Origin: Mercenaria mercenaria
Taxonomy: Eukaryota
DNA: 64,000 bases
Assembly: GCF_021730395.1 (NCBI RefSeq)
Contig: NC_069372.1
Span: 62,911,754 to 62,975,753, forward strand
Reading direction: 5' to 3'
The number at the start of each line of letters is the position of its first letter. Positions within the stretch are counted from its first letter, which is position 1. Below, piece by piece: positions 1 to 64,000 of the stretch. The translations under genes were made by a program, and so were the position numbers. The notes beneath the pieces were generated by a model. The model ran no database searches, had not been told where the DNA came from, and saw nothing but the letters and a program-made list of their open reading frames with translations.

Positions 1-50
1 TGCTTCTGCTTCTTCTGCTGGTACTGGTACTGCTACTGCTACTGCTACTG
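1..50. repeat. (GCT)n / (GGTACT)n trinucleotide microsatellite
   Basis: tgcttctgcttcttctgctggtactggtactgctactgctactgctactgct read directly. Confidence 0.8.
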
Positions 51-861
51 CTAAAAGTGGTAGAACAGTATATTTCACTGTATTTCACTAAATAACAGTA
101 TATTTTACCTGTCTTTTAAGGGAAATCATCTAAAAATAAACTTTTACAAATATTCAGTTTTGATATTTCATTTGCATTAACAGGTCTGGTTTTAGCTTCA
201 AAATTAATTTTTCATCGAATTGTGTTGGTTAAGCTACAGACATCCTCTTAGCGTTTTCTCTTGAGTATTTTTATATATATGTATAATATGGATGGAATTG
301 TGTAATGTTTACGGAGAATTCAAATAAAAAAATTGCTATGGAAATGTTGATATTCAGAATCGAGCAAAAAACCCTACACATGTTGCATCTGCTGTTCATG
401 TGCTCGTGGTGTTAGGGTTGGTCGGTTTATGTGTTTCCCGCCAATCCAAATATTTTTAGGCTTGCCTTGAGTTTTTTATTCGAAATCTTTAAGCTAATAA
501 TTTGATATTTTATTAGTTAATTATGTTACAATTTTCTAAGTGCAAATGTATCTGAACATAACTTTTACTACATGTTGCATTTTCACTATCAAATGGTAAC
601 ATTATATTGGTTTTTCAATTTTTTATTTCACTTTAGAACAAATTAAACAATTAACAACATATACTATTCTATCTGACAATACAAATAGAAGATTATTCAG
701 TTATATATATCTATAGTTCTGAACTAAACGTTGTAACAATGACAGACAGTAATAGAAATAAAGGACATGTATTTTGTTTTTGTTCTAAAATGTTTTTCTC
801 TATGATGAATAATGGAAAATGATGATAAATGAAATGAAATGATGAGGAAATGTCGTGAAAA

Positions 862-1075
862 AGGAGAGGGTGTGTGTGTGTGGTGGGGGGTCTCTATTTG
901 TAATATAATGTAAAAAAAAAAACAAAGAGTAATCAGAGTAGAGTATTTGTTTTGCTCACAAATTATATATATACAAATACTCTACTCTGATTACTCTTTG
1001 TTTTTTTTACATTATATTACAAATAGAGACCCCCCCCCCCCCACCTCCCCACACACACACCCTCTCCTTTTTTAT
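862..1075. repeat. Long near-perfect inverted repeat (hairpin/foldback) with ~95 bp arms and a ~22 bp AT spacer
   Basis: The left arm gagagggtgtgtgtgtgtggtggggggtctctatttgtaatataatgtaaaaaaaaaaacaaagagtaatcagagtagagtatttgt is the reverse complement of the right arm acaaatactctactctgattactctttgttttttttacattatattacaaatagagacccccccccccacctccccacacacacaccctctcc. They differ only in homopolymer lengths. Confidence 0.8.
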
Positions 1076-1785
1076 ATATATCTATATTTGTACATTGTAT
1101 TTGGTACTGTTTATGCAACATCAAGAAATTATTTCCATTTCGCATTAAACGTGTCCGTTTTATTCTTTATGCTTGCAATTGTATATTCTATGTTTATTCT
1201 GTATTGAAGATATACTCTGAATAATTCAAAGCTTGGTGGAGATTTGCTGTATTTGCTTTTAACAATAAAATATTTTGCTAAAATTAGAATAAAATTAATA
1301 ATTTTTTGTTTGAGTTTCCCAATGTTTCCATAGAAACCTAGTGAAATAGTTTTAAAGTTAAAAGGGATATCTGCGATACTTTTTCTTGAAAGATATGTCT
1401 TAATATAAGGTTTGAATTGATTGGCATTCCCAAAACATATGTATAAATGTTTCTGGTGCCATTGAACAAAATTCACATATATTTGATGAAGATAGTTTAC
1501 ATTTGTATAGGAATACATTAGTTGGTGCTATTCACATTAAGTATTTATATTGAAATGTTCACAATCTGGTATCAATTGTACTTATAATGGGGTTAGTATA
1601 AATACTTTTCCAATTTAGATTGTCGTTTAAAAAAAGTGTTTCCCATTTTTGACTTCGGGTATTAGTAATTTTTTTCGCCCTCACTTGTAATTGGTAGAAA
1701 AGTTTATTTACTTGAGTATCCTGTTTTATTTTTGAAACCAAATATTCTTGCTGTACTATTGTATTTATGTCTTCATGTTATATCT

Positions 1786-2100
1786 CAGTTTCCAATTGGC
1801 TTTTACTCCCCCTATTATTTTATGATATAACATAAAATCACATTATGATATATCGTAAAGATTTTTAACGAAATCGAAGGAATAGAACTTTTTAAATCGG
1901 TAACATTATATTAGAACTAAAACTGTGAATTTAAATTTTGCTACATATATAAAGCATTTATTACAATTGAGTATATCTTAGGACAGAAATTCATGTTTTC
2001 TTGAACTGATTTCATCTTTCAGTTAAAATTACCATAATATTGTAGATATAATATTTATTTGAGTCAGCAAGACAACAACAAATAAACATATTATTTTCTA
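1786..2100 (+). repeat. ~315 bp direct repeat, copy 1 (copy 2 at 6177-6481), upstream of the LINE fragment
   Basis: ccaattggcttttactccccctattattttatgatataacataaaatcacattatgatata...caagacaacaacaaataaacatattattttc recurs almost base for base at 6177-6481. Confidence 0.85.
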
Positions 2101-4800
2101 TTCTCCGATGGTCACTCCGCCCTGACCTTAACCTTGAGTATCCCGGTTTCGGCGAACCGTGAAGTCACGCAAAGATCTGTCATTAGGAACGGTCCTCTCC
2201 TTAAACCCCCAAAATGGGAAAACGACAAAAATGATGCTTTTATTGCAAATTTGAATCAAGACGAGTTACACGAAATAAACGTAAAATTACGGGATCTTAC
2301 TATTAACCCTACGAAAAATGAAATAAATGAAATTGCGAATAGCATCGGAAAACTATTTAATGATTCAGCGATTAAAACTTTCAAACGAAACGAATTTCCG
2401 CAACATTCTTACAACGATCGAAATACGTCTTATCATAAACCATGGTTTGGGCCTCAGTGTAAAAAGGCGAGACGGAGATATCATATCGCGCGGAGAAAGT
2501 ATTTCATTCATAAAAACGATCAATATAAGTGTGAATTGAACCGTGCCAGTAAGACATATAAACAAACGCTAAACACGTATATTCATAAACACAGAACGCA
2601 CAACGAACGTAAGTTAATAGAGATGCACTCTAAACGGCCTAAAGATTTTTGGAAAGTCCTGCACAAATTAAATTCTTCCTCTACAGCCGAAAATACGCCC
2701 GATATTCAAACATTCTACGATCATTTTAAAAAAGTAAACGCCGAAAATATATACGAAGACACCGAGAATTTTGATATGTTAAATGTTCGTTTACAAAACA
2801 ACGAGGATTTGAACTGTAGAATCTCGAACGAAGAAATTAAAAATATGATAAATAAAAGTAATAATTCGAAAGCCGCGTCCCCCCAAGATTATATATACAA
2901 CGAATACATTAAAAGTACTAAGGAGTTTATGATCCCTATCTATTGCGACTTTTTTAATAAGATCTTTGACTCAGGTATTTTACCAGATAGTTGGTTAATT
3001 GGTACTATTATCCCAATATATAAGAAGAAAGGGTCCCCCCGGGATCCAGTAAACTATAGGCCAATAACTTTACTAAGTTGTTTAGGTAAAGTCTTTACTG
3101 CTATACTTAATGAACGAATTAATAACTTTTTGTTAAGAAATAAAATCCTCGACGAAAATCAGGCAGGCTTTAGGTCAAAATATTCAACAGCTGATCATGT
3201 TTTTACATTAAAATTTTTAATTGATAAAGTTAAAGCACAAAAGAAAAGGTTGTTCTGCTCTTATATTGATTTTTCAGTTGCCTTTGATAACATATGGCGG
3301 GTAGGTCTCTGGGAAAAACTACTTAAGACTGGCATTAATGGTAAACTTTTTCAGATCATCTATAATATGTACCAAGATATTAAGTCATGTGTATCTATCA
3401 ATAACAACATTTCTCCATTTTTCAAAAGCTTCTGCGGGGTCAGACAAGGGGAAAATCTTTCCCCTATCTTATTTTCTATCTATCTTAATGATCTGGAAGA
3501 CTATTTAGCTTCAAAAAACCAGGGTATTGATATTGAGAAAATTGATGACAATATAATATCTTATTTAAAATTGTTTGTGTTGTTATACGCAGATGACACT
3601 GTAATAATTAGTGAAAATCAAGATACATTTCAAAGTCTACTTAATGATTTTAACGATTACTGTGACCAGTGGAAAATGACCATAAACATGAATAAAACAA
3701 AAATAATTGTTTTCGGAACTAATAAACCAGACAAATATAAATTCTTTATTAACGGTAAACTTGTAGAAACGGTTAAAGAGTATAAATACCTGGGTACTTT
3801 GTTTTCGTCATCTGGCAGTTTTCTAAATGCTCGAAAATTGATTGCAAGCCAGGCAAATAAAGCCATGCACATCCTTTACACTAGAATTTATAACTTGGAT
3901 TTGCCACTAGACATTCAGTTGAAGCTTTTCGATCAAACAATTTTACCAATCCTTACATATAACTGCGAAATTTGGGGTTTTGAAAATCTGGATTTGATCG
4001 AAAAAATTCATAATGATTTTCTTAGGAAAATTACAAAAAGTAAAAAGAGCACGCCACTCTTTATGTTGTACGGGGAGTTGGGTCGGTATCCACTCGAGAT
4101 TATTGTCAAAACAAGAATGACTGGCTTCTGGTGCAAACTATTGACAGGTAGTTCCGATAAAATTTCTCGAATATGTTATGAAAATATGCTAAATTCTACT
4201 ATTAACTACAAATGGTTAAATTGTATCAAAAATATTTTAAATCAAACTGGTAAAACGTATATTTGGACGCACCAAGGAACAATAAATTTGACTCATACGG
4301 AAAAAAGTGTTTAAAGAACACTTATTGACCAGTTTATTCAGAAATGGCACGGGCAACTTGCAAATTCTTCAAAAGGTATTAACTATAGACTATTTAAAAG
4401 TGAAATTAAATTTGAACCATATTTAAGTATACTGCCAGACAACCTCCGTTACTCAATTTTTCATTTTAGGACGGGAAATCATAGGTTCCCTGTAGAAACG
4501 GGACGGTGGCGTAACTCAAACCTCCCATATGAAGCCCGTAAATGTAATTTGTGCAGTCTGAATGAAGTTGGCGATGAGTTTCACTACCTCTTTGTATGCC
4601 CATTTTTTTTGCATCCAAAGAAAACATTTTATACCAATTTATTACTATAAGAGGCCGAATACTTTGAAATTTAAGGACTTGCTTTCAACAGGACACTTAC
4701 ATCTCCTTAGAAATATAGCACTATTTGTACGTTGTATTATGCAACATTTTAAAATGCAAGTTAGATAGAATAGAAAAATGGAAGTGTATTTATTTTTAAG
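2101..4800 (+). mobile_element. 5'-truncated non-LTR (LINE, CR1/L2-like) retrotransposon fragment carrying the ORF2 RT domain and the C-terminal Cys/His tail
   Basis: RT motifs YRPITLL, QAGFRSKYSTADHVF, YIDFSVAFDNI, GVRQGENLSPILFSIYLNDL, LLYADDTVII and the C-terminal tail HFRTGNHRFPVETGRW...CNLC...DEFHYLFVCP are present. No endonuclease domain is present upstream. The element begins immediately after the 315 bp repeat. Confidence 0.85.
2134..4650 (+). pseudogene. LINE ORF2 (reverse transcriptase) interrupted by one in-frame TAA at 4312-4314; the same frame continues to a TAA at 4648-4650
   Basis: The track ORF 2134-4314 (726 aa, TTG start, frame open from 2086) and the post-stop sequence RTLIDQFIQKWHGQ...FHFRTGNHRFPVETGRW...CPFFLHPKK are in the same frame (4315 mod 3 equals 2134 mod 3). 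Confidence 0.8.
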
Positions 4801-6176
4801 GTGATGTCACTTTTTGAATTTCCGGTGAATAACAAAAAACCAAAGAATATTCAGTTCTTTCCAAAAACTGTTATATTATGATTCAACCAAATAGTTTCCA
4901 TTGTCTACCAGAAAGGAACAATTCTTATATCTTAATATTGAGATTTGATACCTTTATAACAGACAGTAAACTAAAACAATAGACATTCATATGTGACGTC
5001 GGTGAGCTCAACAAAGCAATTTCAAGCACATATATTAATGTGGAATGTAAAGTAAGTTACACACTACAATATCCGTCCAAGATACTTTCAAAAACAATGC
5101 ATTTTCAGAATAGAGAGATAAAAGTAATTTTGACAGCTCGTGAAAACTAATGACAAATTTTGACAGGTATATGATGACTCATGACCTAATTAATTTTTTT
5201 CTGTTATTTCTAACTTCCAGTTTGATTTTCAGAAAATGGGTATTCTTTATTGTAGCTTACAACTCGTACATTAAAACAATAAAAGAATATATTGTTACCT
5301 CACTGTCGTTTTGTCTATCCATCTCTCGTACGAATTCCTATTGTTTCAGTCATTTGTCAGTAATTAGAGCAACTCACAGTGTTGCAATCATACAAGACAC
5401 ATCCCTTATTTTCACATAGATATTGAGGATTTATCTAATGAGCACATGTATTGGAAACACAATTTCAATACCGACTGTGTATTGTAATAATGCTAAACTA
5501 TCTCAGCCGTGACATCTCCTTAACTCACCCGAACATGTGTATGTAATCCAAATTAAGAATATCGTCTTCAAAGAATTAGCATTTTTCACTTCATAAATCA
5601 TTCACATGAAATAAAGTCCCTTTTTTGTTTCGCTATAATTTTACTATATTGTTTTGAAATTATGTTCACAGAAACACTTGACACACTTTTTGTTCTATTT
5701 TAATCACTATCGAGAATGTCATTCATAAAACCCGCAGTAAGCGAGATTTTCGTGCAAAAGTACTATCGTAGCACGGTTGTAGATTTTTTTTTCCCCACGA
5801 TAACTGACCGTATTTTGGCATGGTCCATTAAATCCTGTCTGCGCATGTGTATTCAATATTGCTGTGTATACCTGTATTTTAGTGAGACTGACACTTATTT
5901 TTCTTTTACCTTTCTCTTAACTTAACTTTTTTGACATCTGTAATTATCTGTAATTTTAAGGCGATTAGGATGTATTTATTTGCAAGATAATTCCATCAAT
6001 CTGTAAACATTAACAATATGCTTTGTTGATGACAAAATAATTGTCCCCATGTTCATTACAGAAAATTATCTTATTGTATTATTGCTAACAAAAACCCACA
6101 CTTTATTTACTTTATTCAGTCATACTGTTACACTTTGTGACCTGACTTAAATAAAAGTAATTGTTGTTGTTGTTGT

Positions 6177-6481
6177 CCAATTGGCTTTTACTCCCCCTAT
6201 TATTTTATGATATAACATAAAATCACATTATGATATACCGTAAAGATTTTTAACGAAATCGAAGGAATAGAACTTTTTAAATCGGTAACATTATATTAGA
6301 ACTAAAACTGTAAATTTAAATTTTACTACATATATAAAGCATTTATTACAATTGAGTATATCTTAGGACAGAAATTCATGTTTTCTTGAACTGATTTCAT
6401 CTTTCAGTTAAAATTACCATAATATTGTAGATATAATATTTATCTGAGTCAGCAAGACAACAACAAATAAACATATTATTT
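6177..6481 (+). repeat. ~315 bp direct repeat, copy 2
   Basis: Near-identical to 1786-2100, with a few substitutions (tatatcg/tataccg, gtgaat/gtaaat). Confidence 0.85.
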
Positions 6482-7039
6482 TCGATGCTTTTCCAACCAC
6501 CTATGATAGTAGTTATATGAAATTAGGCACTGCCCCAATCAGGAATCTATCCGATTTCAACTCACCCCATTACATTTGAAAAGAACTATCTCAGATTGAG
6601 TAATGACAGCACGGAAGGACACATTTTTTATTTGCTAGAGGCATCGATCTACGCGTAAGAGAGGTATATATTTATTTATAAGAACAAAGCTCACTAGGTG
6701 TTTGTTATTTACAAGTGCACACTACGTGTATAAATGGTTTACCATATATCCATATTTGTAATGATGTGCAAGACGTTGCGGTTCCGACATGTTATGTGGA
6801 CGCTTATTAGGCACAAGGAAAAGCGTATTCTTCAAAACAAATAATCCAAAGTCAGAAGAGCGACGAAAATCGGTAAAATCGATTCCCTATTAACCAGTAT
6901 CAATATAAGAAGTATAATAAGCTGTAAAAGATACTAAGAATAAGAATGATCTTAGTTATAATAGCAGCCAAGTGAAACAAATCTTCAAACATATAACTCA
7001 AAATAATTCAAATGATAATAAAATATGTAAAAAAGACCA

Positions 7040-7070
7040 GGTGGGGTGGGGGGGGGGGGGGGGGGGGGGG
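7040..7070 (+). repeat. G30 homopolymer tract (C30 on the minus strand)
   Basis: ggtggggtgggggggggggggggggggggggg read directly. Confidence 0.9.
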
Positions 7071-7199
7071 GTTGTCTGCCAATGGTAACAATGAGCAAAG
7101 GGTTTTTGTCCGCGGCGGGTTTTGTCCTACAAGCATCATTGTTGTTAACATTCATATTTTTATGCCCCCAAAGGTGGGCATATTAAAATCGCACTGTCC

Positions 7200-7960
7200 C
7201 GTCCGTGCGTCTGGTAAATTCTTGTCCGGGCTGTAACTCTTCCATCCATGAAGGGATTTTTGGCATAAATGTTCACCATAATGAGACGAAATGTCACGCG
7301 CAAGACCCAGACCCCTAGCTCCAAGGTCAAGGTCACACTTAGAGGTTAAAAGTTAATATGGTCTGTTTCGTGTCCGGTCCATAACTCTGCCATCCATGAA
7401 GGGATTTTGAAAGAACTTGGCATAAATGCTAACCATAATGAGACGGCGTGTCATGCGCAAGACCCAGACCCCTAGCTCCAAGGCCAAGGTCACACTAACA
7501 AGTCAAAGCTTAACGGGGTATGTTTCGTGTCCGGTACATAACTCTGCCATTCATTAAGGGATTTTGAAATTACTTGGTATAAATGTTCACCATAATGAGT
7601 CGACGTGTCATGAGCAAGATCCAGACCCCTAGCTCCAAGGTCAAGGTCACACTTAGAGGTCAAAGGTTAACATGGTCTGTTTCTTGTCCAGTCCATAACT
7701 CTGCCATTGATGAAGGGATTTTGAAATTACTTGGCATAATTTTATTAAATGTTCCGTATAATGAGATGGGGTGTCATGTGCTAGACCCAGACCCCTAGCT
7801 CCAAGGTCAAGGGCACACTTAGAAGTCAAAGGTGTTTCTTGTCTGGTTCATAACTCTGCCATTTATCAAGGGATTTGAAAAAAAATTTGCACAAATTTTA
7901 ACCATATTGAGATGTTACACACTTACGACCGAGCCTCTTATGTCAAGGTCACAAAATTAT
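7200..7960. repeat. Tandem satellite with a ~155-160 bp unit (about 5 units); dispersed relatives at 38377-38595, 45630-45836 and 9240-9300
   Basis: The recurring unit is gtccggtccataactctgccatccatgaagggattttgaa...cataatgagacg.cgtgtcatgcgcaagacccagacccctagctccaaggtcaaggtcacactt. Track ORFs containing SSKVKVTL appear at three loci. Confidence 0.8.
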
Positions 7961-8277
7961 ATGTGATTTTTTGCGAATACAACTGTGCCATTCTTGGGCC
8001 TACTTCGGGCGCATTTGTCACCAATAGTGACAGCTCTTGTTTATTCTTTCTATATATTCATATACTCTTTTGCAAAGAACTTCTCCCTTTATATAACAAT
8101 GTTAAATGTATAATATCTATATTATCAGTGTATTGTCATTTACTTCTTATCTAAGTGACATGTCAATAGCAGTAAGGTCACCAAAATGCTATTGACACTT
8201 ATGGATTGGTATGCTGGGATTATAAAAATAATCTATGTATAGATCATGTAAGGATAAGATAATACTGGTCTGTATCA

Positions 8278-8340
8278 CATTTCACAGTATTTCCCGGGAA
8301 TTCCTAGTATTTCCCGGGAATTCCCTGTATTTCCCGCCGT
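8278..8340 (+). promoter_or_regulatory. Three tandem 21-bp repeats carrying TTTCCCG(G/C) cores (TTCCCGGGAA and TTTCCCGCC, E2F/STAT-GAS-like), ~130 bp upstream of a putative coding exon
   Basis: cagtatttcccgggaattcctagtatttcccgggaattccctgtatttcccgccgtcc. Confidence 0.35.
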
Positions 8341-8494
8341 CCTGGAAAATATGAGTATATCCCGCTTTAATGCCTACCATGCGTAGTGTATTGTTAATTA
8401 TCCTGTTAATACTTATCAAATAATCCGAGTTAACAGCATCAAATCTGAATTTTGTTTTTTTACTACAGTTCTTCCAGAAAGGTCGCCATCTGAA

Positions 8495-8646
8495 ATGGAA
8501 ACGGAGAACGTGGAAACTGGGGATTCCGCCGACCCGGAGCCTCTGCCTGCTGAATCTTGGTTGTTCCCACGATACAGTTACATCCCATACGTATGGCGAG
8601 TTTCAGATCTACCAGTGAATGAGTTATACCCAGCAGAAATATCAGG
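8495..8646 (+). CDS. Putative coding exon (METENVETGDSADPEPLPAESWLFPRYSYIPYVWRVSDLPVNELYPAEIS) with the donor AG|GTAGGT at 8646/8647
   Basis: Only this frame is open across 8469-8646; the other two frames hit stops. A polypyrimidine/AG acceptor sits at 8468 and a consensus donor follows. Confidence 0.4.
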
Positions 8647-8904
8647 TAGGTGTTAGATTGACGTTAAGATTATACGAAAAAAAAAAGAAAATAGAACCAA
8701 CTCGGTTTAATAAAATGCATTAACCATTATCCTTATTGAGTATCAAACTAAAAAAAATAATAATAATAATATAGTTATAATGAAAATTTAAATAAGATGT
8801 ACAGCCCGATTTTCCCACTTTCCTCTATAAATTCATTTTACACAGAAACAGTGAGTACAATTTTGTAATATGAATTACACAGAAATACAACACCAAATCA
8901 TCAT

Positions 8905-9055
8905 GATTTGAGCCGTGCCATGAGCAAACCAACATAGTGGGTTTGCGACCAGCATGGATCCAGACCAGCCTGCGCATCCGCGCCGTCTGGTCAGGATCCA
9001 TACTGTTCGCTTTCAAAGTCTATTGCAATTAGAGAAACTGTTAGCTCAATAAAAC
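8905..9055. mobile_element. Half copy of a palindromic MITE family (full foldback copies at 13975-14205 and 20395-20635)
   Basis: gccgtgccatgagcaaaccaacatagtgggtttgcgaccagcatggatccagaccagcctgcgcatccgcg... Confidence 0.7.
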
Positions 9056-9540
9056 CAAGACGTATTACAGAAAAAAAAACTCAGTACATTTTGTATTTTT
9101 CAAGTATCTACAGAATATAAAGGTACAAAGCACCATGAAACATTTCAACAGTTGGAATATAATAGTGTAGAAGATAATAGGGCTATTAAACCACTACTGG
9201 TTGAAAACCAGTTTCAGAGACTATGGGATTGCGCTTTTTCGCCGTACGTCATTCTTTCCGTTATTCCGTACGTCTGACCGCGATTTCGTGTCCGGTCCTA
9301 AACTAATCAAGGGATTTTAAATTTTTAATACAATGTATTACTTGACACAAATGTGTTATATAATAATAACCAAGACACGGTGACGTAGTGGTAAGCTGAC
9401 TACTACGCACTTTACCACGAGTACAAAATCACCTCGGACCATTTTTTTTTTTAATTCAATGTAATCTTGTGATATTCTTTTGTGTGCATGTAGGTTATTT
9501 GCTGGTCAATAAAACAGAATGGTGGATTAATCTGCATCAG

Positions 9541-9826
9541 TGAAAATTGTATTCTTGCAGTCTCCAGAATGCGATTGTAATAGATTGAAATCTAAAAAGA
9601 ACTGTCTTAACCCCTTGATTACGCCCGAGACAGTGAACGAAGAATATGGAAGAATTACGGATTCTGAAATTGATACAGAGAATATCAGCGCATTGCCATC
9701 TGATGACGAAGATAGTGAAAGCATTAGCACGTATTACGATCACTGTAAAAAGATGGAAAACAGAATTTTGAAGTCAGAAAAGCGCCTTAAACAATCTTCC
9801 AAACATATACGAAAACTTGATATGGT
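9541..9826 (+). CDS. Putative coding exon (KIVFLQSPECDCNRLKSKKNCLNPLITPETVNEEYGRITDSEIDTENISALPSDDEDSESISTYYDHCKKMENRILKSEKRLKQSSKHIRKLDM) with the donor ATG|GTAAGA
   Basis: This is the open frame of track ORF 9540-9917 (GTG start in the track). It is phase-compatible with exon 8495-8646 (phase 1 plus tg gives GTG). An acidic DYYEDYFEWPDEEDDDYYADDYI tail is possible downstream. Confidence 0.35.
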
Positions 9827-10334
9827 AAGAAGCTATCGAACTTCGGTATGCCCTTTTCGATATAAGGATGCCTATACCTACCGCAAACTTCTCCGTTGCT
9901 GCTGGCGACTATTATGAAGATTACTTCGAATGGCCGGATGAGGAAGATGATGATTACTACGCTGATGATTATATATGATGAAATAAAAGTAGATAATGAC
10001 AATGATGATGATGACGATAATGATAATGATGATTTCTGTTTTGAGGAACACCTTTTATTTGTAAAACGCAAATACATTGGACACTGCTAGGTTTATTGGA
10101 GACACTGGACACTTGATACACTGTACCCTGTCATTTCTTATTGGTAACAAGTAATTTGAGCCTTAAACCACTGTTTATTTGTTTAATGTAAGTGACGTCT
10201 TCATCTAAAAGACTCTTCATTTAACACAGTGCACATTACTGCAGTATCTCGGGTTATTAAACCTGTGAGAATATCACATGCTGTAAAATACCAAACAGTA
10301 ATAGATTAATTATTTCATCAAGAGCGGGTACCTG

Positions 10335-10485
10335 GGTACCTGGTTAGAACCACCGACCTTCCGTAAGCAAGCTGGATGGCTTCCTCACATGAAGAATTTA
10401 ATGTCCCGAGTGAGGCTCGAACCCACGTCGATGACGAGCAAGTGATTTGAAGTCAGCGACCTTAACCAATCGGCTACGGAGGCCC
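10335..10485 (-). mobile_element. tRNA-derived SINE copy, inverted relative to the neighbouring copy
   Basis: The reverse complement reads ggggcctccgtagccgattggttaaggtcgctgacttcaaatcacttgctcgtcatcgacgtgggttcgagcctcactcgggac, with a box-A-like TRGCyrAtTGG and the box-B GGTTCGAGCC. Confidence 0.6.
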
Positions 10486-10514
10486 CAGTTATACATTTTA
10501 ATAGTGTACTGTTA

Positions 10515-10690
10515 AGCAAGATGGGCCTTCGTGGCCAAGTGGTTAAGGTCGCTGTCTTCGAATCACTTGCCCTCACCAATGTAGGTTCGAGCCTCACTCA
10601 GGGCGCTGAATTCTTTATGTCAGGAAGCCATCCGGATAGCTTATGAAAGGTCGGTGGTTCTACCAAAGTGCCCGCCCCTGATAGAATAAT
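10515..10690 (+). mobile_element. tRNA-derived SINE copy (tRNA-Ser-like head: gtggccaagtggttaaggtcgc...ggttcgagcc)
   Basis: gggccttcgtggccaagtggttaaggtcgctgtcttcgaatcacttgccctcaccaatgtaggttcgagcctcactcagggcg followed by ...gaagccatccggatagcttatgaaaggtcggtggttctacc, the same body as the inverted copy. Confidence 0.6.
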
Positions 10691-11379
10691 GCATGGAGGG
10701 GCACCGAGTTTTTTCCCACCATCGAAGCTGGAAAGTCGCCATATGATCTGTATGTCAATGCGACGTTAAAACCATCAACGAATGATCTTTAGTTTGCTGC
10801 GGCAAGTGATTTTGCCTTTGCGATCTGTACGGACTATGATCAGCCTGCGCATCCGTAATCAAAGTCTGCACTGTTTGCATATCAGTCAGTGAATTTACGA
10901 TGAACTACCCTTAAATGAAATTGCCCAAACTGAATGATCGACGTGTCCATTTTAGAAATTTATCGAGCTAATGGTTAAGGTATCTGCATGTCCAGGCCCT
11001 GTGTCGCATAAAACATTTTTCGGTCTCACCCGAGTTTGAAATTTTAATATCAATTTTACTAAAACTTCAAGGTTAGATTCCAACCGAGAGTGACAATCAA
11101 CATTGAATAGTCACTTGAAAATAGTTGTTTAGTTTTAACCATACCATTTAGATATCAAAGGCAAATAAAGTTTCACTATCAAACTCTGCTGAGACTGAAA
11201 ATGTTTTGTGATTATTTATCTTTCTCAAGTTTCACTTATTAACAGCTCTACGGGTTACAAGAGCTAAAAATGGAAATAATAGTTTAAAAAAAACTTCTTC
11301 GTATAAACTACCGGATGGATGCTCATCAAGCTGAGTTTGTAGCATCCTTAAAAAGACCTCTGTGTTGGTGCGCCATAAA

Positions 11380-11386
11380 ACCCAAA

Positions 11387-11412
<26 letters not shown>
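11380..11412. repeat. (TAAA)n microsatellite inside a dispersed motif tgtgttggtgcRccRtaaaacccaaa(taaa)n, which also occurs inverted at 21368-21425
   Basis: aaataaataaataaataaataaataaataaaaag; inverted partner cctttatttatttatttatttgggttttacggtgcaccaacaca. Confidence 0.8.
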
Positions 11413-11417
<5 letters not shown>

Positions 11418-11699
11418 AAAGACCTTTCTCAAGTTTGCTCAAGTCAATGGTCTTGCTTGACTGCACTTTTGAGCAGCCAAAAGAGACACCTTCCATTGGA
11501 CTTTTTCTTATGTACCTCTTGATGGATGCTCGTATATGATCCACAAATAGGTAAATGCAGATGATTTTTGTTATCATTTGAAAGAGTTGTGTCTGCTGAA
11601 CAATATTTAGTAAATAAAATGACTATAAATAATATGCATGAATCACTATAGACATTTTTGTGACTGTGAAATGATAAATCTTAAACTGTGATAACTGCC

Positions 11700-12250
11700 C
11701 CGGCGAAATGGAATTCATGAAATCATGAATTTTTCATCACCATTATGAATTATTCATGAAAGGTTCTGCATTACTTCTAAATCTAACTTCATGAAGTTTT
11801 ATGCATGAAGTGTCGTTTGATCTACTTCATGAAGATATCAAGCATTATTGACAAATTCATAAAATTCTTGAAATATTCATGAACTAGTTTAAGAATGAAT
11901 CAAGATTTTTTTATGAATGTCAATAGACCTATAGAATTCAAGAAAAATTCTTGAAAAAAATGATGAACATTTTATGAGCAGTTTAAGAATATTATATTCT
12001 TAAAACATTCTTTATGTGTTCTCAAGAAAAAGTCATGAATATTTAATGACTATATCTATGATTCATTAAAAGTACTAAAATTCAAAACCTTTTTCTAGTT
12101 CAGTACCAGTTCTTGAACCCAGTTGTGAGTTTCTGAACTGTCCATTCATTAAACATAAAACTTAGGTTTACCTTTTAAAATAAATAAATAAGTTCATGAA
12201 CTGTTCATGAATGTTCATGAACATTAAATTCATGTCACATGATCAGTTTC
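11700..12250. repeat. Dense, irregularly spaced cluster of the palindromic octamer TTCATGAA / TCATGAA (about 15 copies plus variants)
   Basis: Examples: attcatgaaatcatgaatttttcatcaccattatgaattattcatgaaagg; aacttcatgaagttttatgcatgaagtg; gttcatgaactgttcatgaatgttcatgaacattaaattcatg. Confidence 0.8.
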
Positions 12251-12989
12251 CATTATTTTGTTGCATGCTGAGAATTTTTTTGCACATGTGATTCAACAAT
12301 TTTTGAGAAGTTTTTGCAGCAAATGAGAAGGAAATATTTATCATACTACAGTTTGGAATGGTTTAAAAGGAACACGAGTATACTGAATATCAAATAAGTA
12401 ATTATGGTGTTGTTATAAATAGTTCATTTTAAAAATATAAAATCCTTCTAAAATGTCACAAGTTTTCACGACCCTGAAGCAAAGCTAGTATCTAAATTTC
12501 AATCTTGAGATTAACCCTTAGCCTGCTGCAGGCGAATTTAACAGCCTTTGCAAACAGCTTGGAACCAGAGCTGTTTGCTACTCTGACAATATTTCTTCCA
12601 ATTTTGGAGCAAATTGAATGAACTTTACAATTTTAGCAGACGACATTTCCAGCAGACGACAATTTATCTAGCATGCTAAAGGTTAAAGTAAATTACAGGT
12701 TGTTTAACTTAATGTTTTGTATCTATACAGCAATAGTTTACTTCTTATTATGCTTCCAATCCCACTCCAGTTTACTGTTTGACTCAACATTTCATTTGTT
12801 GAGGGTGGAAAATGTCATTGTCGCAGTGACTCAGCAGAGACTAAAACAATCTCTAGCCACTAACTGAACAATACTTTGACCTACAGGATTTTTTCTTGTA
12901 TCAAGCTATACCAATATTGTTCAAAGAATCCCATTACATGCAGATCTCTCAGGTTTCACTCCTACCACTGGTTACCTCGACTAGTTCAT

Positions 12990-13600
12990 GCAACATTTTT
13001 TACAAAAATAGTTCATGAATAAATATTCATGAAAATCAAAATTTATGTTTCATGAATTTCCATACATTATCTCAGCTCTTAATAACAAGTGCATGAATAC
13101 TACTTAATTAGTACAGGTATTATTTAGTAACTGAAAATATGATGGATTACTGTATCATCTATGGCAAAGAAGTCCTTTTATAATGTTTTGTATTGTTCAT
13201 GAAATATTCAAGAATTTAAGCACAAATGTCTTCATGAAGTTGTAAGAATATTTATTCTTGAAAAAACATGAAGTGCAAATGAGACATTGAAATAAAGAAC
13301 AAAATATTATGCATGAATTCTTCATGAAGTATTTTTTCAGGAATATTTTCACGAATTCTTCATGAAGATTAATAAATACAAAGTTCATGAATTCTTCATG
13401 AACACAGCCTATGCATAATTTCATGCATTTTAATGCATTTACCTATTCATGAATAATTCATGAATCTGTTTTCATGAGCTGCTGATGCATTGGTCTCATT
13501 TGCACTTCATGTTTTTGTCATGAAGACTTCATGAAGTCTCCTCATGAAGAAGTCATGAATGCTTCATGAGTACTTCATGAAGTATGAATAAACATTTGAC
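12990..13600. repeat. Second TTCATGAA cluster (about 20 copies), ending in six copies within 90 bp
   Basis: cacttcatgtttttgtcatgaagacttcatgaagtctcctcatgaagaagtcatgaatgcttcatgagtacttcatgaagtatgaat; cacgaattcttcatgaagattaataaatacaaagttcatgaattcttcatgaacac. Confidence 0.8.
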
Positions 13601-13974
13601 AGGGGCGGATTTCTGTTGAAGTATCATTGAAGACTATAAAGTAAAAAATGAAAATTCTACAACATATTTTTGTTACGTAATCTATATTTTCGTATTTCAG
13701 CAGACAATACACTTTCAAATTTTACCAAAATTATATGAGCTTACCAGACATCAAAATCTAATTTATTTTTGTAGCACTGTAATATATAGAACTTGCTTAT
13801 TTATTGATCGGATACCTTAATGCATGTTTTCCTGTCTTAAAAGGGGATGATGCCTATTCGGGCCTCCTCTTTACCATTCCACTGAATTCAATGTATTGCA
13901 TTAATTCAAAAGTTGTTTAAAATAAACCTACAATCAGGGTATGAATCACCTTCAGTTACAGATATTGAGGATAA

Positions 13975-14205
13975 ATGAGCTGCGCCATGAGCAAACCAAC
14001 ATAGTGCGTTTGCGACCAGTATGGATCCAGACCAGCCTGTGCATCCATGCAGTCTGGTCAGGATCCATGCTGTTCGCTTTCAAAGCGTATTGCAATTAGA
14101 GAAACTGTTAGCGAACAGCATGGATCCTGCGCATCCGCGCTGGTCTGAATCCATGCTGGTCGCAGACGCACTATGTTGGTTTTCTCGTGGTGCGGGTCAA
14201 ATATA
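13975..14205. mobile_element. Palindromic MITE/foldback element with ~100 bp arms
   Basis: The arm gcgccatgagcaaaccaacatagtgcgtttgcgaccagtatggatccagaccagcctgtgcatcc is mirrored by ggatcctgcgcatccgcgctggtctgaatccatgctggtcgcagacgcactatgttggttttctcgtgg around the central loop ...ttgcaattagagaaactgttagc... Confidence 0.75.
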
Positions 14206-15430
14206 GAAATTCATTCTTATATTTGACAAGGCGCTTTAAAATTTCTTGACTCTACTGTATGATCTAGCCATCAGGTTTTAACATTTTAGGCCAATTAGGC
14301 TACATGTAGTTTATACAATCGATTTGGTCAATTCTTCATGGTCATAAATACACAATGTCATGTCATTTGTCTGGTTCTCTTGTTTTGGTCATATCTAATA
14401 AGTTTCCATACTATACGGCTTAGAACTAATTTGGAATATTGCGGAATGCGGACCTAGTAACTAGTATGTTGGTTAAGCTTGTCATTCCGGACCTAGTGGG
14501 GCCACATGTAAAAAAGTCTTTGTTTGCTGTCTCCCGACCCTACATTTTTTTTTGGTGGGGGGGGATTATACTTTTACCAGTAGATATAATGATCATTTCT
14601 TACAGAATATTTCTTCTGTAAAATAAGACAAATCTCTACAATATGTTATACAAAAGGATGAAATTAAATAATACAATTTAAATTTCTTACTTATTATTTT
14701 GCTTACTTAAAATATATGCGGCACATGTCATATCGCAACTTAAAAAAAATATTTTGACCAGCATCGTCCAATAAAAACTTTTGGGGCACAGCAATTTAAG
14801 CGGGAAGGTAAGGTGACAGCAAACAAACATATTTTTAATTTTGGCCTGACTGGAAAATTTATCTGAGAATTGAACTGCATATGTTAAACACCATGAAATC
14901 TGTCAGAATTTTTGTGAATAAAGTTATCTGCTAGACTGCTTATACCCACTGGATAAATTTTTGAGCAGCTCTGTCCAGGCTGGCCTTTTTCAAAGATTAA
15001 ATTAGAAATGGTTGAATTTTTTTATCCGCTTCTTTGCCAACCAAACGATTTCCCAGCAAAGCCAAGCTGAAACACATGTACATTCAAAAAGGTCACACGA
15101 GGTCTCACATGATAACACATATGAAAGTGGACCGAGTGGAATTAAATTTTGAATAATCACTGACACTGAAATGAGACAGTACGTCAAGTTGTACTAAAGG
15201 ATGCTTTGAGGCTGTTTACACTGATAGGAAGTGACTACTCAGTGTTATATGTGAAGTTTAAGTCCCTGCTGTTGATGAAATATGGTATAATGAGTCATAT
15301 AAGGATGTGGGAGTTCTAGGGGTAGCTCGAGTTCAAACATGTACCCAACATGGTCTGTAGCAGACTTTCATGGATCTCTCGGGGATTTGTTCAGATAGTT
15401 CTACTTGGCCACAGGTAATCACCAGAGACA

Positions 15431-16486
15431 AAAACAAGAGGGCCATGAAGGCCCTGTATCGCTCACCTGACCTATTGACCTAAAGATCATCAAGATAGTT
15501 TCATTAAGATATGGTCATAGATGTGGCCTCTAAAGTGTTAACTAACTTTTTCTTTGATTTGACCCGGTGACCTGGTTTTGACCCCACATGACCCAGATTC
15601 GAACTTGACCTAAAGATCATCAAGATTAACATTCTGACCAAGTTTCATTAAGATATGGTCATAAATGTGGCCTCTAGTGTTAACTAGCTTTTCCTTTGAT
15701 TTGACCTCGTGACCTAGTTTTTTACCCTATGTGACCTAGATTCAAACTGGACCTTGAGATCATCATGATTAACATTCCGACCAAGTTTCATGAAGATACA
15801 ATCATAAATGTGGCCTCTACAATGTTAACAAGCTTTTCCTTTGATTTGACCTGGTGACCTAGTTTTTGACCCCAGATGACCAAATATCAACCTCATCCAA
15901 GATTTATTCAGGGAAACATTCTGACAACGTTTCATTAAGACTGGGCCAAAATTGTGACCTCTAAGAGTGTTAACAAGCTTTTCCTTTGATTTGACCTGGT
16001 GACCTAGTTTTTGACCCCGGATGACCCAATAGCGAATTTGTCCAAGATTTTATTGAGGGTAACATTCTGACCAAGTTTCATTAAGATTGGATCAAAACTG
16101 TGACCTCTAGAGTGTTAACAAGCTTTTCCTATGATTTGACCTGGTGACCTAGTTTTTGACCCAAGATGACCCAATATCAAACTCATCCAAGATTTTATTG
16201 CGGTCAACATTCTGGCCAAGTTTCATTAAGATTGGGCCAAAATTGTGACCTCTAGAGTGTTAACAAGCTTTTCCTTTGATTTGACCTGGTGACCTAGTTT
16301 TTGATCCCAGATGACCCAATATCGAACTCGTTCAAAATTTTATTGAGGGTAACATTCTGACCAAGTTTCATTAAGATTGGGTCAAAATTGTGACCTCTAG
16401 TGTTAACAGTCAAATTGTTGACGACGGACACTGGGCGATCACAAAAGCTCACCTTGAGCACTTTGTGCTCAGGTGAGCTAAAAATT
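15431..16486 (+). mobile_element. Non-autonomous Helitron/Helentron-like element ('pearl'/HINE-like): 5' end AACAAGAGGGCCATGAAGGCCC..GCTCACCTG, internal ~155 bp satellite array (about 6 units), 3' end GACGACGGACACTGGGCGATCACAAAAGCTCACCTTGAGCACTTTGTGCTCAGGTGAGCTAAAAA
   Basis: The termini are conserved with seven other copies in the window. A terminal inverted repeat GCTCACCTG/CAGGTGAGC, a 5' palindrome GGCCATGAAGGCC and a 3' hairpin CACCTTGAGCACTTTGTGCTCAGGTG are present. Confidence 0.75.
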
Positions 16487-16769
16487 ACTTCTCAAAAAAT
16501 GCTTGGAGAGATCTTTGCCAAACTTGGTCTGCAGCACACAATGACATTCTTTTGTAGAGACGATCAATAGAGAAACCGTGTTTTTTTGAGTGCATTAATT
16601 CATGGAGCTATAATACAAATTTTATCACAACTCCCTGATTAATTTAAGTAAAACACGATTTTGCCGTACATTATTTCGATTCTAATAGGTCCTTAATCTA
16701 AAACAGAAGATAAAATTTAGTAGCGCTCTTTCTCGGTCGCAACAGAAACATTGACATCATCGTCAATGA

Positions 16770-16925
16770 CCAAGTGAAGGTAATATGGCGACTTTCTAGC
16801 TTTTGATTGTGGAGGAAGACCTGGATGGTTTCCTCACATCAAGAACTCAATGCCCCGAGTGAGGGGCAAGTGATTCGAAGTAAGAGAGCTTAACCATTCA
16901 GTCACTGAGGCCCCCTGTCCAGAAC
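16770..16925 (-). mobile_element. tRNA-derived SINE copy (same family)
   Basis: ggcgactttctagcttttgattgtggaggaagacctggatggtttcctcacatcaagaactcaatgccccgagtgaggggcaagtgattcgaagtaagagagcttaaccattcagtcactgaggcccc. Confidence 0.55.
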
Positions 16926-17261
16926 AATAGATCCATTATGGTAATATGGCCTTTCATAAACTAAGGTGAGATGGCCAATAGCTATTCATAGTTAATGTTA
17001 TAATGCTGACACCCGACTATAAATAAAAATTTGTATCTTGTAAGCTCTAACTCAGCATCAATGTTCAGAATGTTGGATATGACAAGATAGACACAAACTG
17101 ATTTCTACTCTTTAATCATCTGTATATCAAAACATTTTACATATCTTTGTACAAACTGTACATATATTAAAGGATATTTAATTAATCCCTAATAAACACA
17201 TAAGAAAAAATATTAGCTTTGCAATTTGTTTTTCATTTAAATTTCATTTTCACAAAACAAG

Positions 17262-18470
17262 AGGGTCATGATGACCCTAGATTGCTCACCTGAGTAATGT
17301 AAGCTACACTGACAAGAGTAAGAGATCAGGTAAGAAAGTCAAACGTAAGTAAGCATTGAAATTTTTTCCAAGTTGTGTGAACATGTTTCAAATGTTAAAC
17401 TGATGCTTAAATGTTAAGAAAGTTGGTCAGTAGGTCACTTTCATGGTCAGTAGGTCACTTTCATGGTCACTGAAAGCCAGTTTTAAGATTGGTGTGCAAA
17501 ACTGTACATGTTATCCAAATTTCAAAGCTGTATCTTAAAAAACAAGAATGTAGATCCGTAAGTCAAGGTCACAGATCTGATAATTTTTTAAGTATATAAC
17601 TCATATAACAAGTGACCCACCGGGGCGGGGCCTCTTTTCACCCAAGGTCCATAATTTGAACAATCTTGTTAGAGGTCCACCATAAAATGGTACACACCAA
17701 AACTCGAAGGACTAGGCCTTGAACTTTCAGACAAGGAGTTTTTTCCTATACAAGTCTATGTAAAACTTTGGACCCCCAGGGCAGGGCCTCCTTTCACCCC
17801 AGAGGCATAATTTGAACAGTCTTGGTAGAGAACCACTATGAAATGCAACATACCAAATATCAAAAGCCTAGGCCTTGCAGTTTCAGACAAGGAAGATTTT
17901 AAAACTTTTTACCAATATAAGTCTATGTAAAACTTGGGACCTCCAGGGCAAGGCCTCTTTTCACCCCAAGGTAAAAATTTGAAAAAGCTTTGTAGAGGAC
18001 CGCAAGGCAATGCTAAATACTAAATACCAAAGGCCTAAGTCTTGTGGTTTCAGACAAGAAATTTTTTTAAGTTTTTTCCTATATATGTCTATGTAAAATG
18101 TGGGACCCCCGGGCCAGGGCCTCTTTTCACCCTAGGGGCATAATTTGAATAACTTTCATACAGGACCATTAGATGGTGTCATATGCCAAATATCAAGACT
18201 CTATATGGTGGAGTTTTGGACAAGAAGATTTTTAACGTTTTCTTTTCGGTTGCCGTGGCAACACGAGTTCTATGTGAAATTCAATTCTTTGAACAACTGA
18301 CAGGGGGCCAACCCAAGGATCATTCCTGTGAAGTTTGGTGTAAATCTGTCCATTGGTTTTTCAAGAAGTTTTTTTTTAGAAAATGTTGAAGGAAGTACGA
18401 CGGACACTGGGCGGTCACAAAAGCATACCATGAGCTTTTGGCTTGGGTGAGCTAACAATGCAAAATAAAT
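17262..18470 (+). mobile_element. Helentron-like element carrying a ~165 bp satellite (tataagtctatgtaaaacttgggacccccagggcagggcctcttttcacccc...)
   Basis: 5' acaagagggtcatgatgaccctagattgctcacctgagtaatgtaagctaca; 3' ...tacgacggacactgggcggtcacaaaagcataccatgagcttttggcttgggtgagctaacaatgc. Confidence 0.75.
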
Positions 18471-18849
18471 TTTACCTTTTCCTTTTTGTTTCTTCAACAA
18501 ACAATATTATAATTGTCACTGATCCAGTCCAAAGAACTTCAAGGGTGGTAATAAGAAGTGTTTAAATTTTCAAAACATCTTGGCTAACTTTTGAATTTAT
18601 CCTTAGAAAACATTTTGAAAGGGTGTAGTCATATTTTGGACAGCCTGATTTGTTGATAAAGCACACTGTCCATGTTAAAACTTTTGGAAATTTTTTCAGG
18701 AGTTAGAATTTTACAAAGGAAACTCCAAACAAGATTTTGGACATTGATAAATATCTTTAAAATTAAAATATGCTTCAACTACCACACCTAGAGACCTTTA
18801 GAAAGATAAAAATAACTTCAGTTATCGATCTTTTTGCTGTCAGCCACAA

Positions 18850-19450
18850 TTGCATTCCTCTGTAAATCAGTCCATCTGTCAGTTCTGATTTGAGGTTATA
18901 AAACTGAGGACTGAACCAGTCAATCTGTCAGCTCTGATTTGAGGTTATAGAAGTGAGGGACCAGTCCATCTGTCAGTTTTGATTTCAGGTTCCAAAACCA
19001 AGGGACCAGTCCATCCTTCAGTTCTGATTTGAGGTTATAAAACTGAGGAACCAGTCCATCAGTCAGTTCTGATTTGAGGTTATAAAACTGAGGAACCAGT
19101 CAATCTGTCCGTTCTGACATGAGGTTATAAAACCCAGGAACCAGTCAATCCGTCAGTTCTGATATGAGGTTATAAAACCCAGGAACCAGTCAATCTGTCA
19201 GTTCTGATTTGAGGTTATAAAACCCAGGAACCAGTCCATCAGTCAGTTCTGATTTGAGGTTATAAAACTGAGGAACCAGTCAATCTGTCCATTCTGACAT
19301 GAGGTTATAAAACCCAAGAACCAGTCAATCTGTCAGTTCTGATATGAGGTTATAAAACCCAGGAACCAGTCAATCTGTCAGTTCTGATTTGAGGTTATAA
19401 AACTGAGGAACCAGTCCATCCGCCAGTTCTGATTTGAGGTTATAAAACTG
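18850..19450. repeat. ~61 bp minisatellite, about 10 units (accagtccatctgtcagttctgatttgaggttataaaactgaggaacc)
   Basis: Read directly. Confidence 0.85.
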
Positions 19451-20039
19451 AGGAACCATTCCCTGAATGCAACACTGCTATTGATCAATGTCAAAAGTGC
19501 ACTCTGTAACAACCAATCAACTGATGTTATGTTAAGACTGGTCCACTATTTCAACTTAATGACATAAGGGTGCAATTATGATACCATGGTGGGAATAAAG
19601 CCCACAACATACAGGTTGTGCAGTGAAAGACTTCAACAAAATTCAAACTTTATTACTGGTCATTTCTACAGCCAACTATATCCTCACTCACAAGCCCACC
19701 ACTTCTCTAAATACTTCTGCAGTTAAAGGTGTACAGATTACAAAATTGTTGGCATCATATGCATTGACCACACTCTGGGTATTTAGATCTCAGAAAATGA
19801 TATACAATGGTAGAGCATAAAATAACACTAAATTATAGATAGTTATTAAAGCAGATGTTTATATCACAGACAAATACATTTAAGTCTTATGTCTTACAAA
19901 TAATACATTCAAAATAACTGTTCATAAGCAGAACATAACTGTTGTTCATGTCCCAACCACCATTTGTGCAAATATACACTTTGACATCCTATTATCTTTT
20001 CAATAAAACTTAACGGCATAATCATATAAGATAATCTGT

Positions 20040-20215
20040 AAGATGATTATTCTGTCCATTCAAACCAAATGTTTACACGATTACTCTGTCCACTCAAACC
20101 AAATGTTTACACGATTATTCTGTCCACTCAAACCAAATGTTTACAAAATTATTCTGTGCACTCAAAAAAAATGCTTAAACAATTATTTTGTGAACTCAAA
20201 ACTAATGTTAACACT
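20040..20215. repeat. ~34 bp tandem repeat, about 5 units (gattattctgtccactcaaaccaaatgtttacac)
   Basis: Read directly. Confidence 0.8.
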
Positions 20216-20394
20216 ATGTTTAAAAATATATATTTATCACAATAACATCTTTGGAATTATGTTACTTTCAAACAACTTATTATAAATTGTGCTGATTTAT
20301 AAACATTATGCCAGTGTTGCTGTTTCCATAGCAACACAACAACAGAACACTAGCTTTTTCAACAATCTCTGCATTCTACTTTTACTTCTTTTAG

Positions 20395-20635
20395 GAAATT
20401 ATAAATGAGCCGTGCCATGAGAAAACCAACATAATGGGTTTGCGACCAGCATGGATCCAGACCAGCCTGCGCACCCGCGCAGTCTGGTCAGGCTCCATGC
20501 TGTTCGCTTTTAAGCCTATTGGAATTGGAGAAACTGTTAGCGAACAGCATGGATCCTGACCAGACTGCGCGGATGATCCATGCTGGTCGCACACCCACTA
20601 TGTTGGTTTTCTCATGGCACGGCTCAAATGTTCAT
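20395..20635. mobile_element. Palindromic MITE/foldback element, same family as 13975-14205
   Basis: gagccgtgccatgagaaaaccaacataatgggtttgcgaccagcatggatccagaccagcctgcgcacccgcgcagtctggtcagg is mirrored by ...cctgaccagactgcgcggatgatccatgctggtcgcacacccactatgttggttttctcatggcacggctc. Confidence 0.8.
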
Positions 20636-21329
20636 TAACTGATTGTGAAAATAAAGCTCTATATAATAGTACACTTAACTGAAAAAAAAGAGTTACACAA
20701 CCTGAGTGAAGCGAAAATTAAAAGTATAAAAAAAAACAATACTCTCTAATACAAAAATTAAAACTATTGAATAAAAGATACAAAAAAAAAACTAGCGCTA
20801 TCACTGGAAGTGATAAATACCCCCACCAGGTATTGGATACAGGAAGTTGTTTTTTTTTAAGTGAAGGCAGGGTTCATACAGATCTGTCAAAATACGAAAT
20901 TCTAGGACTTCAAGTCAACTTGGCTGATCTCAGGTCCAACTGTTCTTCAGTACTTTATTATAATGCCAAAGGTCACTGACCTTTGACCTAGTGACTGCAA
21001 AATTAACAGAGGTCATATTACGGTCATGACTAACCCACCTACCCAGTTTGAGGATCCTATGCCCAAGTGTTTTGAAGTTATGGAGCAATAACCCAATATT
21101 TGACCTTGAATTGTGACCTTGACCTTTGACCATCAGGTATAGGTAATGTTATGTGACACATCTTCTTGTCATTAAGAATAATAATCCAAAGTTATATTAT
21201 AACCCTCTCAGGCACATAGAAGTTATGGAGTAAAAACCAAATATCTAACCTTTGACCTTGAATTGTGACCCTGACCTTTGTGATGTGTTCAACATGTCAT
21301 CTGGTCTTGATGAATAATGACGTGAAGTT

Positions 21330-22075
21330 AAATTAAACAACTGAGATATAGTGAAAATGCATAAAAATTAACCTTTATTTATTTATTTATTTGGGTTTTA
21401 CGGTGCACCAACACAGTATAGGTTATATTGCGCCACACAGGACTACAAATTTTGGTTTCACATCTCATTTACATCGAAATAAAAACATGAGGTATGAAAT
21501 CAAAATTTGCATACCTGCTGGAATCACAGAGTTACAGCAAAACCAAGTGTTAAGATCCTATTAGTTGCCTCTTACGATCATGCAAGGGTAAGGCAGTAAT
21601 TCCAATTCTTTTCATACATAGATCATCCCAGAACCACAAGGGGCTAAATTTTCCTTAAATTCTATGTAAAAGGGGGCATAATTCATGAAAAACTGGTGTC
21701 AGAGTTATGCACCTTGTGTCACATGATGTGGGTGATAAGGTGGAACATCTATTTTAAGTTTGAATCAAATCCATTCAGTTATAACTGAGATATAGTGAAA
21801 ATGCATCAAAATTAACCTTAGATTCTAAGTAAAACTTTCTAAAAGGGGGCATAATTTATGAAAAATTGGTGTCATAGTTATGCACCTTGTGTCATATGAT
21901 GTGGGTGATAAGGTGGAACATTTATAATAAGTTTGAATCAAATCCATTAAGTAATAACTGAGATATAGATTTTGGGACGTGACGTGACGAGACGGGACAA
22001 AACTGACTCCTATATAGCCCCCCCACCACCCAAACATGTTTGGTGGGGGTATAAACAAAAATGACAAAAAACAAT
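21330..22075 (+). mobile_element. Repeat-carrying element with ~190 bp units (aactgagatatagtgaaaatgcatcaaaattaacctta...) and a terminal gggacgtgacgtgacgagacgggac microsatellite plus the palindrome cccccaccacccaaacatgtttggtgggggt
   Basis: The 3' architecture (GAC-rich microsatellite followed by a hairpin) matches the other Helentron-like copies; the 5' end is unclear. Confidence 0.4.
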
Positions 22076-22246
22076 TTTGATCACAACTTGTTTTGTTAAA
22101 AAAAATAAATATTCCTTAAAAAAAGGTTACCAGCTGATGATTGGAATTTTTACAATCCAAAACTATAGTGCTCCTTTTTTCATCTGTTTTCAGCTGAGAG
22201 CTCTTTAATCCATTTTTTACATTCCTTTACATGTTGATATATAATC

Positions 22247-22576
22247 TTACATATCGTTAAAAATACCAGCAAGTTTTGATACAAAATGCATTCTTGTTTT
22301 TCCTAATTCTAAGCTGTTATACAAGGGAGGTAATTCCTTTTCTTTCTTTTCCAGCCAATTTATTAATCCAGCTAATAATTGTTCAGGAATTTCATTATTC
22401 AAACAAACTTCGTTTCCATCTATGTTAATATTAAAGACACCATCTTGCAATTTGTAGGTCACATGACTTGCGGCAGTCAGTGTCAAAGGTCTCCCAAATG
22501 TTTTGTTCCATGCCTGTTTAACTAGCAGAGACAAAGTTAGTAAGGTAGCTATTACTCTGTATACATTTTGCTCTGT
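22247..22576 (-). CDS. Terminal exon of the same gene: GVKTEQNVYRVIATLLTLSLLVKQAWNKTFGRPLTLTAASHVTYKLQDGVFNINIDGNEVCLNNEIPEQLLAGLINWLEKKEKELPPLYNSLELGKTRMHFVSKLAGIFNDM*
   Basis: Track ORF 22247-22582. Acceptor gaatttacag|GTGTGAAG, with the frame continuous from 22887-23027 (G+GT). Confidence 0.6.
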   Translation of the reverse strand, partial: TEQNVYRVIATLLTLSLLVKQAWNKTFGRPLTLTAASHVTYKLQDGVFNINIDGNEVCLNNEIPEQLLAGLINWLEKKEKELPPLYNSLELGKTRMHFVSKLAGIFNDM

Positions 22577-22886
22577 CTTCACACCTGTAAATTCAAAATA
22601 AACAGATATTCAAAATGCAAAGCATAACATGAGCTGTCAGATGACAGCAGCACACTGCCATTAAAAGGCTTGTCATTGAAAACAGTCAAAATTATGAAAA
22701 CATTTAGACACAAACAAAAGGCACAGCAATTTTGAATCTTAGAACTCTCTTGTCTCATGATACTTTCTGATTACAGTCAAAAAAGGGAAATAACTTTGTA
22801 AAACAGGATTTTTATTAATGTTATAAAATCATCCCTCACCATGCTAGCGTTAAGACAATTCCTGTCTTAAAACAATAAAAATTCTT

Positions 22887-23027
22887 ACCAAGAGATTTTA
22901 CACCCTGACTTGTGAGTATATGAATTATTCTTGACCTCTTTGCACCAATGAGAGAGCACAACTGTTCAGACAGCTCAAAGTAATGTAGTGGTCTTTCTGG
23001 CACTGAGTCTTCAGCAGTCTGAAAAAT
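22887..23027 (-). CDS. Penultimate exon of an unidentified gene: TAEDSVPERPLHYFELSEQLCSLIGAKRSRIIHILTSQGVKSL
   Basis: Minus-strand acceptor cctttatttttcag|ACTGCTG and donor TCTCTTG|gtaagaattt. It ends in phase 1 and joins the next exon in frame. Confidence 0.6.
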
Positions 23028-23117
23028 AAAGGCATGATTGTATATTTATATCAGTTCAAAGTCTATAAATAACTTTTCACATGTTTGATGTCACAGGTGC
23101 CAGACAAATTAAGTAAA

Positions 23118-25999
23118 CAAGAGGGCCAAGATGGCCCTAGGTCGCTCACCTGAGAAACACACCATAACACATCATAACAGTGTAAACATGTTTGACCTAG
23201 TGATTTCATGGAAAAAAATATTCTGGCAGTTATCATTAAAATTGGAGCTAAAATCTTGAGTATAAACAAGTATTTTCTTTGATTTGACCTAGTGACCTAG
23301 TTTTTAACCCCAGATGACCCATATTCGAACTTGACCTAGATTTCATCAAGGCTATCATTCCGATCATATTTCATGAAGATCAATTGAAAAATACAGCCTC
23401 TATCGCATACACGAGGTTTTTCTTTGATTTAACTTAGTGACCTACTTTTTGACCCAAGATGACCCATATTCAAATTCTACATAGATTTCATCAAGGGAAT
23501 CATTCTGACTTAATTTCAGGAAGATCAATTGAAAAATACAGCCTCTATCACTTACACAAGGTTTTTCTTTGATTTGACCTAGTGACCTACTTTTTGACCC
23601 CAAATGACCCATATTCGAACTTGAACTAGATTTTATCAAGGCAATCATTCTGACTTAATTTCAGGAAGATCAACTGAAATGTTTTTCTTTGATCTGACCT
23701 AGTGACCTAGTTTTTGATACCAGATGACCCATTTTCAAATGAAGCCTAGATTTCATTAAGGTTATCATTCTGACTTAATTTCAGGAAGATCAATTGAAAA
23801 ATACAGCCTCTATCGCATATACACAAGGTTTTTCTTTGATTTGAACTAGTGACCTACTTTTTGAACCAAGATTCGATCTTGACCTAGATTTCATCAAGGC
23901 AATCATTCTGGCGAAAATTCATGAAGATTAATTGAACAAGAGGGTCATGATGACCCTGGATTGCTCACCAGAATAATATGAGCTACATGTTTCAAATGTC
24001 AAACTGATGATTTTTAGAAATTTTTTGGAAGATTTTCCGATGTACAATCAAGTAACCCTGGGGAGGGGCCAATTTTACCCCGGGGGTCATGATTTGAACA
24101 AAGTTTGTAGAAGTCTACTAGGAAATGTTACATATCAAATATCTAAGATCTAGACCTTCTGGTTTTTTTTAGAAAATTTATGAAGATTTCCCTATGTACA
24201 ATCAAGTAACCCCTGGGGCTAGGTCAATTTGACCCTGGGGGTCAAGATTTAAACAACTTTTGTAGAGGTCCACTAGGCAATGCTACATGTCAAATATCTA
24301 AGCTCTAGGCCTTCTGGTTTATTTTTAGAAAATTTTGAAGATTTTTCTATGTACAATCAAGTAACCCCATGGGGCGGGGTCAATTTGGCCCTGGGGGTCA
24401 TGATTTGAACAAATTTTGTAGAAGTCTACTAGGCAATGCTACATGTCAAATATCTAAGATCTAGGCCTTCTGGTTTATTTTTAGAAAATTTTGAAGATTT
24501 TTCTATGTACAATCAAGTAACCCCATGGAGCGGGGTCAATTTGACCTGGGGGTCATGATTTGAACAAATTTTGTAGAAATCTATTAGGCAATGCTACACG
24601 TCAAATATCTAAGATCTAGGCCTTTTGGTTTATTTTTAGGAATTTTTTGAAGATTTTCCTATGTAAAATCAAGTGACCCCTGGGGCGGGGTCAATTTTGA
24701 CTCCGGGGGTCATGATTTGAACAAATTTTGTAGAGGTCCACTAGGCAATGCTACACGTGAAATATCTAAGCTCTAGGCCTTCTGGTTTATTTTTAGAAAA
24801 TTTTTGAAGATTTTCTATGTAAAATCAAGTGACCCCTGGGGCGGGGTCAATTTTGACCCCGGGGTCATGATTTGAACAACTTTAGTAACTTTAGCTCTAG
24901 GGCTTCTGGTTTTTGAGAAGAAGATTTTTTAAGATTTTTCTATGTAAAATCAAGTGACCCCTGGGGCGGGGTCAGTTTTGACCCCGGGGTCATGATTTGA
25001 ACAAAATTGGTAGAGGTCCACCAGGCAATGCTTCACACCAAATATCTAAGCTCTAGGGCTTCTGGTTTTTGAAAAGAAGATTTTTAAAGTTTTTCCTTTC
25101 GGTTGCCATGGCAACCAGAGTTCTGCATGGAATTCAATTCTTTGAACAATTTTTGTAGAGCTTCACCCAAGGAACATTCCTGTGAAGTTTGGATGAAATT
25201 TGCCAAGCGGTTTATGAGGAGATGTCGTTTGAAGTAAAAGTTTACGGACGACGGATGCCGGACGGTGACCCATCCTAATAGCTCACCCTGAGCCTTTGGC
25301 TCTGGTGAGCTAAAAATACAACCTCTATCGCATACACAAGGATTTTTTTAGATTTGACCTAGTGACCTAGTTTTTGATCCCAGATGACCCATTTTCGAAC
25401 TTGGCCTAGATTTCATCAAGGTTATCATTCTGACCAAATTTCATGAAGATCAGTTGAAAAATACAGCCTCTATCGCACACACAAGGTTTTTCTTTGATTT
25501 GACCTAGTGACCTATTTTTTGATCCCAGATGACCCATTTTTGAAATCGGCCTAGATTTTATCAAGATAATCATTCTGACCAAAATTCATGAAGATTAATT
25601 GAAAAATACAGCCTCTATCGCATACACAAGGTTTTTCTTTGATTTGATCTAGTGACCTACTTTTTGACCCCAGATGACCCATATTCGAACTTGACCTAGA
25701 TTTCATCAAAGCATTCATTCTGACCAAATTTCATGAAGATTAATTGAAAAATACAGCCTCTATTGTATACACAAGGTTTTTCTTTGATTTGACCTAGTTA
25801 CCTAGTTTTTGACCCCAGATAACCCATTTTCGAACTCGGCCTAGATTTCATCAAGGTAATGATTCTGACCAAATTTCACAAAGATCAGTTGAAAAATAAA
25901 GCCTCTATCGCATACACAAGCTAAATATTGACAGACGACAGACAGACAGACAGATAGACGCCGGAAGTCGGACATCAAGCGATCACAAAAAGGTGAGCT
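23118..25999 (+). mobile_element. Helentron-like element (outer copy) with a ~165 bp 'tgacctagtttttgacccc...catgaagatcaattgaaaaatacagcctctatcgcatacacaagg' array. It is interrupted by a nested copy at 23938-25320; its 3' end carries (GACA)n: acagacgacagacagacagacagatagacgccggaagtcggacatcaagcgatcacaaaaaggtgagctaaaaag
   Basis: 5' aaacaagagggccaagatggccctaggtcgctcacctgag. The same satellite type resumes after 25321 and ends at the conserved 3' terminus. Confidence 0.75.
23938..25320 (+). mobile_element. Nested Helentron-like element carrying a different ~165 bp satellite (gtaaccccatggggcggggtcaatttgaccctgggggtcatgatttgaacaaattttgtagaagtctactaggcaatgctacatgtcaaatatctaag)
   Basis: 5' aacaagagggtcatgatgaccctggattgctcacc; 3' ...gacggatgccggacggtgacccatcctaatagctcaccctgagcctttggctctggtgagctaaaaatac. 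The host unit ...catgaagattaattga|element|aaaaatacaacctctatcgc is split exactly by the insertion. Confidence 0.8.
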
Positions 26000-26134
26000 A
26001 AAAAGTGAACACATGACAAAAAAAATCTTTACTTACATTTGTCTTTCCAAACTGAATTTATCAAACTTTTTAAATGAAAATGATAATTTGATTATGACCA
26101 AGCTTGGGATTTAGTCAAAAAGCAACAGCCTGAA

Positions 26135-26520
26135 AATCAACAATCCTAAAGCCTGGAATCCTTTTTTCAACAGAATTATACAGGGAAACTCCAGATGTCA
26201 AAAACCTGAAATCCTTTTTCAATAGAGTTATACATGGAAACTCCAGCTGTCAAAAGCCTGGAATCCTTTTTCAATAAAGTTATAGAGGGAAACTCCAGCT
26301 GTCAAAAGCCTGGAATCCTTTTTCAATAGAGTTATACAGGAAAACTCCAGCTGTCAAAAGCCTTGAATTCTTTTTCAATAGAATTATACAGGGGAACTGC
26401 AGCTGTCAAAAGCCTGGAATCCTTTTTCAATAGAGTTATACAAGGGAACTCTGGCTGTCAAAAGCCTGGAATCCTTTTTCAATAGAGTTATACAGGGAAA
26501 CTCCGGCTGTCAAAAGCCTA
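26135..26520. repeat. ~58 bp minisatellite, about 7 units (aaagcctggaatcctttttcaatagagttatacagggaaactccagctgtc)
   Basis: Read directly. Confidence 0.85.
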
Positions 26521-26849
26521 AAGTCAAGACTAGTCTTGAAAAAAAATCTCAACCCTGTATGACACTTCGTGACAAAATCCTCCATTTGTCAGTAAACGTA
26601 AACAAAAAGGAAAAGCAAAGCGTTTCAGCAAGCTCTAAGCTGTAATATTTATAAAACACCCATGCAGTCTGTAAAATACATGTAAAGTCTATCTACTGTA
26701 TAAGTGTCACAGTAATATGTTGATTTAAAACTGAAGGAATTTACATGCTAGGCTTCACTTCACACTCATACAATTTAAATATGAATGTTTATTATTACAT
26801 CACGATTGGCAATAAAATCTTAAGAAGATCCTCATGAGAGGTTTTTTTT

Positions 26850-27075
26850 TTTTTTCTTGAGTTTAATGTCGCACTGACACAATTACAGGTCATAAGGCGA
26901 CTTTCCAGCTTCAATGTTGGAGCTGGCACCTGGGTAGAACCACCAACCTTCCGTAAGCCAGCTTCTCACATGAAGATTCCAACGCCCCAACAGGCTCAAA
27001 CCCACATCGGTGAAGGGCAAGTGATTAGAAGTAAACTACCTTAACCACTCTGCCACAGAGGTCCCACATGAGAGG
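26850..27075 (-). mobile_element. tRNA-derived SINE copy (same family), preceded by a T19 tract
   Basis: ggcgactttccagcttcaatgttggagctggcacctgggtagaaccaccaaccttccgtaagccagcttctcacatgaagattccaacgccccaacaggctcaaacccacatcggtgaagggcaagtgattagaagtaaactaccttaaccactctgccacagaggtccc. Confidence 0.55.
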
Positions 27076-27835
27076 TAGTGGAACATGCAACACCTCTCAT
27101 CACCTAGCACATGCTTATGCAAAATTCTATTACAAAGGTATCGAATGACAAGAAAATATACCAACACTGAACACATGTGTGAGGAGACTTTTTACAGCTC
27201 TTTTTAAGTCGTTATAGAAGTTGTTCTCCTCAGAATTATGATGTTGTGATGAACACCCCAAGAGTGACTCTTTTAATTAGAATATTTTGCAATCATTTGA
27301 AATTCCCATGTTTTGTAATACAAACTGCCTGGAGATATTTGTCAAGAAAACATTCTACACAGATAAGCATATTTGGAAAAATGTTACACTACATAATATA
27401 CAATTCTAGGGCCCAAGGGCTATTTCACCAAAAATGTCAACCTACCAGTACTTTTTCTACCATAATTTTTCATTAGGTTCATAATTGTCTGTCAAACATG
27501 TTTCTCCAGGTAGTTACAGTGGTTTTGAAAATTATGTATATTACACTTAAAATAAATAATGAACTTTTTAAGTATAAAATTCCAGAAATTCAATACAAGT
27601 GAGAGAATTAAGGGAATAATGAGAAACTAGTGTCATTCTTTTCTACACTACAGTTTTCAATATTACCTGTAAACATGTTCTCAGTGTAGAAAGCTGGGGC
27701 TGCCGAAGAAGATTCCTCACTATGGTACTGGTTCTAACCCCTTGCCATATCCTAACTGGATCTAAAATCACATGTGTGTCTAAATCTTCAAGAGGTAAAT
27801 CAATCAAGTATGAATGCTGGAAAGAACCTCTCTTG

Positions 27836-28545
27836 GACAAAATCACCCCCGCCTCCCATCCCCCTGTTTAATTTCACCACGGCAGACAAAATCCCCACTT
27901 TGATATTGTGGTTTAAAAAAAAACAAGAAATGCGGCAATGCCACGAAACCAGGTTTTCAACACTTTTCATAAGAATAAAAAAGTATACTGAATCACAGTG
28001 CACCACTTTAAAGCACAACCCTAACCCTAACCTAACCCTAACCCTATTTTTAGTAACAATGACCTTGACCTTGATCCCAGAAACCCCAAAATCAATCCCA
28101 AGCTACAACTTTATATAAGTTTTCTATACACCAAGTTTCATCATGATAGCTCATTCCTAAGTTAAGTTATTGACCGGAAACCCTATTTTAAGTAATAGTG
28201 ACCTTGACCTTGACCCCGGAAACCCCAAAATCAATCCCAGCCTTTGTCTTGATATAAGCTACATACATACCAAGTTTTATTCAAATATCTTTACCGAAAC
28301 AAAAGTTATTGACCGGAAACACCAGTTTGACGCCGCCCGCCCAACCAATGACATACCCCAATCTAATAAAATACAAGAAATTTAGAAGTCACAATTTTTT
28401 AAATATGATAATATCAAAAACTTTTAATTTGGAATGAAGTGAAAATCTGGAAATAATTGAAAATTATAAGGGGGGATTTTGTCCACCATAATCAAAATCA
28501 GCAAAGGTAATTTTTGTTGGAGAGGGTGGGGATTTTGTCCATATC
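27836..28545. mobile_element. TIR-bounded element: ~60 bp inverted termini with tandem GACAAAATCCCC motifs, flanking an interstitial telomeric repeat and two ~135 bp 'gaccttgaccttga' units
   Basis: The left end ...cccgcctcccatccccctgtttaatttcaccacggcagacaaaatcccc matches the reverse complement of the right end ggggggattttgtccaccataatcaaaatcagcaaaggtaatttttgttggagagggtggggattttgtcc. The same motif occurs at 51325-51350. Confidence 0.5.
28016..28046 (-). repeat. Interstitial telomeric repeat (CCCTAA)5, i.e. TTAGGG on the minus strand
   Basis: aaccctaaccctaacctaaccctaaccct. Confidence 0.9.
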
Positions 28546-29106
28546 CTATATAGTACAAATCTGCAGTAAAGGACTGAAACAAATCTAGAATGATAGTAAC
28601 TATGTGACTGATGTAAAATCATCATGGTGCTACATCTTTGAATAATGGCATTAACCATTTTATTGCAGTTAAGAAATCATAACCTCTGTAATAATTACAA
28701 CTACTAATGACAATGAAAAAACTCAACACAAAAATTCATTCTTGATAATCTTATGGACTATATTTTATCACTCCTCAACATCCAATGCATATGATGGAGT
28801 AAAAGCATAATTAGCTTAAAAAGCTCAATAAGACACATTATGAAACACATTTTGTTGCACCAACATGTCAATCATTATACAGTAAACCTCACTTATAAGG
28901 AACTCGGATATAAGGAACACTCGTTTATAAGGAACAGTTTTCAATTCCCCAACCTAATTCCTTCTTTATTCAATGTAAAAATCCTCGGTTATAGGGAACT
29001 CGGTTATAAGGAACACTCGGTTATAAGGAACACTTTTTCTAGTCCCAAAGTAAGAAATTCAATGGAAAACCCCTCGGTTATAGCGAACAGACATAAAAAG
29101 AATAAC

Positions 29107-30590
29107 AAGAGGGTCATGATGACCCTGGATCGCTCACCTGAGTAATATGAGCTACATGTTTCAAATGTCAAACTGATGATTTTTAAAAAGAAATTGGAAG
29201 ATTTTCCTATGTACAATCAAGTAACCCCTGGGGCGGGCCAATTTCACCCCGGGGGTCATGATTTGAACAAAGTTTGTAGAAGTCTACTAGGCAATGTTAC
29301 ATATCAAATATCTAAGATCTAGGCCTTCTGGTTTATTTTTAGCAAATTTATGAAGATTTCCCTATGTACAATCAAGTAACCCCTGGGGCTGGGTCAATTT
29401 GACCCTGGGGGTTCAAGATTTGAACAAATTTTGTAGAGGTCCATTAGGCAATGCTACATGTCAAATATCTAAGCTCTAGGCCTTCTGGTTTATTTTTAGA
29501 AAATTTTGAAGATTTTTCTATATACAATCAAGTAACCCCATGGGGCGGGGTCAATTTGACCCTGGGGGTCATGATTTTAACAAATTTTGTAGAAGTCTAC
29601 TAGGCAATGCTACATGTCAAATATCTAAGACCTATGCCTTCTAGTTTATTTTTAGAAAAATTTTGAAGATTTTCCTATGTAAAATCAAGTGACCCCTAGG
29701 GCGGGGTCATGATTTGAACAAATTTTGTAGAAGTCTACTAGGCAATGCTACATATTAAATATCTAAGCTCTAGGCCTTCTGGTTTATTTTTAGAAATTTT
29801 TTGAAGATTTTCCTATGTAAAATCAAGTGACCCCTGGGGCGGGGTCAATTTTGACCCAGGGGGTCAACAAATTGTGTAGAGGTCCACTAGGCAATGCTAC
29901 ATGTCAAATATCTAAGCTCTAGGCCTTCTGGTTTATTTTTTAAAATAACAAATTTTGTAGAGGTCCACTAGTCAATGCTACATGTCAAATATCTAAGCTC
30001 TAGGCCTTCTGGTTTATTTTTTAAAACATTTTGAAGATTTTCTTATATAAATCTATGTAAAATCAAGTGACCCCTGGGGCGGGGTCAATTTTGACCCCGG
30101 GGTTATGATTTGAACAACTTTAGTAGAGGTCCAATAGTCAATGCTACAAGTCAAATATCTAAGCTCTAGGGCTTCTGGTTTTTGAGAAGAAGATTTTTTA
30201 AGATTTTCCTATGTAAAATCAAGTGACCCCTGGGACAGGGTCAATTTTGACCCCGGGGTCATGATTTGAACAAATTTGGTAGAGGTCCACTAGGCAATGC
30301 TTCACACCAAATATCTAAGCTCTAGGGCTTCTGGTTTTTGACAAGAAGATTTTTAAAGGTTGAGTTCTGCATGGAATTCAATTCTTTGAACAATTTTTAA
30401 AGGGGGCCACCCAAGGATCATTCCTGTGATGTTTGGTGTAATTCTGCCCAGTGGTTTTCAAGAAGATTTTTTTAGAAATTGTTGACGGACGACGCACGAC
30501 TGACGATGCATGACGGACATCAAGCAGTCACAATAGCTCACCTTGTCACTTCGTGACAGGTGAGCTAAAAATTATTGAAAACCGGAGAAT
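29107..30590 (+). mobile_element. Helentron-like element, the same subfamily and satellite as 23938-25320
   Basis: 5' aacaagagggtcatgatgaccctggatcgctcacctgagtaatatgagctacatgtttcaaatgtcaaactgatgatttttaaaaag; 3' gacggacgacgcacgactgacgatgcatgacggacatcaagcagtcacaatagctcaccttgtcacttcgtgacaggtgagctaaaaatt. Confidence 0.8.
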
Positions 30591-31642
30591 CGCTGATGAT
30601 GTCAGAGTAACGTCGTCACTTTCACGCGCTTTCATGCACATGAATAAACACAAATTATTTCATTTCTATGATCTTCAGTTTGTTAATTCATGGATACGAT
30701 AAAAAGAAAATATATAATATCATCAAATCACCAAATACTAGACGATAGTAGAATTATATTTGCTCAAGATTATGCTCGAGAGCTACATGTATTAGGTATT
30801 TCATGTTAACAATAGTGAACGAAAATCAGTCACAGTCACGGTCATATTATCCTAAATAAATGTGCTAATTACACCTGATTAACAATAGCAAACAGTCCAG
30901 TTTACCAAATTTCCAATTGTAAAAATTATAGCAGGTGCTAAAATGGACAAAAGCAAAAATATAGGACTGGTATAATTTACACTTTAAATAATCCGTATGT
31001 ATGGGGGCGTTGTCTAGTCGTAATACACTGTATGTCATAAACACCCTACTTTTAAATTTTAATGCGTAGTCTAATTTAACATTTTGTAATAAAAAAAAAT
31101 TAACATGCAGTCAAGCAAGGTAAGGGGAGTAACTGCAACATATAGTCATTGTGTAGCACTCATTAAAAAGAAGATAGAAATAACCGACAAAAATTAACAT
31201 AAATTACAGTCATTCTTACCGACAAACATTTTGGCTTGGTTTAGGTTTATATCGCCGTGTTTCAACACTATTTCAGTCATATACATGCAGGCAGTTTACC
31301 TTAATTACCATCTCTCCAGGAAAGGACCGGTGCTAAAAATGCAACATTCTCCCATAAAGATTCAAGCTCGGCCCGGAGTGTGAACACACAGCCCTTATCA
31401 AACAGTCATCAGTCATAGTGTTCGCTACACAACCTGTGTTTGTTATACAAACCTCGATTACAAGGAACTAGTTCGCTATACGGATATAAGGAACCTCGGT
31501 TATAAATAATTTTTAGAAGTCCCAAGCTGTTTCCTTATAAGCAAGGTTTACTGTATTTGTTTTTGGAATTAAATATCATATATACATAGCCCTGTATTCT
31601 TATGAACTAACAGAATAAATGAAATATTTTCATGAACTTTAC

Positions 31643-32945
31643 CTGTATCTATGTGTTCCTGTGCTGCTTTTTGTTCAATTTTCCTGATCTCCAAGAGATT
31701 TGTTACATCTTTGAGACTATTGTTATCTTCGCCTAAAGCTTTTCCTTTGCTTTTCTTTGTTATTTCAGATTCAGGGTTGTTAGATTTGTTTCTATCCTTC
31801 ATTTTGGTCTTCTGTTCTTTGTTTAAATCATATCTTGACAATGAAGAACTCCTTGAACTTCTATGGAACCTAAACATCCTTGCTCTATCTCTTGATTGGC
31901 TTTTTGTGTATGTTCTTCTCCTTTGTATTCTTCTTCTTGGAGAGTTACTTCTGGATTTTCCAATAAATCTGTCTCTTGATCTTGCATACCTGTGTCTTGA
32001 TGTTCTTGGTGACAAACTTCTTGATCTTCTATGAAAAATACTTACTGGAGATCTTATTGATCTTCTTGGAGACCTACTTCTTAATCTTCTTGGAGACCTA
32101 CTTCTTAATCTTCTTGGAGATCTACTTCTTGATCTTCTCATAAATCTACTTCTTAATCTTCTTGGAGATCTACTTTTTGATCTCCTCTGAGATATACTTC
32201 TTGATCTTCTCATAAATCTACTTCTTAATCTTCTTCTTGATCTTCTCATAAATCTACTTCTTGAACTTCTCAGAGATCTAATTCTTGATCTTCTCAGAGA
32301 CCTACTTCTTGATCTTCTCAGAGACCTACTTCTAGATCTTCTCAGAGACCTACTTCTTGACCTTCTCCATGACCTACTTCTTGATCTTCTCGGAGACCCA
32401 CTTCTTGATCTTATCGGAGACCCACTCCTTGACCTTTTCAGAGACCTACTTCTTGACCTTCTCCGCGACCTACTTCTTGATCTTCTCGGAGACCCACTTC
32501 TTGATCTTCTCAGAGACCCACTTCTTGATCTTCTCAGAGACCCACTTCTTGATCTTATCGGAGACCCACTTCTTGATCTTTTCGGAGACCTACTTCTTGA
32601 CCTTCTCCGCGACCTACTTCTTGATCTTCTCGGAGACCCACTTCTTGATCTTCTCAGAGACCCACTTCTTGATCTTCTCAGAGACCTACTTCTTGATCTT
32701 CTCGGAGACCCACTTCTTGATCTTCTTAGAGACCCACTTCTTGATCTTCTCGGAGACCTACTTCTTGATCTTCTTAGAGACCCACTTCTTGATCTTCTCG
32801 GAGACCTACTTCTTGACCTTCCGCTAGACCTACTTCCTGATCTTCTAAAAGACCCACTTCTTGATCTTCTGAGAGACCTATTTCTTGATCGTCTCAGAGA
32901 CAAACTTCTTGATCTTCTATGTGACATACTGCTTGATCTTTTCAA
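31643..32945 (-). CDS. Probable continuation of the same RS domain ([22 protein letters not shown]...) ending ...[17 protein letters not shown] at a donor ACAG|gtaaag (31641-31642). It is separated from the upstream ORF by a frameshift within a ~570 bp tandem duplication.
   Basis: Track ORF 31569-32945. The same 60-aa block ([40 protein letters not shown]...) occurs in both ORFs. The DNA segment 32360-33000 is duplicated at 32930-33600. Confidence 0.55.
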
Positions 32946-33083
32946 AGACCCACTTCTTGATCTTCTTGGAAGCCTCCATCTTGATCTTCTTGGGGACCTA
33001 CTTCTTGATCTTCTTGGGGACCTACTTCTTGATCTTCTAGAGATCTACTTCTTGATCTTCTCGGAGACCCACTTCTTGATCTT

Positions 33084-36000
33084 TCAGAGACCCACTTCTT
33101 GATCTTTCAGAGACCCACTTCTTGATCTTTCGCGACCACTTCTTGATCTTTTCGGAGACCTACTTCTTGACCATTCTGCCGCAAACCTACTTCTTGATCT
33201 TCTCGGAGACCCACTTCTTGATCTTCTCAGAGACCCACTTCTTGATCTTCTCGGAGACCCACTTCTTGATCTTCTCAGAGACCCACTTCTTGATCTTCTC
33301 AGAGACCCACTTCTTGATCTTCTCGGAGACCCACTTCTTGATCTTCTTAGAGACCCACTTCTTGATCTTCTCGGAGACCTACTTCTTGACCTTCCGCTAG
33401 ACCTACTTCCTGATCTTCTAAAAGACCCACTTCTTGATCTTCTGAGAGACCTATTTCTTGATCGTCTCAGAGACAAACTTCTTGATCTTCTATGTGACAT
33501 ACTGCTTGATCTTTTCAAAGACCCACTTCTTGATCTTCTTGGAAGCCTCCATCTTGATCTTCTTGGGGACCTACTTCTTGATCTTCTTGGGGACCTACTT
33601 CTTGATCTTCTAAGAGATCTACTTCTTGATCTTGAAGACTTACTTCTTGATCTTCTCAGAGTGTTACTTCTTGATCTTCTTGCAAATCTACTTCTTGATC
33701 TTCTCAGAGACCTACTTCTTGATCTTCTTGGAGACTTTGATCTTGATATTCTAACAGACTTTCTTCTTGATCTTCTTTTAGGAGATTTACTTGCTGACTT
33801 CAAAAATGTCTTTGCTTTATTCCTTTTCAATGGTAGGGTGATTTTATTTTTTACAAAGTCTTTTGACTTTGTTTGTATTTTAGTTAAGCATACCTGATGA
33901 CTCCGACATCTTGCCATTTCGAAATCTGATTCATTTACCAACGAAGTATTCATAGAATAAGAGTATCCAGATGGTTCGGAAAAAGAGAAGGGTGTGTCTT
34001 CATTGATTTGTTTTGTTGAGTCAAATACATGACCTGTCTGTTTACCTCTCATTTGATCTGAGGACTGCATTTGTTCTACATACGTTTTCCTAAAATGATC
34101 ACTTCTCTCTGGGGAGACAGCAGCCTTTCTATAATGCTTAGGACTATCATCAAATGTCTCCATTTCTGCTTCAGCTTGGTGGCAAATTAGTGGTTCTGGT
34201 GCTCTATGGTTGAAACGAGGAAGAAGTTTAGCACGTTTTTTTGCTAAGTTTGGCGGAAGCATGTCTGGGTCAAAATCCGGTGCATAGTATTTGGATAATG
34301 TTTGGGTGTGCTGATAGCCTTCTGTTGATAATTTCTGTATTGTAGAACTATCAAATGCTGGACTGTCACCACTAGGTAAAGTTTGACTACAATCTTGTGC
34401 CATTTCACTATAATGAGGTGAAGTTGGGCTATAATGTGGTGAAGATGGGCTATAATGCGGTGAAGTTGGGCTATAATGTGGTGAAGTTGGGCTATAATGC
34501 GGTGAAGTTGGGCTATAACTTTGAGCAAGTGAGTTATAACTAAATGTAACAATTGGGTTATAACTTGAAACAACTGGCTCATAATTTGGAGCAACTGGGC
34601 TATAACTTGGAGCAATTGGGTTATAACTTGGAGCAAATGGATTATAACTTGAAGCAACTGGCTTATAACTTGTGGCAATTGGGTTATAACTTGAAGCAAC
34701 TGGGCTATAACTCGGAGCAGCTGGGTTATAACTTGGAGCTGTTGGGTTATAACTTGGAGCTGTCTGCTGGTAAGATTCTAACACAGATACTTCATTCAAA
34801 CTGGATTTAACATCACCTTCTTGTGTTGGTGCTACAAATGGCAATTTCTCAGCTGTATAGACTTCTTCCTCTTCATCCTCACAATAATCCTCTTCTTGGT
34901 CATCACAATAGTCTAGTAATTCATCAAATACTTGTGCTTTGTTTTCATGAATTTCTTTATCATCTTTATCCTTTCTCATTTTTTCCATTATTGGTCCATC
35001 AAAGGGTTGATTTGTCTCAGTTTCAGATTCAGAACACTCTAAAGGAACGGAAATATGTTCTGCAACAGGTGCACTCTTTCTTGCTGCCCAAGTTGCTAGA
35101 AGCTTTCCTGATGCAGGATAATTCTTTTTCTTCAGTCCTACTGACTCAGATATTGGTGAATGTCTTAAATCAGTTTGCAAAGAAGTGCCAGAAAATAAAC
35201 GCTGACTTTCACTCAGCTCTATCTCTGTCTTGGAATCAGAAGCCCAAGTTTGAAGTTCTGGTTCAACACAGAGGGATGATGATTTAACAGTAGTGCCCAT
35301 CATCAGAGTATCATTATAACTTAGAGGAATGTCCATTAATGCTAAATCTTCTTCACTTTCAGAGTCTGGTATGTTCACGACCTTTCTATGTCGCTTAGCT
35401 CCCCCTTTTCCAAGACCTTTACCACCTTTACCGCCTCTGCTTGTCCCAGACATGGACATATGCTGAGATCCCCCTTTTCCTATCCCTTTTCCTCCCCTTC
35501 CTCTCCCTGATACACCAGAGCCACCACTGGCACTCCTTATCCCTTTTCCTCCCCTAACTGTGCTTGATAAAGGCTGGACAGAAGCATCAATAGAAGCAGT
35601 TGAAGTAATATTATTAAATAAAAGATCAGGACTATTAGTATTACTGGCACTACGATCCCTATCTCTGTCTGTGTCACACATCTTTTTTCTTTTCTTTTTC
35701 AATTCTCTATCGGAATTGCTAGATGATGATTCTGAACAACTATCATCTTCATCTTCTTCAGAGCCAGAACTAGAACTACTACTGCTAGAACTACCATGTA
35801 TTCGCTCTATTTCACCAGTAGATGGGGCACTTTTTCGTGCTGCCTTTGTTGCTATTTGCTTTCCAGATGAACCTGTCTGTGAAGTCAATCTAGTTTTTGG
35901 ATCAAATATAGCTGTTGAATAATCTAGATACTTTTCAGTTCCTTTTCCGTTTGTGTCCCATCCTAAAGCATCCTCTAGTGCATTGTCAGAGAATAAATCA

Positions 36001-36133
36001 TCCTCTTCCAGCAGGGGAATTTCAGAGGCTTCTTTTAACGACATTTCCAATATATCTATATCCATATCAGAGATATTAATTTCTGGAGGCATTAAGCAAG
36101 GCATTTCAACATCTTCCATCAAACTTTTGTCAC
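33084..36133 (-). CDS. EF-hand/CTD-heptad/RS gene, giant exon (about 1016 codons): acidic N-terminal part, two histone H4-tail-like segments ([32 protein letters not shown]), SYNPxAP and YSPTSPH heptad arrays, then the RS domain. The frame is lost at 33084-33130 by 1-2 bp indels inside the 24-bp repeat.
   Basis: Track ORF 33084-36122 (TTG start). Acceptor ttttcacag|GTGACAAAAGTTTGATGGAAG lies 14 nt upstream, and G+GT keeps the frame from exon 39597-39695 (...PSEEQGDKSLMEDVEMPC). Confidence 0.75.
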
Positions 36134-36642
36134 CTGTGAAAATATTAACGTAACACTATATGTTTTATTTTTTGAACAAATTTATTTCTCCTGTTTACTG
36201 TATTTCAGTCCTACTGTCACAAAACTTAAGTCAGCGTAATAATGGTATCAATTTACTTATAGATATTTTTCACTGTAAGTTGGTCATAAATCTGTAAAGT
36301 TTAATTATACTGACCTCTTTTCAATTATACGCAAAATTGATATAAGAAAACTACTCACCAAAATTTGAAAATAGATCTACATCAATACTTTTTGAAATTA
36401 ATTACCCATGGTAAAAACAAAAGTTGACCTCATAGGAATGATTGACCAAGTTGTAACCTATATGATATGGATTGGACAGGGAAAAACCCTACTGACCTTT
36501 GATCTCAGTGTGATCCTGAGAATGAGCTAGGGATCTGCGTGTTGGGCATGACAAGTTGCCTCATTCTAGGAAACATTTGTGCCAAAAAATATTAAAATCC
36601 CTCAACAGATGGCAGATTTATGAACCACACAGGAAAAAAGAA

Positions 36643-38215
36643 ACAAGAGGACCATGATGGTCCTGAATCGCTCACCTGTCCCCACATGAACTGAGTATGA
36701 TGTCGTTTTTTCTATTATTTGACATAGTGACCTAGTTTTTGAGCTCATGTGACCTAGTTCTGAACTTGACCTAGATATCATCAAGATAAAAATTCTGACC
36801 AATTTTCATGAAGATCCATTGAAAAATATGGCCTCTAGAGAGGTCACAAGGTTTTGCTATTATTTTACATAATGACCTAGTTTTTAAAGACACGTGACCC
36901 AGTTTTGTACTTGACATAGATATCATCAAGGTGAACATTCTCACCAATTTTCATGAAGATCTCATGAAAAATATGGCCCCCAGAGAGGTCACAAGGTTTT
37001 TCTATTTATAGACCTACTGACCTAGTTTTTGAACGCATGTGACCCAGTTCAAAATTTGACCTAGATATCATCAAGGTGAACATTCTCACCAATTTTCATG
37101 AAGATCCATTGAAAAATATGGCCTCTAGAGAGGTCAAAATGTTTTTCTATGTTTAGACCTAGTGACCTAGTTTTTGACCACAGTTGACCCGGTTTCAAAT
37201 TTGACCTAGATATCATCAAAATGAACATTCAGACCAACTTTCATACAGATCCCATGAAAAATATGGCCTCTAGAGTTGTCACAAGGTTTTTCTATTATTT
37301 GACCTACTGACCTAGTTTTTGACCGCATGTGACCCAGTTTCAAACTTGACCTAGATATTATCAAGATGAACATTCTGACCAATTTTCGTGCAGATCCTAT
37401 GAAAAATATGACCTCTAGAGAGGTCACAAGGTTTTTCTATTATTTGACCTACTGACCTAGTTTTGGACCGGACGTGACCCATTTTCAAAGCTGATCTAGA
37501 TATCACCAAGATGAACATTCTGACCAATTTTCATGCAGATCCCATGAAAAATATGACCTCTAGAGAGGTCACAAGGATTTTCTATTATTTGACCTACTGA
37601 CCTAGTTTTTGACTGCAGTTGTTCCAGTTTCAAACCTGACCTAGATATCATCAAGATGAACATTCTGATCAATTTTCATGCAGATATCATGAAAAATACG
37701 GCCTCTACAGAGGTCACAAGGTTACAAATCCCAGTTTCGAACTTGACCTAGATATCATCAAGATAAACATTCTGACCAATTTTCATGAAGATCCCATGAA
37801 AAATATGACCTCTAGAGAGGTCACAAGGATTTTCTATTATTTGACCTACTGACCTAGTTTTTGACCGCAGTTGACCCAGTTTCAAACTTGACTCAGATAT
37901 CATCAAGGTAAACATTCTCACCAATTTTCATGAAGATCCATTGAAAAATATGGCCTCTAGAGAGGTCACAAGGTTTTTCTATTTTTAGACCTACTGACCT
38001 AGATTTTGACTGCATGTGACCCAGTTTCAAACTTGACCTAGATATCATCAAGGTGAACATTCTGACCAACTTTCATAAAGATCCCATGAAAAATGTGACC
38101 TCTAGAGTGGTCACAAGCAAAAGTTTACGCACGGACAGATGGACGGACAGACGACGGACGCTGCGCGATCACAAAAGCTCAACTTGTCACTATGTGACAG
38201 GTGAGCTAAAAACTT
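36643..38215 (+). mobile_element. Helentron-like element with a ~165 bp 'gacctagatatcatcaagatgaacattctgaccaattttcatgaagatcccatgaaaaatatggcctctagagaggtcacaagg' array, inserted into a different ~190 bp satellite (36420-36640 and 38216-39140), all inside an intron of the EF-hand/RS gene
   Basis: 5' aaacaagaggaccatgatggtcctgaatcgctcacctg; 3' gtttacgcacggacagatggacggacagacgacggacgctgcgcgatcacaaaagctcaacttgtcactatgtgacaggtgagctaaaaactt. Confidence 0.8.
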
Positions 38216-39596
38216 AATGAACTTTGACCTCGAAGTGTGACCTTGACTTTTTAGTTAGGGATCTGGGTGTGTCAAGTATGTAACATCAAAATACTTTGAC
38301 TGATGAAAGAGTTATGGGTTGGACAGGAAAAGAACCTACTGAACTCTGACCTCCGAGAGTGACCTTGAACTTTGGGCTAGGGGCATTTGTGTTGCCCATG
38401 AGACGTCAGCTCAATATAAGATACATTACTGCCATGTAATATTAAAGACTCTTCAAGGGTGATGGAGTTATGGACCCGACAGGAAAAAACAAAAAAAAAA
38501 CATGTTTGACCTAAAAGTGTGACCTTGACCTTTGAACTAGGTCTCTGGCTGTTGCACATGACATGTTGTCTCATTATGGGGTATACTTGTGCCAAGTTAT
38601 ATTAAAATCACTTCCATGACCAGTAAGGAAAAACACTATTTCCATTTATCCCCGAGTGTGACCTTGTTACATTTGTTCCAAGTAATATTAAAATCCCGTC
38701 AAGGATGACAGTATTATGAACCAAACAAGAAAAAAATACTTCTGACATTTAACCTTTCAAGTGTGACCTTGACCTTTGGGCTAGGGTTCCAGAAGTTGGG
38801 CAAAACACATCATCTGATTACAGGAAGTATTTGTGCCAAGTAATATTACAATCCCTTGATGGATGGTTAAGTTACAGACCAGACAAGAAAATGCCAAGTT
38901 GACCTTTGACCTTAAGTGTTACCTTGACCTTTGATCTCCAAGTGTTACCTTAACCTTTGCACTAGAGGTTCCAGTCTTGTGATTATGGGAAACATTTGTA
39001 CAAGTTAATATTAAAATCCTTTGCTGGATGGTTGCATTGCAGGCCTGACAAAAAATGCCCTGTTGAACTCCAAGTGTGAATTTAAGGATCTGGACACATC
39101 ATCTCATTATGAAGAACATTTGTGCCAGGTAATATTAAAGTCCCTTAATGGATGAAAAAGTTACAGACCTGGCATAAATTTGGGATGACTTACAGGACAT
39201 TTTACTATATGCCCAAGGGTGGTAGGTTGGGAAAGGCATTAAAAGTTCCTTTCTTATTATTTTTATTAATTATCATCCTTTTTAAAGGTAAAACAGCAGT
39301 TCAGATATATATACACAGCTGTTAGGTTGTTTTTCCTAGATTTCGTTCAAATATTTTACAACTTCTCCACATGCAACTAATAAGGTGGTGACTTCACAAC
39401 TTATGACACACTGTCTTCAGTCAAATCAGGAATCATTTTCACCACCAAGATCTCTAAACTGACATTGCATGCTCTCTATTTCTTGACAACCTGGCAAACT
39501 TATCTATAGACACTTGTGTGGTGACATGTGTTTTTCAACCAGTGCTTTGTATTTCCTACTACAGTCCCTTTACAAAAGTCTGTAAAAATGCTTTAC

Positions 39597-39695
39597 CTTG
39601 TTCTTCTGAAGGATCTAGGTCTATTTCACAATCTGTATCCTTCATCTGACTTCCCATTATGTCAAGGAAGTTACCAAAATTGACAGTACCACTAC
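39597..39695 (-). CDS. EF-hand/CTD-heptad/RS gene exon: GSGTVNFGNFLDIMGSQMKDTDCEIDLDPSEEQ (degenerate EF-hand 2 plus the calmodulin-like MKDTDSE linker)
   Basis: Acceptor tttacatttatag|GT and donor CAAG|gtaaag. Compare calmodulin [25 protein letters not shown]. Phase 1 in and out, continuous with the neighbouring exons. Confidence 0.7.
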
Positions 39696-39872
39696 CTATA
39701 AATGTAAAAGATGAACTACCTTCAACTTTCAGAACATTAGTACATACAGCTGTTCTGTAGAGCCTTGCTCAATTCTTCTTTGAACATTTTATATTATATC
39801 ATTTCATTTAATTTGTTATATAATTTACCAGAAGGGCATTTTCAACATCCATATACTAATTAATGAAACAAG

Positions 39873-41333
39873 AGGGCCCTGAAGGCTAAATATTGCTAAC
39901 CTGACCTAGTTATTACCCCAGTCAACCTAGTATTTAATTTGACCTATACTTCACAGACAAACCTTAACACTTGGGGTCATCATGTAATTATAATTAAACA
40001 GTCTAGGAAATATGATCTGATAATTTTTTAAGTATTTTTTCCTATATAACTCATATAACAAGTAACCCCCGGGCAGGGCCTCTTTTCACCCCAGGGGCAT
40101 AATTTGAACAATCTTGTTAGAGATCCACTAGGAAATGCTACATACCAAATATCAAAGGCTGAGGCCTTGAACCTTGAGACAAGAAGATTTTTAAAGTTTT
40201 TCCTATATAAGTCTATGCTAAACTTGCGACCCCCAGGGCAGGGCCTCTTTCCACCCCAGAGAAATAAATTTGAACAAGAGCTATCACTAATGGTGACAAA
40301 TGCCCCCGCAGCACCTTGACCTTTGACCTGGTGACCTTGACCTTTGACCTGGTGACCCCAAAGTCAGTAGGGGTCGTGTACTCAATAAGTACTATCAGCA
40401 TGTGAAGTAAACGTTAACATTGTAACGAATGAACGAACGGACAGACAGTTGAAAACTAATATGCCTCCCTTGGGGGCATAAAAATTTTGGTAGAGGAACA
40501 CTAGGCAATGCAGCATACCAAATATCAAAAGCCTATGCCTTGCAGTTTCAGGCAAGAAGATTTTTAAAGTTTTTTCCTATATAAGTCTATGTAAAACTTG
40601 AGAACCCCTTGGTGGGGCCTCTTTTCAACTCAGGGGCATAATTTGAATAATCTTGGTAGAGGACCACTGGGCAATGCTACATACCAAATATCAAAAGCCT
40701 AGGTCTTGCAGTTTCAGACAAGAAGACTTTTAAAGTTTTTTCCTATATAAGTCTATGTAAAACTTGAGACCCTCCGGGGCAAGGCCTCTTTTCATCCCAG
40801 GTTAATAATTTGAACAATCTTGGTAGAGGACCACAAGGCAATGCTTCATATCAAATATCAAAGGCCTAGGTCTTGTGGTTTCAGACAAGAAGATTTTTAA
40901 AGTTTTTTCCTAAATAAGTCAATGTAAAACTTGGGACCCCCAGGGTGGGGCCTCTTTTCACCCCAAGGGCACAATTTGAACAAACTTCATAGAGGACCAT
41001 TAGATGATGTCACTTGCTAAATATCAAGACTCTATGCATTGTGGTTTTTGATAAGAAGATTTTTAGAGTTTTTCCTTTCGGTTGCCATGGCAACCAGAGT
41101 TCTGCATTGGATTCAATTCTTTGAACAATTTTGAAAGAGGGTCACCCAAGGATCATTCCTGTAAAGTTTGGTGTTATTCTGCCCAGTGGTTTTCAAGAAG
41201 AAGATTTTTTTAGAAAATGTTGACGGACGGATGATGCATGACGGAGGACTGACAATGGACATTGAGCGGTCACAAAAGCTCACCATGAGCCTTTGGCTCA
41301 GGTGAGGTAAAAAGTGACTTCTTATGTGTAAAC
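39873..41333 (+). mobile_element. Helentron-like element (satellite of the 17262-18470 type) that contains a small nested element of a second family at 40286-40468
   Basis: 5' acaagagggccctgaaggctaaatattgctaacctg; 3' gacggacggatgatgcatgacggaggactgacaatggacattgagcggtcacaaaagctcaccatgagcctttggctcaggtgaggtaaaaagtg. Confidence 0.7.
40286..40468 (+). mobile_element. Small nested element of a second Helentron-like family (5' AACAAGAGCTATCACTAATGGTGACAAATGCCCCC; 3' gaacgaacggacagacag...aatatgcctcccttgggggcataaaaatt)
   Basis: It splits a satellite unit of the host. The same 5' end is found at 45161 and 45379; the 3' palindrome is tatgcctcccttgggggcata. Confidence 0.6.
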
Positions 41334-41902
41334 AAAGTTTTTTATGATTTGACCAAATGGCCTAGTTTTTCCTCAAGTGATCCAGTTACAAATTAATTTT
41401 ATTCTAAATTTTAAAAAGACAAACATTCCAACCAAGTCTCATGAAGATCAGGTAGAAAATGTGGTCTATTGAGTGTTAAACTAACAGTGTCTTTCTATGA
41501 CTTGATGCAGTGACCTAGTTTTTGACCTAGATATTACAATTTCAAACTTTACTTAGATTCATGGAGACAAACAATCTGACAATGTTTTATGAAGATCAAG
41601 AAGACAAAGTGACCTCTGGAAGTTTTTCTATGATTCGGTCTAGTTTGTTCTGACCTAATTTAAAACCTCAGGTATTCCAGTTTTGAACCTAACCTAGAAA
41701 TCAAAGAGACAACATTCAGACAGATATTTATAAAGATCAAGTAGTTACTGTGGCCTCTAGATTGTGAACAATGTTTTTCTATGATGTGACCTAGTAACCT
41801 AGTTTAAAACCTTGGGGGTAACCCAGTTTGAACCATATTCTAGACTTTATAGAGACAAACATTCTGACATTTTATGAAGAACTAACAGTAACACAAACTA
41901 AC

Positions 41903-42046
41903 CAGCAGCATCCACCCGAGTGATCATTTCCCGCAGCTCTGACTCAGTTGGACTGTGACCCATAGCTCTCATAACCATCCCCAGCTCCTTGCTTGAAATT
42001 GTCCCGTCACCATCTTTGTCAAAGAGACTAAATGCTTCCTTAAACT
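41903..42046 (-). CDS. EF-hand/CTD-heptad/RS gene exon: [49 protein letters not shown] (canonical EF-hand 1)
   Basis: Acceptor ccttcttgtag|AG and donor GCTGCTG|gttagt. It is near-identical to calmodulin residues 11-58 ([49 protein letters not shown]) and the phase fits. Confidence 0.8.
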
Positions 42047-42189
42047 CTACAAGAAGGAGAATTAAATGTGGTCATTTTATCTAACCATTGTTCCCACATT
42101 GTGCAATAGTACTCACTTCTTCTCAGCAAATAATTGACAACTTTACATGACTAGTAAACACTTTTGTCTCTGTGGAACAAATTCATAGC

Positions 42190-43620
42190 CTCTTGATTGA
42201 CTGCCATGCACCCTATCTCCTGAGATAACCAGATGGGCTCTATCTCCTGAGACAACCTGACATATCTTATGTCCTGAAATCACTAGATGGACTCCTATCT
42301 CCTGAGATAACTGGATGTGCCCTATCTCCTGAGATAACCAGATGGGCTCTATCTCCTGAGATAACCTGACATGCCTTATGTCCTGAAATCACTAGATGGA
42401 CTCCTATCTCCTGAGATAACTGGATGTGCCCTATCTCCTGAGATAACCAGATGGGCTCTATCTCCTGAGATAACCTGACATGCCTTATGTCCTGAAATCA
42501 CCAGATGGACTCCTATCTCCTGAGATAATCAGATGGACTCCAACCTCCTGAGATAACCAGTTGCCCTATCTCCTGAGATAACAAGATGAACTCCTACTTA
42601 CTGAGTTAACCGAATGTGCCCTATCTCTTGAGATAACCAGATGTACCATATCTGGTACCCTATCTCCTGAGATAACCAGTTTGACCCTATCTCCTGAGAT
42701 AACCTGATATGCCTTAATATGTCCCGAGGTCACTAGATGGGCCCTTTCTCCTGAGATAACCAGATGGACTCCTATCTCCTGAGATAATCAGGTGGACTCC
42801 TATCTCCTGAGATAATCAGGTGGACTCCTATCTCCTGAGATAACCTGATATGCCTTAATATGTCCCGAGGTCACTAGATGGGCCCTTTCTCCTGAGATAA
42901 CCAGATGGACTCCTATCTCCTGAGATAATCAGATGGACTCCTATCTCCTGAGATAACCAGATGGACTCCTATCTCCTGTGATAACCAGATGGACTCCTAT
43001 CTCATGAGATAATCAGGTGGACTCATCTCCTGAGATAACCAGATGGACTCCTATCTCCTGAGATAATCAGATAGACTCCTATCTCCTGAGATAACCAGAT
43101 GGACTCCTATCTCCTGAGATAACCAGATGGACTCCTATCTCCTGAGATAATCAGATGGACTCCTATCTCCTGAGATAACCAGATGGACTCCTATCTCCTG
43201 AGATAATCAGGTGGACTCCTATCTCCTGAGATAACCTGATATGCCTTATGTCCTGAGATAACCAAATGTGCCCTATCTCCTGAGATAACCAGATGGACTC
43301 CTATCTTCTGAGTTAACTGAATGTACACTATCATTTGAGATAATCAGATTTACCTTATCTGGTAACCTATCTCCTGAGGTAACCAGATTGACCCTATCCC
43401 CTAAGATAACCTGATATGCCTTTATGTCCTGAGATCACTAGATGGGCCCTATCTCCTGAGATAACCAGATGGTCTCCTATCTCCCGAGATAATCAGATGT
43501 GCCTTATCTCCTGAGGTAACCAAATGGCCCTATCTCTCCAGATAACCAGATTCACAAAATCTCCCAAGATAACTAGATAAGCTCCTATCTCCAGAGATAA
43601 CAAGATGGGCTCCTATATGG
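42190..43620. repeat. 28-29 bp minisatellite, about 48 units (cctatctcctgagataaccagatggactc), lying in an intron of the EF-hand/RS gene
   Basis: Read directly; the near-palindromic core is tatctcctgagata. Confidence 0.9.
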
Positions 43621-44600
43621 ATTTCATGTTTATTTCATTCAGTTTTAACAAGAAATCTAAATATCTATTGATGTACTTATTCCTCTATGAAAGCAGTTAT
43701 CCCAATTTATTAGTGGCAATATTTTATCAAAATACATGCAAAAACCTGAAGACAGTAAAACCTCTTTAAAGAGACACTACCAGTTTATTGTATAAGGGCT
43801 CTTGCATTCTTTTCTAAGCTGCTGTTATTATTGGTGACACTGTAGCCTGTTTTCAAATTTTTTAATACTTTAATGTTTGATAAGAATCATAATTATTTTT
43901 TACCCAAGTATTAGCTTGTTTGCCAGTTTGAAGACTTTTGCCTATTTCTGTAAAATTGTTAATTTCTCCGGAAGACCATTTTCATCATGGACCAGGATTT
44001 CATGGTTGCAATAATCCACAAATTAAATCCAATTGAACTGGAAAAGTCCTTAAATTTTCTTTTAAATCATTGAAATCCGAAAATTCCCCCTGTGACATAG
44101 TCATCTTGGCTAAAAACAACAAATTTCATGCCAATAAAGTTAACTGATTTCACAGTATGTTTAGAACTAGAAATTTGATGCCTTAAGCGAACAATGTCAG
44201 ATTTGTTATTTGCTTGCAACCCATCTCCATGATTCATGCAAGTCAAAGTTATGATCAGAAAGACTTTGACCCCTTAGTTTGATCTTCGATGGAAACCTGT
44301 GCCCTGCCAAAAACAATCTGTTTCATTTAGGCAAACATTTTTGCCAAATACAACATAGACTACCAAATGCATGTCAAACTTATGGCTCAGACGAGCTCTT
44401 ACATGACCTCTGATCCTAAGAGTGCCCTTGACCTTTGAGATGGGGACCCTAGGTTTGATTTTCTAAACATATAACTATACTGAAATGAACAAAGTGCAAC
44501 TACCAAGGTATGACATTATTATGCCAGCAGCTGTAAAAATTACATAAAAATGCTTTTTATGGCTTCAACGAAATACCAGACAATATGAGCAATATCCTAC

Positions 44601-44999
44601 CTGCTACTTGATCTTCAGTAAGGTTCACATCACTGCTTGACTTCATTTCCATACTATCTCTCTTGCACTCAGCCCTGCCACTTGATTCCATCTGAATTCT
44701 ATCACTTTCATACATGGCTCTGCCATCTGATACCATTTCCATTCCATCATTTTGGTACCCAGCTCTGACATCTGATTCCATTTCCATTCCATCATTCTGG
44801 TACCCAGCTTTGCACAGCTGAAGAAGGTCAATGTCATTTCTGTTTCTCCATATTTTGTTGTCAAACCATTCAAGCACCTTCCAGAGATGTCGTTTAGAGC
44901 ACAAAGTGTTTCTTAGATCTGACTTACATTTCACATATGCATCAATATCACAGGTAGCTAACACATCAAGTTGTTTAAGCTGATGACTTATTGTTATTT
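44601..44999 (-). CDS. EF-hand/CTD-heptad/RS gene exon: EITISHQLKQLDVLATCDIDAYVKCKSDLRNTLCSKRHLWKVLEWFDNKIWRNRNDIDLLQLCKAGYQNDGMEMESDVRAGYQNDGMEMVSDGRAMYESDRIQMESSGRAECKRDSMEMKSSSDVNLTEDQVA
   Basis: Track ORF 44557-44964 (GTG start, no upstream ATG in frame). Acceptor tttctttctttacttcag|AA and donor GCAG|gtagga. The end LTEDQVA matches the calmodulin N-terminus (LTEEQIAEFKEAF). Confidence 0.65.
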
Positions 45000-45160
45000 C
45001 TGAAGTAAAGAAAGAAACATCCTGATATTTTCTAACACAGCTGAAACTTTCATGTTAAACGTCCTTGTATAAGAAACAAAAGCTGTTTGCAAATCACAAA
45101 ATGATTATCTCCTCCATTATAATCTGCCAGAAAACAGTTATTTACTTAAGAAAGAGCTAT

Positions 45161-45955
45161 CACTAAAGTTGAGTAATACCCCCAGACACTGCTATGATAC
45201 AGGGAAAGCAAAATGTTGTGATCATAACCTTTGACCTTCAACTGAACCTAATGACCTGGGCTGTACACAAATTTGAGCTATCTGATCCTTGACCTCTAAG
45301 CATGACATTGACCTTGCACTCTGCATGCTGTCTTGATGAAGTTAACAACTAATGCTAATTTCATGAAAAACCTTCCAGTGGTTCCCAAGAGCTGTCACTA
45401 TTGGTGACAAATGCCCCCTAAGTGACCCAAGAATGCCACAGTTGTATTCGCAAAAAATCACATATCATTTTGTGACCTTGACCTAAGAGGCCTCGGTCAT
45501 AAGTGTGACACATCTTCTCAATATGGTTAACATTTGTGTCAAATTATTTTCAAATCCCTTGATAAATGGCAGAGTTATGGACCAGACAAGAAACACCTTT
45601 AACTTCTAAGTGTGACCTTGACCTTGGAGCTAGGGGTCTGGGTCTTGCACATGACACCTCATCTCATTATAGGGAACATTTATGCCAAGTAATTTCATAA
45701 TTCCTTCATCAATGGCAGAGTTATGGACCGGACATGAAACATACCCTGTTAACCTTCGACTTGTAAGTGTGACCTTGACCTTGGAGCTAGGGGTCTGGGT
45801 CCTGCGCATGACACTTAATCTCATTATGGTGAACATTTGAACATTTATGTCAAGTTATTTCAAAATCCCTTTATGGATGGAAGAGTTACAGTCCGGAGAA
45901 TTTACCGGACGCACGCACGGACGGACAGTGCCATTTTAATATGCCCACCATAAAA
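45161..45955 (+). mobile_element. Second-family Helentron-like element(s): two 5' ends (45161 and 45379, aagagctRtcactaWWGttGa...ccccc), ~190 bp 'gtgaccttgaccttggagctaggggtctgggtc' units, and a 3' end cggacgcacgcacggacggacagtgccattttaatatgcccaccataaaaag
   Basis: The sequence was read directly and has the same architecture as 40286-40468. Confidence 0.5.
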
Positions 45956-46972
45956 AGATCAAATACAAATTTGAGCTATTTGATCTATGATCTTCAAGTG
46001 TGACCTTTGACCTTATGATATTGAGTTGTGCACTCTGCATGTCATCTTGATGAGGTTAACAACTAATGCTAATTTTGTGAAATTCCTTCCAACTGTTTGG
46101 AAGATATGGAGCTGACATAAATCCAAGCTGTCTTATCTCGGACCTCCAAGTATTACCTTGATCTTGACCACAGTGACCTGGGCTGTGTGCTCTGCATGTC
46201 ATCCCAATAGAGTAAATACCTGATGTTTTATTTTACGGTTTAGAAGATATGTAGTGGAAATGAAGTTTTTCCACTTGACTATTGACCTCCAAGTGTGACC
46301 TTGGTTGTGCATATAACCTTGACCTTGACCCTAGTGACCTTGGCTGTGTGCTCCGCATTCTGTCGTCCCAACAGAATAAATACCTGATGTTTATTTTATA
46401 GTTTAGTAAATATGACGTGGAAATGAAGTTGTTCTATTTGACTACTGACCTCCAAGTGTGACCTTGGTTGTGCGCTCTGCATGTTGTTCGGATAAGGTAA
46501 ATTACTGATGTTAGTTTATGAAAATCTTCCAGGCCATTAAAACGATATGGAACAGACAAAAAATTACACTAGCTGAACTTTCACCTTGACGTTTGACCTA
46601 GCAACCTTGGTTGTGTGTTTTGCATGGCATCCTTGATGAGGTAAATTATTGATGTTAGGTTTATGAATATCTTTCAAGTGGTTAAGAAGATACTGACAGA
46701 CAGACAAAGGGATGGACATGTGTGACTCCAATATCAAATACAAACACAAATTTGAGCTATTTGATCTTTGACCTTCAAGTGTGACCTTTGACCTTGGATC
46801 TAATAACTTAGGTTGTGCACTCTGCATGTCATCTTGATATAGTTAACACTGTACCAGAGGGATGATTTAGCTCAAAAGGGAAAATTAACTCTTCATACTC
46901 CTATAAACTGAAAATATTTAACTGACTAAAGTATAGAGAGAAGAATTAACTGACATGAGTAACGCAACTTAC

Positions 46973-47048
46973 CTTCTATTTGTGCCAAGATGTTCCCAAT
47001 CGGTTCTGCATGGTTCTGTTCATAAAATTTTCCTAGTTTATCATACAC
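46973..47048 (-). CDS. EF-hand/CTD-heptad/RS gene, upstream coding exon (VYDKLGKFYEQNHAEPIGNILAQIE), ends in phase 1
   Basis: Minus-strand acceptor catttatttttcag|GTGTATG and donor AGAAG|gtaagttgcg; the phase joins exon 44601-44999 (G+aa gives GAA). Confidence 0.55.
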
Positions 47049-47099
47049 CTGAAAAATAAATGTGTGACTTGTAAATCAAGTTGTCAACTTTATTACCCT

Positions 47100-47240
47100 G
47101 CTGAATTTCTATGATGAACTCTTCCATCTTTCAATATGGACTGTACCATTAGCTGTTAAAAGGAGTGCTTACCACAAAGATACTGACTGAATGGCGAACA
47201 GTGCAGATCCAGATCAGACTGCATGCAAAGGCAGAATCAA
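47100..47240. mobile_element. Copy of a MITE-like family (further copies at 48240-48400, 48790-48990, 51990-52230) with the internal palindrome gcagactgca...tgcagtctg and the end tract ccttttaacagttaatggtactgtccaaat
   Basis: Four related copies were read directly, in both orientations. Confidence 0.55.
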
Positions 47241-49002
47241 TAGCTTTTAGCATGATAAGGGTTTATTGTTTCATGCAAAGAACCCATACCTCATAATGAC
47301 ATAACTTCTGTGTATAGACCCTGAATATCAAAATCTGACTCCAAAAATTGAAAGGAAATGTATTTTTGTATAGCTTATAGCAACTACTTGGCAGAATCTG
47401 GCAGCATGACCTAACATTCAATTATGATATGCAATGGTTTAAGAAATGAAATATAACAAAACTATGTTTTAATAATAATGTAAAAGAGCCGCTCTGACCC
47501 TCATACAGGATTTTAATATCAATACAGGAAATGAAAATATAAAATGTACACAACTGGGACAAACACTATTCATATTTTCAAACAGGAAGTTATCAATATT
47601 CTATTGTTTATAAATCTTGTTTTCTATTCTCATATATTTTGACCGATAGTGAAGATGATAGGAGTTTAAACACAAAAGGAAGTTATTTTTGGTAGTTAAA
47701 CTAGATAATGATAGGATTAAAATGTTTTAATTGTACCTTTTGTGCTCTGGATATTTATCTACCTGCTGATAATATTACCCCTGTATTATGTTTGGTTTCT
47801 TGTCAACTGTTGGTTTCTAACGTAATAAAAAAAAAATGTTTTCAGTTTCAAGTAAAGGTGGTTATTTGTAGTCGACTATGAAAAGGAAATGGAATTCAAA
47901 ACTTTAAAATTCCTCTAACCACTTCTGGTTTGTTCCGTAACGGCAGTCAAAATGTTAGCTGAAAACCTACAAAGGATTGAATCAGCCTCGAATACTTAAT
48001 AGTGCTTGATCCACCTTTTGTGTAACAAACATTTCTTGATTTCTCCTTAAGGATGTACCAGTGTTGTTGTTTTTTTTTCAGGATATCCACCATTTTGAAA
48101 AATGTTTCTTCGAATATTTCTTTCTAACAACATTTTTATCAAAAATTAATGCTAAATTATCAAAATATGGCCAATTATGTACAATTTAACTCTTATCCTG
48201 CTAAATTTCTAAAATTGAATGGTCCATCATTGAATTTGGACAGTACCATTTATCATTCCAAGGGGTGTTCACTGAAAATTTACTAACTGAACAGCAAGCA
48301 GTGCATGCAGAGTGCAGAACATGTGCAGGCTGATCTTGGTCTGCACTGGTCGCAAAGGCAGAATCGCAATTGCCTTCAGCAGGCTAAAGGTTAACCAAAC
48401 AGATTCTACTTGTTGTGAAGAAAAAAATTTCACCCTTATTTTTGCCTGGCATTTGCCTAAAATTGATGTGGATTAGTTTTGAATTTAGCACCAAGAAAAA
48501 AAAAATTAATGGGGTATTTTTCATTGTAATATGTAGCCTTTTTGAAAACAACAAATTTCAAAAATTAAATCTTTACTTTACTAGTGACTAAGATTGTTAC
48601 AAACCTTTCAGGATATACAATCTAGCAAGAAAGCAACATTTTCATGTAAAAAATTCGCAAATTTTGCCTGATTTTCACAATGAGAAAAATACTTTTTTTG
48701 GCAATAAAACTGACATTATAATCAAAGGTATCTGAAAAAAACTGAAACTGTTCCTATTATCAACTTCATCAATCTCTACTCTAGTATGAAGTTTAACCCT
48801 TTCCATGCTGGACATGACTGGTTCTGCCTTTGTGACCAGTGTAGATCATGATCAGCCTGCAAATCCGTGCAGTCTGATCATGGTCTGCACTGTTCGATAT
48901 TGATCTTTTTGGTAAGCACCCCTTTTAACAGTTAATGGTACTGTCCAAATAGGAAGAAGGGCAAGTTCATTATAGAAATTTAGCAGAGTAAAGGGTTAAA
49001 AA

Positions 49003-50340
49003 ACAAGAGGACCATGATGGTCCTGAATCGCTCACCTCTTCCCACATGACCCAGATTTGAGTATGACGTCATTATTTGACATAGTGACCTAGTTTTTGAG
49101 CTCATGTGACCCAGTTTTGAACTTGACCTAGATATTATCAAGATAAAAATTCTGACCAATTTTCATGAAGATCCATTGAAAAATATGGTCTCTACAGAGG
49201 TCACAAGGTTTTTCTATTATTTGACCTATTGACCTAGTTTTTTAAGGCACCTGACCCAGTTTCAAACTTGACCTAGATATCATCAAGGTGTACACTCTGA
49301 CCAATTTTAATGGAGATCCGTTCACAAGTATGGCCTCTAGAGAGGTCACAAGGTTTTTCTATTTTTAGACCTGCTGACTTAGTTTTTGTCCGCACATGAC
49401 CCTGTTTCGAACTTGACCTAGATATCATCAAGATGAACATTCAGACCAATTTTCATACAGATCCCATGAAAAATATGGCCTTTAGAGAGGTCACAAGGTT
49501 TTTCTATTATTTGACCTACTGACCTAGTTTTTGAAGGCACGTGATCCAGTTTCGAACTTGACCTAGATATCATCAAGATGAACATTCAGACCAACTTTCA
49601 TACAGATCCCATGAAAAACATGGCCTCTAGAGAGGTCACAAGGTTTTTCTATTTTTAGACCTACTGACCTAGTTTTTGATCGCACGTGACCCAGTTTCGA
49701 ACTTGACCTAGATATTATCAAGATGAACATTCAGACCAACTTTCATACAGATCCCATGAAAAATATGGCCTTTAGAGAGGTCACAAGGTTTTTCTATTAT
49801 TTGACCTACTGACCTAGTTTTTGAAGGCACGTGACCCAGTTTCGAACTTGATCTAGATATCATCAAGGTGAACGTTCTGACCAATTTTCATGAAGATCTC
49901 ATGAAATATATGGCCTCTAGAGAGGTCACAAGGTTTTTCTATTTTTAGACCTACTGACCTAGTTTTTGAAGGCACGTGACCCAGTTTCGAACTTGACCTA
50001 GAAATCATCAAGGTGAACATTCTGACCAATTTTCATGAAGATCTTGTGAAATATATGGCCTCTAGAGAGGTCACAAGGTTTTTCTATTTTTAGACCTACT
50101 GACCTAGTTTTTGAAGGCACGTGACCCAGTTTCAAACTTGACCTAGATATCATCAAGGTGAACATTCTGACCAACTTTCATAAAGATCCAATGAAAATTG
50201 TGACCTCTAGAGTGGTCACAAGCAAAAGTTTACGGACGGACGGACGGACGCACGCACGGACAGACGGACGACGGACACCGGGCGATCACAAAAGCTCACC
50301 TTGTCACTTTGTGACAGGTGAGCTAAAAAAGCTGCAATTC
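49003..50340 (+). mobile_element. Helentron-like element, the same subfamily and satellite as 36643-38215
   Basis: 5' aaaacaagaggaccatgatggtcctgaatcgctcacctcttcccacatgacc; 3' gtttacggacggacggacggacgcacgcacggacagacggacgacggacaccgggcgatcacaaaagctcaccttgtcactttgtgacaggtgagctaaaaaagc. Confidence 0.8.
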
Positions 50341-53195
50341 ATGAAAAACACTGTTACAGGTTACGTGGAATGTCAAATTCTATAATTCAGCTTCAGTTCT
50401 TTATATATCGGGAAATCCCTGAATTTTATTATTAAGAAGTTTTGCTACAGATGTAAGAATTCATTTTAAAGGATGTTACAATAGTTCAAAATGGCAGAAA
50501 CAAACATTTGTTTCTGTGCAGCCTATTCAGATACATATTTTTTTGAAAAAGGAAGTTTCATTACCAAAACTACCTGACTATAACAAGGATTTTAAGATAT
50601 AGAGGTAAATATAAATGTTGTGTTGCTTTCTTTAAAGGAATATGACACTGTTTAAAACCTTTTAAAAAGTGCTTGGAAATGATACTTACAATTAATTATT
50701 TAAATGAGCTAATAGGAAAACTCTTAGTGGTTTATTTGTTTTTGGTTAATGTACATTTTTCAACACTATTTCAGTTTTTCAGTTTAACCTAACTGGTGTC
50801 CCTGGATTCTGTACCAGTACTAACCTGTCCTCCACAAGTAACTGCCAACTTCTTCACATGAATAAGAAGTGGAGGATGAAATGACTTCAGAAAACTCTTA
50901 AGGTTTAAATAAAAAGAGTATGATACACAAATCACACTGCTATCTTGAATTTTAGTTCTTTTTTTTTTCAAGAGTAGACACATGTTCTTTACAAGGTCTT
51001 TGATATCTTATTACTTTAATTAAAGGGTATTTTGGTATTCTGGTATATTTTCATGAAATACAATGTTGATTTATGACTTTTCCTACTGTTAAAGCCCTGC
51101 TTCTCGGCTACTCAAATTCTATTGTGTGTATGCAACCCATGATTACAATAGGTAACAGTTAATGGCCACACTTTAGCACGCAAGACCACAGATATTTTAT
51201 AGAGAATTTTATATAAAATAGACTCAATTTTGACAGGCGTCACTGTTCATAGTCAGGATTTTCATGCTTTTTCAGTGACAATTTAAGGTTGAAAGGTAGG
51301 ACTGGAGCAGGTCTTTAAAACAGAGTTTTGTCCAGGAGGGATTTTGTCCAGCCCCCATGGTTTACTTATACTATTTTACTAAGCCAGTTAAAGGAAACAA
51401 AAATAGATTGTTATAATCATTTTATATGACTAGATGGGAAGTTGTGTGCACATGTGAAGAACTGTCTAATCAAGAATTCGACCATAAATCTCTAACTATC
51501 TTACTTTGTCTGTGAAAATTATAAACAAAGTTGAAATCAGACTTGGCACATGGTAACCAAAGTAATTTTATGAATTTATGAATTAATGGCAACCCATGAG
51601 TTAATTTATTAAAATGACAACAATAGTATCTTTCTAATGTTGAAATTTCGACACGCTAAATAATTCCAAATAACGACTTAAAATCAGCTTGAAATGTGTG
51701 GATCAGTTTAATAATGGGCAAGTATCTCAGAAACAAGCATATAGATGTGATATTATATTTCATTTCAAAATATCATAGATCATTATGTTTATTTACAACT
51801 GTGAGAAGCTTCATTAAACTGTATATTGTAGAAAAATTTCCATCCACAAAAATGTCATCAAAATTGTGATTTCGCCATGAACTCCAATTATGAAAACTAA
51901 AAGTGTAAAGTAAAATTTTTAAACCAGTCTGGCAAAAAATAAAGCATATGACCCCTCTTTTTTTATTTGCCAAATGCTTTAAGTATGTTAATTCTGAAGT
52001 TCTGAAACATCAGGGTTTAATCCTCAGCATGCTGGACACGATTGATTCTGCCTTTGCGACCAGTGCAGATCATGATCAGACTGCACAGATGTGCAGACCT
52101 GTCCTGATCGCTGTTGAATCAGTATCTTTTTGGTATGCACCCCTTTTAACAGTTAATGGTACTGTCCAAATTGAAAGATGGACAAGTTCATTAAAGAAAT
52201 TTAGCAGGGTAAGGGTTAATCAAATTCTAAGTTATAGACAAAATTTTAATCTGAATGTGCAGAACTATCTTAAGTCTGTATTATTTTGTAATTTAGTAAA
52301 ATATATTTCAGAAACAAGGAAATAATGAGTCAATTTAAGATTGGAATGTCAACACATTTCGGCCCATGTTACAGACACTTGATACAGAAAAAAAAGGCAC
52401 TGATTTAAGAAACTATTTTTTTCTCCTACAGTGGGTAATTTTCCCAATTTGAAAGTCTAAGGCTTATTTCCAATATTTTGGGGAAATCTTTATTTCAAAA
52501 TTGTCAATAATTAACACTGAAAACATGTGATTTCCAGAATTTTATACCTCTAATTGAATTTAAATATAACCGCAGTAAACAAGGGCAAGAGGAAATTATG
52601 GTTTGGTTTCTTGACTTTTATCCTTTTACAAAGTATATCTTATAAATTTTCAGAAACTACGGTATGTGTATGACTCAAGAGGTATTAACAAGGCATGTGT
52701 AATGAACAACTCAACAATCTTTGGATTTCCATAACTGTTTCTAGCCACAGATGAAGTGTCTTCTGGTCTTCACCACATTTCATTCTAGGTAATAATAAAC
52801 ACTCTGGATTATAAAGGATGACTTTACTGTAAAGAAGTTCTCCTCCCAGAAATGTCATGATGAAACATCTACATGCCTAATTACAGCCGAGATTATACCA
52901 TTAACAAACTTTGGGACAGCAAACAGAAAAGTGATTGCTAAACTAACTTTCAGCGAAGCCTACAAAACTTAAAGTGAATTCAAGAAGATCAACAAACTAC
53001 AAGCTGAAAGTCGAGCTTCACCCTGAAAACCATTCTGGAAATATAATGGCACACAACAACCAGATTACGTATCAGTTCAGACCTGAAACCGCTAATACAG
53101 GTATTATAGTGGTATGTAATGGAAAAGTTAGAAGTTGCCACAATCAACAATAAATTTCTCTCAAGCTTGTACTCTAAACCTGTAGCTGAAGCATC

Positions 53196-54110
53196 ATGGT
53201 AAAGGACCGTCTTGCAGAGTTACAGGCGAAACATGCAGAATTTTGCCAGGCCGATGAAAAGACGGAAATAGATAAAAGTGTCGCTCACTTCTCAAATTTG
53301 GAAATTCAACTAGATTTGTGTCTTCACAAGGTGACACAAATTAGCAAGAAAATAAGAGCAGTTAATAATGATGTAGAACAAATGAAAGCACTGCAGAAAG
53401 ACATCCTATCAAATCCTTTAGAGGATCATAAAGAGGTAATAAGACTCGAGAAAACATCGGATCAAATATTTAATGCTGCCTCAACAGTTCAGAAAGAAAT
53501 AACTCAGTATAGACAAGAAGTGGTTGAAATGCTGATGCACAAATCACATGAAAAATTAATCAAGAATCACCTGAACAAATTAGAAGTTGACCTAACCAAA
53601 GCCAGAAATAATTTCCGAGCAGCACAAGTTGAGTATATTGAAAAAACACAAAAATTACACCAGAGGGAGTACAACATAATGACAGGACATGATGATCATG
53701 ATGACCCTGATGATCCAGATAAAATACACACACCCTTACCTGCTGAATTTCTTGGAAATTATTTTGTCGAAGCTGAGAGGATCAAAATGGAGCTGCGTGA
53801 AATCAAAGCGCGTGACACACAGATAAAGAAAATTGAAGAAAGTGTGACAGAAGTAAACCAACTGTTTAAGGAAGTTAATGCATTACTGATGGAACAAGGG
53901 GAGAAGCTTGATACAATTGAAAAATGTGTTGAAAACAGCGTGAATTATGTTCAGGAAGCGAATATACAACTGAAGCAGGCAAGCAAATATCAGGACACTG
54001 CTCGAAGGCGAAAGATATGTTGCATTGGCTTCTTAGTCGCCATACTAGCTACTGTAGGTATTGTAATTGCCATAGTGATAATGTTACAGAATGATGAAAG
54101 TGAAATGTAG
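53196..54110 (+). CDS. Single-exon syntaxin (Qa t-SNARE), 304 aa: N-peptide MVKDRLAEL (the syntaxin-1 DRxxEL motif), Habc region, His/Asp-rich insert (GHDDHDDPDDPD), SNARE motif IKKIEESVTEVNQLFKEVNALLMEQGEKLDTIEKCVENSVNYVQEANIQLKQASKYQ, and a C-terminal TM anchor ARRRKICCIGFLVAILATVGIVIAIVIML
   Basis: This is the complete track ORF with an ATG in good context (gcatcATGG). The layout matches syntaxin-1 (..[57 protein letters not shown]..). Confidence 0.8.
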   Translation: MVKDRLAELQAKHAEFCQADEKTEIDKSVAHFSNLEIQLDLCLHKVTQISKKIRAVNNDVEQMKALQKDILSNPLEDHKEVIRLEKTSDQIFNAASTVQKEITQYRQEVVEMLMHKSHEKLIKNHLNKLEVDLTKARNNFRAAQVEYIEKTQKLHQREYNIMTGHDDHDDPDDPDKIHTPLPAEFLGNYFVEAERIKMELREIKARDTQIKKIEESVTEVNQLFKEVNALLMEQGEKLDTIEKCVENSVNYVQEANIQLKQASKYQDTARRRKICCIGFLVAILATVGIVIAIVIMLQNDESEM

Positions 54111-55369
54111 TTTTATTCATTAGTAAATTATTAACAGTTTAAACCTTTTTATTTCACATCATTGCAAATGAAGTAAGAATAATTTATGCTAAAAAGAAAT
54201 TGCTATTTATAAGTTTATTTTAAACCTATTTATTTCAAACAACTGTCAATGGCTTAATGGCTGTAACTGTAGTCCTTGTTGCCGCGGTTATTATGTTCCG
54301 TTACGATGGAGGTGACATACATAAACAATAAATTGAATTTTTTCATTCCGGATAACTGAAGATGAAATATAAGCTTGTGTCAACTACACTCACGGACTCA
54401 ATGCTAGACTTCTGACCACCCATTGTATCTAAGTGTGGAATTGTGAAAACTAACAAACATTAATTTCATTGTTACCAATATATTAAGAAGGGCTACTTTA
54501 AATTATATTTGAGTATTCTTACGAGTGCAGATTTATCAGTAAAATAAAACACTGTAGGCAGGGAATTCAGTGTATGCTGTATATTGTGAATTTAGTATTA
54601 TTTGTGGGACAGTAATATTGTATATCTGTGATAGAGAAAATAGGAAAGTAAACATTAGAAAGCTATTTGCTCGTGCACTGAGTTACAGTGAAATTTTTCA
54701 ACACATGTTCATTTGAACCAAGTTTTAAGGTAGGATGTAGAAATGACACTTAAAAATGATGACAAGTCTGAAAATAAGTGTTATATATTGGCAAACTGAT
54801 TTTCTCCACTATTTTCAAAACAACATTCATAATTTATCAGCCCTGGTCACCTTTTGTCATAATCACATGTCTCATTTAACAGGCCAATTGTGCAATAAAA
54901 TAGATTAACATCATGAGTATTTAACAATTTTGATGAACTTGACATAATGTTATGGTCTCAAGACCTTGATCTTTAAGTCAAAGTCACTACTAAAGTTGAG
55001 GGTCTAAAAATATGTTACTTATTATTATGATAATAATTGTCTCAGTTTTGTAAAATTTTGTTTTGCTATTGACAATATTAATATATAAAACTTTTGTTCA
55101 TTTATCGTAACAAATTCTTTTTTTAAAAATCTGTTCATTCACCAAATTTCACAAGGGACTTATTTTAGCATCATTCACTATCTAATATTCACGAAAGTGC
55201 TATTACTGAAAGAAAACCAGACCAATTTTGCAAAAAATTCTATCTCATGCAATATTGTTAACTCATTAATATTCATGAGGGACTAATTTTCATGGTTTCT
55301 GTGGTTGCTTCAGTCCATGAAATTAATTTCTGAAGAATCAGCAATTTTTTTGCTTGATTCTATTTTTAA

Positions 55370-56100
55370 CTAGAATGTTTCTGTAGGACACGGGGTGTGC
55401 CCCCACTGGTACATTTGTCACAAATAAGGGGCAATAATTCAAATGTTTGCAGTCTTAAGCGGGTATAGCCTCAACAAAAATTTTATATAAAGGTTTCATT
55501 ATTCAAGGCCATATACTTTTTGAGTTATGAGCATCACAAACAAAAAATCCACTATTTTGGATATTTCAAGGGCCGTAACTCTGTAATTTGCGATATAATC
55601 TCAAGAACAAAGCCAAGTTTGCAAGATCACATCATGATAAAGACTCATGCAAGGTTTCATGAATTTACATCAAATACTTTTTGAGCTTGGTGTGTCACAA
55701 GGTGAAAATGTGCATTTTTAACTATTTCAGGGGCCATAACTCTGGAAATAGGGGGCGAAGCCAGATGAAAAATAGGAGGTGTGCAAGTTCATATCATGAT
55801 TAAGACTCATGCAACATGCAAGGATTCATCAATTTATATCAAATACTTTTTGAGCTATGCGCATCACAAGGTGAAAATGTGCATTTTTGACTATTTCAGG
55901 GGCCATAACTCTGGAAATAGGAGGTGGAGCCAGACAAAAAATAGGTGCGCATGTTCATAATTATCATGATAAAGAGTCGTGCAAGGTTTCATCAATTTAT
56001 ATCAAATACCTTTTGAGCTAGGCCCGTCACAAACTTTTTTCAGATGGACGGACAGACAGGACCAAATCTATATGCCCCCTCCACTGAGTGGTGGGAGCAC
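55370..56100 (+). mobile_element. Helentron-like element with a ~190 bp tandem array (catcacaaggtgaaaatgtgcatttttgactatttcaggggccataactctggaaatagg...) and a 3' end ggacggacagacaggaccaaatctatatgccccctccactgagtggtgggagcacaaaaatt
   Basis: A (GGAC)n microsatellite plus a terminal palindrome ccactgagtgg are present; the 5' boundary is uncertain. Confidence 0.45.
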
Positions 56101-57569
56101 AAAAATTTGAAATCCAAAATTTTTTTGTCCACAAAATTAATAACTTTAAAGTAAGTAAAATTTAAAAATAAGTGGTTTTATCCTTGCAAAACTATCTGAA
56201 TTCACAGTAACTCTACTATACTGAACAGCAAAAGAAACTATCCAGTTTTATGACTGGGATATTTTTTATTTAAAAACTTAATTTATAAATCACTTGTGTT
56301 TTTCATATCACATTACACTTGAAGAACTTCACGTGTAAATTTTTAAAACAATCAGTCAACAGTGAAGTCAGTAGTCCCACAATAGCCGTTTTGCACGAAA
56401 TTTATGTGAGCCTGTAATTAACAATTTTCTTTGTGAAATTTTAATGTCACTGGAAATATTGATAATTGGCTAACTCGAAAAACAGCAAAAAGTTTAAAAA
56501 ATATTGTTGGTTGCACCGCATGACTGAATCAAATTTAGCGCGAGTCCCCAATTGGGATGTTACAATGCAACTGACGCATAGAAGATATAGTCTTTCAAAC
56601 GTCTATTGTGGGACAACAGACTTCATTGTTGATTGATTTTTAAAAATTTATCACGTGAAGATCTTCAAGTGTAATTTTGGTATGAAGAAACAATTCAAAT
56701 TTGAAAAATTAATTTTTTATTTCGAAATATACCAGGTATACATCTGGATAGTTTCTTTTGCTTTCAGTATATTAACAGACTGACTACAAAACTACATTAA
56801 AACATCCATCACTCGAGGTCACAAGGGGATGAGAAAAATGCTCTAGTTATCCTTGGTTTTGAGTGATTCATACATAGAAAATATAAGAAAATAGCAATGT
56901 ATCACTTAAATTACTGTGGCTAGCTTGGGTCCTCAAGCCATTAATGCCCAACTGAACAGTATTTCACAATAACACCAGTCTTACAACCATATCCTGACTG
57001 AGTTGAAACTTTTAAACTATACATATTGGTTTAGTAAATTGATGGCATCATTTCCAGAAAATATTATTATCTTTACAAAATGGTACAAAATTTGTTGTTT
57101 TGTTTATACATTATTTTTAAAAGTACCTTAACCTTTTTGAAACTTACTGGTATAAATAGCATTTGTGACTAGCAATTAATTTACTGAAAAGGCATTACTA
57201 TTGCTTGGTTGTTTGTCATTAGCAATATCACTTTTCATGTCATTTAAAATATACTATAAATTATGTGTATTTGTCTATATATCTATAAAAGCAACCTTTT
57301 TGGTCACATGGTTTATTTCTTACTTTTATATTATAACCTTTGCTCAAAATATATATGACAGCTTCATAATGACTTCCCCCATAATCACATTTTTCAAACC
57401 AGTTGTTTCAATATTTATCATAGTATGTTGTGCTTGTTGTATTTTTAAAAAATAAAAACTACATAGAATTTCTAGCTTTAATTGTTTTGTATTGATATCA
57501 ACAGATAATTTATTAACAAGAATGTATCTAAAAGTTTGAAATAAAATAATATGCAGTACACTTAACCTG

Positions 57570-60500
57570 TTCTAAAGTATCGCTATCTGACTTGATATCC
57601 TCCATATACTCAGAGAGCCCATTGTATGTTTCGAATCAGTACTTACCAGTTCTAAAGTATCACTATCTGACTTGATATCTTCTTTATACTCAGAGAGCCC
57701 ACTGTATGTTTCGAATCAGTACTTACCAGTTCTAAAGTATCACTATCTGACTTGATATCTTCTTTATACTCAGAGAGCCCACTGTATGTTTCGAATCAGT
57801 ACTTACCAGTTCTAAAGTATCGCTATCTGACTTGGTATCCTCCATATACTCAGAGAGCCCACTGTATGTTTCGAATCAGTACTTACCAGTTCTAAAGTAT
57901 CACTATCTGACTTGGTATCTTCCTTATACTCAGAGAGCCCACTGTATGTTTCGAATCAGTACTTACCAGTTCTAAAGTATCACTATCTGACTTGATATCC
58001 TCCATATACTCAGAGAGCCCACTGTATGTTTCGAATCAGTACTTACCAGTTCTAAAGTATCACTATCTGACTTGGTATCCTCCATATACTCAGAGAGCCC
58101 ACTGTATGTTTCGAATCAGTACTTACCAGTTCTAAAGTATCACTATCTGACTTGGTATCTTCCTTATACTCAGAGAGCCCACTGTATGTTTCGAATCAGT
58201 ACTTACCAGTTCTAAAGTATCACTATCTGACTTGGTATCTTCCTTATACTCAGAGAGCCCACTGTATGTTTCCATCCAGTACTTACCAGTTCTAAAGTAT
58301 CACTATCTGACTTGATATCCTCCATATACTCAGAGAGCCCACTGTATGTTTCGAATCAGTACTTACCAGTTCTAAAGTATCACTATCTGACTTGGTATCC
58401 TCCATATACTCAGAGAGCCCACTGTATGTTTCGAATCAGTACTTACCAGTTCTAAAGTATCACTATCTGACTTGGTATCTTCCTTATACTCAGAGAGCCC
58501 ACTGTATGTTTCGAATCAGTACTTACCAGTTCTAAAGTATCACTATCTGACTTGGTATCCTCCATATACTCAGAGAGCCCACTGTATGTTTCGAATCAGT
58601 ACTTACCAGTTCTAAAGTATCACTATCTGACTTGGTATCTTCCTTATACTCAGAGAGCCCACTGTATGTTTCGAATCAGTACTTACCAGTTCTAAAGTAT
58701 CACTATCTGACTTGGTATCTTCCTTATACTCAGACAGCCCACTGTATGTTTCCATCCAGTACTTACCACCAGTTCTAAAGTATCACTATCTGACTTGGTA
58801 TCTTCCTTATACTCAGAGAGCCCACTGTATGTTTCCATCCAGTACTTACCACCAGTTCTAAAGTATCACTATCTGACTTGATATCCTCCTGTATTCTCTG
58901 AGAGTCCAGTATATGTTTCCATCCAGTACTTACCACCAGTTCTAAAGTATCACTATCTGACTTGGTATCTTCCTTATACTCAGAGAGCCCACTGTATGTT
59001 TCCATCCAGTACTTACCACCAGTTCTAAAGTATCGCTATCTGACTTGATATCCTCCTGTATTCTCTGAGAGTCCAGTATATGTTTCCATCCAGTACTTAC
59101 CACCAGTTCTAAAGTATCACTATCTGACTTGATATCCTCCTGTATTCTCTGAGAGTCCAGTATATGTCTCCAACCAGTACAAACTAGTTCTAAAGTATCG
59201 CTATCTGACTTGATATCCTCCTGTATTCTCTGAGAGTCCAGTATATGTTTCCATCCAGTACTTACCACCAGTTCTAAAGTATCACTATCTGACTTGATAT
59301 CCTCCTGTATTCTCTGAGAGTCCAGTATATGTTTCCATCCAGTACTTACCACCAGTTCTAAAGTATCACTATCTGACTTGATATCCTCCTGTATTCTCTG
59401 AGAGTCCAGTATATGTTTCCATCCAGTACTTACCACCAGTTCTAAAGTATCGCTATCTGACTTGATATCCTCCTGTATTCTCTGAGAGTCCAGTATATGT
59501 TTCCATCCAGTACTTACCACCAGTTCTAAAGTATCGCTATCTGACTTGATATCCTCCTGTATTCTCTGAGAGTCCAGTATATGTTTCCATCCAGTACTTA
59601 CCACCAGTTCTAAAGTATCACTATCTGACTTGATATCCTCCATATTCCCTGAAAGTCCAGTATATGTTTCCATCCAGTACTTACCACCAGTTCTAAAGTA
59701 TCACTATCTGACTTGATATCCTCCTGTATTCTCTGAGAGTCCAGTATATGTCTCCAACCAGTACAAACTAGTTCTAAAGTATCGCTATCTGACTTGATAT
59801 CCTCCTGTATTCTCTGAGAGTCCAGTATATGTTTCCATCCAGTACTTACCACCAGTTCTAAAGTATCACTATCTGACTTGATATCCTCCATATTCCCTGA
59901 AAGTCCAGTATATGTTTCCATCCAGTACTTACCACCAGTTCTAAAGTATCACTATCTGACTTGATATCCTCCTGTATTCTCTGAGAGTCCAGTATATGTC
60001 TCCAACCAGTACAAACTAGTTCTAAAGTATCGCTATCTGACTTGATATCCTCCATATTCCCTGAAAGTCCAGTATATGTTTCTATCCAGTACTTACCACC
60101 AGTTCTAAAGTATCACTATCTGACTTGATATCCCCCTGTATTCTCTGAGAGTCCAGTATATGTCTCCAACCAGTACAAACTAGTTCTAAAGTATCGCTAT
60201 CTGACTTGATATCCTCCATATTCCCTGAAAGTCCAGTATATGTTTCCATCCAGTACTTACCACCAGTTCTAAAGTATCACTATCTGACTTGATATCCCCC
60301 GTATTCTCTGAGAGTCCAGTATATGTCTCCAACCAGTACAAACTAGTTCTACAGTATCGCTATCTGACTTGATATCCTCCATATTCCCTGAAAATCCAGT
60401 ATATGTTTCCATCCAGTACTTACCACCAATTCTAAAGTATCACTGCCTGACTTGATATCGTCCATATTCTCTGAGAGCCTAGTGTACGTTTACGACCAGT

Positions 60501-61130
60501 ACTTATCAGTTCTAAAGTATCACTGTCTGACTTGATATCTTCAATAAATTCTGAGAGCCCATAGTATGTTTCCGACTAGTACTCACCAATTCTAAAGTAG
60601 CACTGTCTCACTTGATATCTTCAATAAACTCTGAGAGCCCATATGTTTCCAGCCAGTACTTACCAATTCTGAAGTTTCACTGCCTGATTTGATATCTTCC
60701 ATATACTCATTCAGCCCAGTATATGTTTCCGACAGGTACTTACCAGTTCTGAAGTATCACTATCTGGCTTGATATCCTCCATTTACTATTAGAGTCAAGT
60801 GTATGTTTCCAACCCGTACTTACCAATGCTTAAGTATCACTGCCTGTCTTGATATTCTCAATTTACTGTGAGAGCCCAGTATATGATTCCAGCTGGTACT
60901 TACCAGTCCTAAAGTATCACTGCCTGTCTTGATATCCTCCATATTCTCTGAAAGTCCAGTATATGTTTCCAACCAGTACTTACCACCAATTCTAAAGTAT
61001 CACTGCCTGGCTTGATATCCTCCATATTCTCTGAGAGCCCTGTGTATGTTTCTGACTAGTACTTACCAATTCTAAAGTATCACTGTCTGACTTGATATCT
61101 TCAATAAACTCTGAGAGTCCAGTGTATGCT
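57570..61130 (-). repeat. 84-bp satellite, about 42 units in at least two subtypes (57570-58730 and 58740-60400, the latter with a 3-unit higher-order pattern), decaying toward 61130. Minus-strand unit: GAGGATATCAAGTCAGATAGTGATACTTTAGAACTG|GTAAGTACTGGATGGAAACATATACTGGACTCTCAGAGAATACAG
   Basis: Track ORFs on the minus strand repeat EDIKSDSDTLELVVSTGWKHILDSQRIQ every 28 aa. The unit is colinear with the end of exon D (EDIKSDSDTLEL) plus its intron start gtaagtactagtcagaaacatacacagggctctcagagaatatggag. Confidence 0.85.
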
Positions 61131-61207
61131 TCCTCTGCTTGGACCATGGAGTAACTTTCTTGTATCTCCCCCTTCCGTAAAATTTCCCTCACTAAAGCTT
61201 TTGGATC
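61067..61207 (-). CDS. Exon D: DPKALVREILRKGEIQESYSMVQAEEAYTGLSEFIEDIKSDSDTLEL (141 nt). Its last 36 nt plus the first ~48 nt of the following intron are the founder of the adjacent 84-bp satellite.
   Basis: Acceptor tgtttcattttag|GATCCAAAAGC and donor TTAGAATTG|gtaagtactag; it overlaps track ORF 60992-61192. Confidence 0.6.
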
Positions 61208-61666
61208 CTAAAATGAAACAAGAGCTTACAGGTATTAATGACTTCATCCCAAATCCTGTAACAACATTCTCTTACAGGTATGATCTTTAAAGTCACACAA
61301 AATCTGTTTTAACAAATTTCAAATAAGAAAATAATTTATAGCTCTGCAAAAAGACATTGCTGAGATTTCACTAATTCTTACTGAACTTTCTCTTGGATTG
61401 TAACATTTCACATTAATGGTATAATACATTAAGTGACATATTAAAATAACGACTTACTGCAAGAAGTTGCTAAGGTAATGTCAAGGTAATATGAAACTAA
61501 GTAGATCTGTTTTCTAGGGGAAAAAAATTCTTTTCTGAAGTTTCATTTTTTTCATTTCTGTCCAAAAATATAGGCTCTAAGTTAACCTTCACAAAATCTG
61601 TAAACCCAACAAATATTTATAACAGACTGGTTAACAAAACTTTTCTCAAATGTCTGGTTTACATAC

Positions 61667-61777
61667 CTCGTCTTTATCCTCAACACCAGGTTCCCAGTCT
61701 ATATATGGTAGAATGTCAACAGTTTCTTTCTTAATAAGATCATCTATAGAGGGAATGATTGAAACATCACATACATC
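61667..61777 (-). CDS. Exon C: DVCDVSIIPSIDDLIKKETVDILPYIDWEPGVEDKDE (111 nt, phase 0-0)
   Basis: Acceptor gttattttcag|GATGTATGTG and donor GACGAG|gtatgtaaac. Confidence 0.55.
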
Positions 61778-61989
61778 CTGAAAATAACATACCAGTATTG
61801 TTAAATCAAATATTTACAATTACAGCTGGTACATAATACATATACTCCTAATTACATAATGAATAAGTACATAACCAATACAATATGAAGCAATAAGCCT
61901 GTATACCAAGTAACACATTGGAATCATGACAAATATACTGAAAGTATGGAAGTAATGGTTGTAACAAGATGGTCCAGCAATTTTTTCAA

Positions 61990-62600
61990 AGTTTCCAGTA
62001 TATACATATGGTATATGGAAAAGTGACCACACCCTCTGGCAGCCATATTTTTGACAAACCAGAATAATTTGGAAAATATTAGTAGAGGCTCACACAACGA
62101 CCATTTGTGTGAAATTATTTCAAAATGCAGCCAGCAGCTCTTTACCTGGAGATTTTTTAAGTTTCCACCATACAGATGTAAGGAACAGTGACCATGCCCC
62201 CAGGCAGCCATGTTCATTGGTGAATCAGAATAAGCTGAACAGTCTTCACAAAGGGTCACCAAAGGAACATTTGAGTGAAATTATTTCAAAATTGGGCCTG
62301 TTGTTTCTGACAAAAAGATTTCTAAAGATTCTAATATATAAATATAGGGCAAAAATTACCACGCCCACTGGCAGAAATCCTTTTTTGACAAATCTGAATA
62401 ATTTGAATAATCTTGGTAGAGGCTCACACAAAGACCATTTGTGTGAAATTGTTTTAAAATCTGGCCAGCAGTTCATGCAAGAAGATTTTCACTATATAGT
62501 GACTTCACCTGGTGGCCATGTTTTTTGACCAATTGGAATAATTTGAACAATCTTGATTGAAGGTTATATAAGAATCATTTGTGAGAAGTTACCTCAAAAT
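61990..62600. repeat. ~165 bp tandem repeat (about 4 units) related to the Helentron-borne satellites (..aataatttgaataatcttggtagaggctcacacaaagaccatttgtgtgaaatt..)
   Basis: Read directly; it lies in the intron between exons C and B. Confidence 0.6.
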
Positions 62601-62922
62601 CAGGTTAGCGTTTTAGATGTCATTTGAAGATTTTTATATTTTCAGCTCTGGTGTCCCCTACGTGTAACCAAGCGGAATAGGGACAGGCAAATCATTTGGC
62701 TAGCAGAGATTACACTATGCCAGGTCTGCCCATCTGGATATGAATACAAACATCTCTTATTTCTGCTGACATACAGTAACTTTTTTTCTTCCATATCATG
62801 ACAGACTTGGTCATAAATGATAGCCTTACAGACAGAAAACAAAATGAAGAAAGATCTAAACTTTTGAGAGAAGTCTGATGCAAACTGTTATTTTACTACA
62901 GCCTGAATTAATAAACATAAAC

Positions 62923-63024
62923 CTGTTGTCTGTCCTCTATGGCCACAAAGCTGGTGTATGATGTCACAATGCTGTATTTCTTGCTCAGGTCAATAATGTA
63001 CTGTTTCTTCTCATTCTTTAAAAC
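62923..63024 (-). CDS. Exon B: VLKNEKKQYIIDLSKKYSIVTSYTSFVAIEDRQQ (102 nt, phase 0-0)
   Basis: Acceptor ttattattttgtag|GTTTTAAAG and donor ACAACAG|gtttatgt (weak). The plus-strand track ORF 62939-63157 is antisense to it. Confidence 0.45.
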
Positions 63025-63696
63025 CTACAAAATAATAAAACAGTATCTTAAAGTTATAGAAGGCAAAAAAAAGCTTAAACTACTTCACACCAAAACTTAT
63101 GTTAACTACATATGTTCCGATAGCACAGTGGTGCCCCCACTTACTGACACTTTATGATCATATTACTTGGTGACAACGAATGACTGAGTAATCTTTCATA
63201 TTACCTTTGGTTGGGAGTGTATGTTGGGAAGTTTGGTTGTCAGGGGAGGGAAACCAGGGTTGTCAATAAAATTTCATGGTTCGAAACAAAAAATGGAGGT
63301 TTTTGATTGTGTTTAGTTAACTTTTATTGCAATCTTCCATACAGCGAACCTTGAGAAAATACGAAACAGCTGTGGGTACTATGTCACCAGTAAGCCATAT
63401 AACTAGCACAATCTATTTCCAAATCAAACTTTGATATTCGATATAAATTTCAAAAGGGCACACATTGCCCTGCAATATCTGGACCGACATTTAAAAATAA
63501 TTCTTGAACCTTGTTTGTCATGTGTATGAAGTTCCATTAGAAAAACTCAGCTACCACCACAACTGTTTTTTTTTTCCAACAGACTATCAAACTGACCTTA
63601 ATATGGTTTCAATATAACCCCTAAACCTTAGTTGCAGTTTAATAACTAGCCAGATAGATCCACAAAGTATATCTAAAATACTGGCTGGACACTTAC

Positions 63697-63777
63697 CTGG
63701 TGTTTGACTCTGTCATCATCTAGAATACCATTCTCAAAATCTGTGATCACAGCCCTCGCTGTCAGCTGGTGTAGCAT
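63697..63777 (-). CDS. Exon A of a minus-strand gene: MLHQLTARAVITDFENGILDDDRVKHQ (81 nt, phase 0-0)
   Basis: Acceptor ttgttgttaacag|ATGCTACACC and donor CACCAG|gtaagtgtcc. Confidence 0.5.
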
Positions 63778-64000
63778 CTGTTAACAACAAGTGAATGCAA
63801 TAAATTTCAGTATTACATAACAGATTTCAATCTAAAATTCAATAATATCTCTGTTGCAGAGTTAGACTCTGAATATATTTCTCAACACACAGCATATCAG
63901 CTTAATGCAGTTTCAATAGTGTAGTTCTATCAAAAAAAAAAAAAATGTTGTAAGGTTATCAAATATTTATTTTGACCTAACATCAGACCAAGTTTGGGAA

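Follow-up and report, generated by a model that had tools for sequence, protein, structure and literature searches.

A probable HINE nested in the repeat array of another in Mercenaria mercenaria

Within a 64-kb stretch of Mercenaria mercenaria DNA (the window, to which all positions refer), one 145-bp unit of a 2.9-kb outer element (c3, 23116–25999, minus strand) is split by an inner element of 1.38 kb (c4, 23935–25311, minus strand), which raises the question of what kind of element landed there and what exactly it added to its target. One HINE is nested here inside the repeat array of another: when the two 60-bp flanks of c4 are joined, the chimera matches six sister units of c3 through the junction at 85–90% identity, and the host unit picks up after c4 at exactly its next base. 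The end motifs, the sister units and the flank chimera mark c4 as the younger of the two. All intact sister units (6/6) read TTG-AAAAA-TAC and thus have precisely five A's where c4 is inserted, which identifies the A5 run of the interrupted unit (25312–25316, no strand assigned) as the target run; it was already there in the empty site, is invariable in length among the six sister units and, read on the canonical strand, is a T5 directly 5' of the AGCTCACC end of c4. The initial annotation, which had described a nested insertion in an oligo-A stretch, was right on both counts.

The exact empty site that it had proposed can indeed be reconstructed, although the quoted split, ttga|AACAAGAGG, carries one A too many. 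The real left junction is ttg-aa-caagagg, with the A's at 23935–23936 and the C at 23937, so that the filled unit reads TTG-AA-(CAAGAGG...GGTGAGCT)-AAAAA-TAC and the inserted DNA consists of a core (23937–25311) plus two A's of ambiguous position, 1377 bp in total. Excision at the termini given earlier (ACAAGAG...GGTGAGCT) would leave six A's, compared to five in each sister unit, and these termini are therefore off by one or two A/T. The two A's at 23935–23936 may stem from either end of the element or from a 2-bp duplication. As a 2-bp AA target-site duplication (TSD) and element-borne terminal T's account equally well for the net gain of AA, the claimed lack of a TSD cannot be separated from its opposite at the nested site, which supplies the figure (a net gain of two) and decides neither. 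As an exact empty site it is nonetheless a tidy teaching case.

Under the convention used for Helentrons, the minus strand is the one that carries the element, and the 5' and 3' labels assigned before are therefore reversed: ACAAGAG marks the 3' end (...CTCTTGT) instead of the 5' end, and GGTGAGCT the 5' end (AGCTCACC...) instead of the 3' end. What does stand is that the ends are not those of a canonical Helitron (5'-TC...CTRR-3'), being (T)AGCTCACC... and ...CCTCTTGT on the canonical strand, or ACAAGAGG.../...GGTGAGCT on the other. The 5' end, read on the minus strand, consists of a T-run, then a subterminal inverted repeat (AGCTCACCTG) and, beside it, a complementary repeat, and the 3' end of a subterminal repeat (CAGGTGAGC), a short stem-loop, TCTTGT and a T-run. 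The full order is T-run, AGCTCACCTG, loop, CAAGGTGAGCT, TTTTGTGATCGC, (GTCY)n, tandem repeats, CAGGTGAGCGAT, stem-loop, TCTTGT and T, in which (GTCY)n is a microsatellite on the canonical strand and the tandem arrays are built of either 145-bp or 156/167-bp units, both of which sit behind similar ends; in HINEs, a microsatellite in the 5' module and a central array are common without being required.

In c4 all of these parts are present on the minus strand. Its 5' subterminal repeat and the adjacent complementary inverted repeat (25280–25311) form a 32-nt hairpin (DNA fold −13.0 kcal/mol, z = −6.05), followed by a microsatellite-like tract (25244–25267) of the ACGG/ACGA type on the plus strand, i.e. 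the GTCY type on the canonical one. The central array (24010–25004), found by tandem-repeat search, holds 5.6 copies of 155/156-bp units and a shortened unit of 125 bp; these units are related to the 167-bp units of two other copies (c2 and c8) and unrelated to the 145-bp units. On its 3' side follow the subterminal inverted repeat CTGGTGAGCAA (23961–23971), with one mismatch to the 5' repeat TAGCTCACCAG, and a stem-loop, AGGGTCAT-C-ATGACCCT (23941–23957), which is supported by DNA folding and compensatory changes and lies 5 nt from the ...TCTTGT end. The variant of c4, CCAG/CTGG, is altered at both ends compared to CCTG/CAGG in other copies.

The outer element, recognised by its end motifs and minus-strand architecture, runs on the same strand from its canonical 5' end at 25999 to its 3' end at 23116 (23116/7), the nested c4 included. 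Its 145-bp array lies on both sides of the insertion: to the left at 23273–23934 (tandem-repeat rows 23273–23679 and 23561–23799), where the final unit is cut after ...gattaattg, and to the right at 25312–25920, with 4.2 units at 89% matches. The microsatellite (25930–25960) reads (GACA/GACG)n on the plus strand and (GTCT/GTCG)n on the canonical strand. At the 3' end, comparison of the repeats at both ends places the subterminal inverted repeat CAGGTGAGCGA at 23142–23152, next to a stem-loop, AGGGCCA-TCT-TGGCCCT (23122–23138; fold z = −3.5), with compensatory changes across the copies. The 5' subterminal repeat is present (25990–25999, placed by architecture), whereas the loop and complementary repeat found in every other copy are absent and the end shows no significant fold (z = −1.07), and it is therefore concluded that the 5' hairpin of c3 has been deleted.

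The window contains at least eight first-family copies with these ends. Matches to ACAAGAGGGNCANGATGNCCC with at most three mismatches number eight, compared to 0.04 expected, and seven of them are element ends, whereas a match with three mismatches at 53687 is not; GGTGAGCTAAAA gives eight matches against 0.46 expected, and the matches to both motifs are on the plus strand only. Besides c3 and c4, the copies (all minus strand) comprise c1 (15433–16479, 145-bp array), c2 (17256–18453, 167-bp array) and c5 (29104–30566, 156-bp array), assigned by end motifs and architecture, of which c5 has a 3' 60 bp that is 95% identical to that of c4. The others are c6 (36642–38207), whose own array has 145-bp units and which is nested in an array of 157-bp units from a second HINE family, c7 (49002–50324), with a 145-bp array and an (ACGG)11 microsatellite, and c8 (39867–41308), with a 167-bp array and degenerate ends. 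One 167-bp unit of c8 hosts a second-family copy of 0.2 kb without a tandem array (AACAAGAGCTATCAC...TGGGGGCAT, 40273–40479, minus strand). For these two further nests no exact empty site could be reconstructed: the host units of c6 are ~76% identical with an uninformative A-run length, and the sister units around the short copy in c8 read TTG-AA-(C/T)AATCT.

Across the copies, the 5' TAGCTCACCTG and 3' CAGGTGAGCGA subterminal repeats are 11 nt long, with a perfect core of 9 nt (GCTCACCTG), and differ by one mismatch in four of the eight copies (c1, c4, c5 and c6) and by two to three in older ones; the 3' repeat stops 25 nt short of the element's end. The AGCTCACC...GGTGAGCT hairpin occurs in 7/8 copies, missing only in c3, and in four of the five intact copies tested it folds with a z of −5.6 to −6.7 (−3.5 in the fifth). 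The 3' stem-loop is found in all copies, with a stem of 6–7 bp and a loop of 3 nt, 5 nt from the end. Both hairpins are conserved by compensatory change: the 5' hairpin shows four compensatory pairs with 93% of cells paired (seven copies) and the 3' stem-loop three with 94% (eight copies), compared to at most 56% in a slid control. The 167-bp unit shares a stretch of ~66 nt with the CL1/Cg170-type unit (score 55 versus a shuffle maximum of 25).

An A-run, i.e. a T-run on the canonical strand, is the insertion target. The earlier statement that A-runs bound the other copies as well is largely borne out, as AA precedes every window copy (8/8 with AACAAGAG), whereas AAAAA follows only 7/8. Metagenome contigs with a matching 3' end extend the sample by 63 independent copies, all of which (63/63) have a T after CCTCTTG, and 49 of which have at least two (37% expected, p = 3e-11); the other 14 have a single T and are thus without TT on that side. 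Among the 22 flanks listed, which include several internal reverse hits of the palindrome, 11 have a T5 directly before AGCTCACC. Further paralogous empty sites are in T4–T6 runs, and the sole metagenome locus with both sides (L018) reads T5, element, T2, versus T5–T6 in the empty units. On the 3' side, paralogues at 88–98% identity were found (L010/L055, L061/L047, L036, L003 and L044), the matching 5' junctions of which were not located on the short contigs. The numbers of flanking T's are asymmetric, with about five upstream and one to seven downstream. A search of viral contigs for the 3' end returned no copy.

Following these results, the copies are very probably non-autonomous Helentron-type rolling-circle transposons (HINEs, the bivalve 'pearl' family) of M. 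mercenaria. Each copy is a cassette of a 5' module, a short satellite-like array and a 3' module, and none of the copies encodes anything; ORFs of at least 110 aa are absent from all of them. (Elsewhere in the window, the ORF at 53196–54107 is 100% identical to the NCBI entry 'syntaxin-1A-like [Mercenaria mercenaria]'; a search for contigs encoding a syntaxin-like protein, sought for gene context, gave no record.) By analogy with Helitrons and Helentrons that have been studied, the first step would be a nick in one strand at the 5' end, made by a Rep/helicase(/endonuclease) that an autonomous Helentron encodes somewhere else in the genome; the enzyme would then strip this strand off until the 3' stem-loop halts the process, after which the single strand would be pasted into a T-run; with only one strand being transferred, a staggered-cut duplication would not arise. 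The younger c4 would in this way have been pasted into the T5 run that is present once per 145-bp unit of the older c3. Work on Helraiser (PMC5876387) is the source of the functions given here to the left end and the 3' hairpin, as well as of the reason why no TSD would be formed. It is the architecture and the literature that connect the copies to a Helentron enzyme, since an autonomous partner (a Rep/helicase ORF with matching ends) was found neither in the window nor in the 63 metagenome contigs; the rolling-circle chemistry, the trans-acting enzyme and the assignment of flanking T's to the element are inferred.

The net gain of exactly two A's at the nested site, together with AA on both sides of all window copies, would also be expected of a classical MITE, i.e. 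a deletion derivative of a DDE cut-and-paste transposon with inverted repeats and a 2-bp AA/TT TSD. Pearl, DTC84 and DINE-1 were at first understood in this way, and AA has been named a putative TSD (PMC3879986). It is very unlikely to apply here, because the inverted repeats are subterminal instead of terminal, the two ends are unlike each other (a long hairpin and microsatellite versus a short stem-loop and TCTTGT) and the flanking T's are asymmetric, with the 14/63 metagenome copies that have one T only after CCTCTTG. Moreover, autonomous Helentrons are known with ends >95% identical to those of HINEs and with no target modification (Thomas et al., PMC4067079).

If no transposition took place at all, unequal or illegitimate recombination, acting on arrays of the satellite-like kind, could have brought the two together; both are tandem arrays, which recombine readily, and c3 did lose its 5' hairpin by deletion. 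Such an event is highly improbable, as it would have to deliver a complete element with both end modules, in the same layout as six or seven copies that are dispersed and whose flanks are unrelated, and let the host unit resume at exactly the next base. Read on the plus strand, the copies end in ...GGTGAGCT-AAAAA, which could be taken for the short poly(A) tail of a SINE-like retroposon, but the A5 is already in the empty site and does not vary in length, a TSD of 5–20 bp is lacking and the internal layout is that of a HINE. Rfam and ARAGORN likewise yielded nothing relevant to the elements, with an ARAGORN tRNA count of 0 in the window and, as its sole Rfam match, a marginal tRNA hit outside the elements (10402–10483). 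A retroposon is scarcely credible.

In the 64 kb, all first-family copies (8/8) and most second-family copies point one way, a second-family copy with a 157-bp array (7158–8041, plus strand) being the only clearly recognised one in the opposite orientation. Nested copies are co-oriented with their hosts (3/3), as are 9/10 adjacent pairs in the metagenome contigs. Family-independent tests of orientation (microsatellite strand and a scan for 'palindrome + CTCTTGT') gave too few hits to add power. There is a slim chance that the co-orientation reflects strand-specific integration by the Helentron machinery, in which a T-run would accept the element only while its strand is single-stranded, as might be the case on the lagging-strand template of a fork with a preferred direction. 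Integration of this kind is known from the IS200/IS605 family of bacterial HUH transposons. If it were true for HINEs, their orientation would be a fossil record of the direction of germline replication.

That M. mercenaria has tandem-repeat-bearing Helentron derivatives, as do oysters, Donax and Drosophila, carries little weight beyond annotation, and rolling-circle elements were already reported to make up 4–5% of its genome (PMC8905726). The suggestion of a distinct Helentron-like lineage survives only in its second half: the elements are Helentron-like, yet they match the published HINE architecture feature by feature and belong to a canonical type that is already described, with a target preference that is known in bivalves and flies. 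Earlier papers already contain T-rich/TT targets, analyses of empty sites and cases of insertion into other repeats (PMC4067079, PMC7492417, PMC3879986), and two of these studies concluded that there is no TSD (PMC4067079, PMC7492417). Repeated landing in the T-run of each other's units is one route by which composite satellite-like arrays arise and spread.

Compared to canonical Helitrons such as Helraiser (PMC5876387), the copies share asymmetric ends and a 3' hairpin near the end. Further points of likeness would be the lack of a TSD, the presumed rolling-circle transfer of a single strand and the predominance of non-autonomous derivatives over autonomous elements. Canonical Helitrons differ in their 5'-TC...CTRR-3' ends, in inserting between A and T and in having no subterminal inverted repeats, versus (T)AGCTCACC...CTCTTGT in T-runs with such repeats here. 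The DINE-1/HINEs of Drosophila, mosquito and mite (Thomas et al. 2014, PMC4067079) match the copies in architecture, with subterminal inverted repeats of about 11–13 bp, an inverted repeat beside the 5' one, a microsatellite, central repeats, a 3' stem-loop and a TT/T-rich target without target modification, the boundary T's varying from two to five. From the 3' subterminal repeat to the end they span 38–60 bp in mite families, versus 25 nt here, and autonomous Helentrons are known there, whereas none was identified here.

Among bivalves, Cg_HINE of the oyster (Vojvoda Zeljko et al. 2020, PMC7492417) has, like the present copies, a 5' subterminal repeat with a complementary repeat 1–12 bp away, a GTCY/GTCC microsatellite in the left module, a central satellite-like array with repeats of about 145–180 bp and a right module in which a palindrome follows the 3' subterminal repeat. 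It also shares the T-rich/TT sites (in Cg_HINE without evident TSD), the insertion into other repeats and the shuffling of modules, with related flanks around unrelated arrays, and the ~66-nt stretch in common with the CL1/Cg170-type unit is a further resemblance. The present copies differ in their host (a heterodont clam instead of an oyster) and repeat units, their ends having been compared by description, and nearly all have one orientation, whereas Cg_HINE occurs in both genome-wide; the end motifs of the window were not found in the published Cg_HINE array sequences, bar chance CCTCTTGT inside arrays. Finally, pearl (CvA/CvE/CvG, Crassostrea virginica) and DTC84 (Donax trunculus; Satovic & Plohl 2013, PMC3879986) follow the same modular formula. 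Read in the plus orientation of the window, it starts with an L flank and goes on with core repeats (~160 bp, at most about five), (ACGG/ACGA)n and an R flank, and each terminus carries AA. The original papers presented these elements as MITEs with a TSD of AA, and their core repeats and their flanks past the terminal octamer are other than those found here. The octamer itself is shared, as the DTC84 left-flank primer AACAAGAGCACCGCTGGGCG opens with the AACAAGAG of every window copy, and the terminal motif CTCTTGT(T)/AACAAGAG is thus common to distantly related clams.

The outer element (23116-25999) starts at 23116/7 with aAACAAGAGGGCCAAGATGGCCC..., carries 145-bp repeats, and ends at 25999 with ...GGTGAGCT, followed by aaaaag. 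At 23935-25311 these repeats are interrupted, as the initial annotation had described, by another element, whose end modules are similar and whose 155/156-bp array is unrelated. A chimera of 60 bp from each side of this inner element, aligned to the outer array, runs unbroken across the junction in six sister units (i.e. intact 145-bp units) at 85-90% identity. Each of these units has TTG-AAAAA-TAC at the corresponding point, the run being exactly five A's long, which bears out the proposed insertion inside an oligo-A stretch. The filled unit reads TTG-AA-CAAGAGG...GGTGAGCT-AAAAA-TAC (A's at 23935-23936 on the left and 25312-25316 on the right), and the net gain is the core 23937-25311 plus two A's. 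These extra A's may belong to either element end, in which case the element entered at G|A, A|A or AA|A; a 2-bp duplication of AA would account for them just as well, and a single site does not discriminate between these readings. The proposed termini would leave six A's instead of five, and the quoted junction 'ttga|AACAAGAGG' has one A more than the actual sequence. The asserted lack of a target-site duplication stands as far as long duplications are concerned, but an AA duplication fits the two extra A's equally well. A-runs do bound the other copies, the left flank being AA in 8/8 and the right flank AAAAA in 7/8, and the earlier observation is real, with a minor book-keeping error.

The end motif ACAAGAGGGNCANGATGNCCC has 8 matches with at most three mismatches in the window (0.04 expected), seven of which are element ends, while a three-mismatch match at 53687 is not; GGTGAGCTAAAA also has 8 matches in the window (0.46 expected), and every match of both motifs lies on the + strand. 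Taken together they define eight copies, of which those at 15433-16479, 23116-25999 (outer), 36642-38207 and 49002-50324 carry 145-bp arrays, and those at 17256-18453, 23935-25311 (inner), 29104-30566 and 39867-41308 carry 156/167-bp arrays. The two groups of arrays are unrelated to each other, but the end modules in front of both are related. Two further nested cases were found: the copy at 36642-38207 lies inside the 157-bp array of a second family (ends AACAAGAGCTGTCAC...TGGGGGCAT), and a 0.2-kb second-family copy lies inside a 167-bp unit of the copy at 39867-41308. At neither site could the empty site be reconstructed to the base, the sister units being too diverged. The second family (36400-39241, 7158-8041, 40273-40479 and 45385-45958) has different subterminal repeats (ATGCCCCC.../...GGGGGCAT) and 157-bp arrays, with the terminal AACAAGAG/CTCTTGTT unchanged; 20791-22056, 45150 onward and ~55400-56104 are possible third and fourth families, ending in ...TGGTGGGGGTATAAAC and ...GGTGGGAGCACAAAAA.

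On the minus strand all copies share one layout: the T-run, a 5' hairpin (AGCTCACCTG, separated by a 3-4-nt loop from its complement CAAGGTGAGCT), TTTTGTGATCGC, a (GTCC/GTCT/GTCG)n microsatellite and the tandem array, CAGGTGAGCGAT, a 6-7-bp stem-loop (GGGTCAT-C-ATGACCC and variants), and finally TCTTGT and T. At the 5' and 3' ends, GCTCACCTG/CAGGTGAGC form inverted repeats of 11 nt, with one mismatch in four copies and a perfect nine-base core; the inner element has a CCAG/CTGG variant in which both ends are altered. Compared with shuffled sequence, the 5' hairpin is far more stable: of the five intact copies tested, four give z = -5.6 to -6.7 and one gives -3.5. Its pairing is kept via two-sided changes at four positions across copies (93% of cells paired, versus at most 41% with the partner column slid), as is that of the 3' stem-loop at three positions (94% versus at most 56%). 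In the outer copy, at 25963-25999, the hairpin loop and complementary repeat are precisely absent, AGCTCACC being joined directly to TTTTTGTGATCGC; the loss resembles the deletion of a palindrome and is consistent with an older, decaying host. None of the copies has coding capacity.

A scan of metagenome contigs with the 34-nt 3' end (GGTGAGCNATNNAGGNNCATCATGNNCCTCTTGT) gave 63 matching contigs, presumably bivalve DNA in environmental samples, and none among the viral contigs scanned. In all 63 copies, which have distinct flanks, CCTCTTG is followed by a T, which is therefore best read as the element's own (...CTCTTGT). The next base is also T in 49/63 (37% expected, p = 3e-11), and the run holds between 1 and 7 T's. 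Of the 22 5' flanks listed, several of them internal reverse matches of the palindrome, 11 have exactly T5 before AGCTCACC. Paralogous empty sites of several 3' flanks lie in T4-T6 runs. A Cg170-like unit has one such site, ATCAG-T5/6-CATAGGAAAATC, which is filled, apparently independently, in the contig loci L018, L036 and L038; other units have it unfilled, one with T5 and two with T6, and the sole case with both sides known, T5 + element + T2, agrees with the net gain of two in the window. This T5-6 run (ATCAG-Tn-CATAGGAAAATCTTTAAAAATC of a Cg170/BIV160-like unit) is occupied by HINE copies in at least three contigs (L018 at 966-990 and 3424-3450, L036 and L038), with empty units in L036 and L043; either insertion recurs at this hot spot or a filled unit has been amplified.

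Two conserved hairpin-forming ends of different structure, T-run targets, nesting and no long duplication are thus what is seen here. By analogy with Helitron/Helentron work (PMC5876387, PMC4067079), a trans-acting HUH Rep/helicase would nick the 5' end, displace one strand and terminate at the 3' hairpin, after which the displaced strand would be integrated; such single-strand integration would therefore leave no staggered-cut duplication. Neither the window nor the metagenome contigs yielded an autonomous partner. A classical MITE with a TT/AA target duplication would also be compatible with the net gain of two at the nested site, but the ends are asymmetric, the T counts are asymmetric and variable, and 14/63 copies have a single 3' T. 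Recombination between arrays is at odds with the insert being an entire element that has its two end modules, and a retroposon with an A-tail is at odds with the A5 run already present in the empty site.

The eight first-family copies are all on the same strand. In the window, ~13 of the 14 recognisable copies share that strand; these extend over 15433-56104 and include the second- and third-family copies at 20791-22056, 36400-39241, 40273-40479, 45150 onward, 45385-45958 and ~55400-56104; only 7158-8041 is oppositely oriented. Each of the three nested copies points the same way as its host, and neighbours are co-oriented in nine of the ten adjacent pairs in metagenome contigs with two element ends (L003, L006, L010, L013, L014, L018, L044, L055 and L057, against L033). 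Since runs of at least five A's (178) or T's (188) are equally frequent outside the elements, target availability is not the cause. Mundane explanations are available: rolling-circle transposition may yield head-to-tail products, inverted pairs that lie close together may be lost, or selection may act relative to the gene strand; a hypothetical strand-specific integration tied to replication has a low probability.

The window is AT-rich (GC ~0.36), with many 140-170-bp tandem arrays. An intronless ORF (53196-54107) is 100% identical to NCBI 'syntaxin-1A-like [Mercenaria mercenaria]', and a 726-aa plus-strand ORF with a reverse transcriptase domain (2134-4314; RVT_1, E = 1e-38) is a copy of a non-LTR retrotransposon. 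Long minus-strand ORFs (31569-36122; 1012 and 458 aa) are probably an SR-repeat matrix-type protein gene; their RS/SR-dipeptide-rich tail derives from a 24-bp repeat array (32053-33776, ~65 units), and their SPxYxPT-like heptads weakly resemble the Rpb1 CTD repeat. An 80-bp array (57560-61133; 44 copies, 90% identity) contains a 243-aa minus-strand open frame with only spurious Pfam matches. A marginal Rfam tRNA match (10402-10483, minus strand; 29.5 bits, threshold 29), which ARAGORN did not confirm, is possibly a tRNA-derived SINE head. Other repeats are a telomere-type (AACCCT)5 (28017-28046) adjoining a 139-bp repeat, a G29 homopolymer (7043-7071) ~90 bp beyond position 7158, where the oppositely oriented second-family copy ends, and two further minisatellites (42212-43616, 27/28-bp units, ~51 times; 18868-19458, 45-bp units, 13 times).

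HINEs are non-autonomous Helentron derivatives with subterminal inverted repeats, another inverted repeat beside the 5' one, a microsatellite, central tandem repeats and a 3' stem-loop; they target T-rich/TT sites, leaving the target unmodified, with a boundary string of 2-5 T's that differs among copies (Thomas et al. 2014, PMC4067079). Because the present elements match this definition item by item in anatomy and T-rich targeting, they were rightly called Helentron-like and unlike canonical Helitrons (5'-TC/CTRR-3'), but wrongly a distinct lineage, the type being already published (PMC4067079, PMC7492417, PMC3879986); the 5' and 3' labels were also swapped under the Helentron convention. In spirit the classification was correct, and earlier work has already described the biology. 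M. mercenaria is reported to contain 4-5% rolling-circle elements and 10% 'satellites'; we found no paper that names these families. Cg_HINE of Crassostrea gigas has GTCY microsatellites as here, and its description includes an empty-site analysis, T-rich targets, no evident TSD and insertion into other repeats (PMC7492417). The same bivalve elements were described earlier as the 'pearl' family. DTC84 of Donax trunculus (L + core repeats + (ACGG)n + R, 'putative TSD AA') is published in the orientation of the window's + strand (PMC3879986), and its left-flank primer AACAAGAGCACCGCTGGGCG opens with the same octamer as every copy in the window. Finally, the 167-bp unit has a ~66-nt stretch in common with a C. 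gigas CL1 (Cg170-type) unit (score 55, compared to a shuffle-null maximum of 25).

What the first reader, a model, noticed from the sequence alone, without database searches (positions are those of the whole stretch)
34290..34800. RNA polymerase II CTD-like heptad arrays (YSPTSPH x5 and SYNPxAP x~12) inside the RS protein
Minus-strand translation gives ...APSYNPTAPSYNPAAPSYSPVASSYNPIATSYKPVASSYNPFAPSYNPIAPSYSPVAPNYEPVVSSYNPIV...[47 protein letters not shown] differs from the Pol II CTD consensus YSPTSPS only at position 7. The DNA shows the matching 21-bp periodicity (ggtgaagttgggctataatgc repeats). This is a CTD mimic next to an RS domain in a protein that is not RPB1: I found no polymerase domains in the 14 kb locus.
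Basis: partly seen in the sequence, partly recalled or inferred. Interest (0 to 1): 0.8.

Follow-up and report, generated by a model that had tools for sequence, protein, structure and literature searches.

The report
Clam protein copying histone and polymerase tails
The polymerase-like seven-residue repeats are real and lie in one giant exon of an unannotated hard-clam gene that also carries near-exact copies of the histone H3 and H4 tails. The gene belongs to a conserved, undescribed family of fully disordered "tail-mosaic" proteins that probably engage the enzymes and readers acting on chromatin and RNA polymerase II.

Summary
Observation confirmed. On the minus strand, 34407-34754, one 1,023-codon open frame encodes 10 degenerate heptads (SYNPxAP type) followed by 5 near-consensus heptads (4x YSPTSPH, 1x YSPSSPH). 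Pfam RNA_pol_Rpb1_R scores 26.9 bits against a cut-off of 20.3. There is no RPB1 body anywhere in the window.

- The same exon holds histone H3 K18-G33 (14/16 identical), a second ARKSAP site, and two H4-tail copies (one 18/19 identical to G4-L22), then a >230-residue RS domain.
- AlphaFold gives mean pLDDT 41, so the protein is essentially all disordered.
- The window is from Mercenaria mercenaria. No protein in the 15-billion-sequence collection contains this exon.

Fourteen unnamed relatives share the same collinear motif order, and every one keeps CTD-type heptads (1-15 copies). Between lineages dN/dS is 0.25-0.47 overall. It is 0.08-0.24 on the histone-like blocks and 0.77 on the heptads.

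Some relatives carry K9M/I/Y/C/R or K27M-type substitutions, FG repeats, a SNAP-25 SNARE motif, further H3 exons and possibly a splice into SPT6.

Best reading: a multivalent tail mimic acting as pseudo-substrate or ligand platform. The function is inferred, not shown. No transcript evidence was obtainable.

The parts
31643..36133 (-). Giant internal exon (about 4.5 kb). It holds everything below.
   Evidence: The acceptor is ttttcacag|GT, with AG at 36135-36134. The first ATG is at 36119. The donor is ACAG|GTAAAG, with GT at 31642-31641, leaving the exon in phase 1. Relatives have the same layout: an acceptor just before the first ATG and a donor just before the ORF stop.
33087..36119 (-). 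Uninterrupted ORF of 1,011 codons from ATG (MEDVEMPCL...) to the first in-frame stop (TGA 33086-33084).
   Evidence: The only Pfam match is PF05001. AlphaFold2 with the 15-sequence alignment gives mean pLDDT 41.3, with 858 of 1,011 residues below 50.
35997..36104 (-). Conserved N-terminal block MPCLMPPEINISDMDIDILEMSLKEASEIPLLEEDD. It contains the only confidently predicted helix.
   Evidence: P[CA]LxPPE is present in 13 of the 14 relatives and is absent from P0002, whose exon begins after this block. The helix spans aa 18-32 with pLDDT 88-95.
35889..35909 (-). IFDPKTR motif.
   Evidence: FDPK[ST]R is conserved in the window, P0011, P0100, P0101, P0102, P0096, P0099 and P0109.
35811..35867 (-). 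Histone H3 tail copy 1: SGKQIATKAARKSAPSTGE. It matches H3 K18-G33 at 14 of 16 positions (L20I, A31S).
   Evidence: ATKAARK is invariant in all 15 family members, and S97 (H3 S28) is nearly invariant. In relatives this block has dN/dS 0.08 at dS 0.44.
35709..35795 (-). Poly-Ser / acidic tract (GSSSSSSSSSGSEEDEDD...).
   Evidence: Acidic tracts follow each histone-like block in all relatives.
35679..35702 (-). LKKKRKKM, a classical-NLS-like basic cluster.
   Evidence: Read from the sequence only. Its function is inferred.
35460..35510 (-). Histone H4 tail copy A: SGRGRGGKGIGKGGSQH. It matches H4 1-14 with K5R and L10I, and has Q at the K16 position.
35376..35441 (-). Histone H4 tail copy B: SRGGKGGKGLGKGGAKRHRKVV. 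It matches H4 G4-L22 at 18 of 19 positions, retaining K5, K8, K12, K16 and K20.
   Evidence: Local alignment. tblastn gives 94.7% identity over 19 residues, E 7e-8. The best PDB matches are histone H4 chains, E 2.4e-5.
35043..35108 (-). Second H3K27-like site: GKLLATWAARKSAPVAEHISVP.
   Evidence: [WY][AG]A[RC][KR]S[AG]P[VI]AE[HRQ]I is found in all 15 members. Several of its columns are invariant in A5. dN/dS is 0.24.
34530..34754 (-). Ten degenerate CTD-type heptads (Y-[NSKE]-P-x-[AV]-[PST]-x) plus an irregular spacer. Ser2 is mostly Asn. Ser5 is always Ala or Val.
34407..34520 (-). Five near-consensus CTD heptads: YSPTSPH x4 and YSPSSPH x1.
   Evidence: The units differ mainly at the synonymous third base of Pro6.
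34251..34295 (-). SKYYAPDFDPDMLPP motif.
   Evidence: KYFAPDFDP occurs in P0002 and FAPDF in P0096 and P0099.
33930..33971 (-). SGYSYSMNTSLVNE, aligned with the relatives' YEYKSNANLVLQ block.
   Evidence: The alignment here is weak.
33087..33785 (-). RS domain, first part (RRSRSRSP / RRSRSGSL units of 24, 48 and 72 bp).
   Evidence: No RRM or other domain is found.
33045..33130 (-). Patch where single-base losses put the RS repeat out of register. It contains two in-frame stops (TGA 33086-33084, TAG 33047-33045).
   Evidence: It could be an assembly error, an allele or a true C-terminus, and this is unresolved.
31838..33044 (-). RS domain, second part. It is in the same absolute frame as the first part. 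It begins with a duplicate, at least 270 nt long, of RS sequence found about 573 nt upstream.

Best explanation
The heptads are a genuine, translated, CTD-type repeat module. They are not an isolated curiosity. They are one module of a conserved, wholly disordered 'tail-mosaic' protein.

In Mercenaria mercenaria one giant exon strings together, in order:
- a short conserved helix;
- a copy of histone H3 K18-G33;
- acidic and Ser-rich spacers and a basic cluster;
- two copies of the histone H4 tail;
- a second ARKSAP site;
- 10 heptads that cannot be phosphorylated at positions 2 and 5 (mostly Asn2, always Ala/Val5);
- 5 phosphorylatable near-consensus heptads;
- an RS domain of more than 230 residues.

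Most likely mechanism (inferred). The protein is nuclear, through the RS domain and the KKKRKK cluster. It presents these linear motifs to the same writers, erasers and readers that act on real H3/H4 tails and on the Pol II CTD. Candidates are CTD kinases and phosphatases, basophilic Ser kinases and 14-3-3 on R-x-S-x-P, lysine acetyl- and methyl-transferases, and SRPK/CLK on the RS domain. It would then work as a multivalent pseudo-substrate or ligand platform that either titrates these factors or concentrates them.

Shown here: the sequence identity to the tails, the collinear conservation in 15 proteins, purifying selection concentrated on the histone-like blocks, the rapid turnover of heptad number, and the absence of any fold.

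Not shown: expression, localisation, modification, binding, and the direction of the effect (decoy versus scaffold).
For: Heptads.

Histone copies:
- H4 G4-L22 is 18/19 identical and H3 K18-G33 is 14/16 identical.
- The only PDB sequence matches listed (best 60 of 177) are H4 and H3 chains or peptides, apart from one GFP-SUMO1 fusion construct.
- In the 5.8-billion-protein search, hits other than RPB1 and the two family members were mis-merged H3+H4 gene models. The query therefore resembles both tails at once.

Family:
- A profile search returned 12 unnamed proteins at 229-674 bits, then a clean gap to histone models at 92 bits or less.
- All members show the same motif order, and every member has SPSYSPTSP-type heptads at the same place, 1-15 copies.

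Selection:
- dN/dS between lineages is 0.25-0.47 for the exon.
- By block it is 0.08 (H3 copy), 0.12 (HRKV), 0.24 (WAAR[KR]S), 0.77 (heptads) and 0.64 (FG).
- dS inside the H3 copy (0.44) is like the rest of the exon. The identity is therefore maintained by selection, not by recent copying from a histone gene.

Disorder: mean pLDDT 41.3. There are no Pfam domains in any member except PF05001 and Nucleoporin_FG.

Substitutions at modifiable residues in relatives:
- TARMST, TARYST, TARCST, TARIST and TARRST at the K9 position, and FARMSAP at a K27-like site.
- These resemble K-to-M inhibitors such as EZHIP (doi 10.1101/585729).
- Ala5 heptads recall the CTD-analogue repressor PIE-1 (PMC2748068, plus my own knowledge of its YAPMAPT motif).
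Against: - No transcript or protein evidence. None of the 12 exact-sequence variants tried (the full ORF, four shorter starts within it, two ORFs from the second RS part, and others) is in the 15-billion-protein collection. No database protein contains this exon. Another gene in the window, syntaxin-1A-like XP_045173690.2, is present, so RefSeq apparently has no protein model for this gene.
- The RS array contains two in-frame stops.
- The heptad block evolves almost neutrally between two relatives (dN/dS 0.77), and two copies within one assembly differ at dN/dS 0.89.
- Across all K27-like copies the constant is R-x-S-[AG]-P, while the lysine varies (K/R/M/E/C). Lysine methylation may therefore not be the selected property.
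- A SNAP-25 SNARE motif in the relatives does not fit a purely chromatin/transcription mimic.
Confidence: 0.5

Rival explanations
1. The protein is a cis-acting regulatory extension of an elongation factor. The mosaic would be the 5' part of a gene that continues into SPT6, a histone chaperone that binds phosphorylated Pol II. The histone-like and CTD-like segments would act as intramolecular pseudo-ligands that gate SPT6's acidic histone-binding region and its phospho-CTD-binding domain.
For: - In two relatives (L001, L005) an exon matching Pfam SPT6_acidic lies 2-3 kb beyond the H3(24-53)-like exon on the same strand. It scores 31.5 bits against a cut-off of 24.4 in L001, and 16.4 bits in L005.
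- That exon has no in-frame ATG, and its acceptor is in the phase (1) left by the previous exon in both loci.
- The upstream exon, big exon and H3(24-53) exon are phase-compatible in L004.
- The window's big exon also ends in phase 1.
Against: - No SPT6-like, H3(33-53)-like or SNAP-25-like exon exists anywhere in the 64-kb window.
- Only the acidic N-terminus of SPT6 was seen, with no SPT6 core, because the loci end.
- In L001 the SPT6-like reading frame is interrupted.
- Phase agreement has a 1-in-3 chance per junction.
- No database SPT6 protein carrying these motifs surfaced, though that search is lossy.
Confidence: 0.12
2. The protein is an immune decoy or 'tripwire'. It would be a bait made of copies of highly conserved host targets of pathogen effectors and proteases (histone tails, Pol II CTD, FG nucleoporins, SNAP-25, SR regions). 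It would either soak these effectors up or report their activity.
For: - The set of copied segments in the relatives is heterogeneous: H3, H4, CTD, FG repeats and a SNAP-25 Qc SNARE motif at E 6.6e-10. A chromatin-only function does not explain that set.
- All copied proteins are extremely conserved, which is what a decoy needs.
- From my own knowledge, bivalves have expanded innate immunity, and SNAP-25 family proteins, Nups and H3 are known protease targets.
Against: - No signalling or immune domain was found in any exon examined.
- The SNAP-25 piece is absent from the window.
- The idea rests on recalled biology, not on a test.
- The RS domain and SPT6 linkage point to the nucleus.
Confidence: 0.08
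3. The protein is a nuclear-transport signal mosaic or karyopherin sponge. H3 and H4 tails, RS domains, RGG stretches and basic clusters are all import signals, and FG repeats bind transport receptors. The protein would then be a cargo mimic, or a buffer of importins.
For: - The architecture combines H3/H4 tails, RGG, an RS or FG domain, and KKKRKK.
- Histone tails acting as import signals, and RS domains as transportin-SR signals, is established knowledge (the review PMC7752055 surfaced; I did not read it in detail).
Against: - It does not explain the conservation of CTD heptads, of the HRKV (H4K20) block, or of the exact H3 K18-G33 sequence.
- The window protein has no FG dipeptide at all.
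Confidence: 0.07
4. The heptads are only a drifting coding minisatellite in a low-complexity linker. They are Ser/Pro/Tyr-rich spacer with no CTD-related function, and their similarity to the CTD is incidental to composition.
For: - The arrays are 21-bp tandem repeats with 93% and 80% unit identity, so they are recent expansions.
- Copy number ranges from 1 to 15.
- dN/dS is 0.77 in this block.
- Only 2 of 15 members reach the Pfam threshold.
Against: - Every member, at about 30% overall identity, keeps at least one or two exact SYSPTSP units at the same position, between the RGG/H4-like block and the C-terminal block.
- Tyr1 and Pro3 are invariant in all 51 heptads tabulated from the window, P0002 and seven representative FG-type members.
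- They co-occur with copies of other regulatory tails.
Confidence: 0.12
5. The locus is non-functional in this clam. It would be a decaying or never-expressed copy, a chimeric relic of captured gene fragments, with the long ORF surviving by chance or by recency.
For: - No protein model and no exact match exist in the collection.
- There are two in-frame stops in the RS array.
- The flanks are dense in repeats.
- Duplicated copies in one relative assembly differ at dN/dS 0.89.
Against: - A 1,023-codon stop-free frame in 36-41% G+C DNA is not expected by chance.
- Canonical splice sites bound the exon, as in relatives.
- All family motifs are intact in the window copy.
- Between-lineage dN/dS is well below 1, and lowest on the motifs.
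Confidence: 0.1

Closest known systems
RNA polymerase II largest subunit (RPB1) C-terminal domain, Pfam PF05001
   Same: Both have tandem Y-S-P-T-S-P-x heptads. Five units differ from the consensus only at position 7 (His). The Pfam score is above the gathering threshold.
   Different: - There is no polymerase body in the ORF or the window.
- There are only 15 heptads, and they are internal rather than C-terminal.
- Ten of them have Asn/Lys/Glu at position 2 in most units and Ala/Val at position 5, so they cannot carry Ser5 phosphorylation and mostly not Ser2 phosphorylation.
Core histones H3 and H4 (N-terminal tails)
   Same: H3 K18-G33 is 14/16 identical, and H4 G4-L22 is 18/19 identical with K5, K8, K12, K16 and K20 retained. 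Relatives carry up to H3 2-35 in the big exon and H3 24-53 in the next exon.
   Different: - No histone fold exists in any locus.
- The tails are internal, so there is no free N-terminus.
- They are flanked by acidic tracts.
- Several copies in relatives replace K9 or K27 with M, I, Y, C, R or E.
Known histone-tail mimics: EZHIP (a K27M-like PRC2 inhibitor; doi 10.1101/585729) and SARS-CoV-2 ORF8 with its ARKSAP motif (doi 10.1101/2021.11.10.468057; disputed in PMC10833455). From my own knowledge also G9a ARKT, JARID2 K116 and influenza NS1.
   Same: An ARKS(A)P-type linear motif sits in a non-histone, disordered context. Relatives have natural K-to-M versions (FARMSAP, TARMST) like EZHIP.
   Different: - Known mimics copy 4-10 residues of one site. 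This family copies 16-35 residues, of two different histones, several times, together with CTD heptads.
- The window copy keeps Lys at both K27-like sites.
- No relationship by descent to any of these proteins was detected.
PIE-1 (C. elegans) and Pgc (Drosophila), germline repressors that block P-TEFb (PMC2748068). From my own knowledge, PIE-1 uses a non-phosphorylatable CTD-like heptad, YAPMAPT.
   Same: The window has CTD-like heptads with non-phosphorylatable residues at positions 2 and 5 (YNPxAPS), in a non-polymerase protein.
   Different: - There are no CCCH zinc fingers.
- The window has ten such heptads in tandem, plus five phosphorylatable ones.
- No evidence exists for cyclin T binding or germline expression.
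SR-related proteins (SRRM1/2, SON) and SR-related CTD-associated factors (SCAFs)
   Same: A long Arg/Ser dipeptide domain without an RRM.
   Different: From my own knowledge, SCAFs bind the CTD through a CTD-interaction domain. Pfam finds no domain other than PF05001 in this protein, which carries CTD-like sequence instead. In most relatives the RS domain is replaced by N-terminal FG repeats.
FG nucleoporins (Pfam PF13634)
   Same: Twelve relatives have 15-28 FG dipeptides in an N-terminal GFSFG/FGAP-type region. P0101 matches Nucleoporin_FG at E 8e-11.
   Different: The window protein has no FG dipeptide, and no FG-rich exon exists on its strand. No nucleoporin structural domain is found in any member.

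Membership tests
RPB1 (Pol II largest subunit) | Tandem YSPTSPS-type heptads recognised by PF05001 | tested here: met
   26.9 bits against a gathering score of 20.3.
RPB1 (Pol II largest subunit) | Polymerase domains (RNA_pol_Rpb1_1 to _7) N-terminal to the repeats | tested here: not met
   Pfam finds none in the ORF. tblastn with RPB1 fragment P0001 hits only the heptad exon in the 64 kb.
Core histone H3/H4 | Histone fold (PF00125) | tested here: not met
   No PF00125 match in any member. tblastn with full-length H3 and H4 aligns only tail residues.
Core histone H3/H4 | Canonical N-terminal tail sequence | tested here: met
   H4 is 18/19 identical and H3 is 14/16 identical.
Classical SR splicing factors | One or two RRMs plus a C-terminal RS domain | tested here: not met
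   The RS domain is present. No RRM is found.
SR-related CTD-associated factors (SCAF) | CTD-interaction domain (CID) | tested here: not met
   No Pfam domain other than PF05001.
PIE-1-type CTD-analogue repressors | Heptad with non-phosphorylatable residues at positions 2 and 5 | tested here: met
   All 10 degenerate heptads have Ala or Val at position 5, and 8 of 10 lack Ser at position 2.
PIE-1-type CTD-analogue repressors | CCCH zinc fingers; binding of cyclin T / inhibition of P-TEFb | tested here: not met
   No zinc finger is found. Binding cannot be tested with these tools.
K-to-M histone mimics (EZHIP-like) | Met (or Ile) in place of the target lysine in an H3-like motif | tested here: not met
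   The window keeps Lys in both ARKSAP sites. The feature is met in relatives only: P0109 FARMSAP, P0096 TARMST, and L006 TARIST.
FG nucleoporins | FG-repeat region | tested here: not met
   The window ORF has 0 FG dipeptides and there is no FG exon. The feature is met in 12 relatives.
New 'tail-mosaic' family (defined here) | Collinear set: P[CA]LxPPE helix, FDPK, ATKAARKS (H3), H4-like GKG/HRKV, [WY]xAR[KR]S[AG]P[VI]AExI, SYSPTSP heptads, and APDF / YxYxSN block, all within one giant exon | tested here: met
   All blocks are present in order in the window. The profile search separates the family (229 bits or more) from everything else (92 bits or less).
New 'tail-mosaic' family (defined here) | Expression as a protein | not testable with these tools
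   No transcript data are available. The exact ORF variants tried are not on record.

The most novel reading that the evidence does not exclude
Animals (at least bivalves) encode a previously unrecognised class of 'tail-mosaic' proteins. These are conserved, fully disordered proteins that concatenate near-exact copies of the regulatory tails of H3, H4 and RNA polymerase II. In relatives they also carry FG repeats, a SNAP-25 SNARE motif and an SPT6 N-terminus. They include naturally occurring K9M/K9I/K27M-type and Ser5-to-Ala substitutions.

Such a protein would act as a genome-encoded, dosage-dependent competitive inhibitor or buffer of chromatin writers and CTD kinases. It would be an endogenous counterpart of oncohistones, EZHIP and PIE-1 combined. 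Global transcriptional or chromatin quiescence would be one possible use.
Probability: 0.2. Interest if true: 0.92.

Novelty: new variant of a known kind. Interest (0 to 1): 0.78.

Why it matters
Molecular mimicry of a histone tail or of the CTD is known only as single short motifs in a handful of proteins, such as EZHIP, viral mimics and PIE-1. Here a cellular gene family keeps 16-35-residue copies of two histone tails plus CTD heptads under purifying selection. Some members carry the same Lys-to-Met type changes that make oncohistones dominant inhibitors.

If the protein is expressed:
- It offers a natural experiment on how cells buffer or redirect the enzymes that write and read the histone and CTD codes.
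- It may link that buffering to SPT6.
- It warns that antibodies against H3K27, H3S28, H4K5-K20 and CTD epitopes can have a non-histone, non-polymerase target in molluscs.

It also shows that a conserved 3-kb coding exon can be missing from a RefSeq annotation.

Tried and rejected
- Motif-only profile search (A2). It returned nothing. A local hmmsearch showed the profile scores P0011 at 132 bits and P0002 at 101 bits. The failure was therefore in the word-index candidate step. The search tool is lossy: P0011 was also missing. Absence of NCBI-named relatives is therefore weak evidence.
- Exhaustive phmmer with a chimeric non-repeat query. It gave only one new member (P0096). Single-sequence sensitivity is too low for such short blocks.
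- Exact look-ups of 12 ORF variants. None is on record, so no transcript contigs could be fetched.
- Viral origin. No relative was found in IMG/VR.
- JGI metagenomes. The two 'relatives' returned are ordinary H3 genes.
- Hunt for extra exons in the window. tblastn and regex searches for FG, SNAP-25, H3(1-20), H3(33-53), SPT6, SRWD and heptads found nothing outside 33000-36200. The 'DPDQTAR' hits are a repeat element.
- ULM reading of the relatives' SRWD motif. The PDB sequence search found nothing, so this remains a recollection only.
- PDB search with the SPT6-like exon found nothing. Pfam did match it.
- A short GT-AG intron that would remove the out-of-frame RS patch. Candidate sites give lengths of 51, 74 or 82 nt. 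Only the 51-nt option keeps the frame, and that is implausibly short. I rejected this as unsupported.
- Fold search. I did not run one, because the model is disordered.
- Literature searches found no description of such a protein. PIE-1's primary paper is not held.


Full report
**1. The observation**

Ten in-register degenerate heptads come first: SYNPTAP, SYNPAAP, SYSPVAS, SYNPIAT, SYKPVAS, SYNPFAP, SYNPIAP, SYSPVAP, NYEPVVS, SYNPIVT. They occupy 34545-34754. An eight-residue irregular spacer follows. Then come YSPTSPH x4 and YSPSSPH x1, at 34407-34520.

Tandem Repeats Finder reports the two 21-bp arrays. One has 5.3 copies at 93% identity. The other has 11.9 copies at 80% identity.

The pattern YxPxxPx occurs 10 times, against a mean of 0.15 in shuffles of the ORF. 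Pfam's Rpb1 C-terminal repeat model scores 26.9 bits, above its 20.3-bit cut-off. The peptide count of the degenerate array is 10 rather than about 12. One canonical unit has Ser at position 4.

**2. The gene**

The heptads lie in a 1,023-codon stop-free frame (33087-36155, minus strand) in DNA of 36-41% G+C.

- A canonical acceptor (ttttcacag|GT, AG at 36135-36134) precedes the first ATG (36119) by 14 nt.
- The RS repeat loses register for about 85 nt (33130-33045), which creates two in-frame stops. It then resumes in the same absolute frame and runs to a canonical donor (ACAG|GTAAAG, GT at 31642-31641, phase 1).
- The unit is therefore one giant internal exon of about 4.5 kb. Whether the stops are real is unresolved.
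- The heptads lie upstream of the stops and are unaffected either way.

The window comes from the hard clam Mercenaria mercenaria. The intronless ORF at 53196-54107(+) is exactly RefSeq XP_045173690.2, annotated syntaxin-1A-like. In contrast, no protein in the collection contains the big exon. RefSeq apparently has no protein model for it.

**3. What else is in the ORF**

- Residues 85-103 read SGKQIATKAARKSAPSTGE, which matches histone H3 K18-G33 at 14 of 16 positions.
- Residues 227-248 read SRGGKGGKGLGKGGAKRHRKVV, which matches histone H4 G4-L22 at 18 of 19 positions. All five acetylatable or methylatable lysines are retained.
- Residues 204-220 are a second H4-like copy, SGRGRGGKGIGKGGSQH.
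- Residues 338-359 hold a second ARKSAP site, WAARKSAPVAEHISVP.

Two independent tools see these similarities. A PDB sequence search lists H4 and H3 chains and peptides (E from 2.4e-5), apart from one GFP-SUMO1 fusion construct. In the 5.8-billion-protein search, the significant hits other than RPB1 and the two family members were mis-merged H3+H4 gene models, which match both tails at once.

Pfam finds no fold. AlphaFold2 with the family alignment gives mean pLDDT 41.3. The only confident element is a helix at residues 18-32.

**4. The family**

Two unnamed proteins (P0002, P0011) share the whole mosaic collinearly. An exhaustive phmmer search added P0096. A profile of four sequences returned 12 members at 229-674 bits. 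There was then a clean gap down to histone gene models at 92 bits or less.

All 14 relatives are ORFs called on unannotated ENA or Logan contigs from at least seven assemblies. Their loci share interspersed repeats at 70-78% identity with the clam window. This is consistent with molluscan hosts but does not prove it.

The motif order is constant:
1. FG repeats in 12 members, none in the window.
2. P[CA]LxPPE helix.
3. FDPK.
4. H3 copy 1 (ATKAARK invariant, S28 nearly so).
5. Acidic tract.
6. H3K27-like copy 2.
7. GPSIVHRKVFG (H4 18-21).
8. [WY]xAR[KR]S[AG]PVAEHI.
9. RGG, or RGRGGKGGKGLGKGGQKRE (H4 3-17).
10. SYSPTSP heptads.
11. SRWD.
12. APDF.
13. YEYKSNANLVLQ.

The window and P0002 end in an RS domain instead. 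Every member has heptads at the same position. There are 1-6 in FG-type members, 10 in P0002 and 15 in the window. Tyr1 and Pro3 are invariant in all 51 heptads tabulated from the window, P0002 and seven representative FG-type members.

**5. Selection**

Codon alignments of the big exon between lineages give dN/dS of 0.25-0.47. For P0011 against P0101, the values by block are:
- H3 copy: 0.08
- HRKV block: 0.12
- WAARRS block: 0.24
- C-terminal block: 0.24
- FG region: 0.64
- Heptads: 0.77

Synonymous divergence inside the H3 copy (0.44) is like that elsewhere in the exon. The identity to H3 is therefore held by selection on the protein and not by recent copying from a histone gene.

The heptad module is always present, but its number and sequence turn over quickly. 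The 93%-identical 21-bp units in the window point to recent slippage or unequal exchange.

Two copies within one assembly (P0011 and P0100, dS 0.04) differ at dN/dS 0.89. That comparison is uninformative, or it reflects relaxed constraint on a recent duplicate or haplotype.

**6. Substitutions at the modifiable residues**

In relatives the H3K9 position reads M, Y, C, I or R (TARMST, TARYST, TARCST, TARIST, TARRST). One K27-like site reads FARMSAP and another reads SRESAP.

Across all K27-like copies the constant is R-x-S-[AG]-P, while the lysine varies. From my own knowledge, this fits a phospho-serine or 14-3-3-type motif (H3S28ph is a known 14-3-3 ligand) at least as well as it fits lysine methylation.

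In the window, both K27-like sites keep Lys. The ten degenerate heptads have Ala or Val at position 5, and most have Asn at position 2. The five distal heptads remain phosphorylatable.

**7. Larger genes in the relatives (followed up only in part)**

All big exons are bounded by an acceptor just before the first ATG and by a donor just before the ORF's stop. The database 'proteins' are therefore internal exons.

Upstream exon:
- In L004 and L003 an upstream exon encodes a SNAP-25 C-terminal SNARE motif, with PDB phmmer E 6.6e-10.
- H3(1-20)-like repeats follow it in the same exon.
- It splices in phase into the big exon.

Downstream exon:
- The next exon downstream reads [28 protein letters not shown] in L004, which is H3 24-53-like, and is again in phase. 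Other loci carry close variants such as [29 protein letters not shown] (L006).

SPT6-like exon:
- In L001 and L005, an exon 2-3 kb further on matches Pfam SPT6_acidic. It scores 31.5 bits against a 24.4-bit cut-off in L001, and 16.4 bits in L005.
- It has no in-frame ATG, and its acceptor is in the right phase in both loci.
- The mosaic may therefore be a 5' extension of, or spliced to, SPT6.

None of these extra exons exists in the 64-kb window.

**8. Interpretation**

The best-supported account is that the heptads are one module of a disordered, multivalent tail mimic. The protein would present H3-, H4- and CTD-type linear motifs to the enzymes and readers of the real tails. An RS domain (or FG repeats in relatives) would set its location. 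I put this at about 0.5.

The direction of the effect (decoy or scaffold) and even expression remain open. The rivals are:
- a cis-regulatory extension of SPT6;
- an immune decoy;
- a transport-signal mosaic;
- a merely drifting coding minisatellite;
- a dead locus in this clam.

**9. Comparison with what is known**

The array meets the Pfam definition of the Rpb1 repeat, but it fails every other RPB1 criterion. It has histone tails but no histone fold. It has an RS domain but no RRM or CID.

It resembles EZHIP-type and viral histone mimics (doi 10.1101/585729; doi 10.1101/2021.11.10.468057, disputed in PMC10833455) and the PIE-1 CTD analogue (PMC2748068). It differs from them in three ways. 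It copies far longer stretches. It copies several different tails. It does so in a conserved cellular family.

Three literature searches found no description of such a protein. I rate it a new variant of a known kind (linear-motif mimicry). There is a real chance that it is something categorically new.

Noticed in passing
window 35811-35867, 35460-35510, 35376-35441, 35043-35108 (minus strand): The ORF that holds the heptads also holds near-exact copies of the histone H3 (K18-G33) and H4 (1-22) tails, plus a second ARKSAP site.
   Followed up: yes
window 33045-33130 and 31838-33785 (minus strand): The RS array loses register for about 85 nt, which creates two in-frame stops (TGA 33086-33084, TAG 33047-33045). 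It then resumes in the same absolute frame. A stretch of at least 270 nt of RS sequence is duplicated at about 573-nt spacing. This could be an assembly error, an allele or a true C-terminus.
   Followed up: partly
window 31643-36133: No protein in the 15-billion-sequence collection contains this exon. A neighbouring gene of the same window is present there as a RefSeq protein. The exon therefore seems to be unannotated in the Mercenaria mercenaria RefSeq protein set.
   Followed up: partly
window 53196-54107 (+): An intronless syntaxin-1A-like gene (SNARE and Syntaxin Pfam domains) is identical to XP_045173690.2. This match identified the organism. It is curious that relatives of the mosaic gene carry a SNAP-25 SNARE motif in an upstream exon, while here a SNARE gene lies 17 kb upstream on the other strand. 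This may be coincidence.
   Followed up: partly
L004 5038-5532; L003 5286-5759; L006 3352-3684; L008 2150-2479; L009 3090-3437; L001 825-1025: Upstream exons of the FG-type relatives encode a SNAP-25 C-terminal SNARE motif (L003 and L004; PDB E 6.6e-10). All of them encode two or three H3(1-20)-like repeats in which K9 is K, R, I or Q.
   Followed up: partly
L001 13160-13264; L003 13201-13359; L004 9105-9200; L005 12611-12715; L006 11647-11733; L008 11271-11357; L009 11400-11492; L011 5950-6051: The exon after the big exon encodes A[SA][20 protein letters not shown][VI]ALREIRR. This matches histone H3 24-53 (the K36 region and the start of the alpha-N helix). It is in splice phase with the big exon in L004. 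No histone fold follows within the fetched DNA.
   Followed up: partly
L001 about 16030-16460; L005 14441-14647: An exon matching Pfam SPT6_acidic lies 2-3 kb downstream on the same strand. It has no in-frame ATG, and its acceptor is in the phase left by the previous exon. The mosaic may be spliced to SPT6. In L001 the frame is interrupted.
   Followed up: partly
P0096/P0099 (TARMST), P0103-P0108 (TARYST, TARCST), P0109 aa 486 (FARMSAP), P0002 aa 66 (SRESAP): Natural Lys-to-Met/Ile/Tyr/Cys/Arg/Glu substitutions occur at the K9- and K27-equivalent positions. R-x-S-[AG]-P stays constant across all K27-like copies.
   Followed up: partly
P0101 aa 815, P0102 aa 969, P0109 aa 694 and 710, P0103-P0108, P0099 aa 849: A conserved [RS]RWD motif follows basic residues and precedes T/S-P. 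It resembles, from memory, the UHM-ligand motifs of SF3B1. A PDB sequence search gave no hit. The motif is absent from the window protein.
   Followed up: partly
window 35997-36104 (aa 6-41): The only confidently predicted structure is a short helix (aa 18-32, pLDDT 88-95) in the conserved P[CA]LxPPE...LEEDD block. It is probably a docking motif for an unknown partner.
   Followed up: no
window 20402-20508, 25141-25320, 30096-30497, 40086-41313 against L001, L004, L005, L006, L007: Interspersed repeats are shared at 69-79% identity between the clam window and the ENA loci. This suggests the unnamed relatives also come from molluscs.
   Followed up: partly
window 2086-4311 (+): A 742-codon open frame with a reverse-transcriptase domain (RVT_1, E 1e-38). 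It is a retroelement.
   Followed up: partly
window 28017-28046; 42212-43616; 57600-61200; 36707-38117; 29197-30358: Several repeats: an interstitial (AACCCT)5 telomere-type repeat; a 28-bp satellite of about 51 copies; a long tandem array (period not measured) that gives repeated ORFs on both strands; and 145-bp and 157-bp tandem repeats flanking the gene.
   Followed up: no
L001 and L003 (both from assembly ERZ25069866); L006 and L008 (both from ERZ25073814): Two copies of the gene per assembly lie on different contigs of equal coverage. P0011 and P0100 are 93% identical, with a 5.3-kb homologous block at 95%. They could be haplotypes of a highly heterozygous host or recent paralogues.
   Followed up: partly

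Follow-up and report, generated by a model that had tools for sequence, protein, structure and literature searches.

An unusually large intronic minisatellite, very probably seeded by an exon–intron junction, in a clam PARP4-type gene

Minisatellites in which the first monomer lies across an exon–intron boundary have been described for the human genes F7, IFI6, CBS, LMNB2, and PDGFA, and the donors used in these genes are the first alone or the first few (PMC1557585). The F7 intron 7 VNTR has a 37-bp unit composed of 4 nt of exon and 33 nt of intron, is present in 5–9 copies, and begins with a monomer that spans the exon 7/IVS7 boundary (PMC1557585). Larger arrays include IFI6 (6-16) intron 2, with 25 pseudo-sites; CBS IVS13, with 15–20 repeats; LMNB2, with 10–15 repeats of 100 bp; and intron 4 of the PDGF gene, with 16–18 repeats of 81 bp; the first two pseudo-sites are in use in IFI6 and CBS (PMC1557585). 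Bivalve genomes are reported to carry many dispersed short satellite-like arrays, which in Crassostrea gigas include Helentron-associated repeats (PMC7492417; PMC8268682).

An array in a 64-kb stretch of DNA from the clam Mercenaria mercenaria (“the window,” meaning the whole stretch that was analyzed) belongs to the kind already known from the human genes, of which it is an unusually large new member. Very probably it is a non-coding intronic minisatellite of 43 extra copies, seeded by duplication of an 80-bp segment across the junction between exon D and intron D of the host gene. The features of the locus are as follows, with array units numbered from U01, beside the exon, to U43.

63697..63777, minus strand: exon A (MLHQLTARAVITDFENGILDDDRVKHQ), between aacag and gtaagt, with matches in P0001-P0005 and in PARP4 proteins.
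62923..63024, minus strand: exon B (VLKNEKKQYIIDLSKKYSIVTSYTSFVAIEDRQQ), flanked by tgtag and gtttat; kept in all homologues.
61667..61777, minus strand: exon C (DVCDV...VDILPYIDWEPGVEDKDE), flanked by ttcag and gtatgt; conserved.
61067..61207, minus strand: exon D, 47 codons (141 nt) with phase 0 on either side, between tttag and gtaagt.
61067-61133, minus strand: founding repeat copy, formed by the final 67 nt of exon D, from the unit alignment.
61061..61066, minus strand: authentic donor of intron D, TTG/GTAAGT, with which the series of 44 reiterated junctions opens on the upstream side.
47049..61066, minus strand: intron D, 14,018 nt from the exon coordinates; the array is its first 3.5 kb.
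60427..61066, minus strand: proximal units U01-U08, diverged and mostly 80 bp (75-86% identity between neighbors), with stops in U03, U04, U06, and U08.
58687..60426, minus strand: middle units U09-U29, several subtypes and chimeras, from the unit alignment and the dimer and trimer patterns.
57567..58686, minus strand: distal units U30-U43, a homogeneous 80-bp subtype with 93-100% identity between neighbors.
57560..57566, minus strand: degenerate last donor copy, CAG/GTTAAGT, with unique intron sequence beyond.
46973..47048, minus strand: exon E (VYDKLGKFYEQNHAEPIGNILAQIE), which supplies the acceptor for exon D and has tttcag and gtaagt on its flanks.

The 5′ part of the host gene lies beyond the window and the catalytic part outside it; the host is known here from exons A–E. 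A protein search with exons C and D alone gave no match; with exons A and B added to the query, five short homologues were recovered, and an exhaustive search recovered full-length PARP4 proteins. Exon E was located by tblastx against a related contig, L001, in which it matches position 17199 onward. Exons A–E align as one stretch (query 1–169, 53% identity) with residues 1138–1307 of a 2293-aa protein of Sinanodonta woodiana (KAL3858028.1; domain order BRCT-PARP-VIT-VWA-ubiquitin-like), past its VIT and VWA domains, and they also match Nematostella proteins named PARP4. On these homologies, the host is assigned as a bivalve-type PARP4 (vault PARP) orthologue, and exon D as a genuine exon. The initial annotation had named a spurious exon D as the finding that would undo its reading, and comparisons support exon D as a real exon on several counts. 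Its orthologue at L001:11876–12016 also has 47 codons, with equal phase and splice-site positions; exons D and E are contiguous in proteins P0007 and P0006; and the D-to-E junction is found in the full-length PARP4 of S. woodiana and Mytilus coruscus. Exon D can be aligned through its 3′ end with the PARP4 of Sinanodonta, Mytilus, and Nematostella (alignment A1), and in a six-sequence alignment of its 3′ 22 residues, A and Y are invariant. The exon D orthologue in L001 is not followed by an array. Junction-spanning tandem duplications were observed in two further bivalve PARP4 genes, those of L001 and M. coruscus. The window also encodes a syntaxin-like protein.

According to TRF, minus-strand copies run head to tail over 57560–61133 (period 80, 43.9 copies, 90% match, score 4241), an array of 3.57 kb with units of 77–84 bp. 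The 43.9 copies, or 43 intronic units, bear out the array of about 42 units that had been noticed beside exon D; both figures depend on the assembly and come from one sequence. A 27-nt core, with up to three mismatches allowed, matched at 41 positions, all on the minus strand at 57570–61096 (chance expectation 0), and at none in the rest of the 64-kb window. The ancestral unit is 80 bp and joins the terminal 67 nt of exon D to 13 nt from the start of intron D: the 31 exonic nt that precede the last 36 nt of exon D are 71–84% identical to every unit, homology breaks sharply in the next 13 nt upstream (1/13 match), and the 13 nt past the donor complete the unit in the unit alignment. The first copy is the 3′ end of exon D, and its GTAAGT donor is reiterated, which upholds the proposal that a segment across the exon D/intron boundary seeded the array. 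Across the 43 reiterated junctions, GTAAGT occurs 35 times, GTTTGT five times, and GTGAGT, ATAAGT, and GTTAAG once each; the consensus donor that had been ascribed to every unit is therefore present in most, and eight junctions differ.

The intronic units are of 80 bp (21 units), 83 bp (9), 84 bp (8), 81 bp (4), or 77 bp (1), and fall into at least five classes in the unit alignment, chimeric units among them, in place of the two subtypes first reported. Those of the middle block include 83/84-bp units with a GTG insertion before GTAAGT, 80/81-bp units with the dead donor GTTTGT, and chimeric 83-bp units. Neighboring units are 75–86% identical in U01–U08, vs. 93–100% in the distal units, and the gradient described by the initial annotation, with the most diverged copies adjoining the exon, holds. 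Its 3-unit higher-order structure survives as a single 83 + 84 + 81 trimer at U15–17; the pattern is local, with 83 + 81 dimers at U09–14, and the periodicity signal in the distal block is marginal (0.973 at 240 bp vs. 0.965 at 80 bp). A regular 3-unit repeat was thus dropped as a general feature. Unique intron sequence follows CAG/GTTAAGT, so that the array ends inside the 13-nt, intron-derived part of the unit. GCATA is present in the exon and just past the last unit, a possible breakpoint microhomology of ambiguous register. The window as a whole is rich in tandem arrays. As for the label of satellite, one 3.5-kb array was found in the 64-kb window, with no other copy there, and searches of a protein collection and of metagenome contigs (exact-pattern scan for the unit core, 0 matches) were blank; the single location refers to the window and to these two collections, neither of which is known to include the species. 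By size, the array is a minisatellite.

The array very probably arose as follows. The 80-bp segment (67 nt of exon D and 13 nt of intron D) would have been duplicated in tandem, presumably by slippage or unequal crossing-over, and 43 extra copies would have built up through several waves of amplification, the order of which is likewise a proposal. The oldest copies would be those adjoining the exon, with the middle and distal blocks representing younger or homogenized subtypes. Subtype changes would have included one gain of 3 nt (GTG), one gain of 1 nt, and one donor loss (GTTTGT), and the presence of chimeras suggests unequal exchange or gene conversion. Prior to these events, intron D would be expected to have started with GTAAGTACTG, followed by the unique sequence now at 57559 and below. 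A diverged exon-proximal edge combined with a homogeneous distal edge is not predicted by a model in which array edges escape homogenization; because only the exon-proximal edge is diverged, recent growth at the distal side must be assumed.

The main consequence of the array is an authentic donor followed by 35 identical GTAAGT pseudo-donors; the dozens of donor sites that the host transcript had been said to carry are indeed there. By analogy with mammalian precedents, from which molluscs may differ, splicing is expected from the authentic donor, which lies furthest upstream, with the pseudo-donors silent or rarely used. Read-through from exon D meets a stop at 60992–60994, ahead of the first pseudo-donor at 60987, after which the next exon-side bases are at 60904 and 60824; thus, use of any pseudo-donor would include an in-frame stop and would yield a non-productive transcript. 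Co-option of the array, either as a U1 snRNP platform of 35 perfect U1-complementary sites that shields the 14-kb intron from premature cleavage or affects its retention, or as a means of tuning PARP4 output through pseudo-donor use and nonsense-mediated decay, is improbable, and is a reading compatible with an origin from the exon junction. It would accommodate the GTAAGT retained in 35 of the 43 copies, including diverged proximal ones, the premature stop in every pseudo-donor product, and the use of the first two pseudo-sites in human IFI6 and CBS (PMC1557585). However, recent amplification alone would explain donor retention, the donor-less GTTTGT subtype (5 units) was still amplified, which argues against selection for donors, and the L001 orthologue copes without an array. 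It is likewise improbable that the array is maintained because its 35 perfect GTAAGT sites matter, whether as a U1 snRNP pad in a 14-kb intron or through non-productive, stop-containing PARP4 transcripts tuned by allelic copy number; together with the duplications in L001 and M. coruscus, this would suggest recurrent modulation of this gene.

That the array is expressed coding sequence, as a long repeat exon or as tandem micro-exons (42-nt YMEDTKSDSDTLEL or 45-nt units, with splicing between a donor and the AG of a later unit), is very unlikely. The donors are perfect, and the 3′ 42–45 nt of many units are in the frame of exon D. The open 28-codon unit described by the initial annotation has a counterpart in a stop-free stretch of 252 codons (58945–59700) inside the middle units; openness is confined to the 84-bp subtype and is at chance level, with about one stop-free frame expected per 84-nt unit, and the translated 252-codon frame has no homologue at E ≤ 0.01 among 5.8 billion proteins. 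Against a coding role, 31 of the 43 units (those of 77, 80, or 83 bp) are not multiples of 3 and break the frame; in the 80-bp block U30–U43, every unit closes it, leaving open frames of only 47 codons. In the frame of exon D, every unit encodes a 22-residue relative of EAYTGLSEFIEDIKSDSDTLEL, but four proximal units contain in-frame stops, 12 units contain a frameshift, and differences between proximal units and exon D are distributed over codon positions as 26:21:30, with no third-position excess. Because of the in-frame stops, the even substitution across codon positions, and the mostly frame-breaking unit lengths, the copies are judged to decay neutrally, without coding constraint.

In the 20 nt preceding each of the 364 AG dinucleotides of the array, pyrimidines account for no more than 0.60 of the bases and T for no more than 0.40, vs. 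0.60–0.70 and 0.45–0.65, respectively, for the five real acceptors of the host gene; no acceptor-like tract was found before any of the 364, and none has the T-rich tract of the real acceptors. Homologous PARP4 proteins, moreover, join exon D straight to exon E. Splicing within one unit, with an intron of 38 nt and an in-frame exon of 42 nt, was rejected on intron length, the GAG or weak AG context, and the absent pyrimidine tract; an intron of ~38 nt, in which only 11 nt would separate the donor and the candidate branch site, is too short for the spliceosome. Given frame-breaking lengths, 47-codon frames, and a lack of acceptor-like tracts, the array has the properties of neither a coding tandem repeat nor a duplicated exon.

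The anatomy first proposed, in which an 84-bp satellite unit combines 36 nt of exon with 48 nt of true intron, every unit has a donor and an acceptor-like end, and the 28-codon frame is meaningful, is scarcely tenable. It had captured the last 36 nt of exon D, which are better conserved than the rest of the unit (83–97% identity to units), and eight units are indeed 84 bp, with the frame open for 252 codons; the supposed 48 nt of intron, however, include 31 nt that are alignable to the coding sequence of exon D and translate as ETYTGLSE.. in the exon frame, contradicting a 36 + 48 division in favor of 67 + 13. Furthermore, a length of 80 bp is seen in 21 of the 43 units and in the diverged ones, which are presumably the oldest; the “..ACAG” end, supposedly common to all units, occurs in 12 of 43 and is not of acceptor quality.

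Since exon D is kept in L001 and in bivalve and cnidarian PARP4, copying ran from exon to array. The reverse, in which exon D took its 3′ end from one unit of a pre-existing intronic satellite or mobile-element repeat, might be suggested by a window full of tandem arrays and by the many dispersed short satellite-like arrays reported for bivalve genomes (PMC7492417; PMC8268682), but is hardly credible given an exon D of equal length and phase in the array-less L001, the alignment of its last 22 residues with the PARP4 of Sinanodonta, Mytilus, and Nematostella, and the lack of any other unit copy in the window, the protein collection, or the metagenome contigs.

Seeding by the exon D/intron D junction places the array beside the human examples: units of 77–84 bp, inside the 10–100 bp range of the kind, occur in tens of copies over 3.57 kb, starting at a genuine exon end and donor, with non-coding intronic monomers. 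The novelty that had been implied thus gives way to precedents in F7, IFI6 (6-16), CBS, LMNB2, and PDGFA (PMC1557585). As in F7, the first monomer straddles the boundary, the authentic donor is followed by identical intronic pseudo-donors, and the intronic array is non-coding; unlike in F7, the clam unit is 80 bp (67 exon + 13 intron), and its 43 extra copies form several subtypes and show a gradient of divergence; splicing behavior has been demonstrated for F7 and is a prediction for the clam array. IFI6, CBS, LMNB2, and PDGF likewise have monomers that reiterate the donor site, with units of 81–100 bp and tens of copies being comparable, and they use the authentic donor alone or together with the two nearest pseudo-sites; they differ in gene and phylum, and the clam array has more copies than any quoted and a unit that is mostly exon-derived. 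The satellite-like arrays of bivalves are also short tandem arrays in the gene-rich DNA of a bivalve-type genome, but they are multi-locus and linked to mobile elements, whereas the clam unit derives from an exon of its own host gene and no other copy was seen. Tandem exon duplication, as in repeat proteins or mutually exclusive exons, shares the local tandem duplication of exon sequence with a splice site; by contrast, the clam unit has no acceptor, is mostly not a multiple of 3, and decays neutrally.

The array is otherwise an ordinary, probably neutral by-product of a high rate of local tandem duplication in such genomes, and it provides a clean example, dated by its structure, of a minisatellite that grew out of one duplication of exon-derived sequence. 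Such arrays confront the spliceosome with a series of identical 5′ splice sites and so serve as natural experiments on how it selects one of them; that of human F7 has served as an argument for 5′-to-3′ scanning. The 35 perfect pseudo-donors exceed those of any human example quoted previously (PMC1557585); with this number, and with subtypes that differ in donor quality (GTAAGT, GTGAGT, GTTTGT, and ATAAGT), the clam PARP4 locus would therefore offer a stringent non-vertebrate test case.

An 80-bp segment across the boundary between exon D and intron D of a minus-strand PARP4 (vault PARP)-like gene has been copied in tandem, and the copies are intronic and non-coding. Tandem Repeats Finder resolves a single array at 57560–61133 of the window (period 80, 43.9 copies, 90% matches, 1% indels, score 4241). 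A 27-nt unit core (≤3 mismatches) occurs 41 times, always on the minus strand and within 57570–61096, compared with 0 occurrences in dinucleotide-preserving shuffles; no further match exists in the 64-kb window at this threshold, and within the window the unit is therefore present at one place only. Units were defined by cutting the minus strand at every exon-like/intron-like boundary, which gives the exon copy plus 43 intronic units, U01 (nearest exon D) to U43. Their lengths are 80 bp (21 units), 83 bp (9), 84 bp (8), 81 bp (4), and 77 bp (1); 80 bp is thus the most frequent length, and also that of the diverged, presumably oldest, copies, such that the uniform 84-bp unit of the initial annotation describes only 8 of the 43.

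When all units are aligned with the end of exon D, the similarity continues beyond the last 36 nt of the exon to cover 67 nt (exon D, GGAAGCATACACTGGACTCTCAGAGTTTATTGAAGATATCAAGTCAGACAGTGATACTTTAGAATTG; unit consensus, GGAAACATACACTGGGCTCTCAGAGTATATGGAGGATATCAAGTCAGATAGTGATACTTTAGAACTG), with identities of 83–97% in the last 36 nt and 71–84% in the 31 nt upstream of them. Farther upstream homology is lost: of the next 13 exon nucleotides, just 1 matches the remainder of the unit. The unit therefore consists of 67 exonic nt and 13 intronic nt (GTAAGTACTGGTT), 80 bp in all. The earlier division into 36 nt of exon and 48 nt of intron had counted as intron a stretch that belongs largely to the exon-derived portion of the following copy. 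Read in frame with exon D, every unit translates to a 22-residue relative of EAYTGLSEFIEDIKSDSDTLEL. The array ends in a degenerate donor copy, CAG/GTTAAGT (slashes denote exon–intron junctions), at 57560–57566, followed by unique intron sequence, a terminus consistent with a unit that includes only about 13 nt of intron.

Exons A–E of the host gene and the intron carrying the array (window coordinates)
63697–63777, minus strand: exon A, canonical splice sites, phase 0
62923–63024, minus strand: exon B, canonical splice sites, phase 0
61667–61777, minus strand: exon C, canonical splice sites, phase 0
61067–61207, minus strand: exon D, canonical splice sites, phase 0
47049–61066: intron D, 14,018 nt, its extent set by the position of exon E; the array is its first quarter
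46973–47048: exon E, located by tblastx both here and in the related contig L001 (from about 17199)

A word-indexed protein search with exons A–D returned five short homologues spanning A–C, one of which was located on L001, a 6-Mb contig with an orthologous PARP4-like gene. There, tblastn (E = 1.3e-8) detects the exon D counterpart 1.7 kb downstream of where exon C matches; it reads cag/GAT...AAG/gtacag, has exactly 47 codons like exon D in the window, and is not followed by a tandem array in L001. An exhaustive HMMER search with the A–E peptide found 276 proteins, including Sinanodonta woodiana KAL3858028.1 (2293 residues; domain order BRCT, PARP, VIT, VWA, ubiquitin-like), which gives one unbroken match (query 1–169 against residues 1138–1307), as well as Mytilus coruscus models and Nematostella vectensis proteins named PARP4. 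When six sequences are aligned, every homologue has a counterpart of the final 22 residues of exon D (A and Y invariant), and exon E follows them directly in the homologues. This conservation, together with the 47-codon counterpart in L001, shows that the end of exon D is ancestral PARP4 coding sequence and that copying ran from exon to array. The alternative that exon D is not a real exon, which the initial annotation had named as its own refutation, is answered by the same comparisons with L001 and PARP4 proteins, which argue for a genuine exon.

The copies fall into age or homogenisation classes, recombinant units included. Identity between neighbours is 75–86% in the proximal U01–U08, 98–100% in U19–U22, and 93–100% in the distal block U30–U43; a gradient of divergence proposed for the array is therefore seen on the exon side and not at the distal side. 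Rather than two subtypes, the unit alignment separates at least five classes.

Classes of array unit
80 bp: diverged, proximal
83 bp and 84 bp: GTG insertion before GTAAGT in both, with an additional 1-nt insertion in the 84-bp units
80/81 bp: donor mutated to GTTTGT
83 bp: chimera joining a 5' portion from the 84-bp class to a 3' portion from the distal class
80 bp: homogeneous, distal

The suggested 3-unit higher-order structure survives locally, as a single 83+84+81 trimer at U15–U17, and does not extend across the array: U09–U14 form 83+81 dimers, and the distal block has a marginal 3-unit signal (self-identity of 0.973 at a 240-bp offset vs. 0.965 at 80 bp). The first duplication may reflect slippage or unequal exchange; the array may then have grown through unequal crossing-over or conversion, chiefly at a distance from the exon. 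A speculative reason for the lack of homogenisation beside the exon is that exchanges with the exon copy would change the protein.

The copies show no indication of coding constraint. In the exon D frame, U03, U04, U06, and U08 contain stops, the 1-nt insertion frameshifts 12 units, and differences between U01–U08 and exon D are distributed over codon positions 1:2:3 as 26:21:30. All open frames of the 80-bp block close after 47 codons. A 252-codon open stretch (58945–59700) lies among consecutive 84- and 81-bp units and is open only because these happen to leave one frame free of stops, the chance of which we take, from base composition, to be about 1/3 per strand; a protein search found no homologue of its translation. 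The array does not qualify as a coding repeat.

GTAAGT, identical to the authentic donor, is present at 35 of the 43 reiterated junctions (as G/GTAAGT in 18 and GTG/GTAAGT in 17), the others having GTTTGT (5), GTGAGT (1), ATAAGT (1), or GTTAAG (1). A consensus donor is thus not present in every unit, and the acceptor-like ACAG end attributed to every unit is found in only 12. The T-rich tract that precedes the real acceptors of the gene is missing from all 364 AG dinucleotides of the array: over the preceding 20 nt, pyrimidine and T fractions are at most 0.60 and 0.40, respectively, vs. 0.60–0.70 and 0.45–0.65 in the small set of real acceptors (n = 5). Judged by these values, the array would present donors without partners, and the only competition open to the pseudo-donors would be with the authentic donor, for the acceptor of exon E. 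Because the frame running on from exon D into the array closes at a stop (60992–60994) ahead of the first pseudo-donor (60987), any use of a pseudo-donor would yield a transcript with a premature stop.

Human minisatellites whose first monomer spans an exon–intron boundary occur in F7 (37 bp, 5–9 repeats), where the first donor site alone is used; in IFI6 (6-16; 25 pseudo-sites) and CBS (15–20 repeats), where the first two pseudo-sites are used as well; and in LMNB2 (10–15 repeats of 100 bp) and the PDGF gene (16–18 repeats of 81 bp) (PMC1557585). By analogy, we infer that splicing relies on the authentic donor, the most upstream one, and that the pseudo-sites beyond it are seldom or never used. 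In its structure, as read from the genomic sequence, the array belongs with this human class, from which it differs in being larger (43 extra copies), in having a mostly exon-derived unit (67 of 80 nt), and in subtype structure and phylum. It is an unusually large new example of a minisatellite kind that is already known, and most likely neutral.

The same PARP4-like gene contains a 1012-codon open exon (33084–36122, minus strand), extended by RS repeats to about 31569, with a 24-bp array at 32053–33776. This exon encodes GKGGKGLGKGGAKRHRKV, matching 18 of 19 residues of the histone H4 tail, and KQIATKAARKSAPSTGE and GKLLATWAARKSAPVAE, which resemble the H3 tail. It also encodes heptads like those of the RNA polymerase II CTD (Pfam RNA_pol_Rpb1_R, E = 5e-6) and an extended RS-repeat region. 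Sinanodonta and Mytilus PARP4-like proteins contain similar segments of the H3-like, CTD-like, and RS types, and a PARP bearing such look-alikes of histone tails and of the CTD may merit separate study. Antisense within intron D, an intronless 304-codon ORF (53196–54110, plus strand; Pfam SNARE, E = 6e-10, weak Syntaxin) with a hydrophobic C-terminal tail is a candidate for a syntaxin-like gene that is nested or retroposed; its protein had no identical record on exact look-up. A reverse transcriptase domain (RVT_1, E = 1e-38) lies in a 742-codon open frame (2086–4311, plus strand, extending to 4647), which is probably a non-LTR retrotransposon copy.

The window is rich in tandem arrays of many periods, a density that agrees with published bivalve genome descriptions (PMC7492417; PMC8268682). 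Many short arrays with periods of ~145, 157, and 166–169 bp lie within 7260–56032, several sharing sequence and two located in intron D; they resemble the dispersed, mobile-element-associated satellite-like repeats of oysters.

Examples of ~145/157/166–169-bp arrays
15497–16408
24010–24887
36707–38117
49071–50222
55631–56032

Two more minisatellites are present, one of a 28-bp unit at 42212–43616 (about 51 copies, 73% match), the other of a 45-bp unit at 18868–19458 (13 copies). In the related PARP4-like gene, L001:5297–5558 holds 2.5 copies (93% match) of a 103-bp unit in which a complete exon is accompanied by its acceptor and its donor (tag/GCAACACTG...GGAAAG/gtaagtgtcactatgttgtctag/GCAAC...); the intervening "introns" measure only 22–24 nt. 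Three Mytilus coruscus proteins (P0006, P0154, and P0155; CAC5400317.1-19.1) begin with 4.5 tandem copies (residues 1–150) of a 32-residue unit consisting of MLHQLTARAVIRDYEDGVFSS (exon A) and YKFITSLYFVQ. The latter reads like a translated pyrimidine tract plus acceptor upstream of exon A, which suggests a tandem repeat across the intron/exon A junction in that species. With two further cases in the same gene, junction-spanning tandem duplications seem to be common in these genomes, which makes the present array less surprising.
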